Positions 1 through 64,000 of a stretch of 64,000 nucleotides of DNA are shown in pieces. The position numbers were made by a program, and so were the translations under genes. Within the stretch, counting starts at the first letter, position 1. Every line of letters starts with the position of its first letter. This DNA comes from a virus. The notes under the pieces are model-generated. The model was not told where the DNA came from, did not search any database, and worked only from the letters and a program-made list of their open reading frames with translations. The DNA is taken from the IMG/VR virus record IMGVR_UViG_3300025141_011586, positions 9,169 to 73,168 of that record, one strand, 5' to 3'.

Positions 1-1914
1 ATAGAAATTAGGGGGGGCTCTACAGCTACTTTTGTTCATCCTATAATGAGTACGCACTTTCCAGAGGGTAATTTATCAATAGGCCCCGCCGTTTATGGGG
101 CTTGCATTTCTGTTACTGATAATTCAAAGGCGTTATTTAAAGGGTCTGTTAGTGGGGCAAATGTAATTATAGGCCCCAATGGAACCTCCCACGGACAAGT
201 CTATCCTGAGCAGGCGCGTCTTGCGGGAGTGTATGCAGGGCGAAATTCTAATGTCGAATTCAACGGTCCTACTTTTATAGGTAGGTTTGGGGTTGATGTT
301 TTATCTGAAGATAATTCTGTGGCAACGTTTGGTCCTCACAAAAGATCTCAAGATGGGGCTCTAGACATACAGGGGTGGGCTTTGCGGGATTCTGGCAATC
401 ATACTGTTGTTGAGCTTCATGCGGTTAGGTCTTGCTTAGTTGCTAATAGAAATTCAACTATAAATATGACAGATCTTGGGGACTATAACGCTTGTTGGGA
501 TGGGGCAGCTAGAAGTAATCCTGAGTATGACACTGGGGCAACTACCAATTATGGGTTGGGAACGTCTTCGTATACAAGGCATGGTAGCATGCAATTTTAT
601 CCCAATCCTATTGGAGGTCCTTTATATAAAAATAGTGATGAGGGTGGAATGGCTAATTTTGATTCAGATCTAGGCGGGGATAAGGGGCAAAACGGAGATT
701 ATACATTCAAGAAGTTTGCTGGATCTCCTACGATGCAGGATATCGACGGTGAAAGTTTTGATAGGTGGTACTATTTAACAGATGACCTCTATCAACCAGC
801 CCAAAGGTATGCAGTTAGTGCTGTGACTGCTGGGGGTATGTGTGTTAGAGCTGTTGGAGGTAGCCATGTTAATGTGAAGAATGTGAACTTCCCTTGTGGG
901 TGGTGGAATCCTTCTGGTCTTATTTACGATATAAGTGGTGCGGATCAAGTAGGTAATACTAATCTTTTAAACTTCCATGCGTCTTTCTGTAATAGATTAT
1001 TCATTTGGAACATTGCAGATAATTCGAGGTTGCATGCGTCTTTCTGTTCTGTCAGTGGGAGAGACCCCAGAAATATCCCAAGGATAGCTGGGGAAACAGA
1101 GATGTATTATGGTCCTAGTGCATTTTATGATAAAGATGGATATAATAGTTTGGGGGTTAGGACTGGGACAAATGCTAACCCCATAAACCCAGCATATAAA
1201 GCACCTTCAGCCACACCTGACACTAGTAGCTTGTCTGTTTTGGATTTCTTTGGGTTAGGAGCGATTGGAGTTTGGCCTCTTGCAGGGCTCTCGTCCGTAC
1301 ATACTCAAGACGCTCAAGTTGATCAAAAGACTCTCCCTCAGCAATTATTAAGCCCAGTAGCTTTTGCATCTTACGGGGCTGTGGACGGTATTCCAAAGAA
1401 TGTAGGTCCATTCAGACTGTATGTTAGCGTTGATTCCATTGCTAATTTCCTTAGTAGCGTCTCTCTTTCTGAGTCTCACCGTGCGGCTAATCCTGATGAT
1501 GGGTATGCTATGCAGATATTCGCTCAAGGCTATAACTTATCAGGATCAGTTTCTGCAACGAACGATTTAAGTTCGACTTGGGGGAGTATAATTAGAGCGA
1601 ACCCACTCCTGCAAGTTAGTGCGATGAAGGCTGCTGGGTTCTATGGTAATGAAGCTTTAGTAACATCAGGATTTATATATAATAATGAGGTAGTTGATCC
1701 AACTACATACGCTAGAATTCGTTTAGACGAGTCTGCTGCTAGTATATTTGCTAATGCAAAAAATGGAGCAATGGGAACTTCTAATAGAGCTAAGATATGT
1801 ACAATATATAAATCAACCACTGGAGTTCGAGGAGAAGGGGCGAATGAAGAGAGTAAGAGATATGGGAAGGGCTTTGTATCTCCTAACGTGTTTGATTTAG
1901 GTAAGGAAATGTAG
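1..1914 (+). CDS. Virion structural (tail/baseplate-associated) protein, 5'-truncated
   Basis: Frame is open from base 1 to TAG 1914; G/S/N-rich, beta-rich composition; lies in the structural operon upstream of PAAR. Confidence 0.5.
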   Translation: MEIRGGSTATFVHPIMSTHFPEGNLSIGPAVYGACISVTDNSKALFKGSVSGANVIIGPNGTSHGQVYPEQARLAGVYAGRNSNVEFNGPTFIGRFGVDVLSEDNSVATFGPHKRSQDGALDIQGWALRDSGNHTVVELHAVRSCLVANRNSTINMTDLGDYNACWDGAARSNPEYDTGATTNYGLGTSSYTRHGSMQFYPNPIGGPLYKNSDEGGMANFDSDLGGDKGQNGDYTFKKFAGSPTMQDIDGESFDRWYYLTDDLYQPAQRYAVSAVTAGGMCVRAVGGSHVNVKNVNFPCGWWNPSGLIYDISGADQVGNTNLLNFHASFCNRLFIWNIADNSRLHASFCSVSGRDPRNIPRIAGETEMYYGPSAFYDKDGYNSLGVRTGTNANPINPAYKAPSATPDTSSLSVLDFFGLGAIGVWPLAGLSSVHTQDAQVDQKTLPQQLLSPVAFASYGAVDGIPKNVGPFRLYVSVDSIANFLSSVSLSESHRAANPDDGYAMQIFAQGYNLSGSVSATNDLSSTWGSIIRANPLLQVSAMKAAGFYGNEALVTSGFIYNNEVVDPTTYARIRLDESAASIFANAKNGAMGTSNRAKICTIYKSTTGVRGEGANEESKRYGKGFVSPNVFDLGKEM

Positions 1915-1915
1915 A

Positions 1916-4351
1916 ATGGTATCATTTAAATTTGGACAAACAGATAGAAAATTTACTGACCCCGTAAGGTTCTTTAAGGCTAATGATCCTTACTACTGGG
2001 AAGTGGACAATATTCCATTAAAGCAAATTCATGAAAATACCAAATATCTAAAAGAGAGATTAGATGGTATAGATATAGACACTGATATTAGAAGGAGAGA
2101 TATTGCAGAACTCAAGCCTTATGCAAATAATTCAGATAATATTATCCGTATTAAAGCAGGAAGATACACATCAAGGATTAATAATGCTACTGATATAGAT
2201 AGGCTTTCTTCTTTTTTCCAAAAAGAAGGCATAAATATAGGGGAGGATTTATTGTTATCTCTCTCTGGGGCGAGCGTGTTAACAGATTTAGTTTCTAGAG
2301 CGAGATCCACACTTTCTATAAATGCTTTAGGCCTTAATGGTCTTTCAGAGAGAGCATTTACATATCCGATATTTACGCCTGATTTTCCTATAAATTCTGA
2401 GGATATGAAGACTAGCTGGCCTGGGCCAAATGATTTTACTACTAGAGGGGGAAGGCTAGCAGGTAGACCATTTCCTATTTCTCAATTAACTCAATGGTAT
2501 CAATACGCGAGCGATTTTATTGGCGCAGATGACACTACTCGTACAGATTTTTCCAAGGAACCTGGGTTCACAGGTAACTTACAAACGTTAGAACAGGAAC
2601 TTATACGATATTGGAGGGGCACTGCTAGAACTGCAATTGTAGATGTTCCCCAAGAATTGAATGTTACGATTCCCGCATTTGATGAAAATGATTTTTTCTA
2701 TCTTGATTCCGCAACAGGGAAGAAAACTCTTATTGATGCTAACTCTCGTATAGACTTGATTTTCATTTACTCTAAGCCAGTTGATACTAGTTCTGTTGAG
2801 ATTGGTAAATTTACTGGTAATCCGAAGACACGAACAAAGATCACTGCGGCGACCGCTGGCGTTCTGCTTGGCGCAGGGGTTGGGCTAAACGAGCACTCTA
2901 AGTCTAAGGATAATTTTACTTACGTTAAGGGAGTGGACTCCGAAGGCAGATCAGTAATGATGCCTAGTGTGGGAGATGAAAATAATACAGATAGTGGATT
3001 TTTATCAGGAATTAATCAGCCAACAGGGATACATGGATCGTTCCCCTCTCCAGAAGACCTACTAAATATATCACCCCTACTTTCAGAGAAGTTAGAAACC
3101 GATAGTTGGTTACTCACTGGTCAGACTATACTTCCTGTTGCTTATGTTAAGATTAACAAAACTGCTACTCTCAATAAAAAGGGAGCTGCGATAATTACAA
3201 ATGATGATATCGTTGATATAAGGCCTTTCTTTAGAACAGCAGAATTATCTTATAACGAGAGGGCGGGAGTTGCGGCAGCGATGCCTCCTTTGTCTATAGC
3301 AAATGCTGCTGTAGGTAAGTATCAACTAGATTATGAGGTCAATAGAGTCTATAGAACTTTAAATTTAAGGCTTAAAAATATAATCCGTAATCCTGATATC
3401 AGCCCCGTCCCCCCTGGCGGGGGAGATCCTGATCCTGGTGGAGGAGGAGGAAAATCTCCGTCTATGCCTCGTAGGGTAGCTACAGGATATGTTTTTGGGG
3501 GATCAATGTATGGGCCAGAGGCAGCTATGGCAGATTATTTTGGGATAAGGACTAAGACCGATATTCGAAACTCTGCCCCTAATAGAGCTACAAATAAAGC
3601 GAGGGTTAGAGATTTCTATGGATTAAAATCTGATGTCGTTCTTCCTGATTATCCTGATTGGGATCCGGCCAATGCAATGGGGCTTAATGGTAGGAAGGTA
3701 GGGGGTCCAAATAGTTGGACTTGGGTGGTAGATCTTTTTGCGAAATCATCCGGCGGCAAAAAGTATGGATACGTAGATTACGAATGTTTTGATGAAAATA
3801 ACTTTGGAGATCAGCGAAGCTACTTCACCGCTGGGCATCAGCCCTTCGGGGGGCAGACAATAGGGTCGGGATTTGCCCCTGGAGGGTATGGAGGTGAACG
3901 ACGATTCTCGTGGATCCAAAAAACAATTAAGCTTGATAAGACTGATGTCGAGTGGATGGGAGACTATGATGTTGAAGTATCCTTTATAGGAGTTCAAAGC
4001 ACAGCATATTGGATTGACAAGCAAAGAGATGAGTTTACAATTTTTGTTGCACAGAGAGGAGGTTCGAGAAACCCTCATGATTGGACGCAGAGGGGGCAAT
4101 TGATCCCGCCGATCTGGCCTGTTGGGCGGACCAGGGGTGCCGAGAATTCAAGGAATTTGCTCGACGGGTGGCCTGTTTTAAATAGTGTTCTTTCGACTGC
4201 GCCTAAGCGTAGACAGAATTATCTGGGAGAGCCAGCAATCGGAATTGCTTTGTATCCTACAATTCAATTTACTGTCACTGGATATCCCTCTGACTGGGTT
4301 GGAGTTCATACTGATCTCACCCGCCCTGGTCACAAAATAAAACTAGTGTGA
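1916..4351 (+). CDS. Putative virion structural (tail/baseplate) protein
   Basis: 811 aa ORF tightly coupled to its neighbours; Pro/Gly linker (PPGGGDPDPGGGGGK) separates a C-terminal domain. Confidence 0.5.
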   Translation: MVSFKFGQTDRKFTDPVRFFKANDPYYWEVDNIPLKQIHENTKYLKERLDGIDIDTDIRRRDIAELKPYANNSDNIIRIKAGRYTSRINNATDIDRLSSFFQKEGINIGEDLLLSLSGASVLTDLVSRARSTLSINALGLNGLSERAFTYPIFTPDFPINSEDMKTSWPGPNDFTTRGGRLAGRPFPISQLTQWYQYASDFIGADDTTRTDFSKEPGFTGNLQTLEQELIRYWRGTARTAIVDVPQELNVTIPAFDENDFFYLDSATGKKTLIDANSRIDLIFIYSKPVDTSSVEIGKFTGNPKTRTKITAATAGVLLGAGVGLNEHSKSKDNFTYVKGVDSEGRSVMMPSVGDENNTDSGFLSGINQPTGIHGSFPSPEDLLNISPLLSEKLETDSWLLTGQTILPVAYVKINKTATLNKKGAAIITNDDIVDIRPFFRTAELSYNERAGVAAAMPPLSIANAAVGKYQLDYEVNRVYRTLNLRLKNIIRNPDISPVPPGGGDPDPGGGGGKSPSMPRRVATGYVFGGSMYGPEAAMADYFGIRTKTDIRNSAPNRATNKARVRDFYGLKSDVVLPDYPDWDPANAMGLNGRKVGGPNSWTWVVDLFAKSSGGKKYGYVDYECFDENNFGDQRSYFTAGHQPFGGQTIGSGFAPGGYGGERRFSWIQKTIKLDKTDVEWMGDYDVEVSFIGVQSTAYWIDKQRDEFTIFVAQRGGSRNPHDWTQRGQLIPPIWPVGRTRGAENSRNLLDGWPVLNSVLSTAPKRRQNYLGEPAIGIALYPTIQFTVTGYPSDWVGVHTDLTRPGHKIKLV

Positions 4352-4352
4352 G

Positions 4353-7300
4353 ATGGTTGACGAACCCATCCAATTTGGCTGTGGGGAGATAAGGCCAGGA
4401 AAGAGACCTCCAAAACCCCCTCCCCCTATCCCAGTCCCCCCTATTGGAGTTGGAGGTGGTGGTGGTGGTGGTGGTGGTAGCGTTCCGCCAGTCCCAGTTT
4501 GCCCTCCCTTCTGTGGTAAAAAACCAACTAGACCACAGCCGAATTATGGGCCTGCGTGGATATGTCTTACATCTTGTAGGATCTACTGTAATAAACATCC
4601 GTTATGGCCTATCCCTGGCTTTTGGGAGGAGGGGAACATGTGTTTCGAGGAGCAGGATTGTTACGAGGGTCAGTGGACTGAGCCTGTGTATGGCCCTAGA
4701 TACTATGAGATACTACCTCATGAGTGGGAGAGGTTTCTTCGGGTGCAGTGGGAATGCTCGGATAACAAGGGTGCAACGGGTGATAAACGATGTGAGGTTT
4801 TGGAGGGCGCAGATGTGCTTGAGCGAGAGGCTCTTGCGATGATAGAGGATCCTACTGCGGCACATTGGAAATCTGGCCTGACCGCGCAGGCGGACTGTCG
4901 GGAGAACTGTCATGGGGCTTACGGGGAGTGCGTTGCGCCCGTGGAGGAGGAGGAGTTGGGGTTTAAATGTGATTCGCCTTCGGTGTTGCATGGGGAGCCA
5001 GGGACATGTGTACCGTGCAAAATAGACCCAAAGGATCCAAAATGTAAGAGGTGGACTAAGAACGATTGTGAGAACAGCCCTGAGTGCATGATAGGAGGGA
5101 CTATAGCACCACCAGGAACCGTAATCACCCCAGGTCGAATTGGGAGACCAGAAAAATCTGTTTGTTTGCCTGTTGCAGTTCGTTATTGTCCTCCGCCTGG
5201 ACCAATTACAGGGCCAGGAGGGAAAATGGGAAAAACAGCAGAGCCTAAAAAAATAAAACAACAAGTAATGGCTTGTTACGAATGCTCCTTCAATCATGAA
5301 ACTGGTAAACATGGGCTTACTGGCAGGGCTAGGAATAACTGGAAGGATGCTGTAGATAAGTTCGGTGGCGCAGAAGCGTTTGGGGAGGATTGGTATAAAA
5401 GCGCACAAGACAAGTCTCGTGATTGTGACCTGGATCCTACTGAGTGTAAAACAAAATGCAAGAATAAAAACTTTGATTGCCCTGACGGGGATAAGCGAAG
5501 AGGAGATCCTGATCCTATTCCCGATGGTTGGAAGTGCCTTAAAAATCTAGGACCTCCTCATTGCGTTCAATGTTTTCTTGATGGATCAGATCCCGATTGT
5601 CTTTTTGACGAGATAGAAGAGTGTGAATTAACGTGTAAGGATGCTCCAATATTTACAGGAAATGATCCTATAATAGATCTTAAAACGTTTAAGACGGTAG
5701 AGATAGATCCCCTGGTAACGTTTAAAGAGGTTGACCCCGTTAAAGTTCAAGATAAAACCTTTGGTGATATAAGTCTAAAAGATATTTTGATAAAAGCTTT
5801 GCCCATTGGCCCTACTCTTGGCGATAGAACTATTAAAGATCTTTTGATTGGTAATGTTCCTCTTACTCCTACAGGTATTATTTTTACAGGTAATGATATT
5901 CAAGATATATTAATTAGTGCGATTATTGATCTATCTCCTACTGGAATTAGCATTGGAGATATAATGCTAAAGGATATTTTATTGGGTGCGATACCTCCAG
6001 GAATTATTTTAGGAGAAAGGAGGATAAGGGATATCTATATTCCTTATATTCCACCTGGAATCATTATTGGAGGGGAAACAATAAAGGATATCTTAATTAA
6101 AGCGCGACCGATAGGGGGGAGGAGCTTAGGAGATATAACCCTACGAGATATTCTAGTTGATCCTAAAATTCCGGGGAGACCGTGGATTCAGATCGGAGGT
6201 ATAACCCTACGAGATATTCTAGTTGATCCTAAAATTCCGGGGTTTCCAGGAATTCAGATCGGAGATATAACCCTACGAGATATTTTACTGCCCCACATTC
6301 CTCCAGATGTATCTTTTCGGAGAGATTCTGTACATGACCTTGTTGAGTTAGAGGATCCTACCATTGGAGGCCCAGTTCGACCAACCACATTTGGAGGCCC
6401 AGTTCGACCAACCACATTTGGAGGCCCAGTTCGACCAACCACATTTGGAGGCCCAGTTCGACCAACCACATTTGGAGGCCCTGTAGTTGGCGGTGACCAC
6501 CCCGAATTTAGAGATGTAAACCAAAGGAATATAGCTGAGTTAGATGACCCCACACTCGGCGGTCCCAGGGCTGGTGGGGACTTGCAGGAACCAGTTCCTA
6601 GACTCGGTTTTGATCCAGTTCATAGAATGGCTGGGTTTCCTAAGGAAGTTGGATCACCTCTTCCTGGATTGGGAGACGATGTTCGACGTTCCCCATATTC
6701 AAAGGCTGGGGGGCAGGCTACTAGAATTAGAGATCAGGTAATTAGTGTTCCTGATCTTGCAGGCAAGTTAAGTTTTGGTGAAAAAGAGATTGATAGTGGT
6801 CACATATATCATACCAGATATACGTTCACTGGTGACGCTCCGAAAGATGTTAATTTAAATACTAAGCCTACGGAGATAAATGGTAAATATTTAGATATTT
6901 TTAATGATAACGTTACGCCGGTAGTAAAATATTTTATAGATAGGCAAGGAGAATATAAGGGGCCTTGGCATGAGTCTATTATCTTCGCATTGATTACTGA
7001 GAATAAACATATCTTAAATAGTATAAATCAAAACTTATTGTATGTATTTGATAATTTAGCTTATGCTAACGATTTGAAGATTGCTCCCGAAATTTTTCAC
7101 AACATAATAGTTAAAAAGTTAATAAGTAAAAGAATTGAGGAGTTTGATTCTAGTTTTTATCTGTCTATGTACGAGAAACAAAAAGACAATAGGATAATAC
7201 AAATAATAAAAGCACCAGACCCTATTGATAATTATAAAGTGGCTTTGGGGATGATCGCTGAGGAGGCTATTCCCGCAGATCCTGATAAGTATGGCGGTGA

Positions 7301-8852
7301 AGAGGATATAGATTATATAACAAATATTAAACTTCCTCTGGACGATCTAGGGAGTGGGGCTGCTATTTCTTTCTCTGCCTGCAATGTAGATTCCTCTGCT
7401 ATTAAATTTCCCTTCACTAAAGGGGCGGGAGGCACTAGTGGGGTGGTGGTGTCCGCAAACTGTGAGGGAGCCCCAGTGAGCGCACTGCTTTATCCAGGGT
7501 CTGGTCCTGGGTATTACTTTAAGTTGTCCGCAAATCCTACGATACCTCTTATGATGGAGACAGACCTAAGCAAAACTTATATTACCCCCATAACAACGTT
7601 AGAGAAAGCAATTACCTTATTTGGGCATGATCATGTAATGTCGTTAGAGGTAACTTCTGTGGCAGATAAATCTGAATTAGATTCATCATTCACCACATCT
7701 TTTACGGATAATAAAATATTCTGTTCCCTTATACCTGGAACAGTGAAGGATGATCCCGATAGAAAAGACAATGATTTTATTAGTGAGTACCTCGCAGATT
7801 ATGAAATAATCACTGATGAGACTAAAAGGTTGGACGCTTCTATAGAGGCAGGCTTATTAGCTATGCAAATCAATATCCACAAAGATGATCCTATAAGATC
7901 TTATCTTTCTGATTACGTGGACGAGGCGGAAGGTACTAAGGCATGTTCCATGAGATTTAAGAACATAGATTTCAGAAATTTCTTAGGGGAAGTGTCTCCT
8001 GCTGAGGGGCACATTGTAGCGAGAGGGCTTGTGCCTAAGGTTTTGGTTTTTGTATTTTCCTCAGGGAGCAAGTTTCTCCCAATACGTGAGGGCTTCTCTG
8101 ATATTATAAGTATTTCTAATGACACTAATTCAAAGCGTAGGTTTGTAAGAGGTATGCCTATAATATCTCACCCTAGTCCTGACACGGCTGGATATGCTTT
8201 GGATAGAACTTTAGTGTTTGATGAGTTCGGAACATATGGTATAGGGCTTGTAGGTCAGCAATATGGAAATTTAAATACTAACAAATTCTTTTTCAAATTT
8301 GATCCTGATAGTTCCAAGTATAAAGATACTTTCTACAAGACTACGGGTGGTGATCATGAAAATGATTATACTGTATGTAGCACGTACACTGGTGACGAGC
8401 CAGCACAAGAAACTCCTATACTAAGGAGGGTGGCAAAAGAGATAATCAATGAAACCTTACGAGCTAAATATTATAGAAAGGGATTTACTTGGTGGGATAT
8501 ACTTAGTCGCCTTACTTTAGGAGAGGTGGGGAGAATGATTAATGATCTACCCCCTGATATATGGAAGGATTTGGCTACAGGTAGATTCACTGGGGGGAAT
8601 AAGATATTTCCCTCCCTGAATTCCGATGATGAGATAACGGGTATAATAACTACGAAACCTTCTGCTGATGATGAAACCATCGCAATGGGGGTGACTGATG
8701 ATCCAGTAGATATAACAGATACCAAGATCATAAAGGCTACCGATAGGTTTGATACTATAGCGAGAAGTGAGGAAGAGCACGGATTACGGGGAAGTGCTAC
8801 CATTTTTGATGCGAATGAAGTAGATGCTGCTTCAACTGATTTAGAGGAGTAA
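4353..8852 (+). CDS. Large repeat-containing putative virion protein (Cys-rich modules, Ile/Asp repeats, GGPVRPTTF repeats)
   Basis: 1499 aa ORF; Pro-rich start, about 33 Cys in the first ~430 aa, tandem repeats; directly upstream of PAAR. Confidence 0.5.
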   Translation: MVDEPIQFGCGEIRPGKRPPKPPPPIPVPPIGVGGGGGGGGGSVPPVPVCPPFCGKKPTRPQPNYGPAWICLTSCRIYCNKHPLWPIPGFWEEGNMCFEEQDCYEGQWTEPVYGPRYYEILPHEWERFLRVQWECSDNKGATGDKRCEVLEGADVLEREALAMIEDPTAAHWKSGLTAQADCRENCHGAYGECVAPVEEEELGFKCDSPSVLHGEPGTCVPCKIDPKDPKCKRWTKNDCENSPECMIGGTIAPPGTVITPGRIGRPEKSVCLPVAVRYCPPPGPITGPGGKMGKTAEPKKIKQQVMACYECSFNHETGKHGLTGRARNNWKDAVDKFGGAEAFGEDWYKSAQDKSRDCDLDPTECKTKCKNKNFDCPDGDKRRGDPDPIPDGWKCLKNLGPPHCVQCFLDGSDPDCLFDEIEECELTCKDAPIFTGNDPIIDLKTFKTVEIDPLVTFKEVDPVKVQDKTFGDISLKDILIKALPIGPTLGDRTIKDLLIGNVPLTPTGIIFTGNDIQDILISAIIDLSPTGISIGDIMLKDILLGAIPPGIILGERRIRDIYIPYIPPGIIIGGETIKDILIKARPIGGRSLGDITLRDILVDPKIPGRPWIQIGGITLRDILVDPKIPGFPGIQIGDITLRDILLPHIPPDVSFRRDSVHDLVELEDPTIGGPVRPTTFGGPVRPTTFGGPVRPTTFGGPVRPTTFGGPVVGGDHPEFRDVNQRNIAELDDPTLGGPRAGGDLQEPVPRLGFDPVHRMAGFPKEVGSPLPGLGDDVRRSPYSKAGGQATRIRDQVISVPDLAGKLSFGEKEIDSGHIYHTRYTFTGDAPKDVNLNTKPTEINGKYLDIFNDNVTPVVKYFIDRQGEYKGPWHESIIFALITENKHILNSINQNLLYVFDNLAYANDLKIAPEIFHNIIVKKLISKRIEEFDSSFYLSMYEKQKDNRIIQIIKAPDPIDNYKVALGMIAEEAIPADPDKYGGEEDIDYITNIKLPLDDLGSGAAISFSACNVDSSAIKFPFTKGAGGTSGVVVSANCEGAPVSALLYPGSGPGYYFKLSANPTIPLMMETDLSKTYITPITTLEKAITLFGHDHVMSLEVTSVADKSELDSSFTTSFTDNKIFCSLIPGTVKDDPDRKDNDFISEYLADYEIITDETKRLDASIEAGLLAMQINIHKDDPIRSYLSDYVDEAEGTKACSMRFKNIDFRNFLGEVSPAEGHIVARGLVPKVLVFVFSSGSKFLPIREGFSDIISISNDTNSKRRFVRGMPIISHPSPDTAGYALDRTLVFDEFGTYGIGLVGQQYGNLNTNKFFFKFDPDSSKYKDTFYKTTGGDHENDYTVCSTYTGDEPAQETPILRRVAKEIINETLRAKYYRKGFTWWDILSRLTLGEVGRMINDLPPDIWKDLATGRFTGGNKIFPSLNSDDEITGIITTKPSADDETIAMGVTDDPVDITDTKIIKATDRFDTIARSEEEHGLRGSATIFDANEVDAASTDLEE
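6134..6283 (+). repeat. 66-bp-period imperfect coding tandem repeat (ITLRDILVDPKIPG)
   Basis: tataaccctacgagatatt recurs at 6134, 6200 and 6266. Confidence 0.85.
6364..6481 (+). repeat. 27-bp perfect coding tandem repeat x4.4 (GGPVRPTTF)
   Basis: ttggaggcccagttcgaccaaccacat at 6364, 6391, 6418, 6445, plus a partial copy. Confidence 0.95.
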
Positions 8853-8857
8853 TTATA

Positions 8858-9145
8858 ATGAGACTTGTTGGTGTAGCAGGGAGCCCAGTTACCGCGCCTT
8901 GTTCGCGTCTAGTAACTCCTGGCTCACTTACGGTATTTGCAGATGGCATGGGGGTGGCTAGGGTAGGAGTGGATACTGCTCATTTGGTTCCAATAGTTGG
9001 CCCTGGGTCTCCTACGGTATTTGTGGAGGGGGCAGTAGTGTCTTTAGTTGGGGATGCAATAACAGTGCATGATAGCAAACCTACGCATACTGTCTTTACT
9101 ACTACACTAGCAGTACGAACCCACTCAGTATGGTCGGGAGGGTAA
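8858..9145 (+). CDS. PAAR-like baseplate spike tip protein (T4 gp5.4-like)
   Basis: 95 aa with repeated GSxTVFxxG and VARVG / SLVGD motifs and Cys/His metal ligands. Confidence 0.8.
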   Translation: MRLVGVAGSPVTAPCSRLVTPGSLTVFADGMGVARVGVDTAHLVPIVGPGSPTVFVEGAVVSLVGDAITVHDSKPTHTVFTTTLAVRTHSVWSGG

Positions 9146-9249
9146 CAAAAAATAAATTTTATTTTCATTTGTTCTATTACAAAGCTAAATAAATATGAGA
9201 ATTACCGAGGTAGTCTCATACATATTTCTAGAAATACAGGAGTTTAATT

Positions 9250-9588
9250 ATGTACAAGGATATTGATCCAAATATTGCTAAGGCCTTAATGGAAGGTTCA
9301 AGCTGGGAGAAAGCTGGTTTTAAGGTTGTCGATGAGACAGGTAACGAAGTTATTCATGAGGCTAATGAACCTCAGGCACCCGCACAAGAGGTAGAGCCTC
9401 ATTCTTGCCCTCTGTGCCTAAGCGAGCTTACTGAGCCTATCTCTGACGAACAGATCGTTGAGCATCTTGATAGTGTCCTGACGATTATGGACGTTATTGA
9501 AGAGAGTTTAGTAAATGAAGATCCTAACGCTGAGGTAGTTGAAGAGGATTCCGATGACGAAGAGTGGGAATGGGTTGAGGAAGAGTGA
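9250..9588 (+). CDS. Hypothetical acidic protein with CxxC (possible head assembly protein)
   Basis: 112 aa, aggag RBS, HSCPLC motif, acidic tail; upstream TAAATA. Confidence 0.6.
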   Translation: MYKDIDPNIAKALMEGSSWEKAGFKVVDETGNEVIHEANEPQAPAQEVEPHSCPLCLSELTEPISDEQIVEHLDSVLTIMDVIEESLVNEDPNAEVVEEDSDDEEWEWVEEE

Positions 9589-10131
9589 TTGATGTCCAGC
9601 AATCTCCCTAATGTTTCAATAGGGGACTTTGCGGAATCAATACTGAACGAGGGGCAAACGCAAAGTGCGCCCCCTCAAGGTTCTCAGTCGTTCGATAATT
9701 CTCCTTCTTTTGATTCTATGCCTACCCCCTCTCCTGGGCAACTTGATATATCAAATGTCCAGGTTCCTGATGATTTTGTAACTTCGCTTGTCGAGGGTAA
9801 GGAATCTGAGGTTGAGCAGGAACAGGTTAGGGCAGCAGCTCCTTTAGGGGAGGACTCTGGGGATAGATTAGAGATACTTCTTTCTCGTCTATGCTCCTTA
9901 TTGGAAGAAACTAAGGGCTTGATCAGTGAGATGGGTATGACCGCTGGGGCTGGGTTATCTCCTGGGGCTACCGAGGTGGGGCATCTTGGAGTTACTCAGG
10001 CTTGCCCTGTTCAGAGAAAGGCGCGTAAGAAGGTGCGTAAGAAGGTGCGTAAGAAGGTGCGGAGAGAGAGGAAGCCTGTCGCAGAAACGATTGAGGCAGT
10101 TCTGAGGGATCTGGATAATGGAACTATTTGA
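9589..10131 (+). CDS. Hypothetical protein (possible prohead core component)
   Basis: 180 aa in the head module; RKKV x3 repeat (12-bp repeat near 10022-10060). Confidence 0.55.
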   Translation: MMSSNLPNVSIGDFAESILNEGQTQSAPPQGSQSFDNSPSFDSMPTPSPGQLDISNVQVPDDFVTSLVEGKESEVEQEQVRAAAPLGEDSGDRLEILLSRLCSLLEETKGLISEMGMTAGAGLSPGATEVGHLGVTQACPVQRKARKKVRKKVRKKVRRERKPVAETIEAVLRDLDNGTI

Positions 10132-10495
10132 TCTAATAACTGAAGCCAAGAAGGATAAGAAGACCAAGGCTCAAAAATCGAGAGTTAAGGTTTATGACAC
10201 CATAAAAGATGCTCTCAATAAAAGTTATATGGGTCAGGTATTTTCAACCAAGAAAGCGGGAAGGCTTTATGTTACTACCCATAAGAAGTGGGGAAAAGAT
10301 AAGGCATCACAAGTAGGGTCAAAGATTGCTAAGGGATTCACCCCTGGATCGGCCACGCCTGGGGCTTCTTGGCCTGAGGTAAAGGGATATGCTGTGCGTA
10401 CTATGGCTAGGCATGGTGGGCAAAAGACTAAGAAATTTACTGGTGGTAAATACTGGAAGAGTAGAAAAAAGGGTAAGAAACATGCTGCTAAATGA
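10118..10495 (+). CDS. Basic hypothetical protein (possible internal head protein)
   Basis: 125 aa Lys-rich; N-terminal MELFDLITE; adjacent to prohead protease. Confidence 0.55.
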   Translation: MELFDLITEAKKDKKTKAQKSRVKVYDTIKDALNKSYMGQVFSTKKAGRLYVTTHKKWGKDKASQVGSKIAKGFTPGSATPGASWPEVKGYAVRTMARHGGQKTKKFTGGKYWKSRKKGKKHAAK

Positions 10496-11642
10496 TATTC
10501 GTATTTTAGAGAACATAGAAATTCTTTCTGAGTCTACATCTCCTCAAGGGATGAAGATTAGAGGCGTATTCCAAAGAGCGGATGAAGCCAATAACAACAA
10601 GAGAATTTATCCTAAGGCTATCCTTGAGACGCAAGTTAAAGCTCTTCAGCCTATGATTAAGGAGAACCGCCTCTGTGGTGAGTTGGATCATCCTAGTCAT
10701 GACATAGTTAAGCTTTCTAATGCTTCCCATCTTGTAACAGGATTGTACATGAAGGGTGGTGATGTAATTGGTGAGGCTAGAATCTTGGGCACTCCAGCAG
10801 GTAAGGTAGCTCAAGCCCTTATTGAAGGTGGCGTTAAGATTGGAATTTCAAGCAGAGGCGTTGGAACTCTGTCAGAAGATACCATGCAAAAGGTAAAGTT
10901 TGTTAACGATGACTACAAGATGGTTACCTTTGATCTTGTAGCAGATCCTTCTACTCGTGGCGCATACCCTGATCTTTACGAGTCCAAGCAAAGTGCCCTG
11001 GAGACTCGCAAGTTTGTTGACGATGCCTATAAGAAGGCGTTAGGGGAGCAAGTCTTTGTTACTATGTTGAAGGACAAGCTTGGTTCTCTTAACGAGGTTT
11101 ATTCGGCCAAGGATTATAGATCTCCTACTCCTCCTGCTAGACAGAAGAGTAACACGGTTAACCCAGACTATGATTCTGTTATGAAGGCCAGAGGCTATCC
11201 TAGCGTTGATGATATTATGAAGAGGGGTTCTAATGATGATCCATCTCACAAGTGGTTTAAGGCTATGATGACAGCAGTAAAGGGGCAACCCACTGTGCAA
11301 GAAGGTAAAAAGAAGAAAAAGGTTAAGAAGGCAAAGGTTTATTACGAGGGTGTTAGCTCCGAGGATATCAAAGCTGAGGTTGCCAGGAGATTAGGCGGAG
11401 ATCTGACCCTTGAGGATATTAAGGCTGAGGTTGCTAGAAGGCTAAGAGAAGCTAAAAAGGTTGTCCCTTTTGGCATGACCGCTCTCTTCAACGGCGGTAA
11501 CGGGGGTGGCGAGGAGGCTGCGCCTAAGCCCGAGTCTAAGCCTAAGCCCGAGTCTAAGCCTAAGCCCGAGAAGCAGTTGCCGAAGAAGCGAAGGCCGACA
11601 TCGAAGCCGCCAATAATTGTCGCTAAACAACCGAAAGGCTAA
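10482..11642 (+). CDS. Prohead core protease (T4 gp21-like) with C-terminal extension
   Basis: GVFQRADExNNNKRIYP, GELDHP, GISSRGVG, FDLVADPS motifs; likely start MLLND at 10482. Confidence 0.93.
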   Translation: MLLNDIRILENIEILSESTSPQGMKIRGVFQRADEANNNKRIYPKAILETQVKALQPMIKENRLCGELDHPSHDIVKLSNASHLVTGLYMKGGDVIGEARILGTPAGKVAQALIEGGVKIGISSRGVGTLSEDTMQKVKFVNDDYKMVTFDLVADPSTRGAYPDLYESKQSALETRKFVDDAYKKALGEQVFVTMLKDKLGSLNEVYSAKDYRSPTPPARQKSNTVNPDYDSVMKARGYPSVDDIMKRGSNDDPSHKWFKAMMTAVKGQPTVQEGKKKKKVKKAKVYYEGVSSEDIKAEVARRLGGDLTLEDIKAEVARRLREAKKVVPFGMTALFNGGNGGGEEAAPKPESKPKPESKPKPEKQLPKKRRPTSKPPIIVAKQPKG

Positions 11643-11685
11643 ACTTACATAAAATTAAAAAAAATTGGTATATTTTTCATAAAAG

Positions 11686-11693
11686 TATAAATA
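11686..11693 (+). promoter_or_regulatory. T4-type late promoter TATAAATA upstream of scaffold/capsid genes
   Basis: Exact TATAAATA in an AT-rich intergenic region before the aagga RBS of 11719. Confidence 0.6.
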
Positions 11694-11718
11694 TTAATAA
11701 GATACAAGGAGAATCTTT

Positions 11719-12345
11719 ATGCGTAAAAAGAAGAAGAAAACACTAGATCAAATCCTCCCTGAGGGTTTATCGGAGTCAGCAGTCAAAGAGATTACTGGAC
11801 TCATGCAAGATGTTATAAACGAACAGGTAGAGGAAAAGGTTAAGCTTCTTGAGGCTAGAGTTACCTCCTTCGTTCGTGCGAATATCGATACTCTTAAGGA
11901 GCAAGCTGTCAAAGAGCTGGAGCTAGAAAATGATACTTTCCATAACGCCCAACTCTTTGAGACCGTTAAGTCGATCATGGCAGTGGAACTCGACAAGGAT
12001 GACGAGGATTCCGCCATTAAGATCCTGGCAAACGAGTCCAAGGAATTGGAAGGCGAGATGGGACTTCTTAGCAACGAGCTTGATAGAGTCCTTAAAGAGA
12101 ACAGTAAGATGCAAGCAGTTATTTCTGCCTTATCAGATAAGACAGACATGCTTGACGAAGAGAGGAATTCTTTGGTTGAGGCTAATAGCCAGCTAGAGAA
12201 AGTCGTGGAAACTTTGGAAGAGTCCAATAAGAAGCCATTCAAGTCTTCTGAGAAGGCCCTGGTTGTTTCCGAAAATAATGTAAATGTACAAAGAACTGGA
12301 GATAACGAGTTCTTAACCGAAGATGTTATGAAGTTTATGCCTTAA
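11719..12345 (+). CDS. Prohead scaffolding protein (T4 gp22-like)
   Basis: Acidic coiled coil located between protease and MCP; LPEGLSE start. Confidence 0.75.
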   Translation: MRKKKKKTLDQILPEGLSESAVKEITGLMQDVINEQVEEKVKLLEARVTSFVRANIDTLKEQAVKELELENDTFHNAQLFETVKSIMAVELDKDDEDSAIKILANESKELEGEMGLLSNELDRVLKENSKMQAVISALSDKTDMLDEERNSLVEANSQLEKVVETLEESNKKPFKSSEKALVVSENNVNVQRTGDNEFLTEDVMKFMP

Positions 12346-12357
12346 GGAGGCAGTAAT

Positions 12358-14025
12358 ATGGATAGTTTAGGTGGTTCAAATAGTTTAGTCCAAAAGTGGG
12401 AACCAATTCTAGAAGGCATCGACAACGATTATACTCGTCGTGTAACGGCGCAGCTTCTTGAGAATCAGGCCAAGCAAATTGTGTCTGAAAAACTCCAGGA
12501 GAGTGGCGGTGTTACAACGGGTTCAACAACTGTCGGTCATTTGGGAACCTTCCAGAAGTTCGCTTTCCCGCTTGTTCGTAGGGTTTACCCTGAGTTGGTT
12601 GCCAACAATATTGTTGGTGTTCAGCCCATGCAAGGCCCAGTTAGCCAGATCTTTTATCTTGGTAATAGTAGGTTCCATAACACAACCCAACAGGTTGTGT
12701 ACAGCAAGTATAAGCTGACCTACCGTGGTCTCAACAACGAAGCTATTGGTTCTAGGTCAGACATTGCCGAACAAACTGTTGCTGGTGGGTTTGATCCTGA
12801 TCAAGGTTGGGGTACTGGCCAGTTCGCGGGTGCCGCTGGCGCGGGTTCTGGTATGGATCTTGATGGTACGCTTTCAAGGCTTAGTACTTCTGGTGTCGTG
12901 TCCGCTAACGCTGGTGGACCTAGCTCGACGTTTGGTGGCAAGATCGCTTCTTGGCCTCATACCAATACGACGATGGGTTGGACGGTTTCTGGTGGTGAGC
13001 AACTGAACCTTACTGGTATTCCAGAAATTCAGTTCCACATCCAGCAACAGGCAGTTGTGGCTAACACTCGCAAGATGAGAGCCCTGTGGACGATTGAAGC
13101 TTCTCAGGACCTCAAGGCTTATCATAACCTTGATCTTGAGCGTGAGCTGACCGATCTTCTTAGTAAGGAACTTTCCTTGGAGATTGACCGCGAGATCCTT
13201 GAAGATCTTCGCATGATTGCTTACGGTTTCAATGGTGCTAATACCTTGGGTAACTGGAAAGCTGAGTCTCTGGATAACGGGAATCCTAACGCTTTCGGAA
13301 ACACAAAGGGTGTTTTCCAGGGAGTTAATGAGACTGGGACGGGCGGTACGCCTGATTTCACTCCGAGTGCCTTCACCTACGAACAAGCAGATGAGCTTAA
13401 AGAGCTTCAAACTGCTATTGATTCGAATGTGTTCCTCGTGGACTTTACTGCAACAACGGGTGCGAATGCTGGCTTGGCTGATTTCAATCCTCGTCACATC
13501 GGTGAGTTGTATGGTAACCTGCTGGCAACAATGAACATTGCCTCACAGGATATCTACAGAACAACTCATAGAGGTCCTGGTACTGTGATGATCACCTCAC
13601 CTCTGATGGCTAGCTTCCTAGAAAGCTCTGCCAAGCTAGAGGGAGGAATTGCTCCAGCGGATGCCCCAACTAACATGGGCACCAAGGTGCAGTACAAGGG
13701 CAAGTTCGCTGGCAAGTATGACCTGTATGTTGACCCCCTGTGGCCTGAGGACGAAATCCTTTTGGGTTACAAGGGCTCGAATGCTATGGACGCAGGCTTT
13801 GTCTACGCTCCGTACATTCCGCTACAGCAACTGCCTACTATCACGGATCCTGATAACTTCCAACCCAGGAAGGGTATCCTGACTCGTTATGGCAAGGCTG
13901 CTATCACTCCTGCTCATAGATTCTATAGAATCATTAGAGTGGTTGGTCCTAATGCTAACTGGCTGCTCTCGCCATTCGCTAGAGTCCAGAAGATCGGTAC
14001 AACCACGGTAACTGGTTATAAGTAA
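12358..14025 (+). CDS. Major capsid protein (T4 gp23-like)
   Basis: KWEPIL, AQLLENQ, FPLVRRV, VGVQPMQGP, QDLKAYH, DAGFVYAPYIPL, TRYG motifs. Confidence 0.97.
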   Translation: MDSLGGSNSLVQKWEPILEGIDNDYTRRVTAQLLENQAKQIVSEKLQESGGVTTGSTTVGHLGTFQKFAFPLVRRVYPELVANNIVGVQPMQGPVSQIFYLGNSRFHNTTQQVVYSKYKLTYRGLNNEAIGSRSDIAEQTVAGGFDPDQGWGTGQFAGAAGAGSGMDLDGTLSRLSTSGVVSANAGGPSSTFGGKIASWPHTNTTMGWTVSGGEQLNLTGIPEIQFHIQQQAVVANTRKMRALWTIEASQDLKAYHNLDLERELTDLLSKELSLEIDREILEDLRMIAYGFNGANTLGNWKAESLDNGNPNAFGNTKGVFQGVNETGTGGTPDFTPSAFTYEQADELKELQTAIDSNVFLVDFTATTGANAGLADFNPRHIGELYGNLLATMNIASQDIYRTTHRGPGTVMITSPLMASFLESSAKLEGGIAPADAPTNMGTKVQYKGKFAGKYDLYVDPLWPEDEILLGYKGSNAMDAGFVYAPYIPLQQLPTITDPDNFQPRKGILTRYGKAAITPAHRFYRIIRVVGPNANWLLSPFARVQKIGTTTVTGYK

Positions 14026-14045
14026 TAATCAGCTAGACTGATAAA

Positions 14046-14085
14046 AGAAAAGACTGAGAGACATAAAAAGCTCTCAGTCTTTTCT
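14046..14085 (+). terminator. Rho-independent terminator after MCP
   Basis: agaaaagactgagag / ctctcagtcttttct 15-bp inverted repeat with a 10-nt loop. Confidence 0.8.
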
Positions 14086-14096
14086 GCATTCTAGGG

Positions 14097-14111
14097 TATA
14101 TAAGATAGAGG
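14097..14111 (+). promoter_or_regulatory. Putative late promoter TATATA-NN-ATAGAGG
   Basis: Same pattern also at 16466 and 60476. Confidence 0.5.
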
Positions 14112-14121
14112 GCTTTTTATT

Positions 14122-15009
14122 ATGGCGTTTACAGATACCTTCGGACCTGTTAGACCAAGAGTTACATCTTACGGAACTTCTTTTGGTACCTATGGTGGTA
14201 ATCGGATTACGGATACAAGCTCCGCTCCAGGGGATATAGATCCTAGTAAGCTAAATAAAAATACGCTTGTAGATGGAGTAGAGTTTACTAGTTTTGATGA
14301 CACCGTTAAGGACTATGTTCTGGCCAAGCTTGGGCATCCTGTGGTGAGGGTAGAGCTATCTCCTTTACAGTTAAAAATTGCGACTGATGAGGCTGTAACT
14401 AAATTGTCTTATCACGCTCCCTTATGGTCACGAAACTACGCCACCTTTGAGGCCTCTGCACCATATAATGTCTATGAGATTCCTACTTATATGTTAGATA
14501 ATCTGGAGTATGTGGTCTACAAAAAGAGCCTGCTCTCACTCCAGTCTCAGGCAGGAACTTTGGAATTTGATTTCTTCATCAAATACTTCCAGGATAATCA
14601 TTTGTTTGGAGATTTTAACGTTGGAGAATTTTACCTACTTCAGTCTCATCTAGAGCAGATGAGAAAGATTCTGTCTCAGGAGGGGTCCTGGGACGTGCTT
14701 AATGGTAAATACTTGCAGATAAATCCTAGGCCTGCTAAGACTGTGGAGTATGTCCTTTTAGAGTATAGGGCTTTAAACTCAGACACTATACATCCCGCTT
14801 ACAGAAACTGGATTCAAAGATATGCTTTGGCTAGTGCTAAGGGTATCCTTGGGGAGATAAGGAGTAAGTATTCTATGTTGCCTTCTCCTGGTGGAGGGGC
14901 TCAGTTGAATGGGCAAGCTCTAAAAGAAGAGAGTGCAAGAGAAATGAAAGAGTTAGAAGAACAGCTTCTCGCAGAGATCGAGGAGCCACCAGTCTTCACA
15001 GCATTCTAA
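14122..15009 (+). CDS. Neck protein / head-tail adaptor (T4 gp13-like)
   Basis: LGHPVVRVEL, WIQRYALA, KYSMLPSPGGGAQLNG motifs. Confidence 0.88.
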   Translation: MAFTDTFGPVRPRVTSYGTSFGTYGGNRITDTSSAPGDIDPSKLNKNTLVDGVEFTSFDDTVKDYVLAKLGHPVVRVELSPLQLKIATDEAVTKLSYHAPLWSRNYATFEASAPYNVYEIPTYMLDNLEYVVYKKSLLSLQSQAGTLEFDFFIKYFQDNHLFGDFNVGEFYLLQSHLEQMRKILSQEGSWDVLNGKYLQINPRPAKTVEYVLLEYRALNSDTIHPAYRNWIQRYALASAKGILGEIRSKYSMLPSPGGGAQLNGQALKEESAREMKELEEQLLAEIEEPPVFTAF

Positions 15010-15594
15010 ATGGCATACAAAAAGAATTATAAAGTAACCACGCCGATGCCTCTTATCCCTGATATCGATATTGAGGATAGCGAGCTAAGTTTATTTGATC
15101 CTACGAATCCAGATATTAATCTATTTAATTTGGTTGACGATGAGATCATTAGACTAAGTGGGTCCAAGTTATATTTCTATAAGTTTTATCTGGCTGAGGA
15201 TGATTATGACGATGTCTACATGGAGTCCAAGAATAAGGCCATTGTATCGGAGCCTATGTTAGTTCATGGTCACTATGACCCCAAGATTCTAGAGGAGAAT
15301 CTATCAGAGTTTGGCATTGAGCTTACCAATGATCAAGTTTTTGTATTTAACAAGAGCTACATAGAGCAGAAGTTAGGTAGGATTGTTACCCCAGGAGATG
15401 TGATTAAGCCAGCTTTTCAGAATCAGAAGTATGAAATCTTTGAGGTTCAGGAAGATGCCTTTGAGGCTTACGGGGTTTATCATCTTAACTGTCATGCTAG
15501 ATTGCTTAGGGATTCTGTGGAGATTCAGGATGCTCCTTTGCTAGATACAACTGATCCTTTAGGGGGGTATGAAGGGAAAGTGGGTACTGTATAG
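15010..15594 (+). CDS. Head closure / neck protein (T4 gp14-like)
   Basis: DDVYME, LSEFGIEL, PGDVI motifs; follows the gp13-like gene. Confidence 0.75.
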   Translation: MAYKKNYKVTTPMPLIPDIDIEDSELSLFDPTNPDINLFNLVDDEIIRLSGSKLYFYKFYLAEDDYDDVYMESKNKAIVSEPMLVHGHYDPKILEENLSEFGIELTNDQVFVFNKSYIEQKLGRIVTPGDVIKPAFQNQKYEIFEVQEDAFEAYGVYHLNCHARLLRDSVEIQDAPLLDTTDPLGGYEGKVGTV

Positions 15595-16427
15595 TGGCAA
15601 AATTAGATCCAAGATATATGGTTACTGACAATAGCCTAAGCTCAGTTGATGGTAAAACTACTTATCAGGTTAAATTTGATACAGAGACAGTACTCACTAA
15701 GACTCAGCGGGAGTCCGATGCAGACTTTGGCTTAGACCCTAGAAGAAAGACAAATAGGGAGATAGCTATCAAGAAGGAGTTGCTTGAGCTACATCGAAAA
15801 GAGAGTGATATTTCAAGAGTCTACAAAGAAACTTTAAGAGCTGTCATACATCTTTTTAGTGATCTATTTGTTATCGACTCGGACGATAACTTAGTAAAAA
15901 TTTCTTGTACCCACGGTCACCCAGAGAGGGTGATAGCAAAGCTGAAACAAGAAAGTAATATTATACTTCCTGTTATTACCGTTACCCAGTCTACTAGCGA
16001 CAACGACGATAACAGAAGAAAATTTACGCCTATTCTAGTTAATGAACGTTACTGGGATACTGATAAGCATAGGGCGTATAGGATAGTGAGTTTTGCTCCC
16101 AGGCCTGTTAATATTAACTACAGTATTAATTTTTGGACTAAGTATATGGTAGATATGGATCAGATGTTAGAACAATCTAGGTTAAAGTTCAACCCTGATG
16201 CTGCTATTAATACGCCCTTCAGTACGAAGACAAAGGCTTTTATAACTGAAGAGGTAGATAATTCTGAGCTTACCCCAGGGGATACTGCTGAGAGGATTCT
16301 AAGGAAGACCTTGAACATTTCTGTTGAGGGTTACATACCAAGCCCGAAGTTCTTGTACTCTTCTACTGGTAAGATAGAGAAGCTAAAAGCAGAGGCTGTA
16401 CTTCATCACATAGATAAGAGAGAATAA
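15594..16427 (+). CDS. Tail terminator / sheath stabilizer (T4 gp15-like)
   Basis: LPVITV, DDNRR, PRPVNINYSINFWTKY...DQMLEQ pattern; synteny. Confidence 0.72.
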   Translation: MAKLDPRYMVTDNSLSSVDGKTTYQVKFDTETVLTKTQRESDADFGLDPRRKTNREIAIKKELLELHRKESDISRVYKETLRAVIHLFSDLFVIDSDDNLVKISCTHGHPERVIAKLKQESNIILPVITVTQSTSDNDDNRRKFTPILVNERYWDTDKHRAYRIVSFAPRPVNINYSINFWTKYMVDMDQMLEQSRLKFNPDAAINTPFSTKTKAFITEEVDNSELTPGDTAERILRKTLNISVEGYIPSPKFLYSSTGKIEKLKAEAVLHHIDKRE

Positions 16428-16465
16428 AAATTAAAAATTTTCGCATCACTTTCGGGTAGTGTCAG

Positions 16466-16480
16466 TAAATAATATAGAGG
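16466..16480 (+). promoter_or_regulatory. Putative late promoter TAAATA-NN-ATAGAGG for the tail operon
   Basis: Matches the 14097 and 60476 motif; overlaps the gagga RBS of ATG 16489. Confidence 0.5.
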
Positions 16481-16488
16481 AGTTTATA

Positions 16489-16785
16489 ATGGTTAATGAG
16501 GATAGGATAATAAAGAAGGGTAAGCCTGCGTTTAGTACCCCAAAGTCTCTTAAGCCTCGCAAGGTGATTGAAGCTCCTAAAGAAGTAAAAAGGCAAGTAG
16601 TTCCTACGAAAGCAGTAAAGAATGAATGCCTTCAATCATTAGAAGTTTATTTTAAGAACAGTGAAGGGCAAGATGATACCTGTTGGTTACAGCCGAGAGG
16701 GGTTTTAAAGTTGCCTGCTTCCTGTTTAACGTCTCAAATCGATCTTTTGCAAAAGAGGAGACTAGTTCGAGTTTTTAATATCTAG
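16489..16785 (+). CDS. Hypothetical protein upstream of tail sheath
   Basis: ORF with gaggag RBS; start moved to ATG 16489. Confidence 0.6.
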   Translation: MVNEDRIIKKGKPAFSTPKSLKPRKVIEAPKEVKRQVVPTKAVKNECLQSLEVYFKNSEGQDDTCWLQPRGVLKLPASCLTSQIDLLQKRRLVRVFNI

Positions 16786-16795
16786 GAGATAGCCC

Positions 16796-18988
16796 ATGCC
16801 AACTTACGTAAGTCCAGGTGTATATGTTATTGAAAAGGACATATCACAATATCCCCCAACTATTAACTCTTCTGTTGTAGGGTTGGTGGGTTTCGCCTCT
16901 AAGGGTCCTGTGAATAAAGCGACCTTAATTACTAGTCCAAATAGATTAATAGATACGTTTGGTGAGCCATCTGAGACCATAAGAGGGCAGGGTCTTGAAG
17001 GTGCATTGGAGATATTGGAGACCACAAATAGCCTTTACTATGTAAGAGCAGCTAGTACTGATGCTGCTGATGCTTCTGCTAGTATACAATTCGGTAGTTG
17101 TCCTGCGGTTTTGGTGTCTGGGCCAAACTCCGATGACAACGGTCTCGGTGTCACTGGGGGAGCAGCCGCGACTATTTACGCTCAGGTGTATAATAATAAT
17201 GGCGTTAAGCAATACGACTATCCTAAAAAGTTTAACATTAAAAATAATTTTACTGCCAATGCTGATGCCTCAAGTCAGGGTAAGGCATTGGCGAAAGTAT
17301 TCGGTGGGTCTTTACAAACAGGAAATCTAGGTGTTCATTGGGATAAGGAGAGTGCTGCGTCTGGATATATAGTTAGTAGATTCGCTGGGTCTGGTGCGTA
17401 TATGGAGCTATCTGCGTTTGTCCATGAAGATAATAACTCTAATAAGGGTATGGAAATATTCCAAGCAGTTAACGCCCCATCTGGAACTGTATCAGGCGAA
17501 GGCATTGGGGGCACTGCATCGCACAATAATTTTGCGAGTGCAATTAAAGTGTATGGAGGCTCAATATACACAGGAGAAACCACTTCCGGTTTCGGATACC
17601 TTGTTGAGTCTCTGAATCCTGGAGCTGGCTACAACGCTGGGAAGAAGCCTAACGGGGAGACTAGTGGAACTAGTATTACTGTTACTAACCAGAACGGTCC
17701 TTATTTTTCTCTCAATGTCAATGACAGGGGTCAGCCAGTTGAAACTTTCAAATGCTCTCTGACAAAAAATAAGGATTTTGTTGAGGATGTAATCAATGTT
17801 GGTCAGGATAATCCTAAGTCTGATTACATTAAGGGAAACCTCTTTGCTTCAGGTCTTCTGACAATAACCCCTAACGCACTACACTCTTTCGGTCAACCCC
17901 TCACTGAGATAGCTCATGGGTGGGATGGAGTTAGTATGCGGTGGCAGACATCTGGTGGGACTGCGCTCACCAATGTCGGGGACGATGCTGCTATCGGCAA
18001 GAAGCACCCCGCTAGGCCTAAGTTTGTGAAGGCAATTGAAGGGACTTATAATTTATCTGGTGGCAATAACGGCCAGTCTGCAAGCGATAATACTAATGAC
18101 ACTAACTTGATCGGTACTACATCAGGGGGTGCAAAGACTGGTATGCAGGCCCTGGATGATGAGGTTCTTAATATCTCAATAGCTGCTGTCCCTGGGTATA
18201 CTAGGCAGGCTGTTCAGAATGCCTTGATCAGCCTAGCAGAAACCACACAGGATTTCCTCGCTGTGGTAGCTCCTCCCTACGCTGTTGGCGGTGCTCAAGA
18301 CGCAATCGATTGGTCTAATGGGCAGGGTGGAGGCAGAACCGCTGCTATAACAAGTAACTATGCTGCGATCTATTGGCCATGGTTGAAGGTATTCAGCGTC
18401 CATGATGGCAAGGATCGTTGGTATGATCCAGCAATATTCGCTATAAGGCAAATGGTTTACACCGATAATGTTGGTGAGCCATGGTTCGCTGCTGCTGGCT
18501 ACAATCGTGGTAGATTAACCAAGCCTGTTGATGTGGAAGTTATAGTAAATCAAGGTGACAGAGACTCCATGTACAGTGGTGGAAATGTTATTAACCCAAT
18601 TGCTAACTTCCCGCAACAAGGAATTACAATATTCGGGCAGAGAACTGCACAAAGAACTGCAACCGCTCTTGATAGAGTAAACATTCGCAGGCTGATGATC
18701 TTCATCAGGAAAGTTCTTCTGCAAGCAGGCAGGCCTTTTGTCTTCGAGCCAAATGATGAGTTCACTTGGCAACAAGTTGAAGAAACCTTGAATCCGTTCT
18801 TGGATGATATCAAGAGGAGAAGAGGTCTTGTTGAATTCCGTGTCGTATGTGACGATACAGTAAATACTCCAGTTAGAGTTGATAGGAACGAGCTTTGGTG
18901 CAAGGTTCTCCTCAAGCCAACGAAGACTGCTGAGATCATAATCTTTGAGCTTAACCTGACGAATCAGTCCGCGCAATTAGGAGGATAA
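16796..18988 (+). CDS. Contractile tail sheath protein (T4 gp18-like)
   Basis: SPGVYVIEKDIS, YWPW, PWFAAAGYNRG, FGQRT, DRVNIRRL, FEPND motifs. Confidence 0.97.
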   Translation: MPTYVSPGVYVIEKDISQYPPTINSSVVGLVGFASKGPVNKATLITSPNRLIDTFGEPSETIRGQGLEGALEILETTNSLYYVRAASTDAADASASIQFGSCPAVLVSGPNSDDNGLGVTGGAAATIYAQVYNNNGVKQYDYPKKFNIKNNFTANADASSQGKALAKVFGGSLQTGNLGVHWDKESAASGYIVSRFAGSGAYMELSAFVHEDNNSNKGMEIFQAVNAPSGTVSGEGIGGTASHNNFASAIKVYGGSIYTGETTSGFGYLVESLNPGAGYNAGKKPNGETSGTSITVTNQNGPYFSLNVNDRGQPVETFKCSLTKNKDFVEDVINVGQDNPKSDYIKGNLFASGLLTITPNALHSFGQPLTEIAHGWDGVSMRWQTSGGTALTNVGDDAAIGKKHPARPKFVKAIEGTYNLSGGNNGQSASDNTNDTNLIGTTSGGAKTGMQALDDEVLNISIAAVPGYTRQAVQNALISLAETTQDFLAVVAPPYAVGGAQDAIDWSNGQGGGRTAAITSNYAAIYWPWLKVFSVHDGKDRWYDPAIFAIRQMVYTDNVGEPWFAAAGYNRGRLTKPVDVEVIVNQGDRDSMYSGGNVINPIANFPQQGITIFGQRTAQRTATALDRVNIRRLMIFIRKVLLQAGRPFVFEPNDEFTWQQVEETLNPFLDDIKRRRGLVEFRVVCDDTVNTPVRVDRNELWCKVLLKPTKTAEIIIFELNLTNQSAQLGG

Positions 18989-18994
18989 TAAATA

Positions 18995-19570
18995 ATGGCG
19001 ACTTCACTATATCAAACTCAATTCGGTAGAAAGTTTACTGGCGGTAAAAATCTACCTCAAGTCTCTACGGATCTCGATTCGGTAAGAGCATACCAATTCG
19101 AACTTCAGTTCCAAGGTGTGCCTGCTGGTGGAACCGTTGCCAGAGACTTTACTCTTGCAGCGAAGCAAGTAAGCCCCGCTGGATTTACGGTGGAAGACAT
19201 TACCGTTGATCGTGTTAACGATAGGGTATTCTATCCAGGTAAGGCTTCTCCCGAAGAGATTACAATTACTTTCGATAATCTCATGCTCAAAACAGTAGCC
19301 TCAGACTTGTGGGGATGGTTTAAAACAAGCTACGATCCCATGACTGGTGAACTAACCAAGCAGGGTGGTCCACGAGGAGACAAGTCATTTAAAGCTATGA
19401 AGCTCTCTATCCTTCAGTTAGACAATGTTCTAAATCCTCACGCTACCACAGAGCTTTATGGTGTTTGGGTGAAATCATGGAAGACTGCTGAATTCAATTA
19501 TGCCACTAATGAATTCCATACTATAGAAGTTACATTCCGCTATGATTTCATGGATAACTTTAACTACTGA
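18995..19570 (+). CDS. Tail tube protein (T4 gp19-like)
   Basis: Follows sheath; YPGKASPEEITITFD and IEVTFRYD motifs. Confidence 0.9.
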   Translation: MATSLYQTQFGRKFTGGKNLPQVSTDLDSVRAYQFELQFQGVPAGGTVARDFTLAAKQVSPAGFTVEDITVDRVNDRVFYPGKASPEEITITFDNLMLKTVASDLWGWFKTSYDPMTGELTKQGGPRGDKSFKAMKLSILQLDNVLNPHATTELYGVWVKSWKTAEFNYATNEFHTIEVTFRYDFMDNFNY

Positions 19571-19591
19571 GATGCACTAACATCTGAATCC

Positions 19592-19619
19592 AAAAGGTCC
19601 GACTTCGGTTGGGCCTTTT
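19592..19619 (+). terminator. Rho-independent terminator after tail tube
   Basis: aaaaggtccgac-ttcg-gttgggcctttt hairpin. Confidence 0.8.
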
Positions 19620-19640
19620 CTTATATCACTATAATACACT

Positions 19641-22229
19641 ATGCAATATTATCAGGAACTCCTTGAAAGCTTTGATAAGTTAAAGAAGAGGAAGTTCAAG
19701 CTTACGATAATGGAGCAAGGGGGCAATGCAGAAGCTCAGGCTCAAGCTGCGCTGGAGGCGGCGAAGGGTGGCACCCATGATACCCCTGTTGAAATAGGAG
19801 CAACCAAGAATGGCAGTCCCATCAGAGGGTATGTATCATCGGAGGGAGCTGTGTTGGTTGTGGCTCCCTGGCCAAGAGGCGGAGTAAGGCAGAAGAGGGT
19901 AATTGATGCGCCTCCGCCAAATGGGACTGGCCAAGTAATACCTGACGTGTGGAAAGAGTTTTTAACATTTTTTTCAGGTGATGAAGAGGCTGCTCCTGTT
20001 GAGGGTGAGGAGCAGGAGGTCTTTGGTGGAGGGGCTGCTCCAGGGGATACGATTAGGACTATGTTAGAGTCTGGGAGCCAGAAAATAAGGGATAGGCTTG
20101 GTGACTGGTTCCTAGGTATGAATAGATTATCTGGAAATCTGTTCGATAAGTTAGGGCCTCATAAAGATATTCTAGGGACTATCCCTGGAGGTAGTGCAGA
20201 GGGATTTGCAGGGTCCTTTACTGGGGCTGCGGGGAGATCAGTAGAAAGGCAGCTTGTCAATAGTAAGAGAGTTGTTCGAGATGAGGAGGGCAGGTTATCA
20301 AGGCTAGGTGCAATGGACCCAGTAGATCTAGCGGTTGGAGCTAGTAGGCTTCATAACTTATTATCCAAAGCTAGCTTAGATAAGATATCCGAGTCGGAGG
20401 CTCTGGAGTTGAGATCCAATATGGCTTTTAACGAAGATGGGTCTGTCTTCCTGAGAACGGGAGGTCCTAATGAGGGCTTGCTGTTCAAAGACAATGGGAG
20501 AGCTATAACAGCCGCTATGAGGGTGGCAGAAGACAGGGGTAATTTTAAATTTGACGTGCTCCCCTTGAAGGCGGCGACCGCAGGCATATCTTCCTGGAGA
20601 GGCAAGAATTTAGAAAGGGTTTCAACTATTCGAATGCTTGCCAAGAAATGTATTGGTGCTAGAGAGATGGGGATGGAGGTTGAGCACCCCCCTCAACCCG
20701 TAGCGTGTGCAGCTCTTCAGAGAGAGGTGGGAGAGTTTGTAGGGGAAGCTCACAAGTGGAGAGAAGCTCATCAATGGGCCAGAGGTTTTGAGTTAGGTGA
20801 TTCTGCAATTAGAGCAGAGGACCAAGAGATTCTTAGATCCATACAGAGCACTGGCATCCAAGGAGAGGGCATAGCTGATATGGTCAGAGGTATCTTCCAG
20901 TTGTCCAAGGAGAGTGATGATTTGTTGGATGCGGATATGATAGTTCCAGTCGGAGCAATCACTGGAGGGGGGAGAAGGGCAGATGTTAATGCTATCTGGG
21001 TAGACGATGAAAAGTGTGGCAAGGCGAGAGATGGTTTGTTGCGGAAGGGGTTCTCTGAGGAGGACATCGATAATAATCAAATGATACGGAGAATGAGTGC
21101 TAAAGAGGCCTTTGAGAATAGCACCGCTCTCAGGGATGATTTCCTAGCGGTCGAAGGACTGCGTGATGCAAACTCAAAGGTGTGCGTTCACGGAACAGGA
21201 CTGAAGCACTACGAGCATGGGCTTGGGAATCCAAAAATTGGAGAACTTGAATTTAATAAGGTAGATGAAGTTCTTGGGGGGGCTATAGATGCGAGTGAAC
21301 CTCATTGGGCAGAGATGCGAGAACACACCTATAGTGAATTGGGTATGGACGAGGTAGCGCAACAGGCAATGTTAGGTGTGCATAAATCGATAAAGGATAT
21401 TGATGATAGAGTTAGAGATTTGCCTGCGAATGCGACAGTTTCCGATGAGGAGGGAGGCATCTTAACTACTAATCATAACGCCTTACAGAATTTTGCGAAA
21501 CGTACGTTAGATGATATTTTAGATAACACCACTGTCGGTGAGTTGTTCCCTAAAGGTACCAACGAAGATGATAGTAGGTCTGAGTTATATAGCCAATTAA
21601 ATACCCTGATGGGAAAGCAAGGCGGGGAAACTACATTAGATACTCCCGAAGGTGAAGAGAGAGCACGAGAGCTTATCTCTAGATTCCTAAGACAGCGATA
21701 TACTATGAAACGAGTAGCGCAGGAGAACGATGGAGAGAGAAGCGGGGGAGCTGCGACTGATTATCTGGCGGTTAACACTTTCCTAACAGGTGGATCAATT
21801 AATAATGGGGACAGTGGGGATTTTAGATCCATCGCTGATGGTGAATTGAAATACTTTAGGCATAATGAGGTTCTGGAGGTGGTTAAGGCATTCAGGAACG
21901 GGAGGAGCTATAGGGGCATGACAGTCTCTATACCTAACACAAACTCATTTACAACGAAGCTTGTTCTTGATGGGAATAAAGATACTTATGTTAGCTTTGG
22001 TGCTGAGGGTCAGTCTAGTGAAACGGTAGACGGAGGCTTCTCTAGGAATACTAGATTCGTTACTCATGCATCTGGAGGTCTATTGAATGAGATTGCAACG
22101 CCTAAATCAAGGTCAGCAAGTGTTCCTGAAGAGGTTAATGCTGATGCTCATGATCCAATAAACAATGTTATTGAAGAGTATCTAGAGAATCAAAGAGATA
22201 TTCTATATAAGATTCTCGAAGCTAGGTAA
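19641..22229 (+). CDS. Large hypothetical protein (possible internal virion protein)
   Basis: 862 aa; N-terminal MQYYQELLES; TATAAT 5 nt upstream of ATG. Confidence 0.6.
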   Translation: MQYYQELLESFDKLKKRKFKLTIMEQGGNAEAQAQAALEAAKGGTHDTPVEIGATKNGSPIRGYVSSEGAVLVVAPWPRGGVRQKRVIDAPPPNGTGQVIPDVWKEFLTFFSGDEEAAPVEGEEQEVFGGGAAPGDTIRTMLESGSQKIRDRLGDWFLGMNRLSGNLFDKLGPHKDILGTIPGGSAEGFAGSFTGAAGRSVERQLVNSKRVVRDEEGRLSRLGAMDPVDLAVGASRLHNLLSKASLDKISESEALELRSNMAFNEDGSVFLRTGGPNEGLLFKDNGRAITAAMRVAEDRGNFKFDVLPLKAATAGISSWRGKNLERVSTIRMLAKKCIGAREMGMEVEHPPQPVACAALQREVGEFVGEAHKWREAHQWARGFELGDSAIRAEDQEILRSIQSTGIQGEGIADMVRGIFQLSKESDDLLDADMIVPVGAITGGGRRADVNAIWVDDEKCGKARDGLLRKGFSEEDIDNNQMIRRMSAKEAFENSTALRDDFLAVEGLRDANSKVCVHGTGLKHYEHGLGNPKIGELEFNKVDEVLGGAIDASEPHWAEMREHTYSELGMDEVAQQAMLGVHKSIKDIDDRVRDLPANATVSDEEGGILTTNHNALQNFAKRTLDDILDNTTVGELFPKGTNEDDSRSELYSQLNTLMGKQGGETTLDTPEGEERARELISRFLRQRYTMKRVAQENDGERSGGAATDYLAVNTFLTGGSINNGDSGDFRSIADGELKYFRHNEVLEVVKAFRNGRSYRGMTVSIPNTNSFTTKLVLDGNKDTYVSFGAEGQSSETVDGGFSRNTRFVTHASGGLLNEIATPKSRSASVPEEVNADAHDPINNVIEEYLENQRDILYKILEAR

Positions 22230-22755
22230 ACCAGAAATCATTATCTAAGTCTAGCAAGTCTTTAAATTTATATATTATATATTTATTAAAGATTAGATGT
22301 TTATATTCTTTATTTGAATATAGAGTTATATCATCAACAAGTTGATTATTTAATATTGCTAATATCTCATTTCTATCTTGTTGCCATATAATAATAGATG
22401 GGACTCCTGCTCTCTGTGAATCTTTTTCACATTGTTTTATAAAAGTGTAGAATGCAGACCGATCATTGAACAGGCTGCTCAGGTTCTCTTTGTTGTAACC
22501 CTTTTTACACTCGACGATAAACCTAAAGTTTTTGGGAGTTACTAGATCACCATGAATCTTTAAATATTCAGGGAGAGCATGTGTTGTAGCAAAGGCTCCA
22601 CTCCCAGGAGTACGGCAGAATTCCTTGGTTTCAAACCTACTGTTGAGAAATTTACAAATTTTTCTTTCGAAGGATTGCCCTTTAGCCCTGCTGTTGACCC
22701 TCTTCTTAGGCTTTAAAGCCTCTAGATCACAATTGTCTTTTATTTTTTTCGACAT
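22222..22755 (-). CDS. Holliday junction resolvase (Hjc/PD-(D/E)xK type)
   Basis: NSRAKGQSFER, RTPGSGA, GDLV, FIVECK motifs; likely start 22755. Confidence 0.85.
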   Translation of the reverse strand: MSKKIKDNCDLEALKPKKRVNSRAKGQSFERKICKFLNSRFETKEFCRTPGSGAFATTHALPEYLKIHGDLVTPKNFRFIVECKKGYNKENLSSLFNDRSAFYTFIKQCEKDSQRAGVPSIIIWQQDRNEILAILNNQLVDDITLYSNKEYKHLIFNKYIIYKFKDLLDLDNDFWFT

Positions 22756-22760
22756 CAATC

Positions 22761-22767
22761 TATTATA
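22761..22767. promoter_or_regulatory. Bidirectional -10 element (TATTATA) between divergent leaderless genes
   Basis: TATTAT 5 nt before ATG 22772 (+); TATAAT 6 nt before ATG 22755 (-). Confidence 0.55.
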
Positions 22768-22771
22768 GCCT

Positions 22772-23059
22772 ATGCCAGAGACTGTTAAATTAAATATTGA
22801 CGGATGGAAAATTCGTCTTGACGAAAGAAGTAGAGGTCGCATGAAATTTCAAATAAAGTTAAATAAGGAAGAGACAGAAGCTTTCAAAGCTTTTACTGAC
22901 ACTGTAAAGCCTGAGGAGGTTCCTCTTGACGATTTTGTGAAGAGTATATTTTTAACAGGCATTGAATCCATGAACAAGAAGTTAGTGGAGATGGTCCAGA
23001 AATATGCCGAAGAGCATAAGGACGAGTTTAATCCCTCTGGAATAGAAATTGTAGAGTAA
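22772..23059 (+). CDS. Hypothetical protein (possible ribbon-helix-helix-like)
   Basis: 95 aa ORF coupled to the next gene. Confidence 0.55.
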   Translation: MPETVKLNIDGWKIRLDERSRGRMKFQIKLNKEETEAFKAFTDTVKPEEVPLDDFVKSIFLTGIESMNKKLVEMVQKYAEEHKDEFNPSGIEIVE

Positions 23060-23367
23060 TGGACGAAAATATTATTTTCTTGGACAAGGAGAACCAGATC
23101 AATAAGGTCACCCGCGATCAAAAAAAGTCTGGGGAGAAAGTTAGGATCTTGTTCACATCTATGTGGGACGAGTGGTCATCTAATCTTGTGGAGAAGCTAA
23201 AGGGCTATAGAAAACAGGCAAAGTTATATGTGATTAATAGCTTTACAATGCCCCATTCTTTTGTTATATTCAAAACAAAGAGAGTGCCCTATCTCATCAC
23301 ATTAAACGGAGATAGAGTGTATAAGGAAGGATATCTACCAAACATTTATAAAGAACTTGGGTGCTGA
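23059..23367 (+). CDS. Thioredoxin-fold protein lacking CxxC
   Basis: ILFTSMWDEWS in place of WCxxC, and a later VP (cis-Pro) motif. Confidence 0.5.
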   Translation: MDENIIFLDKENQINKVTRDQKKSGEKVRILFTSMWDEWSSNLVEKLKGYRKQAKLYVINSFTMPHSFVIFKTKRVPYLITLNGDRVYKEGYLPNIYKELGC

Positions 23368-23699
23368 CCAGTAACCTTCTCGATATAGTTTGATATCTTT
23401 TCATTGTATTTTTTGTTTTTTGTGTAGAGAAGTTTCAGGTTGTTTAGTATAATGGTCGTGAAGAAGTTGAAAGCCTTGCCCTTCTGAGGGTTGAAGTTCT
23501 TCAGCGTCTTAAGTATCAAAACAAAACACTCCTGTTTAGCATCATCCTTATCGACATTGAAGCCGAAAGAGTCTATAATATTGGAAATGAGTTTATCGAA
23601 CATGCTCATCAGCTCCTCCTCATTGGTTTTCTTATCCTTGAGGTAAGCTTTGATCAGTTTTTCAAATCTTTTATTATCTACATAATGCTTCTTAACCAT
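23346..23699 (-). CDS. Late-transcription sigma factor (T4 gp55-like), short
   Basis: KHYVDNKRF start and NFNPQKGKAFNFFTTI motif typical of gp55; start 23699. Confidence 0.75.
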   Translation of the reverse strand: MVKKHYVDNKRFEKLIKAYLKDKKTNEEELMSMFDKLISNIIDSFGFNVDKDDAKQECFVLILKTLKNFNPQKGKAFNFFTTIILNNLKLLYTKNKKYNEKISNYIEKVTGQHPSSL

Positions 23700-23703
23700 A
23701 CCA

Positions 23704-23710
23704 TATAATA
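23704..23710. promoter_or_regulatory. Bidirectional -10 element (TATAATA) between sigma gene and polymerase part 1
   Basis: TATAAT 4 nt before ATG 23714 (+); TATTAT 5 nt before ATG 23699 (-). Confidence 0.55.
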
Positions 23711-23713
23711 GTA

Positions 23714-24721
23714 ATGTTTGAACTAGAAAGACTTTACAGTGGATCCAGCACAACAACCTCCTGTGAAGGTTGCTCTATTCTTAAGAATTCTAGCAAGCCT
23801 TTTCACGCTCATATGGATCATGAAGACCTACCTGCTTCAGATGTTCTCTTCCTCTCCGACTCCTATAAGTGGAACGGATATGAAAAGACAGCGTTCAAAA
23901 AGGAAGAGATAGCTCTGTTCCAGGGTGGGCTGTCAGGATACTCAGGGTTTACATGGACCACATCTCCATCAGTAAAGTGCCCCGCAGTTAAGGAGGCAGA
24001 TATGTCCCCCTCTAACATGAAGATTTGCAGGGAGTATCTAACAGATACAATACGCCACGTAAACCCTAGGCTAATCTTTGTTTGTGGCAACCTTGCAATG
24101 AAGATGCTAATCAAGAAGAGTGGCATCAGCTCCAAGCGAGGTAGGTGCTTCATGTATGAGGGCATACCAGTGGTCCCCTTGTTCCACCCACAAACTGTTA
24201 TCAATGAACCTCGTCATAAGTTCTTATTTGATACGGACATAAAGAATTCAATCGATAAGTATATCCTTAACAAGGAGGTATCACACAGCTTTGATTACAA
24301 GGTTATCATGTCTTATGAGGACTTGAATGAGTTTTGTTCCGAGTTAATAGACACCTCTGAGACAATTGCCTGTGACATTGAGACCACAGGGCTGGACTTC
24401 CTGAGGGATAAGATGATGACTATAGCCTTCAGTCTTAAGGATAAGGGGTGGGTTCTGCCTATTGATCACAAGGAAGTGGAGTGGGAAGATAGTATGAAGG
24501 AGAGTATTCTTAGGGCTGTCTCTGAGATCCTATCCAACAAGAGGAACAAGAAGGTATTTCACAATGCTAAGTTTGATCTTAAGTTCTTGAAGCAGTATGG
24601 TATAAAGGTGGAGAATGTATGGGATACAAAATTGATGCATCATCTCATCGATGAGAACACTCCAAAGAGTTTGATGGAGCTAGTGAAGATCTACTTTCCT
24701 AAGGAGTTGGAGAGCTTTTAA
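23714..24721 (+). CDS. polA: DNA polymerase A part 1: family-4 UDG-like domain plus N-terminal 3'-5' exonuclease (ExoI, ExoII)
   Basis: CEGC..KCP..CREYL..PRLIFVCGNLA..PLFHP (UDG fold); ACDIETTGL, VFHNAKFDL, WDTKLMHHLIDE (exonuclease). Confidence 0.88.
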   Translation: MFELERLYSGSSTTTSCEGCSILKNSSKPFHAHMDHEDLPASDVLFLSDSYKWNGYEKTAFKKEEIALFQGGLSGYSGFTWTTSPSVKCPAVKEADMSPSNMKICREYLTDTIRHVNPRLIFVCGNLAMKMLIKKSGISSKRGRCFMYEGIPVVPLFHPQTVINEPRHKFLFDTDIKNSIDKYILNKEVSHSFDYKVIMSYEDLNEFCSELIDTSETIACDIETTGLDFLRDKMMTIAFSLKDKGWVLPIDHKEVEWEDSMKESILRAVSEILSNKRNKKVFHNAKFDLKFLKQYGIKVENVWDTKLMHHLIDENTPKSLMELVKIYFPKELESF

Positions 24722-25010
24722 TCCTCAAGACTCTCACACCCTCACCTGGAGCAGCCTCGCCCGTTTTTGGATCGACTTTGGAAAAACCTGACCAGGGTTG
24801 AGCCCCAACCCAAGGCTTTTCAGGATCCATGGCACGTTCTGTGTGGCGTAATCGCGCAGCCTTAGCTCTGGCCTTCTTCCCAGGCCTCCCTTTGGATGCG
24901 GTTGATGCCTTCCCAATATAGCCACTAGAAGATGTACGATGTCCTGGGCCACCTCCAGCGGTGATCTCTTTTAGCAGCAGTTCAGTTATTCTCCCGTAAA
25001 CTTTATTCAT
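24699..25010 (-). CDS. Small basic hypothetical protein inserted within the polymerase locus
   Basis: 103 aa; MNKVYGRITELLLKE N-terminal motif shared with other phage proteins. Confidence 0.65.
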   Translation of the reverse strand: MNKVYGRITELLLKEITAGGGPGHRTSSSGYIGKASTASKGRPGKKARAKAARLRHTERAMDPEKPWVGAQPWSGFSKVDPKTGEAAPGEGVRVLRIKSSPTP

Positions 25011-25393
25011 TTTTGTCTCGGATGCTCACCAGCGTCCCACTGTTGTTTAGTTTTCGCCGCTCTCGCTGCTTTCTCGGCCTTCTTCGCTGCTGCCGCCTTC
25101 TCTGCTGCCGTCTTCTCTGCTGCCGCCTTCTCTGCCGCCGCCGCTGCTGCCCTAGCTTTCCCCCCAGGAATTATTCGGGACAATATCCTTTTCCCACGCT
25201 CTATTGCTGGATCGAGATTAATGGTAAGCTCATATAACACTTCTGCCATTCTTTCATAATTTTTATTCATTTTTACTTCCTTTATCCCGTGCTTTGCTTT
25301 AACCTGCATCACACAACGTTCATGCTTCGAGTCCTTTTTGGGACCTGTGGCTTTATGGCACACAGCCCAGGGATTTACTTTTCTTTTAGCCAT
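25007..25393 (-). CDS. Small basic Ala/Lys-rich protein inserted within the polymerase locus
   Basis: 128 aa; NPWAVC..HERCV N-domain, internal MNKNYERMAEVLYE motif, AAAEK repeats. Confidence 0.65.
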   Translation of the reverse strand: MAKRKVNPWAVCHKATGPKKDSKHERCVMQVKAKHGIKEVKMNKNYERMAEVLYELTINLDPAIERGKRILSRIIPGGKARAAAAAAEKAAAEKTAAEKAAAAKKAEKAARAAKTKQQWDAGEHPRQK

Positions 25394-25409
25394 ACAACTT
25401 CTCTTTCCC

Positions 25410-25418
25410 TATTATATA
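25410..25418. promoter_or_regulatory. Bidirectional element TATTATATA driving polymerase part 2 and the antisense insert
   Basis: TATTAT 6 nt before ATG 25422 (+); TATAAT/TATATA on the - strand upstream of ATG 25393. Confidence 0.5.
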
Positions 25419-25421
25419 CTC

Positions 25422-25901
25422 ATGCTCACTGTCAACAATCCTAAAAATTTCGACTGGAGTAGTATGTCCTTACATGATTGTGCTAAGGGCAACGCTCTGG
25501 ATGCTTATTTCACTCTGAAGCTCTTCCATATATGCGAGGAGAAGCTACAGGAGTATGGGATGCTAGGATTATACGAAAATCTTATGGCTCCTGCGACAGA
25601 GGCATTTAAGGATATGGAGTATGCAGGGTTAGATGTGTCTCAAGAAAAGTTGAAGACGGTAGGGAAGGAGTTGTTTGAAAAGAATGTAGATCAAGCTGAT
25701 TCTCTTTATGCTTTCAAGCAGGTAAATAAGGAGGACAACCTGTCCTCTAATAACCATTTGATTGAGGTGCTGTATACCAGAGAGGGGGGGTTTAATCTTT
25801 ATCCCCCTGACAAGACTGCAAAGGGATCTCCCTCCGTGTCTGCCCCCACGTTGAAGCTATTATTAGAACAAATTGAGAACGAGTTGAGGACCAGGGAATG
25901 A
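25422..25901 (+). CDS. polA: DNA polymerase A part 2: ExoIII helix plus thumb N-terminal half
   Basis: GNALDAYFTLKL (ExoIII-like), MEYAGLDV, NLSSNNHLIEVLY, KTAKGSPSVSAPTL match the PolA thumb region. Confidence 0.85.
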   Translation: MLTVNNPKNFDWSSMSLHDCAKGNALDAYFTLKLFHICEEKLQEYGMLGLYENLMAPATEAFKDMEYAGLDVSQEKLKTVGKELFEKNVDQADSLYAFKQVNKEDNLSSNNHLIEVLYTREGGFNLYPPDKTAKGSPSVSAPTLKLLLEQIENELRTRE

Positions 25902-26983
25902 CCAAGTGGAGACACAGAGATGAGAGTAAGAAGATAAGTAAGTGGAGAGTTTCCGAACTTACTACACCCGCCCTCAAGAGTGCTAGAAATTTTGTGAAAC
26001 AATTACTCGACCTTCGCAAATCTGAGAAGCTATACAAGACGTACATACAGGGGGTCAGGAAGGCCGCTAAATTTAACGGGTGCGACAAGATCTATGTGGA
26101 CTACAAGCTCGATGGCACCATCACAGGGAGGCTCTCATGCACAGCCTACACTGCTCAGGAGAGTAAGGGAGTTTCCTTTCACACTTTACCTAGAGAGACA
26201 GAGAATAATATCCGTAGCATCTTTGTAGCACCTGATGGATACAAGTTTATAACCGTGGATTACAGTGCGATGGAACTGCGTGTCCTAGCTCATGTTGCAA
26301 AAGAATATAACATGCAGAAAGCTTTCATCGAGGGGCGAGATCTCCATAGTTATACTGGGAGCCTACTCTTTAACAAGAAAGAGGGGGATGTCACAAAAGA
26401 GGAGAGACAGATAGCTAAGACAGTTTCTTTCCTTATCGTCTATGGGGGAGGAGCTTTTAACCTCGCTGAGACTATGGGCATTCGACTGAAGAGGGCTGAG
26501 AAGATCATCGAGGCATACAAGAATGTCTACCCAGGGATCTTTAAGTATATGGAGTTCATTGAGGCCTTTATCAAGAAGAACGGTTACGCTTATTCAATAT
26601 TCGGTCGGAGAAGGAATCTCCCTGACGTTGCCTCTAGGAATCGTACCGTAGCCAACAAGGCTATAAGACAGGGGATTAATTTCACAATCCAAAGCACTGC
26701 TTCGGACGTTCTGGTCTGTTCGCTTCTAGGTATTGTTGAGAAGTTTAAGCAGAAGGGTATGAAGGCTAGGATTGTTAGTACGGTTCACGATAGTATTGAA
26801 GCTATTGCCCCTGCCGATGAGGTAGACGAAGCTTGTCGTATCATCTATGATGAGATGGTGAACTATCCGTATATTAAAAAGACTTTTGGTATTGATTTTT
26901 CTGTCCCGCTAGACATAGAGATTCTAGTGGGAGAATCTTTCGGAGATGGGGAGGAGATAAAAGTATGCAACGTAGAGCCTTAG
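25898..26983 (+). CDS. polA: DNA polymerase A part 3: palm/fingers catalytic domain
   Basis: TITGRLS, DYSAMELRVLAH (motif A), RQIAKTVSFLIVYG (motif B), VHDS (motif C). Confidence 0.93.
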   Translation: MTKWRHRDESKKISKWRVSELTTPALKSARNFVKQLLDLRKSEKLYKTYIQGVRKAAKFNGCDKIYVDYKLDGTITGRLSCTAYTAQESKGVSFHTLPRETENNIRSIFVAPDGYKFITVDYSAMELRVLAHVAKEYNMQKAFIEGRDLHSYTGSLLFNKKEGDVTKEERQIAKTVSFLIVYGGGAFNLAETMGIRLKRAEKIIEAYKNVYPGIFKYMEFIEAFIKKNGYAYSIFGRRRNLPDVASRNRTVANKAIRQGINFTIQSTASDVLVCSLLGIVEKFKQKGMKARIVSTVHDSIEAIAPADEVDEACRIIYDEMVNYPYIKKTFGIDFSVPLDIEILVGESFGDGEEIKVCNVEP

Positions 26984-27918
26984 TAACAGGGGGATGTGGA
27001 TTCATAGGAGCCCACTTAACCGAGAGACTGCTTAAAGAGGGGTGGAAAGTAGAAGTAGTAGATAATTTCCGCGAGGGCGATCCCGACAAGCCTCTTCCTG
27101 AAGGCGTTAAAGGCGCTATTCTCTGGCCTATGGATTTTACTGATTCAGTCATACTAGATTCTATAAGGGATAAAAAGTATGATATGGTTTTTCACTTAGC
27201 TGCAATCCCTAGAGTGGCCTACTCAGTAGAGAATCCAGTGGAGACTACAGATAATAATATTCTAAAGACGGTGAAGTTATTTCACGCTTGTATAGGAAAT
27301 GTTAAGAAAGTAATATTCTCATCATCATCATCTGTATATGGCGGTATTTTTGATGGGACAACAGTAATTAAACCTGTCCAGGAGTATATGGCTAGACATC
27401 CCAAATCTCCTTACGCTTGGCAGAAAGCAGCAATAGAAGATGCTGCTGGCATATTCTCTGACCTGTATGAATTAGATATTATTTGCCTTAGATACTTCAA
27501 CGTCTTCGGCCCAGGACAAGTTGCCGAGTCAGCATACTCTACAGTGGTATGTTCCTGGTGTGACGCAATTAAGAATGGTAAGCCTCTCAGGCTGGACGGC
27601 AATGGTTATCAGTCCAGAGACTTTTGCTACATAGATAACGTGGTAGACGCTAATATTCTAGCGGCTGAAGGTACCGCTCGCGGAGGATGCTTTAATGTCG
27701 CTGGAGGTGAACGAATCCCCCTTATAAGGATACTAGATTATTGTCAGCAGAAGTTCTCTGGACTAGAAGTAAAGGAAGCCCCAGACAGGAAGGGTGATGT
27801 TAGACATACTCTAGCTAGCCTGGAGAAATCTAAAATGTTTTTGAACTACGAACCGAAGGTACTTTTTTGGGAGGGTCTGGCTAAGACGTTTGATTGGTGG
27901 GGTTTAGAGCCTAAATGA
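26965..27918 (+). CDS. NAD-dependent nucleotide-sugar epimerase/dehydratase
   Basis: VTGGCGFIG, FHLAA, SSSSVYG, YAWQK, LRYFNVFGP motifs. Confidence 0.93.
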   Translation: MQRRALVTGGCGFIGAHLTERLLKEGWKVEVVDNFREGDPDKPLPEGVKGAILWPMDFTDSVILDSIRDKKYDMVFHLAAIPRVAYSVENPVETTDNNILKTVKLFHACIGNVKKVIFSSSSSVYGGIFDGTTVIKPVQEYMARHPKSPYAWQKAAIEDAAGIFSDLYELDIICLRYFNVFGPGQVAESAYSTVVCSWCDAIKNGKPLRLDGNGYQSRDFCYIDNVVDANILAAEGTARGGCFNVAGGERIPLIRILDYCQQKFSGLEVKEAPDRKGDVRHTLASLEKSKMFLNYEPKVLFWEGLAKTFDWWGLEPK

Positions 27919-28922
27919 AGGCCTTAATTATAACCGATAATCATCTAGGTAATGTTATGCCTGGATACCTGGACGCTCAGATAGAGTGCTTGAAAAATAT
28001 CTACGAGGGTGGAGGCTACACTCATGTCATAATGATGGGAGATGTTTTTATTCGCAGATCACCCAAGCCCACCACACTTCTAAAGTTAATGGATCTCCTG
28101 AACTATTATTCGATGTTCAGCGAAGTTCATATCCTAAGAGGGAATCACGATTCGGAAACCAAGGCAGACGATGGTATCACTGCCCTTACATTATTCGCAA
28201 AATCTAACGTTAACATTTATGAGCACGTAGGTATGGATACCTCTATGGGGTGGTTCTTTATACCTCATTATGAAAATGAAAATATTATTAAAAAAACTTT
28301 GGAATCTGTCCCTGAAAAGTCTCTGGTATTTGGTCACTTTGGTTATTCAGATTGCCCTAATATCCTTGGGAGGTATAGTAGCCTTATTACTCTTGATGAG
28401 TTTAGGAATCGCACTTTTCTGGGGCATCTTCACTCAAATTTTAGAAGAAAAAATGTTACTGTCCTAGGGACTCAGTATACTACTAGCTATGTAGAGGCTG
28501 GTAAGACCAATTACTACGGTGTGTTAGAGGGAGAGCCTTACAACTGGCAGTATAGCCAGAAGAAGGTGCCAGCTTGTGGGGGACCGAGACATTTGGTCTA
28601 TGCAATAGAGGATCTTTACAATAATTTGGACGAGATAAATGATCCAGATTACTTCACCTTGCTCAGGGTCTGGGTAGACTCTCTTTCGAAAGAGAATCAG
28701 GTTGGCTTACAGGAAGATCTCTATGAGCACTGCAAGGTTAAGAGTATAGACATTCAGTTTAATCCTGTATTTAGTGAGGAGGAGCTTAGTGATTACGTCC
28801 CCTCTTCAGATGTATTTTCTATAACAGATGAGATGATAGAGGATTATGTTAACAAGAATACCACCACTCTATCGAAGGGAGACTTAATGCAAGGCTTGGA
28901 GTTGTTAAGGCATGAAGATTAA
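27915..28922 (+). CDS. Mre11/SbcD-like recombination nuclease (T4 gp47-like)
   Basis: TDNHLG, MGDVF, RGNHD, FGHF, LGHLH metallophosphoesterase motifs. Confidence 0.9.
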   Translation: MKALIITDNHLGNVMPGYLDAQIECLKNIYEGGGYTHVIMMGDVFIRRSPKPTTLLKLMDLLNYYSMFSEVHILRGNHDSETKADDGITALTLFAKSNVNIYEHVGMDTSMGWFFIPHYENENIIKKTLESVPEKSLVFGHFGYSDCPNILGRYSSLITLDEFRNRTFLGHLHSNFRRKNVTVLGTQYTTSYVEAGKTNYYGVLEGEPYNWQYSQKKVPACGGPRHLVYAIEDLYNNLDEINDPDYFTLLRVWVDSLSKENQVGLQEDLYEHCKVKSIDIQFNPVFSEEELSDYVPSSDVFSITDEMIEDYVNKNTTTLSKGDLMQGLELLRHED

Positions 28923-30510
28923 GAGAATCGAAATAAGAAATTTTTATTCTATAAAGGATGTAAAGCTAAACTTCGAGAAGTATAAAGGAATAACCTTGGT
29001 TGAAGGGGTTAACAAGGATACGGGAGGTTCTAACGGGGCAGGCAAGAGCGCATTATTTGAGGCTGTTGTCTGGGGGTTGTTTGGAAAGACCATTAGAAAA
29101 TCTACTGAGGCTGCTTTGATTAACAACATTGCGAACAAAGGGTGCAGTGTTAAATTATTTTTAGATGACGAGGTGGTAATCATAAGGTCGAAGAAGCCTA
29201 CATCTTTGGAGTTCCGCAAGGGAGAGAAAAGCTTAACCAGAGCTAGCGCATTGGAGACCCAGAAGATTGTTGAGTCTTACCTGAAGATAGACTACAAGAC
29301 GTTCATGTCTTCCATGATCCTGGGGCAGCATAATAACGTAGACTTCTTGAGCGCAACCCCAGAGGACAAGAGAACAATAATAAAGAACTTTCTAAACCTG
29401 GACGAGTTGTTTGGAGTGAGAGAGAAGATAAGGAGTTACAAGTCTTCTTATAATTCTGAGGCTAAGTCTAAAGTTTCTGTGATTAAAGAACATCTAGGCG
29501 AATTAAAAAGGCTGGAGACCAAGGTAAGCGACATAGAGAAGAGTAAACAGGGGTGTGATTTCCCTGAGAACATAAAATCATTCGACCCTAGCGAGGTTGT
29601 GAGGCTAGAAAAAGAATATGATGCGGCATGTAGAGAGATATTTGAGGCGAAGACTGCGATAACAAAGCTAGATGAAGTTAGCCATGAACTTATTTTAAAA
29701 ATTAACAAGGGGGTGTACGAGGATACTGAGGAGTGTCCCTCCTGTAATCAAGATGTTAAGGTGTCTCAAACTGAGGAGGACATAGAGAAGTACGACTACC
29801 AAGTACATCAGTTTTCTAGGTTAAGAGAAGCTAAGTCTGACGAGATAGACACGCTGATCAAAAAAAGAGACAGTATTGATGTCCCAATCTCACATAAAAA
29901 GTTGTCCGAGTATGGAAAGTTTAATGACCTGTGCGTTCGTCAAGATACCTTTAGAGAAATCATTGAAACGTTAAAGGTTAAGATTCAGAAGAGGGAAAAA
30001 GAGAAAGTTAACAGCCAGACAGATTATGAGGTGATGAAGTTCTGGGAGAAAGCTTTTTCTGAACAGGGCTTAGTTAGGTTTGTTGTTAGAAATATTTTGG
30101 ATCATCTAAACAACACTTGCAATAGATTTCTATCTCTGGTATCTGGAGCGAAGCTGTCGATAGAATTTGATGAGAAATTAAATGAAAAAATTACTTCCTG
30201 CGGTATGGAGGTTCAGCACGTTTCCTTATCAGGCGGAGAACGTAGGAAGGTTAATGTTTCCATACTGTTAGCTTTACAGAGCTTGTTAAGTTTAACAAAA
30301 GAGAACAAGCCAAATCTACTTTTTTTTGATGAAGTAGCTGAGAATTTAGATGAGGATGGTGTGCAAGGGTTGTATATATTGATGCAAGAATTGAAAAAAA
30401 CCAAGGATTTGTTTATAATTACCCACAACAATCATTTCAAATCTGTATTGGATTTTGATAACAAGATTACTATGATAAAGTCTCGCGGAATATCTAAATT
30501 AAAGGAGTAG
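28912..30510 (+). CDS. Rad50/SbcC-like ATPase (T4 gp46-like)
   Basis: NGAGKS Walker A, CPSC zinc hook, LSGGE, FFDE, IITH. Confidence 0.93.
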   Translation: MKIKRIEIRNFYSIKDVKLNFEKYKGITLVEGVNKDTGGSNGAGKSALFEAVVWGLFGKTIRKSTEAALINNIANKGCSVKLFLDDEVVIIRSKKPTSLEFRKGEKSLTRASALETQKIVESYLKIDYKTFMSSMILGQHNNVDFLSATPEDKRTIIKNFLNLDELFGVREKIRSYKSSYNSEAKSKVSVIKEHLGELKRLETKVSDIEKSKQGCDFPENIKSFDPSEVVRLEKEYDAACREIFEAKTAITKLDEVSHELILKINKGVYEDTEECPSCNQDVKVSQTEEDIEKYDYQVHQFSRLREAKSDEIDTLIKKRDSIDVPISHKKLSEYGKFNDLCVRQDTFREIIETLKVKIQKREKEKVNSQTDYEVMKFWEKAFSEQGLVRFVVRNILDHLNNTCNRFLSLVSGAKLSIEFDEKLNEKITSCGMEVQHVSLSGGERRKVNVSILLALQSLLSLTKENKPNLLFFDEVAENLDEDGVQGLYILMQELKKTKDLFIITHNNHFKSVLDFDNKITMIKSRGISKLKE

Positions 30511-30512
30511 AG

Positions 30513-32405
30513 ATGAGCATTGCGAAACTGAATGAGCTAGGGCAGAGAATATTCGAACAGAGGTATGCCTACCCTGGAGAGAAGGGGTGGGGGGACAGGT
30601 CTAAAGCAGTAGCTAATCATGTAGCGTCTGCTGAGAGTGACCAAAACAAGGAGAAGATATCAAAGAAATTCTTTGAGGTAATTTCCTCTGGTGATTTTAT
30701 TCCTGGGGGTAGGATTCTATTCGGCGCAGGAAGAAAACAATATAACCTTCTTAATTGCTACGTGATTATTCCTGAGGATAGCGTGGAGTCTATAGGAAAG
30801 ACTATTCAGGATGTGTACAAGATTTCCTGTGCGGGTGGAGGTATCGGGTTTAATTTTAGTAAGATCCGCCCAAGAGGCGATGACATTCAGAACATTCCCA
30901 ACTCAGCTCCAGGGTCAGTCTCCGTTATGAAGATGATAAACGAGATAGGAGATCATGTAAGAGCAGGAAAGAATAGAAGGACTGCTTTGATGGGTATTCT
31001 TGATGTTACTCATCCTGATTTACTAGAGTTTCTTCATGTGAAACTAGACAAGAAGCAACTTTCTAATTTTAATATTTCGGTTGCCGTGACTGACAGATTT
31101 TTTGAGGCTTGCGAGAATAATGAGGAGTGGTACTTCACATTTAACAGTAGGAAATACTACGTGTATCGCATTGACAGGGAGTCGAACGGCGAGTCTGAGA
31201 CCATTAGTGTGGTAGGTCTGAACGAGGAGGATGCTTTAGCGCGAGCCAGCAATCATTATAGTTTGGGTGCTGAGGATAAATTTACGCTAGTCGATAAGTA
31301 TCCCCTGATGGCAAAAGAACTTTGGGAAGAGCTGTGGAGCAATGCTGTGGAGTCTGGAGACCCAGGCATCTTCAATCTGTCCTTAGCTAATAAGTATACT
31401 AACGTCTCTTATTTTGAGGAGATGCAGTCTACTAACCCTTGTGGCGAAATCAGTTTACCAAGTTATGGAAACTGTTGCTTAGGGCATGTCAATCTTTCTA
31501 ACATGGTAGTTGATGGGGAGTTTGATTGGAAGAAGTTTGCTAATGCAGTTCGCACAGGAGTTAGATTCCTTGATGATGTGTTGACCGTAAATTCTTTCCC
31601 TACACCAGAATGTCGGGAGGTAGGGCATCGCTCAAGGAGAGTTGGTCTTGGTATTTTGGGGTACCATTACATGCTTATCAAGCTTGGTATAAAATATGGT
31701 AGTGACAAGTGTTTAGAGTTTACTGACCGTCTCATGGTTACCTTTAGAGACGAGGCATATAAGACATCGGTCTACTTGTCGAGAGACAAAGGGCCATTTG
31801 CTGCGTTTGACGCTAAGAAGTATTTAAATGAAGAATTTGCTAGAACTTTACCTGCGAGAATTAGGATGCTTATTAAAGAGCACGGCATACGAAACGCTGT
31901 TATGCTCACCATTGCTCCTACTGGCACTATTAGCATGGTACATGGAGTATCGTCTGGTATCGAGCCTATCTTTGCTGCTATGTATCATCGTCGTTATAGG
32001 GAGAGGAATACTTGGACGGAGACTGTGGTAGTTGATCCTTTGTTTAAGCATTTCCACGAAGAAGGTCTCCCCTTAGATAATTTTGTGGGGGCCTATGACA
32101 TTGATCCTAAGCAGCACCTAGCTGTCCAGGCTGTATTTCAGAGGTACATAGATTCCTGCATTAGTAAAACGATTAACTTGCCTTCTGATGCAGAATCAGA
32201 CGAACTTAATAAAACTGCGCTGTCCTTTGCGCCCTACCTTAAGGGGCTAACTATTTACAAGGCAGGGTCTAAGGGACAGGAGCCACTAGAAATTATTCCT
32301 TTAACTTCAGAAAATATTAAGAAGTATCTAGGGGATTCTTCTTTAATAGAGGAGACAGTTTCTGATGGATCAGTCTGTTCTTTAACGGGAGGTGAATGTG
32401 GTTAA
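30513..32405 (+). CDS. nrdJ: Ribonucleotide reductase, class II (adenosylcobalamin-dependent)
   Basis: PGGRIL, TNPCGEI, IAPTGTIS, SKTIN, C-terminal Cys pair; no beta subunit nearby. Confidence 0.85.
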   Translation: MSIAKLNELGQRIFEQRYAYPGEKGWGDRSKAVANHVASAESDQNKEKISKKFFEVISSGDFIPGGRILFGAGRKQYNLLNCYVIIPEDSVESIGKTIQDVYKISCAGGGIGFNFSKIRPRGDDIQNIPNSAPGSVSVMKMINEIGDHVRAGKNRRTALMGILDVTHPDLLEFLHVKLDKKQLSNFNISVAVTDRFFEACENNEEWYFTFNSRKYYVYRIDRESNGESETISVVGLNEEDALARASNHYSLGAEDKFTLVDKYPLMAKELWEELWSNAVESGDPGIFNLSLANKYTNVSYFEEMQSTNPCGEISLPSYGNCCLGHVNLSNMVVDGEFDWKKFANAVRTGVRFLDDVLTVNSFPTPECREVGHRSRRVGLGILGYHYMLIKLGIKYGSDKCLEFTDRLMVTFRDEAYKTSVYLSRDKGPFAAFDAKKYLNEEFARTLPARIRMLIKEHGIRNAVMLTIAPTGTISMVHGVSSGIEPIFAAMYHRRYRERNTWTETVVVDPLFKHFHEEGLPLDNFVGAYDIDPKQHLAVQAVFQRYIDSCISKTINLPSDAESDELNKTALSFAPYLKGLTIYKAGSKGQEPLEIIPLTSENIKKYLGDSSLIEETVSDGSVCSLTGGECG

Positions 32406-32688
32406 GAAAAAAGAGAATAAGAAGTTGCAAGTTGAGGCTCTAGGTGATAGAGTATTGGTTCAAAGGAAAGATGCAGAAACAGTGACACAAGGTGGAATTA
32501 TTTTAGCAGAAGGCTCTCAGGAGGAGCCTATTGAAGGAACTGTTTTTGGTATTGGCCCTGATTGTGTGAGCATAAAGGTAGGAGACATTGTGTTGATGCC
32601 TGCTTTTGCAGGGAACCAAGTTACCCTGCGAGGAAATCAATTTTCTGTTCTAGCGGAAGAGGAAATAATGCTTAGGATTCACGAATAA
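32392..32688 (+). CDS. groS: Co-chaperonin GroES
   Basis: LGDRVLV, TQGGIIL, VGDIV motifs. Confidence 0.93.
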   Translation: MNVVKKKENKKLQVEALGDRVLVQRKDAETVTQGGIILAEGSQEEPIEGTVFGIGPDCVSIKVGDIVLMPAFAGNQVTLRGNQFSVLAEEEIMLRIHE

Positions 32689-32693
32689 TAACG

Positions 32694-33155
32694 ATGCCCT
32701 TTTATAGGTTTGAATGTGAGGAGTGTGAAGTTTCCTGGGAGAAGAAGGCTTCTATGAAAAAAGCTCCACAGAGAAGTCGTTGCGAGACATGCAAAAAGAT
32801 GAGACCGAGGGTGTATGGTGCTCCCGCAGTGCATTTTAAAGGCATGGACTTCGAAACGAATCGTTCACGAGCAGAAAGATTTGCAAAGGAAGGGATGGAC
32901 AAGGATACTGCCAACGAGTTCCTGAATAACGAGGTACAATTTTCTAAAGATCGAAGACAAGATAGCGCGAAAGTATACAAGAGAGTGGTCCCAGACTACA
33001 AAAAAATGGCAAAGGAAGGCTTGGTTAAGAAGTGCTCTGATAAAAGAGTAAGAGAGAGGACAGATATTGCTAGAAAATTAACTAGAGATATGCATAATAA
33101 TGCAGGACTAGATCCACACAAAGACATCAACCCCAACTTAAATTCTATTTACTAA
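32694..33155 (+). CDS. FmdB-family zinc ribbon protein
   Basis: MPFYRFECEEC...CETC...FKGMDF. Confidence 0.75.
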   Translation: MPFYRFECEECEVSWEKKASMKKAPQRSRCETCKKMRPRVYGAPAVHFKGMDFETNRSRAERFAKEGMDKDTANEFLNNEVQFSKDRRQDSAKVYKRVVPDYKKMAKEGLVKKCSDKRVRERTDIARKLTRDMHNNAGLDPHKDINPNLNSIY

Positions 33156-33166
33156 CAGGTAACAAC

Positions 33167-34498
33167 ATGAAGTACAACTTTTCTGACAACATTCAAAGGG
33201 CAATTCTGTATTTGCTTAAGGCAGATAAGGATTTCCATCTCCAAATCTCAAACCTTGTTAAGCCTGATCATTTCGAGTTCACTGTTCACAGCAATCTCTT
33301 CCTTGCCGTTAGGGGTTACTTTGAACAGTATCACAAGCTGCCGTCAGACGATATCCTTATGGAGCTTGTAAAGAAAGAGAAAGGTTCTAAGGAGGATCTC
33401 TCAGACTACGAAGACGAGATTCATTATATTAACAATCTAGATACCAGCTCCCTCGATAGCAGGGATTATTATCTGGATTTGATTGAGGACTTCGCTAGAA
33501 AGCAAGAGGTGAAGGAGGCAATTAGGAAGTGTGTCGAGCTTGTTAAGGAAGACCGCCTTGATGAAACAGAAGAGACCATCAGAAACGCGCTGATGGTTGC
33601 TAGGACTGTCGATTATGGGCAGGATTATTTCTTGTCTGTGAAAGAGAGATGGGAGAGAGCTAACGCTAGGAAGGGTGATGATAAATTTAAAACTGTGTTG
33701 CCTACCTTTAATCATTACTTGGAAGGAGGGCACAACGCAAAAGAGCTTTGCATGGTCATTGCTCCCCCTGGAGTAGGCAAGAGTTTGTTCCTAGTTAATC
33801 AAGCTGCAACGACATTAATGGAGGGAAAGAAGGTATTGTATGTATCCCTTGAAATGTCTGAGGATAAGATTGCAAATAGGTTCGACTCGGTTACAACCCT
33901 GCTGCCTAACAGAAAACTTAAAGAGACATCGACCCAGCTCACTCTGCATGAGAGGCTTGAGATGTTTAAGGAGCATTTCCCTGGCTCCGAGTTGATAATC
34001 AAGGAGTATCCTACAGGGCAAGCAACGGTTAATACCATCAGGGCTTTACTGGTTCAGCTAAAGAGTTATAAAAACTTTATTCCTGATCTTGTAATTGTAG
34101 ATTACCTGGAACTTCTTCGCCCCGTGAGGTCAGTTGATGCTGAGTATATGGCACAGCAGAGAATTTCTGAGGAGCTTCGAGGGCTTGCAGTCGAATACAA
34201 CTGTTTGGTGTGGACTGCAACTCAAACGAACAGGGAAGGGAAGAAGGTAAAGCTTATTACAGATGCTCAGTTAGGGGATTCTTACGGAAAGATTAGAACT
34301 GCTGACTGGGCTGTGTCACTTAATCAAACCGAGGAGGAATACGATAACGGGAGGATAAGAGCGTATGTGGTAAAGGCTAGGGATAGCAAGCAAAGATATA
34401 TTGTTCCTATGGACGTAGACTATACCACTTTAAGAATGATGGAGGGATCTATTACGGAGGATATGGAAAATGACATCTCGGGTATCTCCGAAATCTAA
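33167..34498 (+). CDS. Replicative DnaB-like helicase (T4 gp41-like)
   Basis: APPGVGKS, YVSLEMSE, IVDYLELL, WTATQTNR motifs. Confidence 0.93.
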   Translation: MKYNFSDNIQRAILYLLKADKDFHLQISNLVKPDHFEFTVHSNLFLAVRGYFEQYHKLPSDDILMELVKKEKGSKEDLSDYEDEIHYINNLDTSSLDSRDYYLDLIEDFARKQEVKEAIRKCVELVKEDRLDETEETIRNALMVARTVDYGQDYFLSVKERWERANARKGDDKFKTVLPTFNHYLEGGHNAKELCMVIAPPGVGKSLFLVNQAATTLMEGKKVLYVSLEMSEDKIANRFDSVTTLLPNRKLKETSTQLTLHERLEMFKEHFPGSELIIKEYPTGQATVNTIRALLVQLKSYKNFIPDLVIVDYLELLRPVRSVDAEYMAQQRISEELRGLAVEYNCLVWTATQTNREGKKVKLITDAQLGDSYGKIRTADWAVSLNQTEEEYDNGRIRAYVVKARDSKQRYIVPMDVDYTTLRMMEGSITEDMENDISGISEI

Positions 34499-34874
34499 AA
34501 AGCATTTATTTTCTAAGCTTAAGGCAAAGAAGATTGATACTGTGGATGCAGGATGGAGAGTGTTCAATATCATATATAAGACGGGACTTAAGACCGCTAA
34601 CGATCCATGTTTTGGGAAGACAGATTTTGATGCGTGTGAAATTTATCTTGATAGAGGGATGGAGCACGGTTTGGCGAGAGAAACCCTCATACATGAAGTG
34701 TTTCACATTATGTTAGAGAGTTGTGGGCTAGGTGGAGACGAGGATGATGTTGAGCCTCTGTTTGTGAAGAATAATGAATCTTTAACGATGCTCACCAGCA
34801 GAGCTTTCTTGTTGTTGGCAAATTTGAACTCGGAATTATTTAAGATATTATTTTGTGAGGATAAAAATGAATAG
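34470..34874 (+). CDS. HExxH-motif phage protein (putative metallopeptidase)
   Basis: RETLIHEVFH motif. Confidence 0.55.
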   Translation: MTSRVSPKSKKHLFSKLKAKKIDTVDAGWRVFNIIYKTGLKTANDPCFGKTDFDACEIYLDRGMEHGLARETLIHEVFHIMLESCGLGGDEDDVEPLFVKNNESLTMLTSRAFLLLANLNSELFKILFCEDKNE

Positions 34875-35307
34875 ACTAGAAGAAACGCTGGATGATTTTC
34901 AGTGGGAAGTTTACGATGAGATAGCAGCGAACATTGCTAAGATTGACCCTACGAATATTGATGAGGAGCTACAACGACAGGCTCTCACTTACTCAAAGTA
35001 TTATGGCCTGATGGCTCTATGTAAGGACAAGCTTAGGGAGGCGGAGCTAGATCTAGAGGTGTTCGTTGCGCGGACGAGGCACGATGAATACACCAGGAAG
35101 ACAGAATCAGGTGAGAAGATAACTGAGAAGATTATGGAAGCATTTGTTTTCTCGCGGCCTGATTATAAGAATTTTGTGAAACAGGTAAGTAACAGGAAAT
35201 CCCAACACGAGATGTTGAAAGGGCTGGTCGGTTCTCTATCACAAAGAAAGGATGCTCTGATTCAGATATCATCTAATGCTAGAGCAGAAAAAAATATGTA
35301 TAGTTGA
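34867..35307 (+). CDS. Recombination mediator UvsY-like protein
   Basis: Helical 146 aa; KITEK..EAFV and LSQRKDAL patterns; next to SSB. Confidence 0.6.
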   Translation: MNRLEETLDDFQWEVYDEIAANIAKIDPTNIDEELQRQALTYSKYYGLMALCKDKLREAELDLEVFVARTRHDEYTRKTESGEKITEKIMEAFVFSRPDYKNFVKQVSNRKSQHEMLKGLVGSLSQRKDALIQISSNARAEKNMYS

Positions 35308-35336
35308 TTTACTTTTTTGAAACATTCTGCTATGAT
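35308..35336 (+). promoter_or_regulatory. Sigma70-type promoter for SSB
   Basis: TTTACT-17 nt-TATGAT with an extended TG. Confidence 0.6.
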
Positions 35337-35378
35337 ATACTAACGTAATAACAAACTAACTAACTGGAGAAAAAATTA

Positions 35379-36119
35379 ATGGCAATCGATTTAGAAGCAC
35401 TGCGGAAGAAGCACGAAGAACTTAGCGGGAACAAGTCTGATCAGACCTTTCTGAATAATTTCTTGCGCTTGGAGGACGGAACTAATTTGGTTCGAATTCT
35501 TCCTTGGAAGGATGACGAGAAGGAGTTCTATGCAGAGACCAAGATCCATAGAGTGGAGATGTCGGACGGCAACGTCAGAAATTTTCATTGTAGGAAGGTT
35601 CACAACGAGGCTTGCCCACTTTGCGATGCTTACTTTAAGCTGTGGAAAATGTCGAGCGACAAGGATGATGAGTTCGCAAATAAGGCTAGGCAGATCAAGC
35701 CCAGAGAACGTTACTACATGAACGTAGTCGTTCGGGATTCTGAAGAGGACCAGAAAGTTAAGATTCTTTCCGTGGGGCAGATAATTTTTAAGAAAGTTAT
35801 CAGCACCATGCTGGATGAGGATTTTGGGGATATTACTGATCTTCAGACAGGCCATGACTACAAGATCATCAAGGTTATGGATGGTCCTTGGCCTAAGTAT
35901 GATCAAAGCCAACCAAGGCCGAAGGCAGAACCCGCAGGAAGTAATCAAGACATCTCTGCGTGGATGGAGTCACTTCATGACATCCATGAGCTTGTTAAGC
36001 TTGAGGAGTATGATGCTGTTAAGGAGGTTGCCGAGGGTATGGTTCCTTCGGAAGATCGACCAATGGAATCCTCTGGCGAAGAAGAGGATAATGAATACTT
36101 GAAGAACTTGAAGGGGTAG
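35379..36119 (+). CDS. Single-stranded DNA-binding protein (T4 gp32-like)
   Basis: VRILP, H..C..CPLC zinc site, GDITDLQTGHDYKI, acidic tail. Confidence 0.85.
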   Translation: MAIDLEALRKKHEELSGNKSDQTFLNNFLRLEDGTNLVRILPWKDDEKEFYAETKIHRVEMSDGNVRNFHCRKVHNEACPLCDAYFKLWKMSSDKDDEFANKARQIKPRERYYMNVVVRDSEEDQKVKILSVGQIIFKKVISTMLDEDFGDITDLQTGHDYKIIKVMDGPWPKYDQSQPRPKAEPAGSNQDISAWMESLHDIHELVKLEEYDAVKEVAEGMVPSEDRPMESSGEEEDNEYLKNLKG

Positions 36120-36120
36120 T

Positions 36121-36669
36121 ATGAAGAAAATCTTTTTGTTAGGAGTCCTGTTGGTTTTTTCAGCAGGGCTGGCAAGTTGCAGTGTATTTGATTGGGTTAA
36201 CGATAAGGACCTCGTTATCACCACAATCGATCAGGTTAAGGAAGGAAGCAGAGGAGACTTGGTTGTTCTTCCCACCGAGAAGATTCCAGAAAAGTATAGA
36301 GAATCTTGGAAGGACGATGTGGTTGTAGTAGCACCAGAGGACTCCTTAAAGCCAGACGCAGCGTTCGTTCCACTGTCCACTGAAGGAGATAGCTGGGACA
36401 TGGGGGCAGTTGGTACCCTGTTGTCCGCTGCGGCAAAGGCTGGAGCTACCTTCTTCCCCCCTCTAGCGGGGCTGGAAGCTCTATTGCTCTTGCTGTTTAG
36501 GAGAAAGCGAGAGCATTACAAGAATGCTATGAAATCTATCCTGCCTGTTAACGGTAGTGTGGATTTGACAGAAGGTGTAAAGAGTGTTGGAAGAGCGTTG
36601 GGCATGGTTCACTCTTCGGAGTCTAGCAAGGAGGCTTTCGAGGATGATAAGTTAGCGGAAAAGAGCTGA
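36121..36669 (+). CDS. Lipoprotein with internal transmembrane segment
   Basis: Signal peptide with lipobox LASC; hydrophobic FPPLAGLEALLLLLF followed by RRKR. Confidence 0.65.
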   Translation: MKKIFLLGVLLVFSAGLASCSVFDWVNDKDLVITTIDQVKEGSRGDLVVLPTEKIPEKYRESWKDDVVVVAPEDSLKPDAAFVPLSTEGDSWDMGAVGTLLSAAAKAGATFFPPLAGLEALLLLLFRRKREHYKNAMKSILPVNGSVDLTEGVKSVGRALGMVHSSESSKEAFEDDKLAEKS

Positions 36670-36686
36670 CAATATAGTTGGACCGT

Positions 36687-36721
36687 AAGAGGGCGGGGGT
36701 GATTCCTCGCTCTCTTTTTTT
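36687..36721 (+). terminator. Rho-independent terminator
   Basis: aagagggcggggg-tgat-tcctcgctctctt hairpin followed by a T tract. Confidence 0.75.
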
Positions 36722-36735
36722 ATCTATTATATTTC

Positions 36736-37920
36736 ATGAGTGAAAAATTAAAAATCTTAGTTATCCCCGCTAACGAAGGGGGTTGTGCTTACTACAGAGC
36801 TATTATGCCCTTTATGAAACTACAGGAAGTCTGTCCTGATAGAGTTGAAGTAAGGCTGGACAAGAATCCCTTAGGCCTTGATGAAAAGACGGGCCAGTGG
36901 AAGGACAATTGGGCGTTTGAGAATATGAAATGGGCTCATATTATTGTCGTAAGTAACATCAGCAATTTCGGGGGGAATTACACAGCCAGAGTAATAGGTA
37001 AGGGGAAGGAGTTTAAGAAGTTTGTTCACTTTGATACTGATGATTTACTCACAGAGCTTTACGATGAACACCGCTTGAAGAAACTTTACGAAGAGAAGGG
37101 GTTGTCACAATTAACAAAGCATTTATACTACTCCTCAGATCTTGTAACGGTAACACAATCAAAGTTTGCTGAACGGGTTGAACCTTTTGTTGCCAAGTGT
37201 CTTGCTGTGGTCAAGAACTGCATTGATTATGATTTACCCTGCTGGAATTTGCCAAAAAAGGTAGGGCATAGGCCAATAAGAATTGGCTGGGCGGGAGGCA
37301 TTCATCACGATCCTGATGTAAAAGAGTTTGCTTCGGTCCCACACTTGGTCAACCAGAAAGTGGGACAGGAGAATGTATGGTGGGATTTCTATGGTCATCC
37401 CCCTAAAGGAGATAAAGACGATCCTGATGATTGGCAGGTAGATGTTTGGAAAGGGTATAAGAAAACTCTTTTAGGTGGTTTCAAGGGACATAAAAATTGG
37501 ACAATCCATCACGCCATGGCTCCAGACTCTTACGGTGGGATGTATGCTAACATGGACATAGCAATAGCTCCTCTCCAGATGAATAATTTTAACGATTCGA
37601 AGTCGGATATAAAAGTGGCAGAATGTGGTAGGTATAAGGTGCCTCTAGTGGCCTCTAATGTTGGCTGCTATAATGAGACGATTGAGAACTGGAAAACAGG
37701 ATACCTTATCCCGCCTGGAGCGTCGAAAATAAAGTGGGTCAAGGTCTTGACAAGATTGATCAAAGAGCATGGGTTGAGAAAGCAGATGGGTGAAAACCTC
37801 CATGCTATCACGGAGCAGGATTTTAGTGCTAGAAATGTTGTAGCAAGCAGAATAAATTTGTATGAGGAATGTTTTAAGTTAACGTTTGATCCTAGGGAGA
37901 GAGAAGATGTCGCAGATTAA
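36736..37920 (+). CDS. Glycosyltransferase (GT4-like)
   Basis: GGCAYYR, IGWAGG, DIAIAPL..FNDSKSDIK..E, ASNVG. Confidence 0.88.
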   Translation: MSEKLKILVIPANEGGCAYYRAIMPFMKLQEVCPDRVEVRLDKNPLGLDEKTGQWKDNWAFENMKWAHIIVVSNISNFGGNYTARVIGKGKEFKKFVHFDTDDLLTELYDEHRLKKLYEEKGLSQLTKHLYYSSDLVTVTQSKFAERVEPFVAKCLAVVKNCIDYDLPCWNLPKKVGHRPIRIGWAGGIHHDPDVKEFASVPHLVNQKVGQENVWWDFYGHPPKGDKDDPDDWQVDVWKGYKKTLLGGFKGHKNWTIHHAMAPDSYGGMYANMDIAIAPLQMNNFNDSKSDIKVAECGRYKVPLVASNVGCYNETIENWKTGYLIPPGASKIKWVKVLTRLIKEHGLRKQMGENLHAITEQDFSARNVVASRINLYEECFKLTFDPREREDVAD

Positions 37921-38695
37921 GATAGTTAGTGGGTTTACCCACGGAGGAGGATCAACTCATGCGTATATGAATCTTTGCGACTTGTTCAACGAGAATGGAT
38001 ACGACTGTACGTTCTACGGGCGACACCCTTGGCATCTAGATAAATGTTCTAAAGGGGCACTGATTCAGAATCTCGAACCTGAGATGGATGATACATTTTT
38101 GGTTCATTACTTCAGGATTGATGATATCATCCCGATGTGTAAGAAGATGGTTCTCAGTGTTCATGAGAAGAACATGTTTCCGATAAAGGATGTGGAGTAT
38201 TCCCACTATAATTTTATTCATTACATAAATGATGACCAACGGAAGTGGCAAGCAATCGATCACCCATACCATATTATACCTAACGTCTATGACGATCTGA
38301 AAGAGGAAGAGAAGACAGGTAGTGCTGCTGGTATTATCGGAACCATAGATCGCAACAAGAACACACATGTCTCCATCAGAAGAGCTTTGGATAAGGGATA
38401 CGATTCTGTCCTATTATATGGAGAGGTTACTGACAAAGATTACTACGAGGATAAGGTGAAGCCCTTACTAAATGATAAGGTAGTCCAGATGGGGCACTGT
38501 GGCGATAAGCAAGAGATGTACAACAGTGTGGAGTCCGTGTTTCTCTCCTCCGATAGCGAGGTTGCTCCGCTAGTAAAGGGGGAGTGTAACTTGACTGGGA
38601 CAAATTTTTACGGCAACAAGAATACCGAGGGGTCCGCCTTCCCAGTAGACAGAAAAGAGATCTTGGACATGTGGGTTAAAGCTTTGGAATTATGA
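37907..38695 (+). CDS. Glycosyltransferase (GT-B/GT4-like)
   Basis: HGGGS, IIGTIDRNKN, SDSEVAPLVKGE (ExxxxxxxE-type) motifs. Confidence 0.7.
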   Translation: MSQIKIVSGFTHGGGSTHAYMNLCDLFNENGYDCTFYGRHPWHLDKCSKGALIQNLEPEMDDTFLVHYFRIDDIIPMCKKMVLSVHEKNMFPIKDVEYSHYNFIHYINDDQRKWQAIDHPYHIIPNVYDDLKEEEKTGSAAGIIGTIDRNKNTHVSIRRALDKGYDSVLLYGEVTDKDYYEDKVKPLLNDKVVQMGHCGDKQEMYNSVESVFLSSDSEVAPLVKGECNLTGTNFYGNKNTEGSAFPVDRKEILDMWVKALEL

Positions 38696-39417
38696 TTAGG
38701 ATCCTCACCACCCTTTTCAATGCCGAGGAGTATATCGCTAACTGCCTCGATAGTATCATTAGCCAGGAAGAGAAGGATTGGGTGTGCTACGTTACTGATG
38801 ATATGTCTACAGATTCCTCCGCTGAGACTGTGAAAGAATTTTGTGAAAAGGACTCTAGGATTAAGCTAATCAGGAATAGAGAAAAGAAGTATCAGCTAGG
38901 AAACTACGCTCAGGTGATGGAGCTAGACGAAATAGATGACGAAGACATTGTTATAACTGTGGATGGGGATGACTGCCTCCCTGACCCGAAGGTCTTCACT
39001 AGGGTTAAGGAAGCCTACTCTGATGGGAACACTTGGGTAACCTACGGGCAGTTCGTTCAGTGGCATGGTGAAAAGAATTTGTCTATGGGATTCTCCTCGC
39101 CTCCTGAGGACTTCTCTAAGCTCCGTGAAGCGAGGCAAACGATCTCACACCTTAGGACGTTTCGCGCTTTTTTGTGGCGCAGGATCAAACCTGAGGACTT
39201 CCTGGACGATAATGGAGAGACTATACAATGCGCTGGAGACATAGCGTTCATGTTCCCAATGCTTGAGATGGCAGGAGAGAAAAGATCAAAATTTCTTTCC
39301 GACATAAACTATGTCTATAATCTAGATACCGATCTTAACGTTCACAAAAAAGAGTTAGGTAAGCAGTTGGATATGGCAGTGTTAATAAGGAGTAAGGAGC
39401 CTTACCGAGAATTATGA
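38692..39417 (+). CDS. Glycosyltransferase family 2
   Basis: FNAEEYIANCLDSI, DDMSTD, VDGDD. Confidence 0.9.
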   Translation: MIRILTTLFNAEEYIANCLDSIISQEEKDWVCYVTDDMSTDSSAETVKEFCEKDSRIKLIRNREKKYQLGNYAQVMELDEIDDEDIVITVDGDDCLPDPKVFTRVKEAYSDGNTWVTYGQFVQWHGEKNLSMGFSSPPEDFSKLREARQTISHLRTFRAFLWRRIKPEDFLDDNGETIQCAGDIAFMFPMLEMAGEKRSKFLSDINYVYNLDTDLNVHKKELGKQLDMAVLIRSKEPYREL

Positions 39418-40397
39418 CGCAATTTCACATTAATTACTTGTACCCCCCACTCATAGGACCAGAGATATTTGCTCATAGATTGAGGGGAGCCTTAGAGGGT
39501 AGAGGGTGGAAATTCAGAGATTACTTCCCAGGAGGGAATGGTTTTGATGAGGAGTTTATTAATCTTGCTATTATTGAGGGGCCTTATGTCCGTGGAGCGA
39601 AAAACATCCTTAGGTTGGATGGGTTGTATTTTGATTCTGAAAATCAACTAACGGATAAACTGAACTCTCCTATTTTTAGTTGCTACGACAACTTTGATGC
39701 GGTGATCTTCCAGTCCGAATTCTCCAAGAAAATGTATGAAGCTTTCCGAGGTGAGCGGACCCCTAATTTTATAATACCTAATGGGGTGCCAGAGTATTTT
39801 TCCCCACACACAAGAGAAAATCCTTACATGCATTATCTTAAATCTAAGTACTCTAAGGTATGCATAGCTTCTGCAACTTGGAGGAGGCATAAGAGGTTGG
39901 AGGAGGTGATTGAAGCTTTTAGGGACAAATCCCTAGAGAACGTAGCCTTGGTAGTTCTCGGCGGCGAAGACTATAAACTTTCTGTGAAATCTCTCCCCCC
40001 TAATGTCATTATGCATGAGAATGTTAAGCCTCAGTCCCTGCCCCCCATGTACGTTGCAGCGGACGCTATGATTCATCTAGCGTGGTTAGACTGGTGCCCT
40101 AATACTGTGGTTGAAGCACTAGCCTGCGGAGTCCCAGTCCTATGCTCTCATAATGGTGGCACGAAAGAATTAGTCAAGGATAATGGGGTAGTAATTCAAT
40201 TAGAGGAAACTTATAAGATAGGTGAGAGAGTACCTCTGTATAACCCCCCGAAAGTTGACACTAAACAAATCGTTGCTGGCATTCTAGAAGTCTTGGAGCA
40301 TAAAACAGGGTTTGAGAGGCCAGACCTAAGTATAGAGTCTGTAGCAGACAATTATATTTCTGCCACGCAGTCTATCGACAAAAGTGAAGGGGTGTAA
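39414..40397 (+). CDS. Glycosyltransferase family 4
   Basis: IPNGV, WRRHKRL, PNTVVEALACGVPV. Confidence 0.9.
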   Translation: MTQFHINYLYPPLIGPEIFAHRLRGALEGRGWKFRDYFPGGNGFDEEFINLAIIEGPYVRGAKNILRLDGLYFDSENQLTDKLNSPIFSCYDNFDAVIFQSEFSKKMYEAFRGERTPNFIIPNGVPEYFSPHTRENPYMHYLKSKYSKVCIASATWRRHKRLEEVIEAFRDKSLENVALVVLGGEDYKLSVKSLPPNVIMHENVKPQSLPPMYVAADAMIHLAWLDWCPNTVVEALACGVPVLCSHNGGTKELVKDNGVVIQLEETYKIGERVPLYNPPKVDTKQIVAGILEVLEHKTGFERPDLSIESVADNYISATQSIDKSEGV

Positions 40398-41211
40398 GAT
40401 GGGGTTAGGAGGTCATTTAACCTGGACGGCAGCAGCGAGGGAGATAAAGAAAAAAACAGGCTTGGTATCTGTGCCAGTGAACGGTAACAATATTGTTACT
40501 GATGATATATTCAAGAATAATCCTAACTTCTCTTTTGACACCTCTGACGGGAAAGAAAAAATAATTCTGGATCTAGGAAAACCAGAAACAAATTATTGTA
40601 TTGCTGATCTCCCTGACAGAGCTATTCAAAAAACAGATAAGCACATAATAGAGACTATATGTGAGCATTACGACATACTCGACCCAGAGCTGAAATGCGA
40701 TTTATTTTTTACGGAGGAGGAGCTTGAAAAAGCGAGAGGCTTAATAAAAGATTTGCCTCTTAGATTTTTGGTCATAGAGCCTCATTCAAAAACCAGTTAT
40801 TCAATTAATAGACAATACCCTTTGGATAAATGGCAGAAGGTGGTAAACGAGTTGTCTGAGAAATTTCCTATTGTTCAAGTAGGGGTTTCTGGAAAACGTG
40901 TCCTGGATTCGGTTGTGGACCTGACAGGCCAGACAACTTTTAGGGAAGCTGCTGCTATAATAAGATTGAGTTCGCTTTTATTAAGTAATGAGGGAGGATT
41001 GGGACATGCTGCTACCGCTACAGAAACCAAAGCCCTTATCGTTCTTGGAGGCTACACAGGAGCTAAGATGGTTTGTTACCCTCAGAATATTAATATAGAT
41101 GTTGCGACACACGGACCTTGTGGAATGAAGTCGCATTGTTCGCTGTGTCAAGAAGATTATGAAAATCACAATTATGGTGAGATAGTAGAAAGGGCACTTG
41201 AAGTTTTATGA
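40384..41211 (+). CDS. Glycosyltransferase family 9-like (heptosyltransferase fold)
   Basis: GLGGHL, DLTGQTTFREAAAII, NEGGLGHAA. Confidence 0.82.
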   Translation: MKGCKMGLGGHLTWTAAAREIKKKTGLVSVPVNGNNIVTDDIFKNNPNFSFDTSDGKEKIILDLGKPETNYCIADLPDRAIQKTDKHIIETICEHYDILDPELKCDLFFTEEELEKARGLIKDLPLRFLVIEPHSKTSYSINRQYPLDKWQKVVNELSEKFPIVQVGVSGKRVLDSVVDLTGQTTFREAAAIIRLSSLLLSNEGGLGHAATATETKALIVLGGYTGAKMVCYPQNINIDVATHGPCGMKSHCSLCQEDYENHNYGEIVERALEVL

Positions 41212-41903
41212 AAGAGATTCATATAAAGAATAAGCTAAAGAAAATCGGTATGCCTGTGGATAGCTTATCCTTAGGAGACTTTGATTCTATAGGGCATTTT
41301 ACAGCGTATAAGGATAGAGCTGAGGGAAGTGAATTATATAAAAAGGTAGGTCGATTTTTCAGGCCCAATTATGAACGAGGCCTTTTGATTTACTCCCTCA
41401 TAAAAAAGCATAATTTAAAATCTTATCTGGAGGTAGGGTTCGGGAGAGGATACTCTGCTTTGTGTGCCGCAAAGGCGTTAGAGGAGAACGGCGGAGGCAA
41501 AATAACTACTATAGACCCAGCGATCCACCCACAACAGTGGGAGATGATTCAGCAAGTTTTCCCTAAGCCTTGGGTGGATATGATTACTATAGCCCAGGTG
41601 AAATCTCAAGACTATCTTGCTATGCACAAGGATAAGTATGATTTTATTTACATTGATGGGGACCATACCTATGACGCTGTGAAGGAAGATTGGGAAAACT
41701 GTAAAGATAGATACAATAACTTTCTTTTGTTCGATGATTATCATAAAACTCAGGAGAAGGAAGAAATTCAATGCTCGAAGCTGATTGATGAAATTGAAGA
41801 TGATTCTAAGGAACTTATAATTATGGATCGTCGCATATTTTTTGATGACCGTAGGGTCCCTGATAAGCAAATTGATTATGGACAGGTATTGTTAACAAAA
41901 TGA
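41208..41903 (+). CDS. Class I SAM-dependent methyltransferase (Methyltransf_24-like)
   Basis: LEVGFGRGYS, DFIYIDGDHTY, FDDY. Confidence 0.85.
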   Translation: MKEIHIKNKLKKIGMPVDSLSLGDFDSIGHFTAYKDRAEGSELYKKVGRFFRPNYERGLLIYSLIKKHNLKSYLEVGFGRGYSALCAAKALEENGGGKITTIDPAIHPQQWEMIQQVFPKPWVDMITIAQVKSQDYLAMHKDKYDFIYIDGDHTYDAVKEDWENCKDRYNNFLLFDDYHKTQEKEEIQCSKLIDEIEDDSKELIIMDRRIFFDDRRVPDKQIDYGQVLLTK

Positions 41904-42826
41904 AAATCCTATTTAGCAGAATGCCAATAGAACGTGAAACCCCTTGGGGAGGAGGGAACGTTCATCTCTACCATTTGAATGATTATTTAAAAGAGAAAGG
42001 ACATGAGGTAGTTCATTATCAGCATGTATTTGATTCCGAGTCAGGGAAGTTGGAAACGGATTTATGTTACATAACTGATCCGAGGCAGGCTGATCACATT
42101 TATGATATAGCAGAAAAATATGGTACTCCTATCATTCAGAGAGTAGGGGACTTAGGTACTCACGGGAAACCTGAGATATTAGATATCTTGAAGAGGCGAG
42201 AAAATCAGATAGATCTCTTCATCTTCCCCAGTGCCTGGGCTAGAGATTACGCTTTGCAGGCAGGACTTGTCCCATCCGATTCCAGAATTATTCCAAACGC
42301 AGTAGACCCTATTTTTGGAGATAAGCCATTGAAAGTGGTAACTCATCACTGGTCTGATAATCCTATGAAGGGGGCGGAAATATACTCTCAATTGATTAAT
42401 GATTGTGATGATCTCAATGTGGAATTTACTTACATAGGGAGGCCATGTTTCGAACTTCCTGGAATAAAATCGAAAAATTTTAAATTCATCCCTCCCCAAA
42501 CGAAAGGGGCTTTGAATACGGAACTGAGAAGGCATGATTTTTATCTCACAGCTTCCCTGCAAGAGGCTGGGGCTAATCACGTTCTTGAAGCTGTGGCCTG
42601 TGGACTCCCCGTTTACTACCATTCCGATGGTGGGTCTATACCAGAGTACTGTTCTGGGAGAGGCATTCCTTACTATTCTTATAATGAGCTTAAGAATTTT
42701 TTAAAGCCTAGATCCACAGTAGACGATATGTGCAGAGCCTACTATGACGTATTTAATAAGGTAGCACTGTTTAAAGATTTTAGCGATGATCTAGACTCGA
42801 CTGGGATCAAAAGCTCCATGCTCTAG
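41900..42826 (+). CDS. Glycosyltransferase family 4-like
   Basis: PWGGGN, IPNAVD, EAGANHVLEAVACGLPV. Confidence 0.85.
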   Translation: MKILFSRMPIERETPWGGGNVHLYHLNDYLKEKGHEVVHYQHVFDSESGKLETDLCYITDPRQADHIYDIAEKYGTPIIQRVGDLGTHGKPEILDILKRRENQIDLFIFPSAWARDYALQAGLVPSDSRIIPNAVDPIFGDKPLKVVTHHWSDNPMKGAEIYSQLINDCDDLNVEFTYIGRPCFELPGIKSKNFKFIPPQTKGALNTELRRHDFYLTASLQEAGANHVLEAVACGLPVYYHSDGGSIPEYCSGRGIPYYSYNELKNFLKPRSTVDDMCRAYYDVFNKVALFKDFSDDLDSTGIKSSML

Positions 42827-42830
42827 ATAA

Positions 42831-43508
42831 ATGCGTATTCAAATAGGTATTGATGATCTTAGTCCTCGCCCCACTCAGAGCTTAGAGCTATGGGAGAATG
42901 TACAGACGTTGTTGGACCGAGGATTGAAGGTAGATCTCTTTGTTACCTTTGCTATGAAAAGGGACTGGGATGGACCTTATCTGCTAACTGATTATCCCGA
43001 ATTCGTAGAGTCCCTGAGATCTATATCTGAATTATCTGGGGTCGCACTCAATGTGCACGGATATAAGCACAGTTGGGGCTCAAATAATAATGACGAGTTT
43101 TTATATGCTCCTAAAGATGTTTTGGCAGAGAGGCTGGATAACATTGATAGGATAATAAAAGAGACTGACCTACCATTTACGAAAGTATTCCGTCCACCAG
43201 CCTGGAAAATATCTAGGGATGGAGTTGATCTTTTAATACAACATGGCTACACTCATTTATCTTTGATTAGAGGGCGTACAGGAAATTCTTATTATTCTAA
43301 AATATATGATGTTTTAGACTTATCCAAACTTAAAGTTCATCACTGCGATAGTGCTCCTCCACATTACCCTTTAGGAGAAGGAGACATAGCCGCGACTTAC
43401 CACTTCTCAACTTTCCTAGATAACGCAATATCCAAAGAGAATTGTGATCAACTATTATCTCATATAGGAGATAAAGAAATATCTCCTTACTGGATAAAGG
43501 AGACTTAG
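42831..43508 (+). CDS. Polysaccharide deacetylase (CE4/DUF2334-like)
   Basis: IDD, HGYKH, FRPPAW motifs. Confidence 0.8.
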   Translation: MRIQIGIDDLSPRPTQSLELWENVQTLLDRGLKVDLFVTFAMKRDWDGPYLLTDYPEFVESLRSISELSGVALNVHGYKHSWGSNNNDEFLYAPKDVLAERLDNIDRIIKETDLPFTKVFRPPAWKISRDGVDLLIQHGYTHLSLIRGRTGNSYYSKIYDVLDLSKLKVHHCDSAPPHYPLGEGDIAATYHFSTFLDNAISKENCDQLLSHIGDKEISPYWIKET

Positions 43509-43509
43509 C

Positions 43510-44163
43510 ATGGGAAAAAGCGATGGGTTAATTGTTCCAACCTATAAAGCGTTACTGAAGCCAGTACCAGTAGTAACATGGGACATAAAGAATGAGGGAT
43601 TTAGACAAGAGAGAGTGCCTGGGACTACAGCCTTGTTAGGTTTTTCTGAGTGTTCCTGGGTCGGGGGAGATTGCTACGATTTGTCACTCAAGAATTGGAA
43701 TATAAACAGCGAGTGGGAACTGGATAAGAAATATGATCGAATAATTTCTACAAGGTGTCCGTATTTCTGTAAAGACCCAGAAGACTTTGTTGACAGGGTT
43801 TATGCTAATCTCAAGCCAGGGGGAACCTTTTTACTGGATTGGGGGTTAGGAGATCACTGGAGGTTTGACGATTATAAGGTAGGCTGGGTGAAGAATGGTG
43901 AGCATGAATTTGCGTATGAGAACGACAATCACTTGTGGTCTACGGTCTGGGACGATTCCTTTCTGGAGGATTCCAATTTTATAACTTTTCAGAACAATGT
44001 TAAGAAGTTTGGGTATACTGATGTTAAAAAGGCAATTCAGGAGGAGGTCCCCAAAATACTGCCGTTAAAGTATTTTGAGAGGTACTTTACTTTTCAGACA
44101 CAACTTAGGGCTCTGTGGGATGGTCGCCCTCAACTCTATATTATGGTTTTCGGGGTAAAGTGA
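43510..44163 (+). CDS. Putative SAM-dependent methyltransferase
   Basis: YDRIIS...LKPGGTFLL motif. Confidence 0.55.
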   Translation: MGKSDGLIVPTYKALLKPVPVVTWDIKNEGFRQERVPGTTALLGFSECSWVGGDCYDLSLKNWNINSEWELDKKYDRIISTRCPYFCKDPEDFVDRVYANLKPGGTFLLDWGLGDHWRFDDYKVGWVKNGEHEFAYENDNHLWSTVWDDSFLEDSNFITFQNNVKKFGYTDVKKAIQEEVPKILPLKYFERYFTFQTQLRALWDGRPQLYIMVFGVK

Positions 44164-45027
44164 ATGAAGATTGTATTCCCAGTGCCTGAGTGTACATTCT
44201 TGAGATATTTTGTACCTTTAGCTGCTGAGGCTAAGAAGAGAGGGCATGAGGTTGTGTTCAGATTTTCCTCATCGGGCAAGTATAACTGCCCTCGCCTATC
44301 CCATAATTATAAGCAGTGTAAAGAGATCATAGAGAAGTATGGTTTTGTGGAGGACGATAATGTAATAGGAGATATCTGTTTTGTCATAGAAGGCATCGGG
44401 AGGAATCTTGCTTGCGTCAGATACTCTCTTACCTATATGACTGATTTCATGTTCTTAATGGATGACTACGAACTTGACGTAGATCATATAGTCATGCCGT
44501 CCGAATATTTCGCAAAGAAGTTTAACAAGGTGAGTCCCAAAAATTTGTATCTAGGGAGCCCAAAGTATGATGTTGAGCTTAATTCACAGGACATCTTTGA
44601 AAAGTATTCGTTGGATAAAGACAAAAGATATGCGCTGATTATCTACCCTAGATCCCGAGATTTGGGGAAATTTGATATAGAGAAAATATGTAAAGAGTTA
44701 CAGGAAGATAACTTCGTTCCTATTATAAAGACGAGAGGTAAGGATCCGATAAGGGCTATACCTGACGTAAGAGGGTTTTCTGATGAGTCCTGGTTCCCCC
44801 ATACTACGATGGAATTAATTCATATATCTGACAGAATAATTAACACTGGTTCTACCATGATAAAAGAAGCAGTCATGCTGGACAAGGGCGATGCTGTAGT
44901 AAACTATAATATAAAGCCTTTTACCTTGCTGGAAGAGCTTTACGAAAACGGCGCAAAGCAAAAGTATATGCCACATACCAATGCAAGTAAAAACATCATA
45001 GATCATATGGAAGAAAATTACACATGA
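44164..45027 (+). CDS. GT-B-fold protein, putative nonulosonate/glycerophosphate transferase
   Basis: LGSPKYD and STMIKEA motifs as in TagF/CDP-glycerol transferase-like and sialyltransferase-like proteins; adjacent to neuA. Confidence 0.5.
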   Translation: MKIVFPVPECTFLRYFVPLAAEAKKRGHEVVFRFSSSGKYNCPRLSHNYKQCKEIIEKYGFVEDDNVIGDICFVIEGIGRNLACVRYSLTYMTDFMFLMDDYELDVDHIVMPSEYFAKKFNKVSPKNLYLGSPKYDVELNSQDIFEKYSLDKDKRYALIIYPRSRDLGKFDIEKICKELQEDNFVPIIKTRGKDPIRAIPDVRGFSDESWFPHTTMELIHISDRIINTGSTMIKEAVMLDKGDAVVNYNIKPFTLLEELYENGAKQKYMPHTNASKNIIDHMEENYT

Positions 45028-45593
45028 AAGTTGTAGCAATAATACCAGCAAGAGGCGGCAGTAAAAGACTGCTTCGAAAAAATATAGCACCGATATTTAA
45101 TAGGCCTATGATGTTTTGGGCCTTGCAAGCCTGTTGGGGCTCTGCTTATAAAATTGAGCCCTGGGTCAGCACTGAGGATGAGGAAATTGTAAAAGTAGCA
45201 GCAGGCTATAGAGCTAAGGTTCACCATAGATCCCCTGATTTGGCTACGGACGATGTTTACAAGCAGGCTGTAATAAGGTCCGCAGCAAGGGACATCTTGG
45301 AGTCCGAAGAGGGTGAGCCTGATATTTGGGTCTCCCTCCAGCCTAACTCCCCAGAAATAAAAAGCCACCATCTAGATGAGGCAATAGACACTTTACTAGA
45401 GGCTAAGAGGGATGAGATATTTAGCGTGGATTTTAATTTGATGCAGAATGCTGCTTTCAGGGTTTTCAGGGGAGATTATGTTTTTCAAAAAGACCTGAGC
45501 ACTAACTGTGGCGCATACATTTGTGACATAAAAGATGTACATACTCAGGAAGATATAGATTCTATAGAACAGAGCAGATATAGTAAGTTGTGA
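45024..45593 (+). CDS. neuA: CMP-nonulosonate synthetase (acylneuraminate cytidylyltransferase)
   Basis: IIPARGGSKRLLRKN, VSTED, LQPNSP, DVHTQED. Confidence 0.9.
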   Translation: MKVVAIIPARGGSKRLLRKNIAPIFNRPMMFWALQACWGSAYKIEPWVSTEDEEIVKVAAGYRAKVHHRSPDLATDDVYKQAVIRSAARDILESEEGEPDIWVSLQPNSPEIKSHHLDEAIDTLLEAKRDEIFSVDFNLMQNAAFRVFRGDYVFQKDLSTNCGAYICDIKDVHTQEDIDSIEQSRYSKL

Positions 45594-45640
45594 AGAAGGT
45601 ATACTTTATAGACTGCGGTGCGAATATAGGCCAAAGTAAC

Positions 45641-46345
45641 ATGAAAAATATTTATATTATAAGTGAGTTGTGCGGTCAGTGGGGCGGTTCAATGGAGAAA
45701 GCCAAAACCATGATTGACCAGTCTAAAGAGGGAGGTGCTGACGCTGTGAAGGTTCAGCTCTGGGATACCTGGAAGCTCCCTGGGGATGATCGTGGGAAAT
45801 GGGAGTATCTCTCCATGAGCAAGGACCAGCTTATAGAGTTGATGAGCTACGCTTACAAAAAAGGAATTGTTCTCTTTGCCTCACCCTTCGACGAAGAGAG
45901 GTTTGGCTGGACAATAGATGTCGATCTAGAGGTGAATAAGATTGCAAGCTCAATGTTAGAGTGGGATAAACCTTTATGTGATAAGATGGTAGAGAGTAGG
46001 GTTAAGACCTATTGCTCTTTGGGAAAGTGGAGTCGCCAAGACCCATTGCCCTACACCCAGGACAACGTTATTTACATGCACTGTCTGCCTTTCTACCCAC
46101 ACTCTCACAAAGTAGCCATGGAAAATATGCCGTGGAAGTTTTCTGATCCTATCACAGGGTATAGTGATCATTCTATAGGCATTGAATCAGCTAAGGAGGC
46201 GATCAAGAGAGGAGCTACGACTATCGAGAAGCATTTCACTCTTGACCATAAGTTACAAAGCCCCACAGAGAGTGCTCATGCATGTTCTATGAATCTCGAA
46301 CAGTTAAAAGAGCTTAGAGAGTTTTGTGATGATAGAGACACCTAG
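45641..46345 (+). CDS. neuB: N-acetylneuraminate/nonulosonate synthase (NeuB/PseI/LegI family), no C-terminal AFP domain
   Basis: IISELC, GADAVKVQ, KIAS, GYSDHS, IEKHFTLD; start likely 45641. Confidence 0.9.
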   Translation: MKNIYIISELCGQWGGSMEKAKTMIDQSKEGGADAVKVQLWDTWKLPGDDRGKWEYLSMSKDQLIELMSYAYKKGIVLFASPFDEERFGWTIDVDLEVNKIASSMLEWDKPLCDKMVESRVKTYCSLGKWSRQDPLPYTQDNVIYMHCLPFYPHSHKVAMENMPWKFSDPITGYSDHSIGIESAKEAIKRGATTIEKHFTLDHKLQSPTESAHACSMNLEQLKELREFCDDRDT

Positions 46346-47039
46346 AAAAGTTTTAGTTTTTGCGGCTCACCAAGATGATGAGACCATTGGTTGTGGGGCT
46401 ACATTAAAGAAGTGGTCTTTACAGGGGTCAAAGGTAAAAGTAGTCTTTATGACTAATGGATCTCCGAATCCTATAAAAAACCAGCCTCCGAGGGAGATAA
46501 CTAAGGGGGCTCATAACCCATTCCTTCGCATGAAAGAGGCTCATCTTGCAACCAAACTTTTAGGGGTTAATGACGTAGAAACTTTTTTAGATAGTTCGAC
46601 CCAGTGCCTGCGAAACGATCAGTTAATGTTACATAGAGTGATTAAGATCATTAGAGGGTTTCAACCAGACCTAGTTCTTACTCATTGTGATATTGATAAG
46701 CATAGAGATCATAAGAGTGCATTTAATATTGTTAAAGAAGCTTGCTGGAAAGCTCAAGAAGATCTTCATCCAGAGCTAGGCTCTCAGTGGAGAGTGAGTG
46801 ATATTTGGGCTTTTGAAGTCTCTGACCTTTTACCTGAAGTAGATTTTGTTGTGGACGTAACAGAAACTTTTAAGTTCAAGAAAGAAGCGTATCGAAAGTA
46901 TATTTCTCAGCATAAATTGTTATCTAGTATGCATGATCACATAGATGGCCTTTCCAAGGTGAGGGGATCGATGATAGGGAAGGGAAAAAGAGGGGAAGCT
47001 TTTACCAGACTATCTTGTAGTCCTATTATTATATCGTGA
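46326..47039 (+). CDS. PIG-L/LmbE family N-deacetylase
   Basis: AHQDDETIGCG, HRDH motifs. Confidence 0.88.
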   Translation: MMIETPRKVLVFAAHQDDETIGCGATLKKWSLQGSKVKVVFMTNGSPNPIKNQPPREITKGAHNPFLRMKEAHLATKLLGVNDVETFLDSSTQCLRNDQLMLHRVIKIIRGFQPDLVLTHCDIDKHRDHKSAFNIVKEACWKAQEDLHPELGSQWRVSDIWAFEVSDLLPEVDFVVDVTETFKFKKEAYRKYISQHKLLSSMHDHIDGLSKVRGSMIGKGKRGEAFTRLSCSPIIIS

Positions 47040-47683
47040 AAGATAAATCTGTTGTTCTGATAACGTCCTCTGCCCCAAGACATCAATTTTTTGTGGAAAC
47101 TATGTCTGAGAGGCTTGACGTAAGACTGGTTATTTCCGAGGAAGGGGCTGTGAATACTGAGGACGTGGTTAATCTTATTAAGGATGTGGACCCAGACATT
47201 ATTTTTACATTTGGATGTAATCTCTTGAAAGGGAACATCTATAAAATTCCTAAATTAGGCTGCGTGAATATACACACAGGGTTGGTTCAGAATTACAGAG
47301 GGGTTGATAGTAGCTTTTGGGCGATGCATGACCGTAAGCCTGAAGCGGTTGGATTTACTCTACATTTTGTTGATGACTCTATCGATGCTGGTGACGTTAT
47401 TTTTCAGGAAAGGCCAAAGCTATCTAGAGCAGACAGTTTGGATGATGTATTCTTAAAGACCTGTAAGGAAGCGATTGAATCTTTGGCGCGGAAAGCCCCT
47501 GAAATAATGGAGGGAGTGGCCCCTGCCAAGCTCGCTAGGAGAGGGAAGTTATATCAATCGAAAGACATGAGCCTTGAAATAAAAACGAAGGTTGAAAAGA
47601 TGCTACCAGATGTGTTATCGGGATACCTCGATAACAAACAAGAACGAGATAAGGAGATTGAGTTAATATCATGCTTGACGTAA
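47036..47683 (+). CDS. Formyltransferase
   Basis: NIHTG..YRG, GFTLHFVDDSIDAGDVI. Confidence 0.87.
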   Translation: MKDKSVVLITSSAPRHQFFVETMSERLDVRLVISEEGAVNTEDVVNLIKDVDPDIIFTFGCNLLKGNIYKIPKLGCVNIHTGLVQNYRGVDSSFWAMHDRKPEAVGFTLHFVDDSIDAGDVIFQERPKLSRADSLDDVFLKTCKEAIESLARKAPEIMEGVAPAKLARRGKLYQSKDMSLEIKTKVEKMLPDVLSGYLDNKQERDKEIELISCLT

Positions 47684-48528
47684 TTTTATGCACTTACAAC
47701 TCAGAAGATACGATAAAAGATTGTGTTGATTCTATTTTGGGTCAAACGTTTAGTGATTTTAATTTGTACGTTTTTGACGATAACAGCAAGGATGGGACGG
47801 TGGAGTTGTTGCGAGAGTTTAACGACGATAGGATAACCCTCATCTCCTCCGAGGATAACGTTGGAACATACGCTGCGAAAAATTTTGTATTTAAGAATTT
47901 TTGCAAGTCTCAGTATATTGCCTTACATGATGCAGATGACACTAGCGAAAAAGACAGATTTGAGTCGCAGATTAATTTTATGAAGAGTTGGGGTATTCAG
48001 TGCTTGGGGACCTGTGTCACCGAATTTTGGGAAAATGGGTCCATGCCGCATACCATATCGTTAGTTGAGGAGTTAGGGTTGGGGGAAAATGAAAGGAAGA
48101 ATATATACCCAAATATGATTACGAAGGAGTCCTTGGGAGAGCTAAAGGGGGCTCTGTCTCCCAGCGGGACATATGAAAACTACGTCAATTTTAAATTTTG
48201 TATGAACGGTTCTGTTATGTTTAATAGGTTTTTGTTAGAAGACTTAGGTGGGTGGGACGGGCATGCTAGAGTAGGCGGAGATACTGATATTTTTATACGG
48301 TCTTTAGCGATTGCGAATGTCTACAACCTACAACAGTTCCTGTATAATCGTCGCTTTCATAAAAGCTCTCTAACTGCGTCAAAAGATTGGGGAATAGGGT
48401 CCAAACGTAGGAGAAAATACAACCTGAACAGGGCCGAGGTTATAGAATCAGTTTTAGAGGGAAAGACTGTTGTTAGGGATTTCTATTACCCTGAGTTTAA
48501 ACACAAAGTTATAAAATGTGTGGATTGA
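47671..48528 (+). CDS. Glycosyltransferase family 2
   Basis: TYNSEDTI, DDNSKD, HDADD. Confidence 0.9.
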   Translation: MLDVILCTYNSEDTIKDCVDSILGQTFSDFNLYVFDDNSKDGTVELLREFNDDRITLISSEDNVGTYAAKNFVFKNFCKSQYIALHDADDTSEKDRFESQINFMKSWGIQCLGTCVTEFWENGSMPHTISLVEELGLGENERKNIYPNMITKESLGELKGALSPSGTYENYVNFKFCMNGSVMFNRFLLEDLGGWDGHARVGGDTDIFIRSLAIANVYNLQQFLYNRRFHKSSLTASKDWGIGSKRRRKYNLNRAEVIESVLEGKTVVRDFYYPEFKHKVIKCVD

Positions 48529-50132
48529 TAGGATCTACAGGTCCAAAGGTCAGTAGGACCACATTAAATGATATCCACCACAGAGGGCCAGATTCCCGAG
48601 GCTTGTTCTGCGACGAAAATATCTCCATGGGACACACTAGGTTGGAGGTCATAGATCCAGAAAATGGCTCACAGCCCAGGGTATCTGAGGAAGTCGTTTT
48701 AGTATTCAATGGGGAAATTTATAATTACTTAGAGCTAAGATGTAACCAAGAGAAGTCTGATACCGAGGTGCTATTACAGTACTATCGAAAGCACGGGATA
48801 GAGAAAACTTTAAAAGATATAAATGGGATGTTCTCTTTTGCCTTATATGATAAGAGGAAGGGCAAACTATTTCTCGTCCGAGACCGCATTGGTATAAAGC
48901 CTATGCACTATTTCCACAGAGATGGTGAGTTAGTGTTTTGTTCTGAGATAGAGCCTATTAAAAATTTGGTGGGTTTAGAAAAATTGTCGATTGACAAGTT
49001 GGCTGTTTCTATATTTTTCAGTTTGTATTACATCCCGTCTCCTCTGACCATATGGAAAGAAATACGGAGCCTGAGACCAGGGCACTATGTGGAGTATGAT
49101 ATAAGCTCTGATAGTTTTTGTGATAAAGAGTATTGGAGCTTGCCTCGCCCTACAAAAAATAAACAAAGCCTCGATGACTTGGAAAACCTATTAAGCCATT
49201 CTGTAAGATTGCGAACTCGCAGTGATGTGCCGTATGGGGCGTACCTTTCAGGAGGGGTAGATTCATCGTTGATCGTGAAGTGTATGTCAGACTTGGATGA
49301 AGGTGTTTCAACTTTTACAGCACAGATAAATGATGAGGAGTTGGATGAGAGTTCATACGCCGCTTACGTAGCGTCCGCGTGTGAAACGGATCATACTAAC
49401 CTGGAAGTAAACTATGGAGATATAACTTTAAATTTCCTAAGAAAGATCAGTGCTAACTTTGGGCAACCGTTCGCAGATTCCTCAATCATACCTACCTATC
49501 TCATCTCTAAAAAGATTTCTGAAAATGTCACAGTTGCGTTGGGGGGAGATGGTGCAGACGAGTTATTTTGTGGGTATGATAAGTATAGCCGTATAGAAGA
49601 TAAAAATGAGTTCAAGTTTTTTAGGAATGATGATTTAAGTTTTTTAAACAAGGGTTATGTCTGCAATAATATTTTATATCTCAACTCCTTGCTTCCTTAT
49701 TCTGTGGATTCCGACATCGAGTTTATGAGGCTTTTAGATATACATGTTTTTCTGGAGGGAGACATTCTTCAGAAGGTTGATAGGACCAGTATGGCAAACT
49801 CTCTAGAGGTAAGAGTTCCATTTTTAGATCATAGAATCGTTGAGCTTTCCAACAATTTAAACTATGATATTTTATACGGGAAGCCAAGAAAGGCTGCGCT
49901 GAAGAATATCCTATCTAAGTATTTCCCAGGAGATTTCGTAAAGCGACCTAAAATTGGTTTCATGCTCAATATGGGAGGTTGGGTTGATAAGCTCTTCTCC
50001 CGAATAAAGTCCTTTAAGGTATTTGAGGACAACATATTTGTTAAGGATTTCAACTTTTCTGGCGTGAAAGATAATTATCTTAAATTTGCAATAATCATGT
50101 TCTCTTTATGGTATGAGGATGTCTATGCGTAG
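48516..50132 (+). CDS. asnB: Asparagine synthase-like glutamine amidotransferase
   Basis: MCG start, HRGPD, NGEIYN, LSGGVDSS, GDGADELF, EVRVPFLD. Confidence 0.93.
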   Translation: MCGLIGSTGPKVSRTTLNDIHHRGPDSRGLFCDENISMGHTRLEVIDPENGSQPRVSEEVVLVFNGEIYNYLELRCNQEKSDTEVLLQYYRKHGIEKTLKDINGMFSFALYDKRKGKLFLVRDRIGIKPMHYFHRDGELVFCSEIEPIKNLVGLEKLSIDKLAVSIFFSLYYIPSPLTIWKEIRSLRPGHYVEYDISSDSFCDKEYWSLPRPTKNKQSLDDLENLLSHSVRLRTRSDVPYGAYLSGGVDSSLIVKCMSDLDEGVSTFTAQINDEELDESSYAAYVASACETDHTNLEVNYGDITLNFLRKISANFGQPFADSSIIPTYLISKKISENVTVALGGDGADELFCGYDKYSRIEDKNEFKFFRNDDLSFLNKGYVCNNILYLNSLLPYSVDSDIEFMRLLDIHVFLEGDILQKVDRTSMANSLEVRVPFLDHRIVELSNNLNYDILYGKPRKAALKNILSKYFPGDFVKRPKIGFMLNMGGWVDKLFSRIKSFKVFEDNIFVKDFNFSGVKDNYLKFAIIMFSLWYEDVYA

Positions 50133-50745
50133 CCCTGAAGTATCGATCATAGTAACGAATTATAACTACGGAAAGTTTGTGGCGAGGTGTATAAGAAGCT
50201 GCTTGGCACAAAAAAACGTTTGCGTGGAAGTCATCGTCGTGGATGATAACAGTTCCGATGAGTCTGCGGAGATTTTAGACCCGTTTAAGCAGGATGTTAA
50301 ATTTATTCGCAACGGGAGAAATCTAGGGGTAGCAATGTCTGCTAATAGAGGAATAAGAGCAGCCAAATCCCAGTTTGTGATCAGAGTCGATGCGGATGAT
50401 TTCATATCCAGCGATATGTGCTATTTCATGAAGACATACCTGGAAGCAAATCACGATGCTTTTTGTGTCTCGTGTGATTATTTTATGGTGGACGAATATG
50501 AGAATGTCATCGAGAGGAAATACGCAGAAAAGGATGATATCTCCTGTGGCATAATGTATCGTAGAGACCTACTTTTAGAGTCAGGAGGATACAACCCTAA
50601 GATGAGGCATAAAGAGGAAAAAGAATTGCGAAAAAGACTAGGGGAATACTATAATATACATCATCTGAGGATTCCTTTTTACAGGTATAGGATGCATAAC
50701 TTCAATAAAACCAAGAGTAAGGAATACGAGGAGACCAAGATCTGA
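50113..50745 (+). CDS. Glycosyltransferase family 2
   Basis: VSIIVTNYNYG, VDDNSSD, VDADD. Confidence 0.9.
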   Translation: MRMSMRSPEVSIIVTNYNYGKFVARCIRSCLAQKNVCVEVIVVDDNSSDESAEILDPFKQDVKFIRNGRNLGVAMSANRGIRAAKSQFVIRVDADDFISSDMCYFMKTYLEANHDAFCVSCDYFMVDEYENVIERKYAEKDDISCGIMYRRDLLLESGGYNPKMRHKEEKELRKRLGEYYNIHHLRIPFYRYRMHNFNKTKSKEYEETKI

Positions 50746-50747
50746 CG

Positions 50748-50969
50748 ATGTTCACAATATTTTTAATTTACATTTTATACTGCTATAAGAATTTTTTGCC
50801 GGTGCTATGGTATGATTGGGTTCTCCTTTGTGCCGTTTTCATCGGGTCCCTTTTTTGGGACCTCTGTAAAATATCTTACGCAACAGCTATAACGAGAAGA
50901 GATTTAAATGAGTCACTCAAGGCCAGAAATCAAAATCAAGAAACTTCATTCTTTAGCAAGATTACCTGA
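50748..50969 (+). CDS. Small membrane protein
   Basis: 73 aa with two hydrophobic stretches. Confidence 0.5.
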   Translation: MFTIFLIYILYCYKNFLPVLWYDWVLLCAVFIGSLFWDLCKISYATAITRRDLNESLKARNQNQETSFFSKIT

Positions 50970-51351
50970 AAGGCAGACTTCGGGAGCGGTAGGGTATGAT
51001 ATATGCACGGTGGAAGAGACTTTCTTTCCTCCAGGGGAGGTAACTCTGGTAAGGACGGGAATTTCCATAGAGCTTCCAGAAGGGTATCATGCTGAGTTAT
51101 ACACAAGAAGTTCCTGGGGAAAGCGTGGTCTCCATTTGGCTAACGGAGTGGGTATTATAGATTGTGACTACCGTGGCGAGTTAATTTTTTCGTATGCTAA
51201 TATAAGTGCTGGGAGACATTCTATTCACCCAGGTGTCAGAGTAGGGCAGTTGTTAATTAGAAAAACGCATGTTTTAGATGTAGTGGAAGTAGATAATTTG
51301 AGCAGCACAGAGCGGGATGACGGTGGATTCGGTTCCACTGGAGAAATCTAA
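50908..51351 (+). CDS. dut: dUTPase (trimeric)
   Basis: GAVGYD, RSS, GIIDCDYRGE, RDDGGFGSTG. Confidence 0.95.
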   Translation: MSHSRPEIKIKKLHSLARLPERQTSGAVGYDICTVEETFFPPGEVTLVRTGISIELPEGYHAELYTRSSWGKRGLHLANGVGIIDCDYRGELIFSYANISAGRHSIHPGVRVGQLLIRKTHVLDVVEVDNLSSTERDDGGFGSTGEI

Positions 51352-51363
51352 GGAATATATGCG

Positions 51364-52569
51364 ATGCCATGGACGGAGGATGGTAAATACATTAAAAGGA
51401 GCGAACTCATGAATTTAAACATACCTGATTTGGATATTGAAGATTTTGAACCTGATCTTGACGCAGTGAAAGATGAGGTTATTGACGCTGCCAGTGGCGC
51501 GATGGTCTATGGGATTATAGGGACGGGTCAAGGCGGAGGAAGGATAGCTAAAGCGTTCTACGACCTTGGCTACCACAAGACTGTCGCAGTTAATACAGCG
51601 AAGGCTGATCTAGCCCTGCTAGAGCTTCCTGACAACCACAAACTCCATATAGATACCTTCACGGATCAAGGTGCAGGCAAGGATCAAGAGCGGGGGAAGC
51701 AAGCTGTTGAAGAGAAGAGCCAAGAAGTATTCAATAAGCTCAGAGAGATTTTTGGAGAACGGATAGACAGAATCCTGGTATGCGCGGGGACTGCTGGAGG
51801 CACTGGTGGTGGAAGCGTAACGACCCTGGTAGGAATTGCTAAGAGATATTTCACCTACGTAGGCAAAGAGGACGCGAACAACAGAGTTGGGGTGGTTGCC
51901 TCTCTACCAACAGATGGTGAATGTGCGTCCCCTACGGTTGCTAAGAATGCATATACCAGGGTCACTGATCTGTGTGATAAAGCGAAAAAGGGCGAGTTTG
52001 CCCCGCTTATTCTAGTGGACAACCAGAAGATTAAGAAGCTTTACCCGAGTCTGACAGTCAAGCAATTTTGGCCTACCTTAAATAATACTATCGCGGGATT
52101 GTTTCATGTGTTCAACGCCTTGGCTACGCAGAATTCTAACTATACAACTTTTGATCCTGCCGATTATGATTCCATTATGAGGGCTAAGGGCTGCATGATC
52201 ATGGGCGTTACGAATGTTAAGAATTTTGAGGAGGAGACAGCCCTGTCTATGGCTCTAAAGCAAAATCTGGAGAAGACTCTGTTGGCGGAGGGATTCAATT
52301 TGAGGACTGCCAAGGCTGCTGCTTCTATAGTGGTTGGAGGATCTACCCTCTTCGAGGAAGTGGCTGGACTGATGGATTCTATTGAGTATGGTTTCGATAC
52401 ACTTGGAACTATGACTGGTGGAGCAACCGTGCATCGCGGTATTTATGAGGATGAGAAGAAGCAAAGTCTTGTTGCCTATACGATAGTTGGTGGGCTTGAT
52501 TCTCCGACGAAGAGAATAGAGGGGCTTAAAAAGTTTTTGAGATCGTCGGATGACGTATACGGAGAATAA
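51364..52569 (+). CDS. Tubulin/FtsZ-family GTPase
   Basis: GTGQGGGRIA, AVNTAKAD, GAGKD, GTAGGTGGG signature, LVDN, FDPADY. Confidence 0.9.
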   Translation: MPWTEDGKYIKRSELMNLNIPDLDIEDFEPDLDAVKDEVIDAASGAMVYGIIGTGQGGGRIAKAFYDLGYHKTVAVNTAKADLALLELPDNHKLHIDTFTDQGAGKDQERGKQAVEEKSQEVFNKLREIFGERIDRILVCAGTAGGTGGGSVTTLVGIAKRYFTYVGKEDANNRVGVVASLPTDGECASPTVAKNAYTRVTDLCDKAKKGEFAPLILVDNQKIKKLYPSLTVKQFWPTLNNTIAGLFHVFNALATQNSNYTTFDPADYDSIMRAKGCMIMGVTNVKNFEEETALSMALKQNLEKTLLAEGFNLRTAKAAASIVVGGSTLFEEVAGLMDSIEYGFDTLGTMTGGATVHRGIYEDEKKQSLVAYTIVGGLDSPTKRIEGLKKFLRSSDDVYGE

Positions 52570-53579
52570 TGAACGAAGAAGTTTTTAAGAGGTTGAAGGG
52601 GGCTGGATTACTTTCTGACCAGCCGATGGATTTAGGTTTAGTTCCAACAGGTTCTATGGCTCTAAATATGGTTGTATCAGGTAAATATGATGGGGGAATT
52701 CCCGTAGGAGGGATTACCCAGATAAAAGGGGAGTCTTCAACCGCTAAAACTGTTTTCGTTACAGGTATTTTAAGGGCAGCGCAAAAGAAGGGATATTATG
52801 CAGTCCTAGCTGACAGTGAGAATGCTTATAATGTTGATTTCGCAAAGATGCTGGGGATAGATCCCACTAGGCTGTTCTATCACGCCCCAGAAAGTATAGA
52901 GGAGTCTTTTGAATATATTGAAAACACTATTAACCAGATTAGGGATATGGATCCTGATACTCCTATTGTGGTCGGTTATGATAGTATCGCTGTTAGCCCT
53001 ACTCGCAAGGAGCTAAAGGGTGAGGACTACGAGCAGTCTCAGATTGATGGAGCCTACAGGGCTAAGATAACTGGCGGGTGCCTTCGTAAGATAAACCCTA
53101 TACTACGCAAAAAGAGGGTAGCGTTGGTGATCGTTAACCAGCTTAGAAGTAAGGTGGGAGTCATGTATGGAAGCCCTGATACTAACGCTGCGGGAGGTAG
53201 AGCCTTGGAATACTATCTAGCTGTGGATCTTAAAACTATATCAAACAAGACCTCTGACCTTCTCAGGAATGAGAACAAGAAGATTATAGGTATCAGAGGC
53301 ACTGTGAGGAACACCAAGAATAAAGTTTCTATGCCTTACAGGGAGTGTGAGTTCGAGCTTATGTATGATAAAGGGTTGACTGAGGACTTCGGTTTGCTGA
53401 AGAGTTTAGTTGAAGAGGGGCATATCTCTAAGAACGGAGCTTGGTATAATTGTGGAGATAAAAAGTTTCAAAACATAGATTCTTTCCGTAAACTTTTGGA
53501 GGACAAGAGTTTAGAGGAATTTGATGAAGTGAGAAAAATTTTGAAAGTTGATTTGACAAAGAAGATAGAATCACTATAA
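52569..53579 (+). CDS. recA: RecA/UvsX recombinase
   Basis: GESSTAKT, DSENA, YDSIA, NQLRSKVG, GGRALEYY, KNKV. Confidence 0.93.
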   Translation: MNEEVFKRLKGAGLLSDQPMDLGLVPTGSMALNMVVSGKYDGGIPVGGITQIKGESSTAKTVFVTGILRAAQKKGYYAVLADSENAYNVDFAKMLGIDPTRLFYHAPESIEESFEYIENTINQIRDMDPDTPIVVGYDSIAVSPTRKELKGEDYEQSQIDGAYRAKITGGCLRKINPILRKKRVALVIVNQLRSKVGVMYGSPDTNAAGGRALEYYLAVDLKTISNKTSDLLRNENKKIIGIRGTVRNTKNKVSMPYRECEFELMYDKGLTEDFGLLKSLVEEGHISKNGAWYNCGDKKFQNIDSFRKLLEDKSLEEFDEVRKILKVDLTKKIESL

Positions 53580-53580
53580 T
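53553..53580 (+). promoter_or_regulatory. Consensus sigma70 promoter
   Basis: TTGACA-16 nt-TATAAT upstream of ATG 53592. Confidence 0.65.
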
Positions 53581-53591
53581 AGGATAAGTAA

Positions 53592-53858
53592 ATGAGCGAA
53601 GTATCAAACAAATTGGTTAGGTTCCTTGAGGACGCTTTCGAGCGAGTCTTTCAAAAGAAAGATTTGTCCGAGATGTCGGATTCTTTGGAAATTTCTAAAT
53701 GTTCATTTGAATATAAGACTCTGGAAGAGTATACTGAGGCGGGAAACAGGTTCAGGAGAACCAAGTCTCAGATGGAACGCAACCTCCCTAGGGAGGAAGC
53801 CTTCGAAGAGTACAAACAACAAAAACTAAAAGGAAAAGAGAATGTCAGTCCAAACTAA
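53592..53858 (+). CDS. Hypothetical protein
   Basis: 88 aa ORF downstream of the promoter. Confidence 0.55.
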   Translation: MSEVSNKLVRFLEDAFERVFQKKDLSEMSDSLEISKCSFEYKTLEEYTEAGNRFRRTKSQMERNLPREEAFEEYKQQKLKGKENVSPN

Positions 53859-54636
53859 ACTGAAGAACTACTCAGAGCTTAATGTCCAAGCCCCTGCGAT
53901 TTTTGCAGAAGCACCAGCGGCTCATGTCTCCAAGAACTACAAGTTTGTCCCTACCTACAAGGTGCTGGAAATGTTTGCCGATCAAGGCTGGGAGCCTTAC
54001 AGCGCAAACCAAGTTAAGGGTAGGACTGTTGATGCGGATATGACTGCGAAGCACGTTGTTCGTATGAGGCATAGGGACCTCACGCTGAAGGAAGTTGGAG
54101 ACACGATCCCTGAGCTGGTGTGCGTTAATGCTCACAATTGGCAATCTGGGTATAAGCTTCTCTCTGGCCTGTTCAGGCTAGTGTGCTCAAATGGCATGAT
54201 TGTCCAGGATCAGAGCTTCGGAGAACCTGTCCACCTCCGCCACGAGGGAGTCACTGGAGAGGTGGTGTATAACCTTTCCCAGAAGTTCTGTAAGGAGTCC
54301 ATGAAAAATGTCGAGGAGGTCTTTCGGTGGAAGAATATTGATCTGTCCACAGACCAAAAGCGAGAGTTCGCCCAAAAGGCAACCGCCCTCCGCTGGGAAG
54401 CGGTTCCTGAGGAGTTCACAAACGAACTTCTCCGAGTTCGCCGCCCTCAGGATAAGGGAGACGATCTCTGGTCCACGTTTAATGTTGTTCAGGAGAACCT
54501 GATCAGAGGTGGTTGGTACAACTCTGATACACGCAGGATGGTGCGCCCTATTGTAAATATCACCAAGGATATTGATATCAATTCAAATCTTTGGGAGCTA
54601 GCATCTGGATATGTTCCTGATTTTTGGAACAACTGA
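53842..54636 (+). CDS. DUF932/DUF945-family protein
   Basis: VSKNYKFVPT, GLFRLVCSNG, DLWSTFNVVQENLIRGG. Confidence 0.8.
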   Translation: MSVQTKLKNYSELNVQAPAIFAEAPAAHVSKNYKFVPTYKVLEMFADQGWEPYSANQVKGRTVDADMTAKHVVRMRHRDLTLKEVGDTIPELVCVNAHNWQSGYKLLSGLFRLVCSNGMIVQDQSFGEPVHLRHEGVTGEVVYNLSQKFCKESMKNVEEVFRWKNIDLSTDQKREFAQKATALRWEAVPEEFTNELLRVRRPQDKGDDLWSTFNVVQENLIRGGWYNSDTRRMVRPIVNITKDIDINSNLWELASGYVPDFWNN

Positions 54637-54685
54637 CCTAAATAATACTGGTGGGGGGGCAAAATCTCCTCCACTGGTAAGACCT

Positions 54686-55003
54686 ATGAAGAGTAAATTC
54701 AGATCACCTCTGTACCTAGACGATGATCATCTGTATATAACGGAGGCACAGCTACAGTTTTACATCAATGGGCTGGAAAATCCAACCAAGATTTCTGACA
54801 TAATGTCAGGAGGCACGGTTTCTGTGAAGTTCATGGATTACTACGAGAAGTGTGTGGCCTATAATTTAATATGGGACCTCTCGCAGAGCTTCCCAAAGTC
54901 TTCACAGATGTACTGGGACGATGCGGTTATGGAGTTCAAGATAACATTCCCTAAAACAGGGATTGTGGCAAGGAACTTGAAAAAGCATGGACTGAGGTTT
55001 TAA
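54686..55003 (+). CDS. Hypothetical protein
   Basis: ORF; start moved to ATG 54686. Confidence 0.5.
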   Translation: MKSKFRSPLYLDDDHLYITEAQLQFYINGLENPTKISDIMSGGTVSVKFMDYYEKCVAYNLIWDLSQSFPKSSQMYWDDAVMEFKITFPKTGIVARNLKKHGLRF

Positions 55004-55006
55004 GAT

Positions 55007-55288
55007 ATGAGTTACTTTAAATACATCATATATTTTTTACTGAGCGTTAGTGATGCGCTCATTAATTTGTCTTGCTCGATTTTCAGATATTATCCAGCGG
55101 TGGATATATCCTCGATGTTCCTGAGCAAGGTCGAGTTACGAAGGGTCAATAAACTTATTGGCGAAAGACAGGAAGATAAGAAAAAACTTTCCGACGATAC
55201 GTTGGGACAGATAGAAGAGATACGATATGGGAAAGACTTACCGAAAAGAGAGGAACTGGGACAGACCCAGGCCAAAAAGAAAATTTAA
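55007..55288 (+). CDS. Hypothetical protein
   Basis: 93 aa with a hydrophobic N-terminus. Confidence 0.45.
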   Translation: MSYFKYIIYFLLSVSDALINLSCSIFRYYPAVDISSMFLSKVELRRVNKLIGERQEDKKKLSDDTLGQIEEIRYGKDLPKREELGQTQAKKKI

Positions 55289-55421
55289 GAAATCCTCCTC
55301 CGAGGATAATACAGGAGAAATAGACAATGCCTACGACTTACGTTTTGAAGAAGCCAGTGATGGACGCAAATCGAATTCAAAAAATAGCAAAGAAGATTCT
55401 AGACGAAACGGCAGACGATAG
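55227..55421 (+). CDS. Small hypothetical protein
   Basis: 64 aa; MGKTYRK start; overlaps both neighbours. Confidence 0.4.
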   Translation: MGKTYRKERNWDRPRPKRKFKKSSSEDNTGEIDNAYDLRFEEASDGRKSNSKNSKEDSRRNGRR

Positions 55422-55653
55422 AAGCAAAGCTCTCGAAACCTACGATTTTTTCAGGCGGAGAGTAGAGCAGAACCCTGATGATGGTGATTCCAAGCGAGCG
55501 ATGGTGGAGTGCCTGAAGCTAGCACAGAATTCCAAGGGTTCAACGCTCAAGCTGGTTGATTTGTTTGTTAAAATGGGTTTGGGTGATATGAAGGATCCCC
55601 AGGTGAATCTGAGTTTTGATAATTTAACATCTTTAGTAGAAAATAATAAGTAA
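55360..55653 (+). CDS. Hypothetical protein
   Basis: Helical ORF coupled (TAATG) to the Clp ATPase gene. Confidence 0.55.
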   Translation: MDANRIQKIAKKILDETADDRSKALETYDFFRRRVEQNPDDGDSKRAMVECLKLAQNSKGSTLKLVDLFVKMGLGDMKDPQVNLSFDNLTSLVENNK

Positions 55654-57026
55654 TGTTTAAAGACCCCCCATACAAGGTGGTGTGTCCAATTTTGGACATC
55701 ATACTCCTGATCAAAAAATATACTCCTACTGAGCTTGAAGTCGTTCACAAGCTTCTCAAGGCCAAGATAAACTTAGCTAAAACGCCTATCCAGGTTGCCA
55801 GCTACGTCGAGTTCTTGATTAAGTATTTCGTTATGCATTCCGAAGATTTGGAAAAGATTATAGGAGCGGAGGATGAAGGGGATAGAAGATTCGTCCTACA
55901 GGCTATATATGATTGTATAGTGGAACTATATCCCCCATTCAGATTGGATATAATTTGTAATGATATCAACTCCGACATTTTCATGCAGACCGTTGCTTCT
56001 GGTGTGGCAACGGAGCAAAAAGAGTTATACTCGGAATACCTCAAGAGATCTTCTTCCGCTGGGAAGTTCTCAGCGCAGCGTGAGAAATTAGTACCAAGTG
56101 GAATACAGTCATTGCGGGACATAAAAAGAATTGAAAAGAATCTCAAGAAGAATATAGTTGGCCAAGATGACGCTATAGATTCTGTTATAGCCAACTTGAA
56201 ACTTCTTGCGGCAGGCTTATTTAAGAAGGGTTCATTCTTTTTCATAGGCCCCACAGGCGTAGGTAAGACCCAGCTAGCTCGTCTACTAGGGAAACAATTT
56301 AGTGGGCACTTCTACAAAATTAATTGTGCGGAGTATGCTGGGGGTCATGAGTATTCAAAGCTTATTGGTTCTCCCCCTGGGTATGTTGGTCACGTAGAGA
56401 AGAGTCTATTGGCAGAGATGGCAGAGAAGTCTAAAAAGTGGATCCTTCTCTTTGATGAGATTGAGAAGGCCAGCCCTAAATTTATGAATTTTCTTCTGTC
56501 GCTTTTAGATGACGGTACGGTCACAGATAATATGGGGAAGGTTCTCGACTTCAGTGAGTCCATCTTTGTATTTACAAGTAACCAAGGGATATCCGAGGTA
56601 AAGTATGGAGACCAACTGGGTTTCTCTAAAGAAAAGCAAACCTACGAGAAGAGCCGAGAGGAGGTCATGAAGTCCGTCAAGAAGAGATTCAGTCCAGAGT
56701 TCTTGAACAGAATTGATAATTTCATATTCTTTAAGTCCCTCTCTATGGATGCTGTGAAGAAGATTGCGTCATTGGAGATGAAGAACATCCCTATTAAAAA
56801 GACGAAATCTCTTTTGTCTTACATTGTAGAGAATTCTTACTCCGAGGAATACGGAGCCAGGAATATAGCAAGGTTCATAAAGAATAGGGTGGCGGTTAAA
56901 GCTGCTGATGCTATCCTCGAAGGTAAAGTTCCTACGAACGGAGGAAGGGTATACACTCCCAGGATATCCAAATCTGGAGAATTAGAATTAATTCGCTTGA
57001 CAAAAGCTAAAGAAGAGCTAGAATAG
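55653..57026 (+). CDS. Clp/Hsp100-type AAA+ ATPase (single D2-like module)
   Basis: IVGQDDAI, GPTGVGKT, LIGSPPGYVG, LFDEIEKA, FTSN, LGF, FSPEFLNRID, YGAR. Confidence 0.9.
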   Translation: MFKDPPYKVVCPILDIILLIKKYTPTELEVVHKLLKAKINLAKTPIQVASYVEFLIKYFVMHSEDLEKIIGAEDEGDRRFVLQAIYDCIVELYPPFRLDIICNDINSDIFMQTVASGVATEQKELYSEYLKRSSSAGKFSAQREKLVPSGIQSLRDIKRIEKNLKKNIVGQDDAIDSVIANLKLLAAGLFKKGSFFFIGPTGVGKTQLARLLGKQFSGHFYKINCAEYAGGHEYSKLIGSPPGYVGHVEKSLLAEMAEKSKKWILLFDEIEKASPKFMNFLLSLLDDGTVTDNMGKVLDFSESIFVFTSNQGISEVKYGDQLGFSKEKQTYEKSREEVMKSVKKRFSPEFLNRIDNFIFFKSLSMDAVKKIASLEMKNIPIKKTKSLLSYIVENSYSEEYGARNIARFIKNRVAVKAADAILEGKVPTNGGRVYTPRISKSGELELIRLTKAKEELE

Positions 57027-57031
57027 GGAGC

Positions 57032-57226
57032 ATGAAGAAACAAAAGCGACACCTCTACGGTTATTTTAGGAAGGAAGCTCTGGCTTTAGAACATCTTAAA
57101 AAGATGAAGAAGTGTGATAGGGGCACAAACAAGTCCTTTAAATATTTCGTAGAGGAAAGAGACAGGCAGAAGGCTGGAAGAAAGAGTTGGATTGCATACC
57201 GTCTAGAGCAAAGGAGCCAAGCATGA
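57032..57226 (+). CDS. Small basic hypothetical protein
   Basis: 64 aa, ggag RBS. Confidence 0.5.
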   Translation: MKKQKRHLYGYFRKEALALEHLKKMKKCDRGTNKSFKYFVEERDRQKAGRKSWIAYRLEQRSQA

Positions 57227-57669
57227 ATACCTCTACAAATTACCATCCAACAGCGATAGCTCGCACAAAACCTTCCGCGCCTGCTAAGTGGCTTTATGAG
57301 AATAGAAACATCCAAGGCCCTGTGCTGGACTATGGTTGTGGGCGTGGAGTTGATGTGGAACATTTTGATATTGAAGGGTATGATCCCCATAGCCCCTCTT
57401 ACCAATCCCCTCCACCTAAATTTTCATACCGCACTATCTTTTGCACCTACGTTTTGAATGTCCTCCCTACCTCTCACGAAAGATATGATGTTATTTTCGA
57501 GGTAAGAAGACTTCTTGCCAAAGATGGAGTTGCTTACATCTCAGTTCGGGCCGATAAAACAAAATTAAATGGTTGGACAAGCAAAGGCACCTACCAGACC
57601 TTTGTTGATTTAGATTATCCTATCGTCCATCGTACTTCTGGTTATATCATTTACGAAGTAAAGATCTAG
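57223..57669 (+). CDS. Class I SAM-dependent methyltransferase
   Basis: TAIART, VLDYGCGRG, GYDP, YVLNV motifs. Confidence 0.8.
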   Translation: MNTSTNYHPTAIARTKPSAPAKWLYENRNIQGPVLDYGCGRGVDVEHFDIEGYDPHSPSYQSPPPKFSYRTIFCTYVLNVLPTSHERYDVIFEVRRLLAKDGVAYISVRADKTKLNGWTSKGTYQTFVDLDYPIVHRTSGYIIYEVKI

Positions 57670-57745
57670 AGCCGATAGCCCAATTGGCAGAGGCAATGGA
57701 CTTAAAATCCATACAGTGTGGGTTCGACTCCCATTCGGCTTACCA
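57669..57745 (+). tRNA. tRNA-Leu(UAA), short variable arm
   Basis: Acceptor GAGCCGA/TCGGCTT, anticodon arm ATGGA-CTTAAAA-TCCAT, T loop TTCGACT, encoded CCA. Confidence 0.9.
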
Positions 57746-57746
57746 T

Positions 57747-57822
57747 GGCCCTGTAGCTCAGTGGTTAGAGCATCCGTCTTATAAGCGGAAGGTCGTAAGT
57801 TCAATTCTTACCAGGGCTACCA
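57747..57822 (+). tRNA. tRNA-Ile(UAU)
   Basis: Acceptor GGCCCTG/CAGGGCT, anticodon arm TCCGT-CTTATAA-GCGGA, T loop TTCAATT, CCA. Confidence 0.92.
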
Positions 57823-57830
57823 TACATATT

Positions 57831-58100
57831 ATGAATTTCAAAAAATATTTAATAGTGTTTTGTCTTAGTGTATTGGCAGATTTCGTAGCATCGTGCTATA
57901 GTTATCTAATTGCACATGAATGGGTGATTTCACAGATGTTCTTGGGATTTTCCCTTCCCTTTATTAACTTTCTGAGTGTTAAATACTTTATAGACAATAA
58001 GGATACTATAGAACGATTAAAAATTACATTCTGTTGTGCTTCTGGCATGGCTATAGGATCGACAGTAATGTTACTATTGTTGAAAGACATAGTAAACTAA
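57831..58100 (+). CDS. Small membrane protein
   Basis: 89 aa with about 3 hydrophobic segments; start at 57831, after the tRNAs. Confidence 0.55.
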   Translation: MNFKKYLIVFCLSVLADFVASCYSYLIAHEWVISQMFLGFSLPFINFLSVKYFIDNKDTIERLKITFCCASGMAIGSTVMLLLLKDIVN

Positions 58101-58110
58101 TTACCACTAT

Positions 58111-58186
58111 GTCTCCGTAGCTCAATTGGAAGAGCAACAGCCTTCTAAGCTGTAGGTTTCAGGTTCGAGTCCTGACGGAGATACCA
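58111..58186 (+). tRNA. tRNA-Arg(UCU)
   Basis: Acceptor GTCTCCG/CGGAGAT, anticodon arm ACAGC-CTTCTAA-GCTGT, T loop TTCGAGT, CCA. Confidence 0.93.
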
Positions 58187-58307
58187 TTATTTTTAAAGGT
58201 ACTTTGAGTCGAGTTGAGGAGACGAAGGCTCTTAGAAACGATCCTCGAAGACCATTTCACAGAATATTTATTATTTTCTACATTTCAAACTATAATAGGA
58301 CAATTAT

Positions 58308-58568
58308 ATGACCGAGACTACATCTTACCTGGAAGGCATAGTTAAGAGAACAAAAAGCCTCCACGCAAAGTTCGAGCAAAGAAGTAAGACAAAAAAAATG
58401 AAGGCAGCTATAGGGACAATGTCTTTGCTCAAGGTTAGAGCTGAGGATACGCTCAGGAGATATGAGGAGAACGCGGAGCTGAACGCAATCGTATCTCTTC
58501 AAATACAAAAGTATATCTTTGAGGACATTCTGGTCTATTGGGAAAAAGAGTTGAAGAAGCTGAAATGA
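58308..58568 (+). CDS. Hypothetical protein
   Basis: 86 aa; TATAAT at 58291. Confidence 0.55.
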   Translation: MTETTSYLEGIVKRTKSLHAKFEQRSKTKKMKAAIGTMSLLKVRAEDTLRRYEENAELNAIVSLQIQKYIFEDILVYWEKELKKLK

Positions 58569-58855
58569 ATTACACAGACATCGGGGCCGAGATAGGTAAA
58601 CTCGTTGAGGAGAAGCAATTGGCCTACGGAGATAGCTTCGGAAGATCAGGGGCTGTGCTCAGGGAATTATTCCCAAACGGTATTCCTCCAGAAAAATATG
58701 ATGATCTCTTGACAATCGCTAGGATTCTTGATAAACTATTCCGTATTGCTACTGACATTGATGCGTTCGGAGAGAACCCATACAAGGACATAGCAGGTTA
58801 TTCGATTTTAGGTGTGGGTAAATTTGAAAAGAAAAAAGATGCGGAACGACCCTGA
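58565..58855 (+). CDS. DUF1599-like / nucleotide-modification-associated all-alpha protein
   Basis: KQLAYGDSF..DKLFRI..DIAGYSIL pattern. Confidence 0.55.
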   Translation: MNYTDIGAEIGKLVEEKQLAYGDSFGRSGAVLRELFPNGIPPEKYDDLLTIARILDKLFRIATDIDAFGENPYKDIAGYSILGVGKFEKKKDAERP

Positions 58856-59045
58856 CCGAATATATTTTATGGATTTTTGGTTCGACCCTAGATTGATAGG
58901 GGATGAAGCTTTCGAGGATTATTTGTACGATTGCAACGAGGAGGACATGGGGGTAATTCTTCAGGACTTCTTGCAGGCAGATTTAATAAATGTTTATTGG
59001 ACTGATGACGATAGGTTTTACTTTGAAGATAAGGGGCAGATATGA
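58839..59045 (+). CDS. Acidic hypothetical protein
   Basis: ORF coupled to the next gene. Confidence 0.5.
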   Translation: MRNDPDRIYFMDFWFDPRLIGDEAFEDYLYDCNEEDMGVILQDFLQADLINVYWTDDDRFYFEDKGQI

Positions 59046-59602
59046 TCTCAGGTGAACAGTGGGAAAAGTATGAAGACAAGTATGGCAGGCTCATGCATAA
59101 GATCTCAAGGAACATCTCAGGGGATGCTGCGGTAGCATCGCTAGAGGACAACTATGGGGATCTATGTGTTGCAGCGTTGGAGTCTATTAAAGGCTTCCAA
59201 AAGAAAACGGGACAAGACTTTGACCAAATGTTTGGGACTAAGCTATTTGATCAGTATACGAAGACCTGTCTTTGGCATATGAAGGGGAGCAAAGGAGCTA
59301 GGATCACGCAAAAGTACCCAGTAACAAAAAATACTGTGCCTTTGCATGAGTATCCAGGAGTGCTCACGCTTATGGAGGAGAAAGGTTGCTCTCTTGAGCT
59401 AGAAGATTTTTTCGAAACCATCTCATCTAGGTTCACTCCCATGGAGAAACGGGTTGCAGATGAGGTTGCCTCAGAGCCTTCTCTGGTCAATGCAAAAGGA
59501 AAGGTAGCGGTAGGTAAGGTAGCTAGAAATTTGGGAACTACTCCATATTTTGTAAAGAAATCATTGAAGTCCATAGAAAAGAAGATTGGTAACGAACTAT
59601 AA
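59042..59602 (+). CDS. Sigma-factor-like protein
   Basis: Region-2-like (EDNYGDLCVAALESIKGF..FDQY) and C-terminal HTH (VGKVARNLGTTPYFV). Confidence 0.6.
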   Translation: MISGEQWEKYEDKYGRLMHKISRNISGDAAVASLEDNYGDLCVAALESIKGFQKKTGQDFDQMFGTKLFDQYTKTCLWHMKGSKGARITQKYPVTKNTVPLHEYPGVLTLMEEKGCSLELEDFFETISSRFTPMEKRVADEVASEPSLVNAKGKVAVGKVARNLGTTPYFVKKSLKSIEKKIGNEL

Positions 59603-59790
59603 TGGATGAGATAGAGGAAGTTGCTAAGAGGCTCTTTGGCAGGGGGAGGAATAGATATGATTACTATTCTTTGTCACTAGATGTTAGAGACTCCCTTATG
59701 TTTGGGAACGAGATAGGTCGAGAAAGCTTCGAGGAACAGGTTAGAAAGATTATTTTTAAGGAAGATGAAGAAAATGACGAAAACAGATGA
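59602..59790 (+). CDS. Hypothetical protein
   Basis: 62 aa coupled ORF. Confidence 0.45.
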   Translation: MDEIEEVAKRLFGRGRNRYDYYSLSLDVRDSLMFGNEIGRESFEEQVRKIIFKEDEENDENR

Positions 59791-60034
59791 CGGTGTAGAT
59801 GGACCATGGAAGGTGTCTAAGTGTAGAGTTGAAGAGTTGGAAGAAACTTTGAACGGTTTGATTGCTTCTGGATATTTGATTCACACCCTTTATCCAGGAG
59901 ATGAGGGCGGAAAACAAACGTTTACGATTGCAGCTATCGAGCAAAGGTTCGTTCAACCTGCACAAGTTCTTACCGAAGAGCAGCAGCAGGTTCTGAGGGA
60001 AGAAGCAGTTAATGATAGCGTTTCAGAAAGGTGA
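59765..60034 (+). CDS. Hypothetical protein
   Basis: 89 aa ORF in a tiled operon. Confidence 0.5.
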   Translation: MKKMTKTDDGVDGPWKVSKCRVEELEETLNGLIASGYLIHTLYPGDEGGKQTFTIAAIEQRFVQPAQVLTEEQQQVLREEAVNDSVSER

Positions 60035-60302
60035 TATAATGTCAAGCGAAGAAGAAATCAAGAAATTAGAGAAAGAGTTAGAGGATATTATTTCTGGAGG
60101 AAGAACACCCAGGAAGCGATTACCCTATGAGGACTTTTTTGGAGAGGGCGTATTCGATGATGAGCCCTGGGTAAAAGATTCAGCGGGGAATTGCAGTCCC
60201 CCTCCTGGCTCCAAAACGGGGCACTATAAGATAACCTCCTCTGGAAAACTTGAGCCTGTTAAAGATCCTAAAAATCGTAACAGGTCCAAGAAGGGAAGTT
60301 AA
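60012..60302 (+). CDS. Hypothetical protein
   Basis: ORF in a tiled operon. Confidence 0.5.
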   Translation: MIAFQKGDIMSSEEEIKKLEKELEDIISGGRTPRKRLPYEDFFGEGVFDDEPWVKDSAGNCSPPPGSKTGHYKITSSGKLEPVKDPKNRNRSKKGS

Positions 60303-60362
60303 TATTTTTTCAAAAAATGTTCTCTGAGGCATTACATAAGAGTAATACACTGGAGAATTCCG

Positions 60363-60452
60363 ATGATGTTCAAATCAAGCCTTTTGGCTTTTGTCTGTCT
60401 GGTCGTGTTGGTGGGGGTTATTTTGTCCTCCATTGCAGACAGTGAAAAATAG
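60363..60452 (+). CDS. Small membrane peptide (29 aa)
   Basis: ggaga RBS; MMFKSSLLAFVCLVVLVGVILSSIADSEK; below the ORF-track length cut-off. Confidence 0.4.
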   Translation: MMFKSSLLAFVCLVVLVGVILSSIADSEK

Positions 60453-60475
60453 GGGGGGTGAATGACTGAGATCTC

Positions 60476-60490
60476 TATATAGTATAGAGG
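60476..60490 (+). promoter_or_regulatory. Putative late promoter TATATA-NN-ATAGAGG
   Basis: Near-identical context to the promoter of the neck gene (14097), including the following cttt..atgg. Confidence 0.5.
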
Positions 60491-60499
60491 CTTTTATAT

Positions 60500-62536
60500 A
60501 TGGAAACAAGTACACAAAAGGTTTACGGACAGTTGAGTTTAGCAGTGCTTGGTTTGTACAAAACTGCGCTTTCAGAGCAGGCTACTTCCCCAATGCGAGC
60601 ACCCGTGGGACGCAGACCTGCCCCCGCTCTCCCACACAGGGAGAGGGCTAGACCGAAGGAAGACTTTGGTAGTGGAGTTTTTGGCCCAACTAGACGGAAG
60701 GTAAAAAGCCCACAACGAGTGCGCCCCTCTGGGTTTGGTACAGGGATCGATCCCGAGGAGATCGGCGCAGCGAGAGAAAGAGCAGGCGTTGGGGGTGGTG
60801 CTCCGAAACCCTGGGAAACCGCGCATCATCCAGATACCCCTGCTGGTACAGGGAGAAGACGGCGCACTATTGGGAAGGGACCCCCAGAGCCCGAACCCGC
60901 TCCAGCTCCTGCTGTTGACCCCGCTGCACCCCGTAAAGTCCACCAAGGCCCATCGGGCCAACGAAGAGCGGATCTCAAAGCACGTTTTGGAGATACTTAC
61001 AAAGGCGCAGGCCCAATCAAGACTACTAAGCGGTTCACTTACGGGGGCGACCCCCAGACACAGATCAATCCAGAGACTGTGACTACACCTCAGCGCACTC
61101 AACCTCATGGCCTAACCTCACGAATGATGCAGGGTGGGCGTACGATACCAGGACCTTCTCGCAGAGAGAGAATAGGTCAGGCCCTGAAAACCTTCGGGGG
61201 ATCTGCTGCGAGAACTGCCAAAGACGTTTGGGGGAAAGCTGGAGAGCTTGGTAGACGGGGAATGGAGAAAGCTGGAGAGCTTGGTAGACGGGGAATGGAG
61301 AAAGCTGGAGAGCTTGGTAGACGGGGAGGAGAGCTTGGTAGGCAGGGAATGGAGAAAGCTGGAGAGCTTGGTAGACGGGGAATGGAGAAAGCTGGAGAGC
61401 TTGGTAGACGGGGAATAGGTGCTGGTGCTGAGGTCTTAAGAACTGGAAGGGATATGGGAAAGTATGGCTTAAGCAAAGCACTATCTGCTGCAAGAAAAGC
61501 GCGTGAGTTAGGTGAGCCTCGCGCTAGAGCTGCAAGCATGGCAATGGGCAACCTAGGACAAGGAGGAACTGCCCCCCTGAAGGATCTTGCTAGGCGAAGA
61601 ATCGAGAAGCAAGGGAGAGAGGGACCACAAACTATCGACCAGCGTCGATGGGCAACCAGAAGGAAAAATGTGGAAAGGTACATGCAGACTCAGAAACCGA
61701 CTGCCTGGGACATGTTCGGAGTTGACCGAAACGCCCCAAGGTTCCGCGACCGTCAACAGCAACAACAGCAACAGCAACAACAGCAACAGCAACCCCAACA
61801 ACAACCCCAACAACAACCCCAACAACAACAACAACAGCAACCACCTATGCCTGGACGAGGAGAACAGTTAAGAGGACTCGATCCCAACACGATTAGAATA
61901 CCGAGGAGTTCTATGCAGAGACCAGAAGCACCGCCACAGGTGGCTCCTCGATTTGGGGATCTAGCAAAGCATATGGCCCTTAGAGCGGGACGAGGTGGGA
62001 TGCGAGCAATTCGAAACACACTTTTCCCAGGCGGATTCGAGAATAGGGCTATGGATGTCATGCCAGATATGCCTGTGGCTGGTGAGCCATACAGCATGAG
62101 ACAACAAATGAAAAAAGGTCGGCGCGTTGCTAGAGATAGGCGACACGGAGCAGCCTTTGACCGCGAGCAAGGTTGGCTCAAGCAGCAACAGAAGCAACAA
62201 GGCGATGCTCAAGAACTCGGACGAAGGGGGAGAGATTTGAGACGAAGGCAAATGACGGCTTGGACAGAGCCAGAAGATTTGCCAAGAGTTTCTGAGTCTT
62301 ATTATCATATTAGAAAGCTTTTGTCTGAATATGGGCAAGACCTTGGTCCAGTCCGGCGGGGAATAAAGGGTCAGCAACTTGCCAGGGCAACTGACCAAGC
62401 ACGTTTGAGAACGAAATTAAATATTGCTCGTGAAGCGGAACACCAAGCTGGTGCCCCCGCTCGCGCACGAGACGAGGCCGAGAAAGCTGCAAAGAAAGCT
62501 GCAAAGCGAAAATATAAGCCTCTAGGTACCCCTTAA
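60500..62536 (+). CDS. Basic, low-complexity, repeat-rich protein (putative internal virion protein)
   Basis: 678 aa rich in R/G/P/A; KAGELGRRGME repeats; poly-Q tract. Confidence 0.65.
   Translation: METSTQKVYGQLSLAVLGLYKTALSEQATSPMRAPVGRRPAPALPHRERARPKEDFGSGVFGPTRRKVKSPQRVRPSGFGTGIDPEEIGAARERAGVGGGAPKPWETAHHPDTPAGTGRRRRTIGKGPPEPEPAPAPAVDPAAPRKVHQGPSGQRRADLKARFGDTYKGAGPIKTTKRFTYGGDPQTQINPETVTTPQRTQPHGLTSRMMQGGRTIPGPSRRERIGQALKTFGGSAARTAKDVWGKAGELGRRGMEKAGELGRRGMEKAGELGRRGGELGRQGMEKAGELGRRGMEKAGELGRRGIGAGAEVLRTGRDMGKYGLSKALSAARKARELGEPRARAASMAMGNLGQGGTAPLKDLARRRIEKQGREGPQTIDQRRWATRRKNVERYMQTQKPTAWDMFGVDRNAPRFRDRQQQQQQQQQQQQQPQQQPQQQPQQQQQQQPPMPGRGEQLRGLDPNTIRIPRSSMQRPEAPPQVAPRFGDLAKHMALRAGRGGMRAIRNTLFPGGFENRAMDVMPDMPVAGEPYSMRQQMKKGRRVARDRRHGAAFDREQGWLKQQQKQQGDAQELGRRGRDLRRRQMTAWTEPEDLPRVSESYYHIRKLLSEYGQDLGPVRRGIKGQQLARATDQARLRTKLNIAREAEHQAGAPARARDEAEKAAKKAAKRKYKPLGTP
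61234..61416 (+). repeat. 33-bp coding tandem repeat (KAGELGRRGME x~5)
   Basis: gaaagctggagagcttggtagacggggaatgga repeated, with one truncated unit. Confidence 0.92.
61754..61840 (+). repeat. CAA/CAG poly-glutamine microsatellite
   Basis: Encodes QQQQQQQQQQQQQPQQQPQQQPQQQQQQQ. Confidence 0.92.
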
Positions 62537-62549
62537 AATGGAGAGATAA

Positions 62550-62957
62550 ATGAAGTATTTACTGACATGTTTATTTGTATTGGGAATCTGTGCTCCCCTT
62601 TCGGCACAGAGAACACATAACACTCACAAGAGCATTCCTACCAAGACCTATCCTACTGAACAACTGAAGAATAAGGTCGAAGCTATTAAGGAATACATGG
62701 AGAGAAAGCATGGCAGCAGCGGATCACGCAAGCCATCTTCGAAGAAGGAGCCTGAGAAGAAGGGTAGCCCATGTAGCTCGAAGGGTTGCAAGTGCGCTTG
62801 CCACAAGAAGCAGGAAGACACTCGTAAGCCCACTAGAGGATCGAAACGCCATCACGGTAGCTCAAAGTCGAAGGGTCGCTCAGAAGGGCGCAGAGGCCAG
62901 CACAGAACAGTCTCAAGATTACCTTTAACTTGGAGCAAAGGGCGTAACCATGGCTAA
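62550..62957 (+). CDS. Secreted/exported basic protein
   Basis: Signal peptide MKYLLTCLFVLGICAPLSA-Q; ggaga RBS; CxxxxCxCxC cluster. Confidence 0.6.
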   Translation: MKYLLTCLFVLGICAPLSAQRTHNTHKSIPTKTYPTEQLKNKVEAIKEYMERKHGSSGSRKPSSKKEPEKKGSPCSSKGCKCACHKKQEDTRKPTRGSKRHHGSSKSKGRSEGRRGQHRTVSRLPLTWSKGRNHG

Positions 62958-63273
62958 ATCTAACTCAACTATGGATCGTATGGCTGAACTTATGTTTGAG
63001 GCCATGCAGACTGGCCTTAAGGCTTCGGGGCGACCCATCAAGGGCCAGAAGCCAGCATCTCAAGCGGATATTGCAGCATCTCTACGGGCCAAGGGGGACC
63101 CCGCACAACAGGCGTGGACAGCAGCAAGAAAAAAGAGGACGGGAGGAGCCAGTCCAGGATTTGCTATTTCAGATATTAAAGACCCCAAAAAACGAGGGGT
63201 GGTAGCACAGCAATCAGCCAGAGCTTCCGCAGTCGATCCCCGTACAGGAATCTCTTTGCATAAGAAGCCATGA
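62950..63273 (+). CDS. Small basic protein with DRMAELMFE N-terminal motif
   Basis: 107 aa, K/R/A rich. Confidence 0.6.
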   Translation: MAKSNSTMDRMAELMFEAMQTGLKASGRPIKGQKPASQADIAASLRAKGDPAQQAWTAARKKRTGGASPGFAISDIKDPKKRGVVAQQSARASAVDPRTGISLHKKP

Positions 63274-63449
63274 CTAAAAAAGATGATCAAGAGTGGAATG
63301 GTTTTATTCCTGATGTGCATCCTACCGTAGCACTTCAACTATTACAGAAAAAAGTTGAAGAGATGGAGGAACGTATGGATGAGATGGAGAAGCAATTGAT
63401 CATGGCTACTGGTAAGAACAGAGTTGAATACTGGGAGGACAGGTTATGA
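63270..63449 (+). CDS. Small coiled-coil hypothetical protein (59 aa)
   Basis: ATGA overlaps at both ends; MTKKDDQEW...YWEDRL; below the ORF-track length cut-off. Confidence 0.55.
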   Translation: MTKKDDQEWNGFIPDVHPTVALQLLQKKVEEMEERMDEMEKQLIMATGKNRVEYWEDRL

Positions 63450-63802
63450 AACCAGTGTATGACAGAATGGTAGAGGTTCTCTTAGAGGCTGGAAAAAAGA
63501 GTAAAGGTGCAAGTATTCCTGTATTACTCGCAAAGGTACGTGTCAAAAGAACTGGACCTTCGAAGGAAGACCTTGAAAAGGCAGCAGAAGAATCAGGGTC
63601 TGCACGGGCGAAGCGTCTTGAAAAGCGTCTAAAGACCGAATCGATTGTTGATAAACCATCTGAGCTTTCATCAGGCTCTAAAAGAGGAGTGAAACACCAA
63701 CACCCAGAATCAGTTGCAGGCATTGAAAGGCAGATTAAGGCCGCTTTAGCGAAAAAAGGTCTTAAACTAGACCCAAAAACAGGTAAAGCTGTAAAAAAGT
63801 AG
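63446..63802 (+). CDS. Small basic protein with YDRMVEVLLE N-terminal motif
   Basis: 118 aa, ggagg RBS, K-rich. Confidence 0.65.
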   Translation: MKPVYDRMVEVLLEAGKKSKGASIPVLLAKVRVKRTGPSKEDLEKAAEESGSARAKRLEKRLKTESIVDKPSELSSGSKRGVKHQHPESVAGIERQIKAALAKKGLKLDPKTGKAVKK

Positions 63803-63803
63803 A

Positions 63804-64000
63804 ATGGAACAAGACATATACAACAGAATAGGTAAGCTAGAAGATGGTATTACAGATGTAAAGGTTGAGTTAGCTCAAACCTATAAAGATCTTATTAATC
63901 ATCACAAAATGGATGAGGTAAACTCCAAACTCTACAAAAAAGAGTTAGCTGCAATTAGAGAAGCAACCAAAGATAAGTACGCAGGTAAAAGCCGATTCGA
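63804..64000 (+). CDS. Hypothetical protein, 3'-truncated
   Basis: MEQDIYNRIGKLE...; frame open to the window end. Confidence 0.5.
   Translation, partial: MEQDIYNRIGKLEDGITDVKVELAQTYKDLINHHKMDEVNSKLYKKELAAIREATKDKYAGKSRF

Follow-up and report, generated by a model that had tools for sequence, protein, structure and literature searches.

Three separate genes encode a UDG-fused family A DNA polymerase in an uncultured marine myovirus-like phage

The window analyzed here, the whole stretch of 64,000 nt taken from the IMG/VR record IMGVR_UViG_3300025141_011586 (43% complete), comes from an uncultured marine myovirus-like phage, for which a DNA search against cultured phages gave no match. Five open reading frames (ORFs) occupy positions 23714-26983, all of them where the initial annotation had placed them: p1, p2 and p3 on the plus strand, and m1 and m2 on the minus strand. 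Read in order, p1, p2 and p3 specify a UDG-like domain, a 3'-5' exonuclease domain, a thumb, and palm and fingers, which confirms that a family A (Pol I-type) DNA polymerase is encoded here by three separate genes. Family A polymerases are textbook single-chain enzymes; in place of one polypeptide we find three ORFs with stops and new starts, the first cut separating ExoII from ExoIII within the 3'-5' exonuclease domain and the second lying in the thumb.

The first gene, p1 (23714-24721, plus strand, 335 aa), carries the UDG-like domain and the first three quarters of the exonuclease domain. It scores 35.4 bits against the Pfam UDG family (PF03167; cut-off 24.3) and 74 bits against DNA_pol_A_exo1 (PF01612; model positions 2-129 of 173), and its profile matches both the family 4 UDG 4zbx (E 1.9e-14) and the Klenow chain at 6-136. 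The fold of the p1 model matches the solved single-chain UDG-PolA 9qhs over 296 columns, and 1ui0 and 4zby were also returned by the fold search, so that the likeness to family 4 UDGs holds for profile and fold alike; the last 25 residues have lower model confidence when p1 is modelled alone. Invariant among 67 p1 sequences are C17, C20, C89, C105, H158 and the exonuclease residues D221 and E223 (ExoI) and D288 (ExoII). C89 and C105 align with cysteines of 4zbx, and we take C17, C20, C89 and C105 to be the ligands of an iron-sulfur cluster. The invariant H158 would be the motif B His of p1, and Asp49, which is kept in at least 85% but less than 90% of the sequences, aligns with the motif A Glu of 4zbx; the corresponding residues of the phiLo UDG domain are given as E53 (motif A) and H178 (motif B) in the available text of PMC13697223. 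With an Asp in place of the motif A Glu of family 4 UDGs, the UDG-like domain of p1 is at most a putative glycosylase.

The second gene, p2 (25422-25901, plus strand, 159 aa), encodes the last exonuclease helices and the first part of the thumb. It matches the DNA polymerase family phrog_17 at positions 805-927, the p2 family profile matches the Klenow chain at 159-294 (E 4.6e-18), and p2 itself aligns with Klenow residues 162-293. The p2 model is all-helical (pLDDT 91) and the matches listed for it by Foldseek in the PDB are all Pol I large fragments, but these matches are weak (E 0.01-0.4, TM ~0.42), and the assignment of p2 therefore rests on the sequence profile. M1, L2, G23, D27 and T31 are invariant among 92 p2 sequences. 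A search of 1.84 billion representatives retrieved 176 proteins at E <= 0.001, 100 of which reached E <= 1e-10; with few exceptions they are 157-181 aa long and match end to end. The stand-alone p2 proteins of ~160 aa fall into about 90 clusters, and none was found in 50,697 phage records.

The third gene, p3 (25898-26983, plus strand, 361 aa), overlaps p2 by ATGA and encodes a basic, conserved N-terminal extension followed by the remainder of the thumb and then by palm and fingers. Its match to PF00476 (E 1.9e-80, 271 bits against a cut-off of 34.3) spans model positions 58-380 of 381, it aligns with the Bst polymerase chain at 270-567 (E 4e-47), and its best identity to a cultured phage is 33-36%. 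Across 57 p3 sequences 76 columns are invariant, including D121, R170, K174, Y182, H297 and D298. Read from the Bst alignment, motifs A, B and C are intact, with the catalytic aspartates and the motif B lysine in place, and to this extent the original claim of intact motifs stands; it does not extend to ExoIII, where a Tyr has given way to Gly in every split form.

Single-chain UDG-PolAs measure ~780-850 aa, and p1, p2 and p3 map onto 12 such relatives in order and without loss (on P0145, p1 covers 22-335, p2 344-483 and p3 486-798). At the p1|p2 cut the products abut on the single-chain relatives with zero added residues. Around the p2|p3 cut, p2 closes with ~9 residues and p3 opens with ~24 that these single-chain proteins lack, such that the extra residues reported at both sides of this second break are real.

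The effect of the first cut on the proofreading site can be read residue by residue. The four metal-binding carboxylates are invariant and, as had been proposed, are divided between two polypeptides, D221, E223 and D288 residing on p1 and D27 on p2. What is missing from the full set of ExoI, ExoII and ExoIII residues (the four carboxylates and the Tyr of Y-x3-D) is the Tyr, since the residue four positions before D27 is Gly23. This column holds Gly in 87 of 87 stand-alone p2 proteins and in all seven p2+p3 forms with a residue there, and Y-x3-D is kept in 19 of 19 single-chain relatives. Given the absence of this Tyr from every split form, proofreading could be impaired or changed; the exonuclease domain is generally regarded as necessary for enzyme stability even if inactive. 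The split and the missing ExoIII Tyr coincide without exception, a correlation that yields a specific hypothesis for bench work.

A p1 relative is encoded by 109 viral contig stretches, 80 of which were kept, and 10 more loci were added via p3. Whether the same break points recur in related genomes had been named as a check, and both cuts are present, across a large family of marine viral contigs, in every one of the 77 related IMG/VR loci with a complete set of parts, at protein identities of 44-68%. In these loci a stop ends p1, and p2 and p3 proceed from new starts, mostly in another frame, the exception being L078, where the two share one frame via an indel in an A-rich run; L021 carries a frameshift inside p2. 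Wherever p1 and p2-p3 are held by the same locus, they adjoin. At the p1|p2 junction, 41 of the 80 loci have a one-base stop/start overlap (e.g. TAATG), one has a seven-base overlap, and the remaining 38 contain 151-2287 nt of inserted, unrelated genes, often on the opposite strand. The p2|p3 junction consists of an overlap of 4, 8 or 17 nt in 68 of 69 complete pairs and of a 537-nt insert in the remaining one. Fused p2+p3 genes with a separate p1 also occur (P0090, P0101, P0102, P0132 and P0125); they are scattered over a p2-region tree that is poorly resolved (57 of 116 inner branches open) but whose well-supported branches force at least three changes between split and fused p2+p3 forms.

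Purifying selection acts on p1, p2 and p3 alike: their catalytic residues are invariant, and synonymous changes make up 30 of the 36 listed strain differences. In assemblies from JGI, ENA and Logan the exact proteins recur on 4-6 contigs. Contigs of three other studies, assembled sequences in which rare variants and transcript ends would not show, run without indels across the p1 stop, the p2 start and the p2/p3 overlap. Five records each encode one PolA, with no PolB and no Pol III alpha, and three of them are 99-100% complete; it is on these complete relatives that the notion of an only polymerase rests, because the window's own record is 43% complete. An assembly error, or non-conserved and inactive fragments alongside another polymerase elsewhere in the genome, had been named at the outset as grounds for abandoning the split, and neither was encountered: independent contigs cross both junctions without indels, and none of the three complete relatives has a second polymerase.

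The first junction of the window is filled by two antisense accessory ORFs from the ORF list. m1 (24699-25010, minus strand, 103 aa) overlaps the end of p1 by 23 nt and encodes a basic, low-complexity protein of no family, with no match in Pfam or PHROG; the exact protein occurs on 4 contigs, next to 103-aa variants and one 144-aa fused variant. m2 (25007-25393, minus strand, 128 aa) overlaps m1 by 4 nt and combines a 41-aa N-terminal module with a cassette that starts at Met42. A homology search for m2 relatives recovered only itself and P0214, the same two with the N-terminal 41 residues alone, while scans of viral and metagenome loci found nothing and the Atlas gave no usable match. In the variants P0195 and P0214 the 41-aa module is kept and the remainder is swapped. 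Two copies of a 37-nt direct repeat (D2), 76% identical and 260 nt apart, lie over the 5' end of m1 (24978-25014) and over the internal Met42 cassette start of m2 (25238-25274). In run X4 a joint skips exactly 260 nt, from 25001 to 25262, and in run X6 the skip is 541 nt, both ending at the second repeat copy; a near-identical strain in run X5 lacks 679 nt of the insert, its 3258-nt contig joining 24721 to 25401 with 25 other letters between. The insert differs from the window in GC content (0.497 versus 0.429) and GC skew (-0.25 versus +0.16), and its flanks show neither flanking repeats nor terminal inverted repeats. Lying outside the polymerase, the insert is thus an accessory region that varies between strains, with repeated 5' ends between which cassettes come and go, and the first junction acts as a hot spot where accessory genes of various kinds collect. 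By eye, m1, m2 from Met42 and the antisense insert ORFs of relatives seemed to share an N-terminal motif, but this likeness is unsupported: an all-against-all phmmer comparison linked no insert ORF of the relatives to m1 or m2, and an ungapped matrix and a small HMM for this N-terminus did not rank the candidates above other ORFs.

The initial annotation had described the antisense pair as inserted inside the exonuclease domain. The pair neither belongs to the split nor caused it, as 42 of 80 relatives have the same cut without an insert and the near-identical strain is without the 679 nt.

As to expression, the best site in a promoter scan is a sigma-70-like candidate upstream of p1, TCGACA-17-TATAAT (23551-23579, plus strand), which agrees with 11 of 12 consensus positions and is a consensus match only. 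The 28-nt divergent spacer between m2 and p2 (25394-25421) holds CTATTATA (25409-25416) and the promoter-like TAGCCA-17-TATTAT. Of the -10 box claimed before p2, the TATTAT itself is present (25410-25415), but the scan as a whole, with 9 sites versus 5.9 +/- 2.5 by chance, is not above chance. The motif CTATWATA occurs 22 times versus 6.9 expected, and it is found 2-5 nt before the ATG in five genes without a Shine-Dalgarno sequence, including p1 and p2. With CTATTATA only 5 nt from the p2 ATG, an upstream spacer of only 28 nt and no Shine-Dalgarno sequence, a leaderless or short-leader mRNA is suggested. RNA library X20 contained four 151-nt pieces in p3 and low-complexity matches at 25082-25139 (90-95% likeness), which say nothing either way on transcription.

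The likely reading, then, is a UDG-fused family A polymerase that exists as three separately translated genes, is the sole recognizable DNA polymerase of the phage, and has products that would assemble non-covalently. In the model we propose, p1, p2 and p3 would join into one polymerase, presumably as a heterotrimer, with p2 acting as the bridge that brings the ExoIII Asp to the p1 metal site and thumb helices to p3. In most relatives, stop/start overlaps would couple the translation of each gene to that of the preceding one and so give matched amounts. In this strain the first junction has taken up ~700 nt with two antisense ORFan genes, and p2-p3 lie behind their own promoter-like CTATTATA element. 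A three-chain complex prediction with p2 as partner scored 0.88 and a control with chain 3 replaced scored 0.86, values that count neither for nor against assembly.

Conceivably, the three proteins are real but do not constitute a single stable enzyme. One such arrangement would have p2+p3 work as a polymerase without exonuclease and p1 as a transient UDG-like DNA-binding or nuclease factor. We consider this rather unlikely. It would account for the missing ExoIII Tyr in all split forms and for the existence of fused p2+p3 with a separate p1, and whole genes at the p1|p2 junction, together here with a separate promoter-like element, indicate that p1 and p2-p3 can be expressed apart. On the other hand, four carboxylates spread over p1 and p2 would hardly have stayed invariant if the chains did not complete the site together. 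Moreover, p1 ends and p2 starts mid-domain with no added residues, p1 adjoins p2-p3 in every locus that holds them, and it is the last 25 residues of p1 that lose confidence when it is modelled alone.

That the pieces are instead rejoined as one chain, by a self-splicing intron, a split intein or programmed frameshifting, is very improbable. Phage polymerase genes commonly have introns, and short stop/start overlaps could in principle permit frameshifting. Precedent also comes from marine metagenomes, in which split-intein fractured genes whose halves are separated by another gene are described in the available text of PMC2677866. However, no Rfam intron family is found at E <= 1 in 23500-27100 and no intein or Hint family of Pfam at E <= 0.1, and there is no room for intein halves, as the p1|p2 cut has no spare residues and the ~9 + 24 at p2|p3 are too few, which bears out the first impression that neither intein nor intron is present at the cuts. 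The 42 insert-free relatives nevertheless keep the stop and the separate start, the junction sequences vary without a common slippery site, and in the other 38 of 80 loci the cut is occupied by unrelated genes, frequently in opposite orientation, which rules out a frameshift fusion there. A broken gene or assembly error, be it artefact stops or a decaying pseudogene, can be virtually dismissed, since the metagenome-assembled source, its incomplete record, the frameshift in L021 and the single p2-p3 frame in L078 are outweighed by identical cuts in 77 of 77 loci at 44-68% identity, about 90 stand-alone p2 clusters, invariant catalytic residues, mostly synonymous strain differences, indel-free independent contigs and exact proteins in several assemblies, and the original argument against simple decay has thus gained weight.

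Returning to the three-gene polymerase with non-covalently assembled products, a bolder version of it, to which we attach only a modest chance, would hold that the fission came with a rebuilt exonuclease site (Tyr to Gly) and new, conserved basic thumb termini, that proofreading depends on subunit association, and that the first junction, once freed from the need to stay in frame, became a landing site for fast-changing accessory genes. If this were true, proofreading in a marine phage clade could be tuned or exchanged via association, and the thumb termini could act as a new DNA- or partner-binding element at the place of the T7 thioredoxin loop. In T7 polymerase, the thioredoxin-binding loop sits in the thumb region.

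Among known systems, the closest are the two-gene exo|pol split PolAs of the T7-like cyanophages S-SBP1, S-TIP37 and P-SSP7 (Czernecki et al. 2023, PMC10201439; Sullivan et al. 2005, PMC1079782; clade B, PMC12695635), which, according to the available text of these sources, share with the present case separately translated family A genes, the lack of an intron or intein, and an assembly deduced from structure prediction and conservation. They differ in that a single cut parts the exonuclease from the polymerase domain, the phages are T7-like podoviruses and a UDG domain is absent, whereas here two cuts, neither matching that S-SBP1-type arrangement, yield three genes for a UDG-fused PolA of a myovirus-like phage that has lost the ExoIII Tyr. 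The single-chain UDG-fused PolAs of N4-like, SPO1-like and SP15-like phages (phiLo, YerA41; PMC10201439 and PMC13697223, as far as their available text goes) have the same order of family 4 UDG-like, exonuclease and polymerase domains but are one polypeptide with Y-x3-D kept, and the word 'split' does not occur in the available text of PMC13697223. In podovirus-type marine phages related to Zobellviridae, PolA is likewise broken into two pieces by a small ORF without known homolog; the authors were undecided on an intron and a cut without insert is not reported there, whereas in the present family relatives and strains that lack the insert still have the cut, which is therefore independent of it. 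Replicative polymerases made from separately encoded pieces are also known, from the available text, in family B, namely the PhiKZ DNAP-N/DNAP-C, a stable 1:1 complex by cryo-EM (bioRxiv 10.64898/2026.09.30.755723), and archaeal PolB (Kelman et al. 1999, as cited in PMC1079782), these being of another polymerase family and in two pieces. Our literature search, whose scope was papers without their supplements, found none on a three-gene PolA or on a cut inside the PolA exonuclease domain; PolA splits of the two-gene exo|pol type are published.

A clade of abundant marine phages thus uses a polymerase cut through its exonuclease domain and thumb, which amounts to a natural test of dispensable connections in the Pol I fold, offers ready-made split points for engineering and, if the products assemble as proposed, is a case of a proofreading metal site to which two proteins contribute. 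The antisense cassettes, gained and lost from strain to strain, show gene fission opening a new site for accessory genes. The three-gene split also explains an apparent 'truncated' polymerase, a short orphan protein and an 'exonuclease' in phage annotations. As a separate observation, the record's own gene call for p2 (P0168) begins 14 residues too late.

The family A DNA polymerase (PolA) in this window is encoded by three plus-strand genes, p1 (23714-24721, 335 aa), p2 (25422-25901, 159 aa) and p3 (25898-26983, 361 aa), with two minus-strand ORFs, m1 (24699-25010, 103 aa) and m2 (25007-25393, 128 aa), lying between p1 and p2. All five ORFs have exactly the coordinates that the initial annotation had reported, and its observation of a three-gene polymerase is confirmed. 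The p1 product matches the Pfam UDG and PolA 3'-5' exonuclease models, the latter only over model positions 2-129 of 173, and in the PHROG DNA polymerase family p2 matches directly after the stretch that p1 matches. p2 aligns with residues 162-293 of the Klenow chain (its family profile with positions 159-294, E 4.6e-18), and p3 matches PF00476 (E 1.9e-80) and retains motifs A, B and C in its alignment with Bst polymerase. The three profiles are colinear on 12 single-chain relatives of 780-1200 aa; in one of these, P0145, p1 corresponds to residues 22-335, p2 to 344-483 and p3 to 486-798. This mapping places the p1|p2 junction (cut 1) inside the exonuclease domain, between ExoII and ExoIII, and the p2|p3 junction (cut 2) in the thumb. 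Relative to the single-chain forms, residues are neither lost nor gained at cut 1; at cut 2, approximately nine residues of p2 and 24 of p3 have no counterpart, which bears out the extra residues noticed earlier at this break.

Public gene calls for p2, P0168 and P0171 among them, differ, comprising a 145-aa form from Met15 (window 25464) found on 14 contigs, the source record among them, a 187-aa form from an upstream TTG, and a 159-aa form. The N-terminus of the p2 family, with M1 and L2 invariant and T3 and W12 near-invariant, favors the 159-aa form, whose start lies at 25422. One variant in the p3 90% cluster, P0184 (373 aa), has its first ~60 residues swapped for a single-strand-binding-protein-like N-terminus, and could be either a chimeric assembly or a genuine recombinant.

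Both cuts recur in relatives. Our IMG/VR scans yielded 90 related loci and 109 stretches matching p1, 80 of which were kept (L002 and L014 being one contig). All three parts are present in 77 loci, and in every one of these p1 stops at the homologous place while p2 and p3 have their own starts. At cut 1, 41 of the 80 loci have a one-base stop/start overlap and 38 an insert of 151-2287 nt; the remaining one, L089, has a 7-base overlap without a canonical start. There, the p2 start (L089:6999) reads ATC where other loci have ATG or GTG, which could reflect either non-canonical initiation or a sequencing error. At cut 2, an overlap of 4, 8 or 17 nt was found in 68 of the 69 loci with complete pairs, a count that leaves out pairs truncated by contig ends, L021 (frameshift within p2) and L078, where an indel within an A-rich stretch puts p2 and p3 in one frame and the contig ends inside p3. 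In the exception, L091, a 537-nt insert separates the two genes; it holds a sense-strand 184-aa ORF (L091:6992-7546) with a kinase-like P-loop N-terminus, and no other relative has a gene at cut 2. A HMMER search with p2 against 1.84 billion representatives returned 176 proteins at E <= 0.001 and 100 at E <= 1e-10. Requiring at least 110 matched profile positions gave an alignment of 119 rows (118 matches plus the window's p2), in which 91 are stand-alone p2 proteins of <200 aa, nine start with the p2 N-terminus and continue into p3 (two of them probably fragments of single-chain forms), and 19 contain the p2 region within long single-chain polymerases. No stand-alone p2 was found in cultured phages (50,697 phage records).

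Rejoining of the pieces by an intron, an intein or a frameshift is argued against on several grounds. An Rfam search of 23500-27100 gave no intron family at E <= 1, and a Pfam search gave no intein family at E <= 0.1; cut 1 offers no spare residues for intein halves, and cut 2 not enough. Moreover, insert-free relatives still have the p1 stop and a new p2 start, and frameshift fusion is excluded in the loci, frequent among those with inserts, whose cut 1 carries opposite-strand genes. An assembly artefact or gene decay is likewise ruled against, by identical p1, p2, p3, m1 and m2 proteins on 4-6 contigs (JGI, ENA, Logan), by contigs of three DNA runs from other studies that read without indels through the p1 stop, the spacer between m2 and p2 and the overlap of p2 and p3, by the predominance of synonymous changes among the 40 best-supported of 137 strain differences (30 of 36 in p1-p3; 14/16 in p1, 5/5 in p2, 11/15 in p3), and by catalytic residues that are invariant in 67 p1, 92 p2 and 57 p3 sequences. 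In each of five clade records, of which three are 99-100% complete, there is a single PolA match and none to PolB or Pol III alpha.

The comparison thus supports well a natural three-gene polymerase, as originally proposed, in which the proofreading site would be shared by two chains. The main argument for a site completed between chains is that its four carboxylates, though split over p1 and p2, are invariant, the ExoIII aspartate (D27 of p2) being one of them. The initial annotation had overlooked that the window's p2 has glycine at the tyrosine position four residues ahead of D27. At this position, 87 of the 91 stand-alone p2 rows have glycine and four are gapped, the nine rows starting at the p2 N-terminus comprise seven with glycine, one with tyrosine and one gapped, and all 19 single-chain rows have tyrosine. 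The sole tyrosine among the nine belongs to P0128 (258 aa), which is probably a fragment and clusters with the single-chain forms. Over the 119 rows, therefore, loss of the tyrosine tracks cut 1.

Split phage polymerases have been described before. Excerpts of PMC10201439, PMC1079782 and PMC12695635 describe a two-gene exo|pol split in T7-like cyanophage PolAs, and a section of PMC10580990 describes OM43 phages with PolA in two pieces and a small ORF between them. Split B-family polymerases are also known, that of PhiKZ being solved as a complex according to a preprint abstract (bioRxiv 10.64898/2026.09.30.755723). The literature searched, supplements excepted, yielded no account of a PolA encoded by three genes or of one cut within its exonuclease domain.

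The antisense pair in cut 1, which had been read as part of the split, did not hold up in that role, as it is strain-variable and absent from insert-free relatives that keep cut 1. m1 and m2 belong to no Pfam or PHROG family and have almost no relatives in homology searches; they are most likely real genes, given that they overlap by 4 nt, that GC skew is reversed across the insert and that several variants keep the frames open. They are modular, with P0195 (144 aa) fusing the first 41 residues of m2 directly to m1 and P0214 joining the same 41 residues to a different tail. A 37-nt repeat lies at the m1 5' end and at the internal Met42 of m2, its copies 260 nt apart. While the polymerase genes are 97-99% identical in other samples, the insert region varies: sequencing run X4 skips exactly the 260 nt between the repeats, run X6 skips 541 nt, and in run X5 a contig of 3258 nt passes from 24721 to 25401 via 25 other letters, so that 679 nt of the insert are absent. 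The cargo of cut 1 in relatives includes an antisense lipoprotein-like ORF of ~166 aa in 486-542-nt inserts, antisense basic ORFs, a sense 62-aa coiled-coil ORF, a 91-aa membrane ORF and a 262-aa ORF. Strain variation and differing cargo identify the insert as a strain-variable accessory region and cut 1 as behaving like ordinary intergenic space. The insert is neither part of the polymerase nor the cause of its split, and the antisense pair is a later passenger; our guess, held with low confidence, is that both m1 and m2 encode small moron-like accessory proteins. An antisense ORF of ~166-207 aa occurs in the p1-p2 gap of L015, L018, L019, L022, L028, L030, L047, L048, L051-L054 and L068; with its signal peptide, lipobox-like start and glycine-rich stretch, it looks like a lipoprotein moron.

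Because the insert removes the stop/start overlap, p2 needs a signal of its own in this strain. It has no Shine-Dalgarno sequence, and in the 28-nt spacer between m2 and p2, CTATTATA lies 5 nt before the p2 ATG. The octamer CTATWATA occurs 22 times in the window (6.9 +/- 2.9 expected; 0 of 100 shuffles reach 22), and in five cases 2-5 nt separate it from the ATG of a gene that lacks a Shine-Dalgarno sequence, at 19629-19636 (gene at 19641), 22760-22767 (22772), 23704-23711 (23714, p1), 25409-25416 (25422, p2) and 36724-36731 (36736). The spacer motif and this enrichment favor the -10 box previously ascribed to p2 as a candidate element; CTATWATA may be a phage promoter, and its placement suggests leaderless or very short-leader mRNAs from these genes.

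The UDG-like domain of p1 matches family 4 UDGs in both profile and fold, the top fold match overall being 9qhs, a solved single-chain UDG-PolA. Its four cysteines and motif B histidine show no variation across the 67 p1 sequences, and Asp49 aligns with the motif A glutamate of 4zbx. In published UDG-PolAs, passages of PMC10201439 and PMC13697223 report some UDG domains as active and others as inactive.

The source IMG/VR virus record has 73,168 bases, with a completeness estimate of 43%, and runs containing the window's DNA carry a marine label. By its gene content it is a tailed phage whose replication module is large, with genes that include those for a major head protein, head protease, tail sheath, late sigma factor-like protein, RusA-like resolvase, SbcCD-like nuclease, ribonucleotide reductase, DnaB-like helicase and UvsX-like recombinase. 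Two further minus-strand genes lie closely upstream of p1, late sigma factor-like (phrog_234; 23346-23756) and RusA-like resolvase (phrog_244; 22222-22842), the longest sigma-like ORF, read from a TTG at 23756, overlapping the p1 start with its 5' end. At the other side, a nucleotide-sugar epimerase gene (26965-27918) overlaps the p3 end, and a long downstream gene run (36736-48528), two ORFs of which were scanned, contains a glycosyltransferase and an aminotransferase-like gene; this run may constitute a sugar or DNA modification module beside the UDG-like polymerase.
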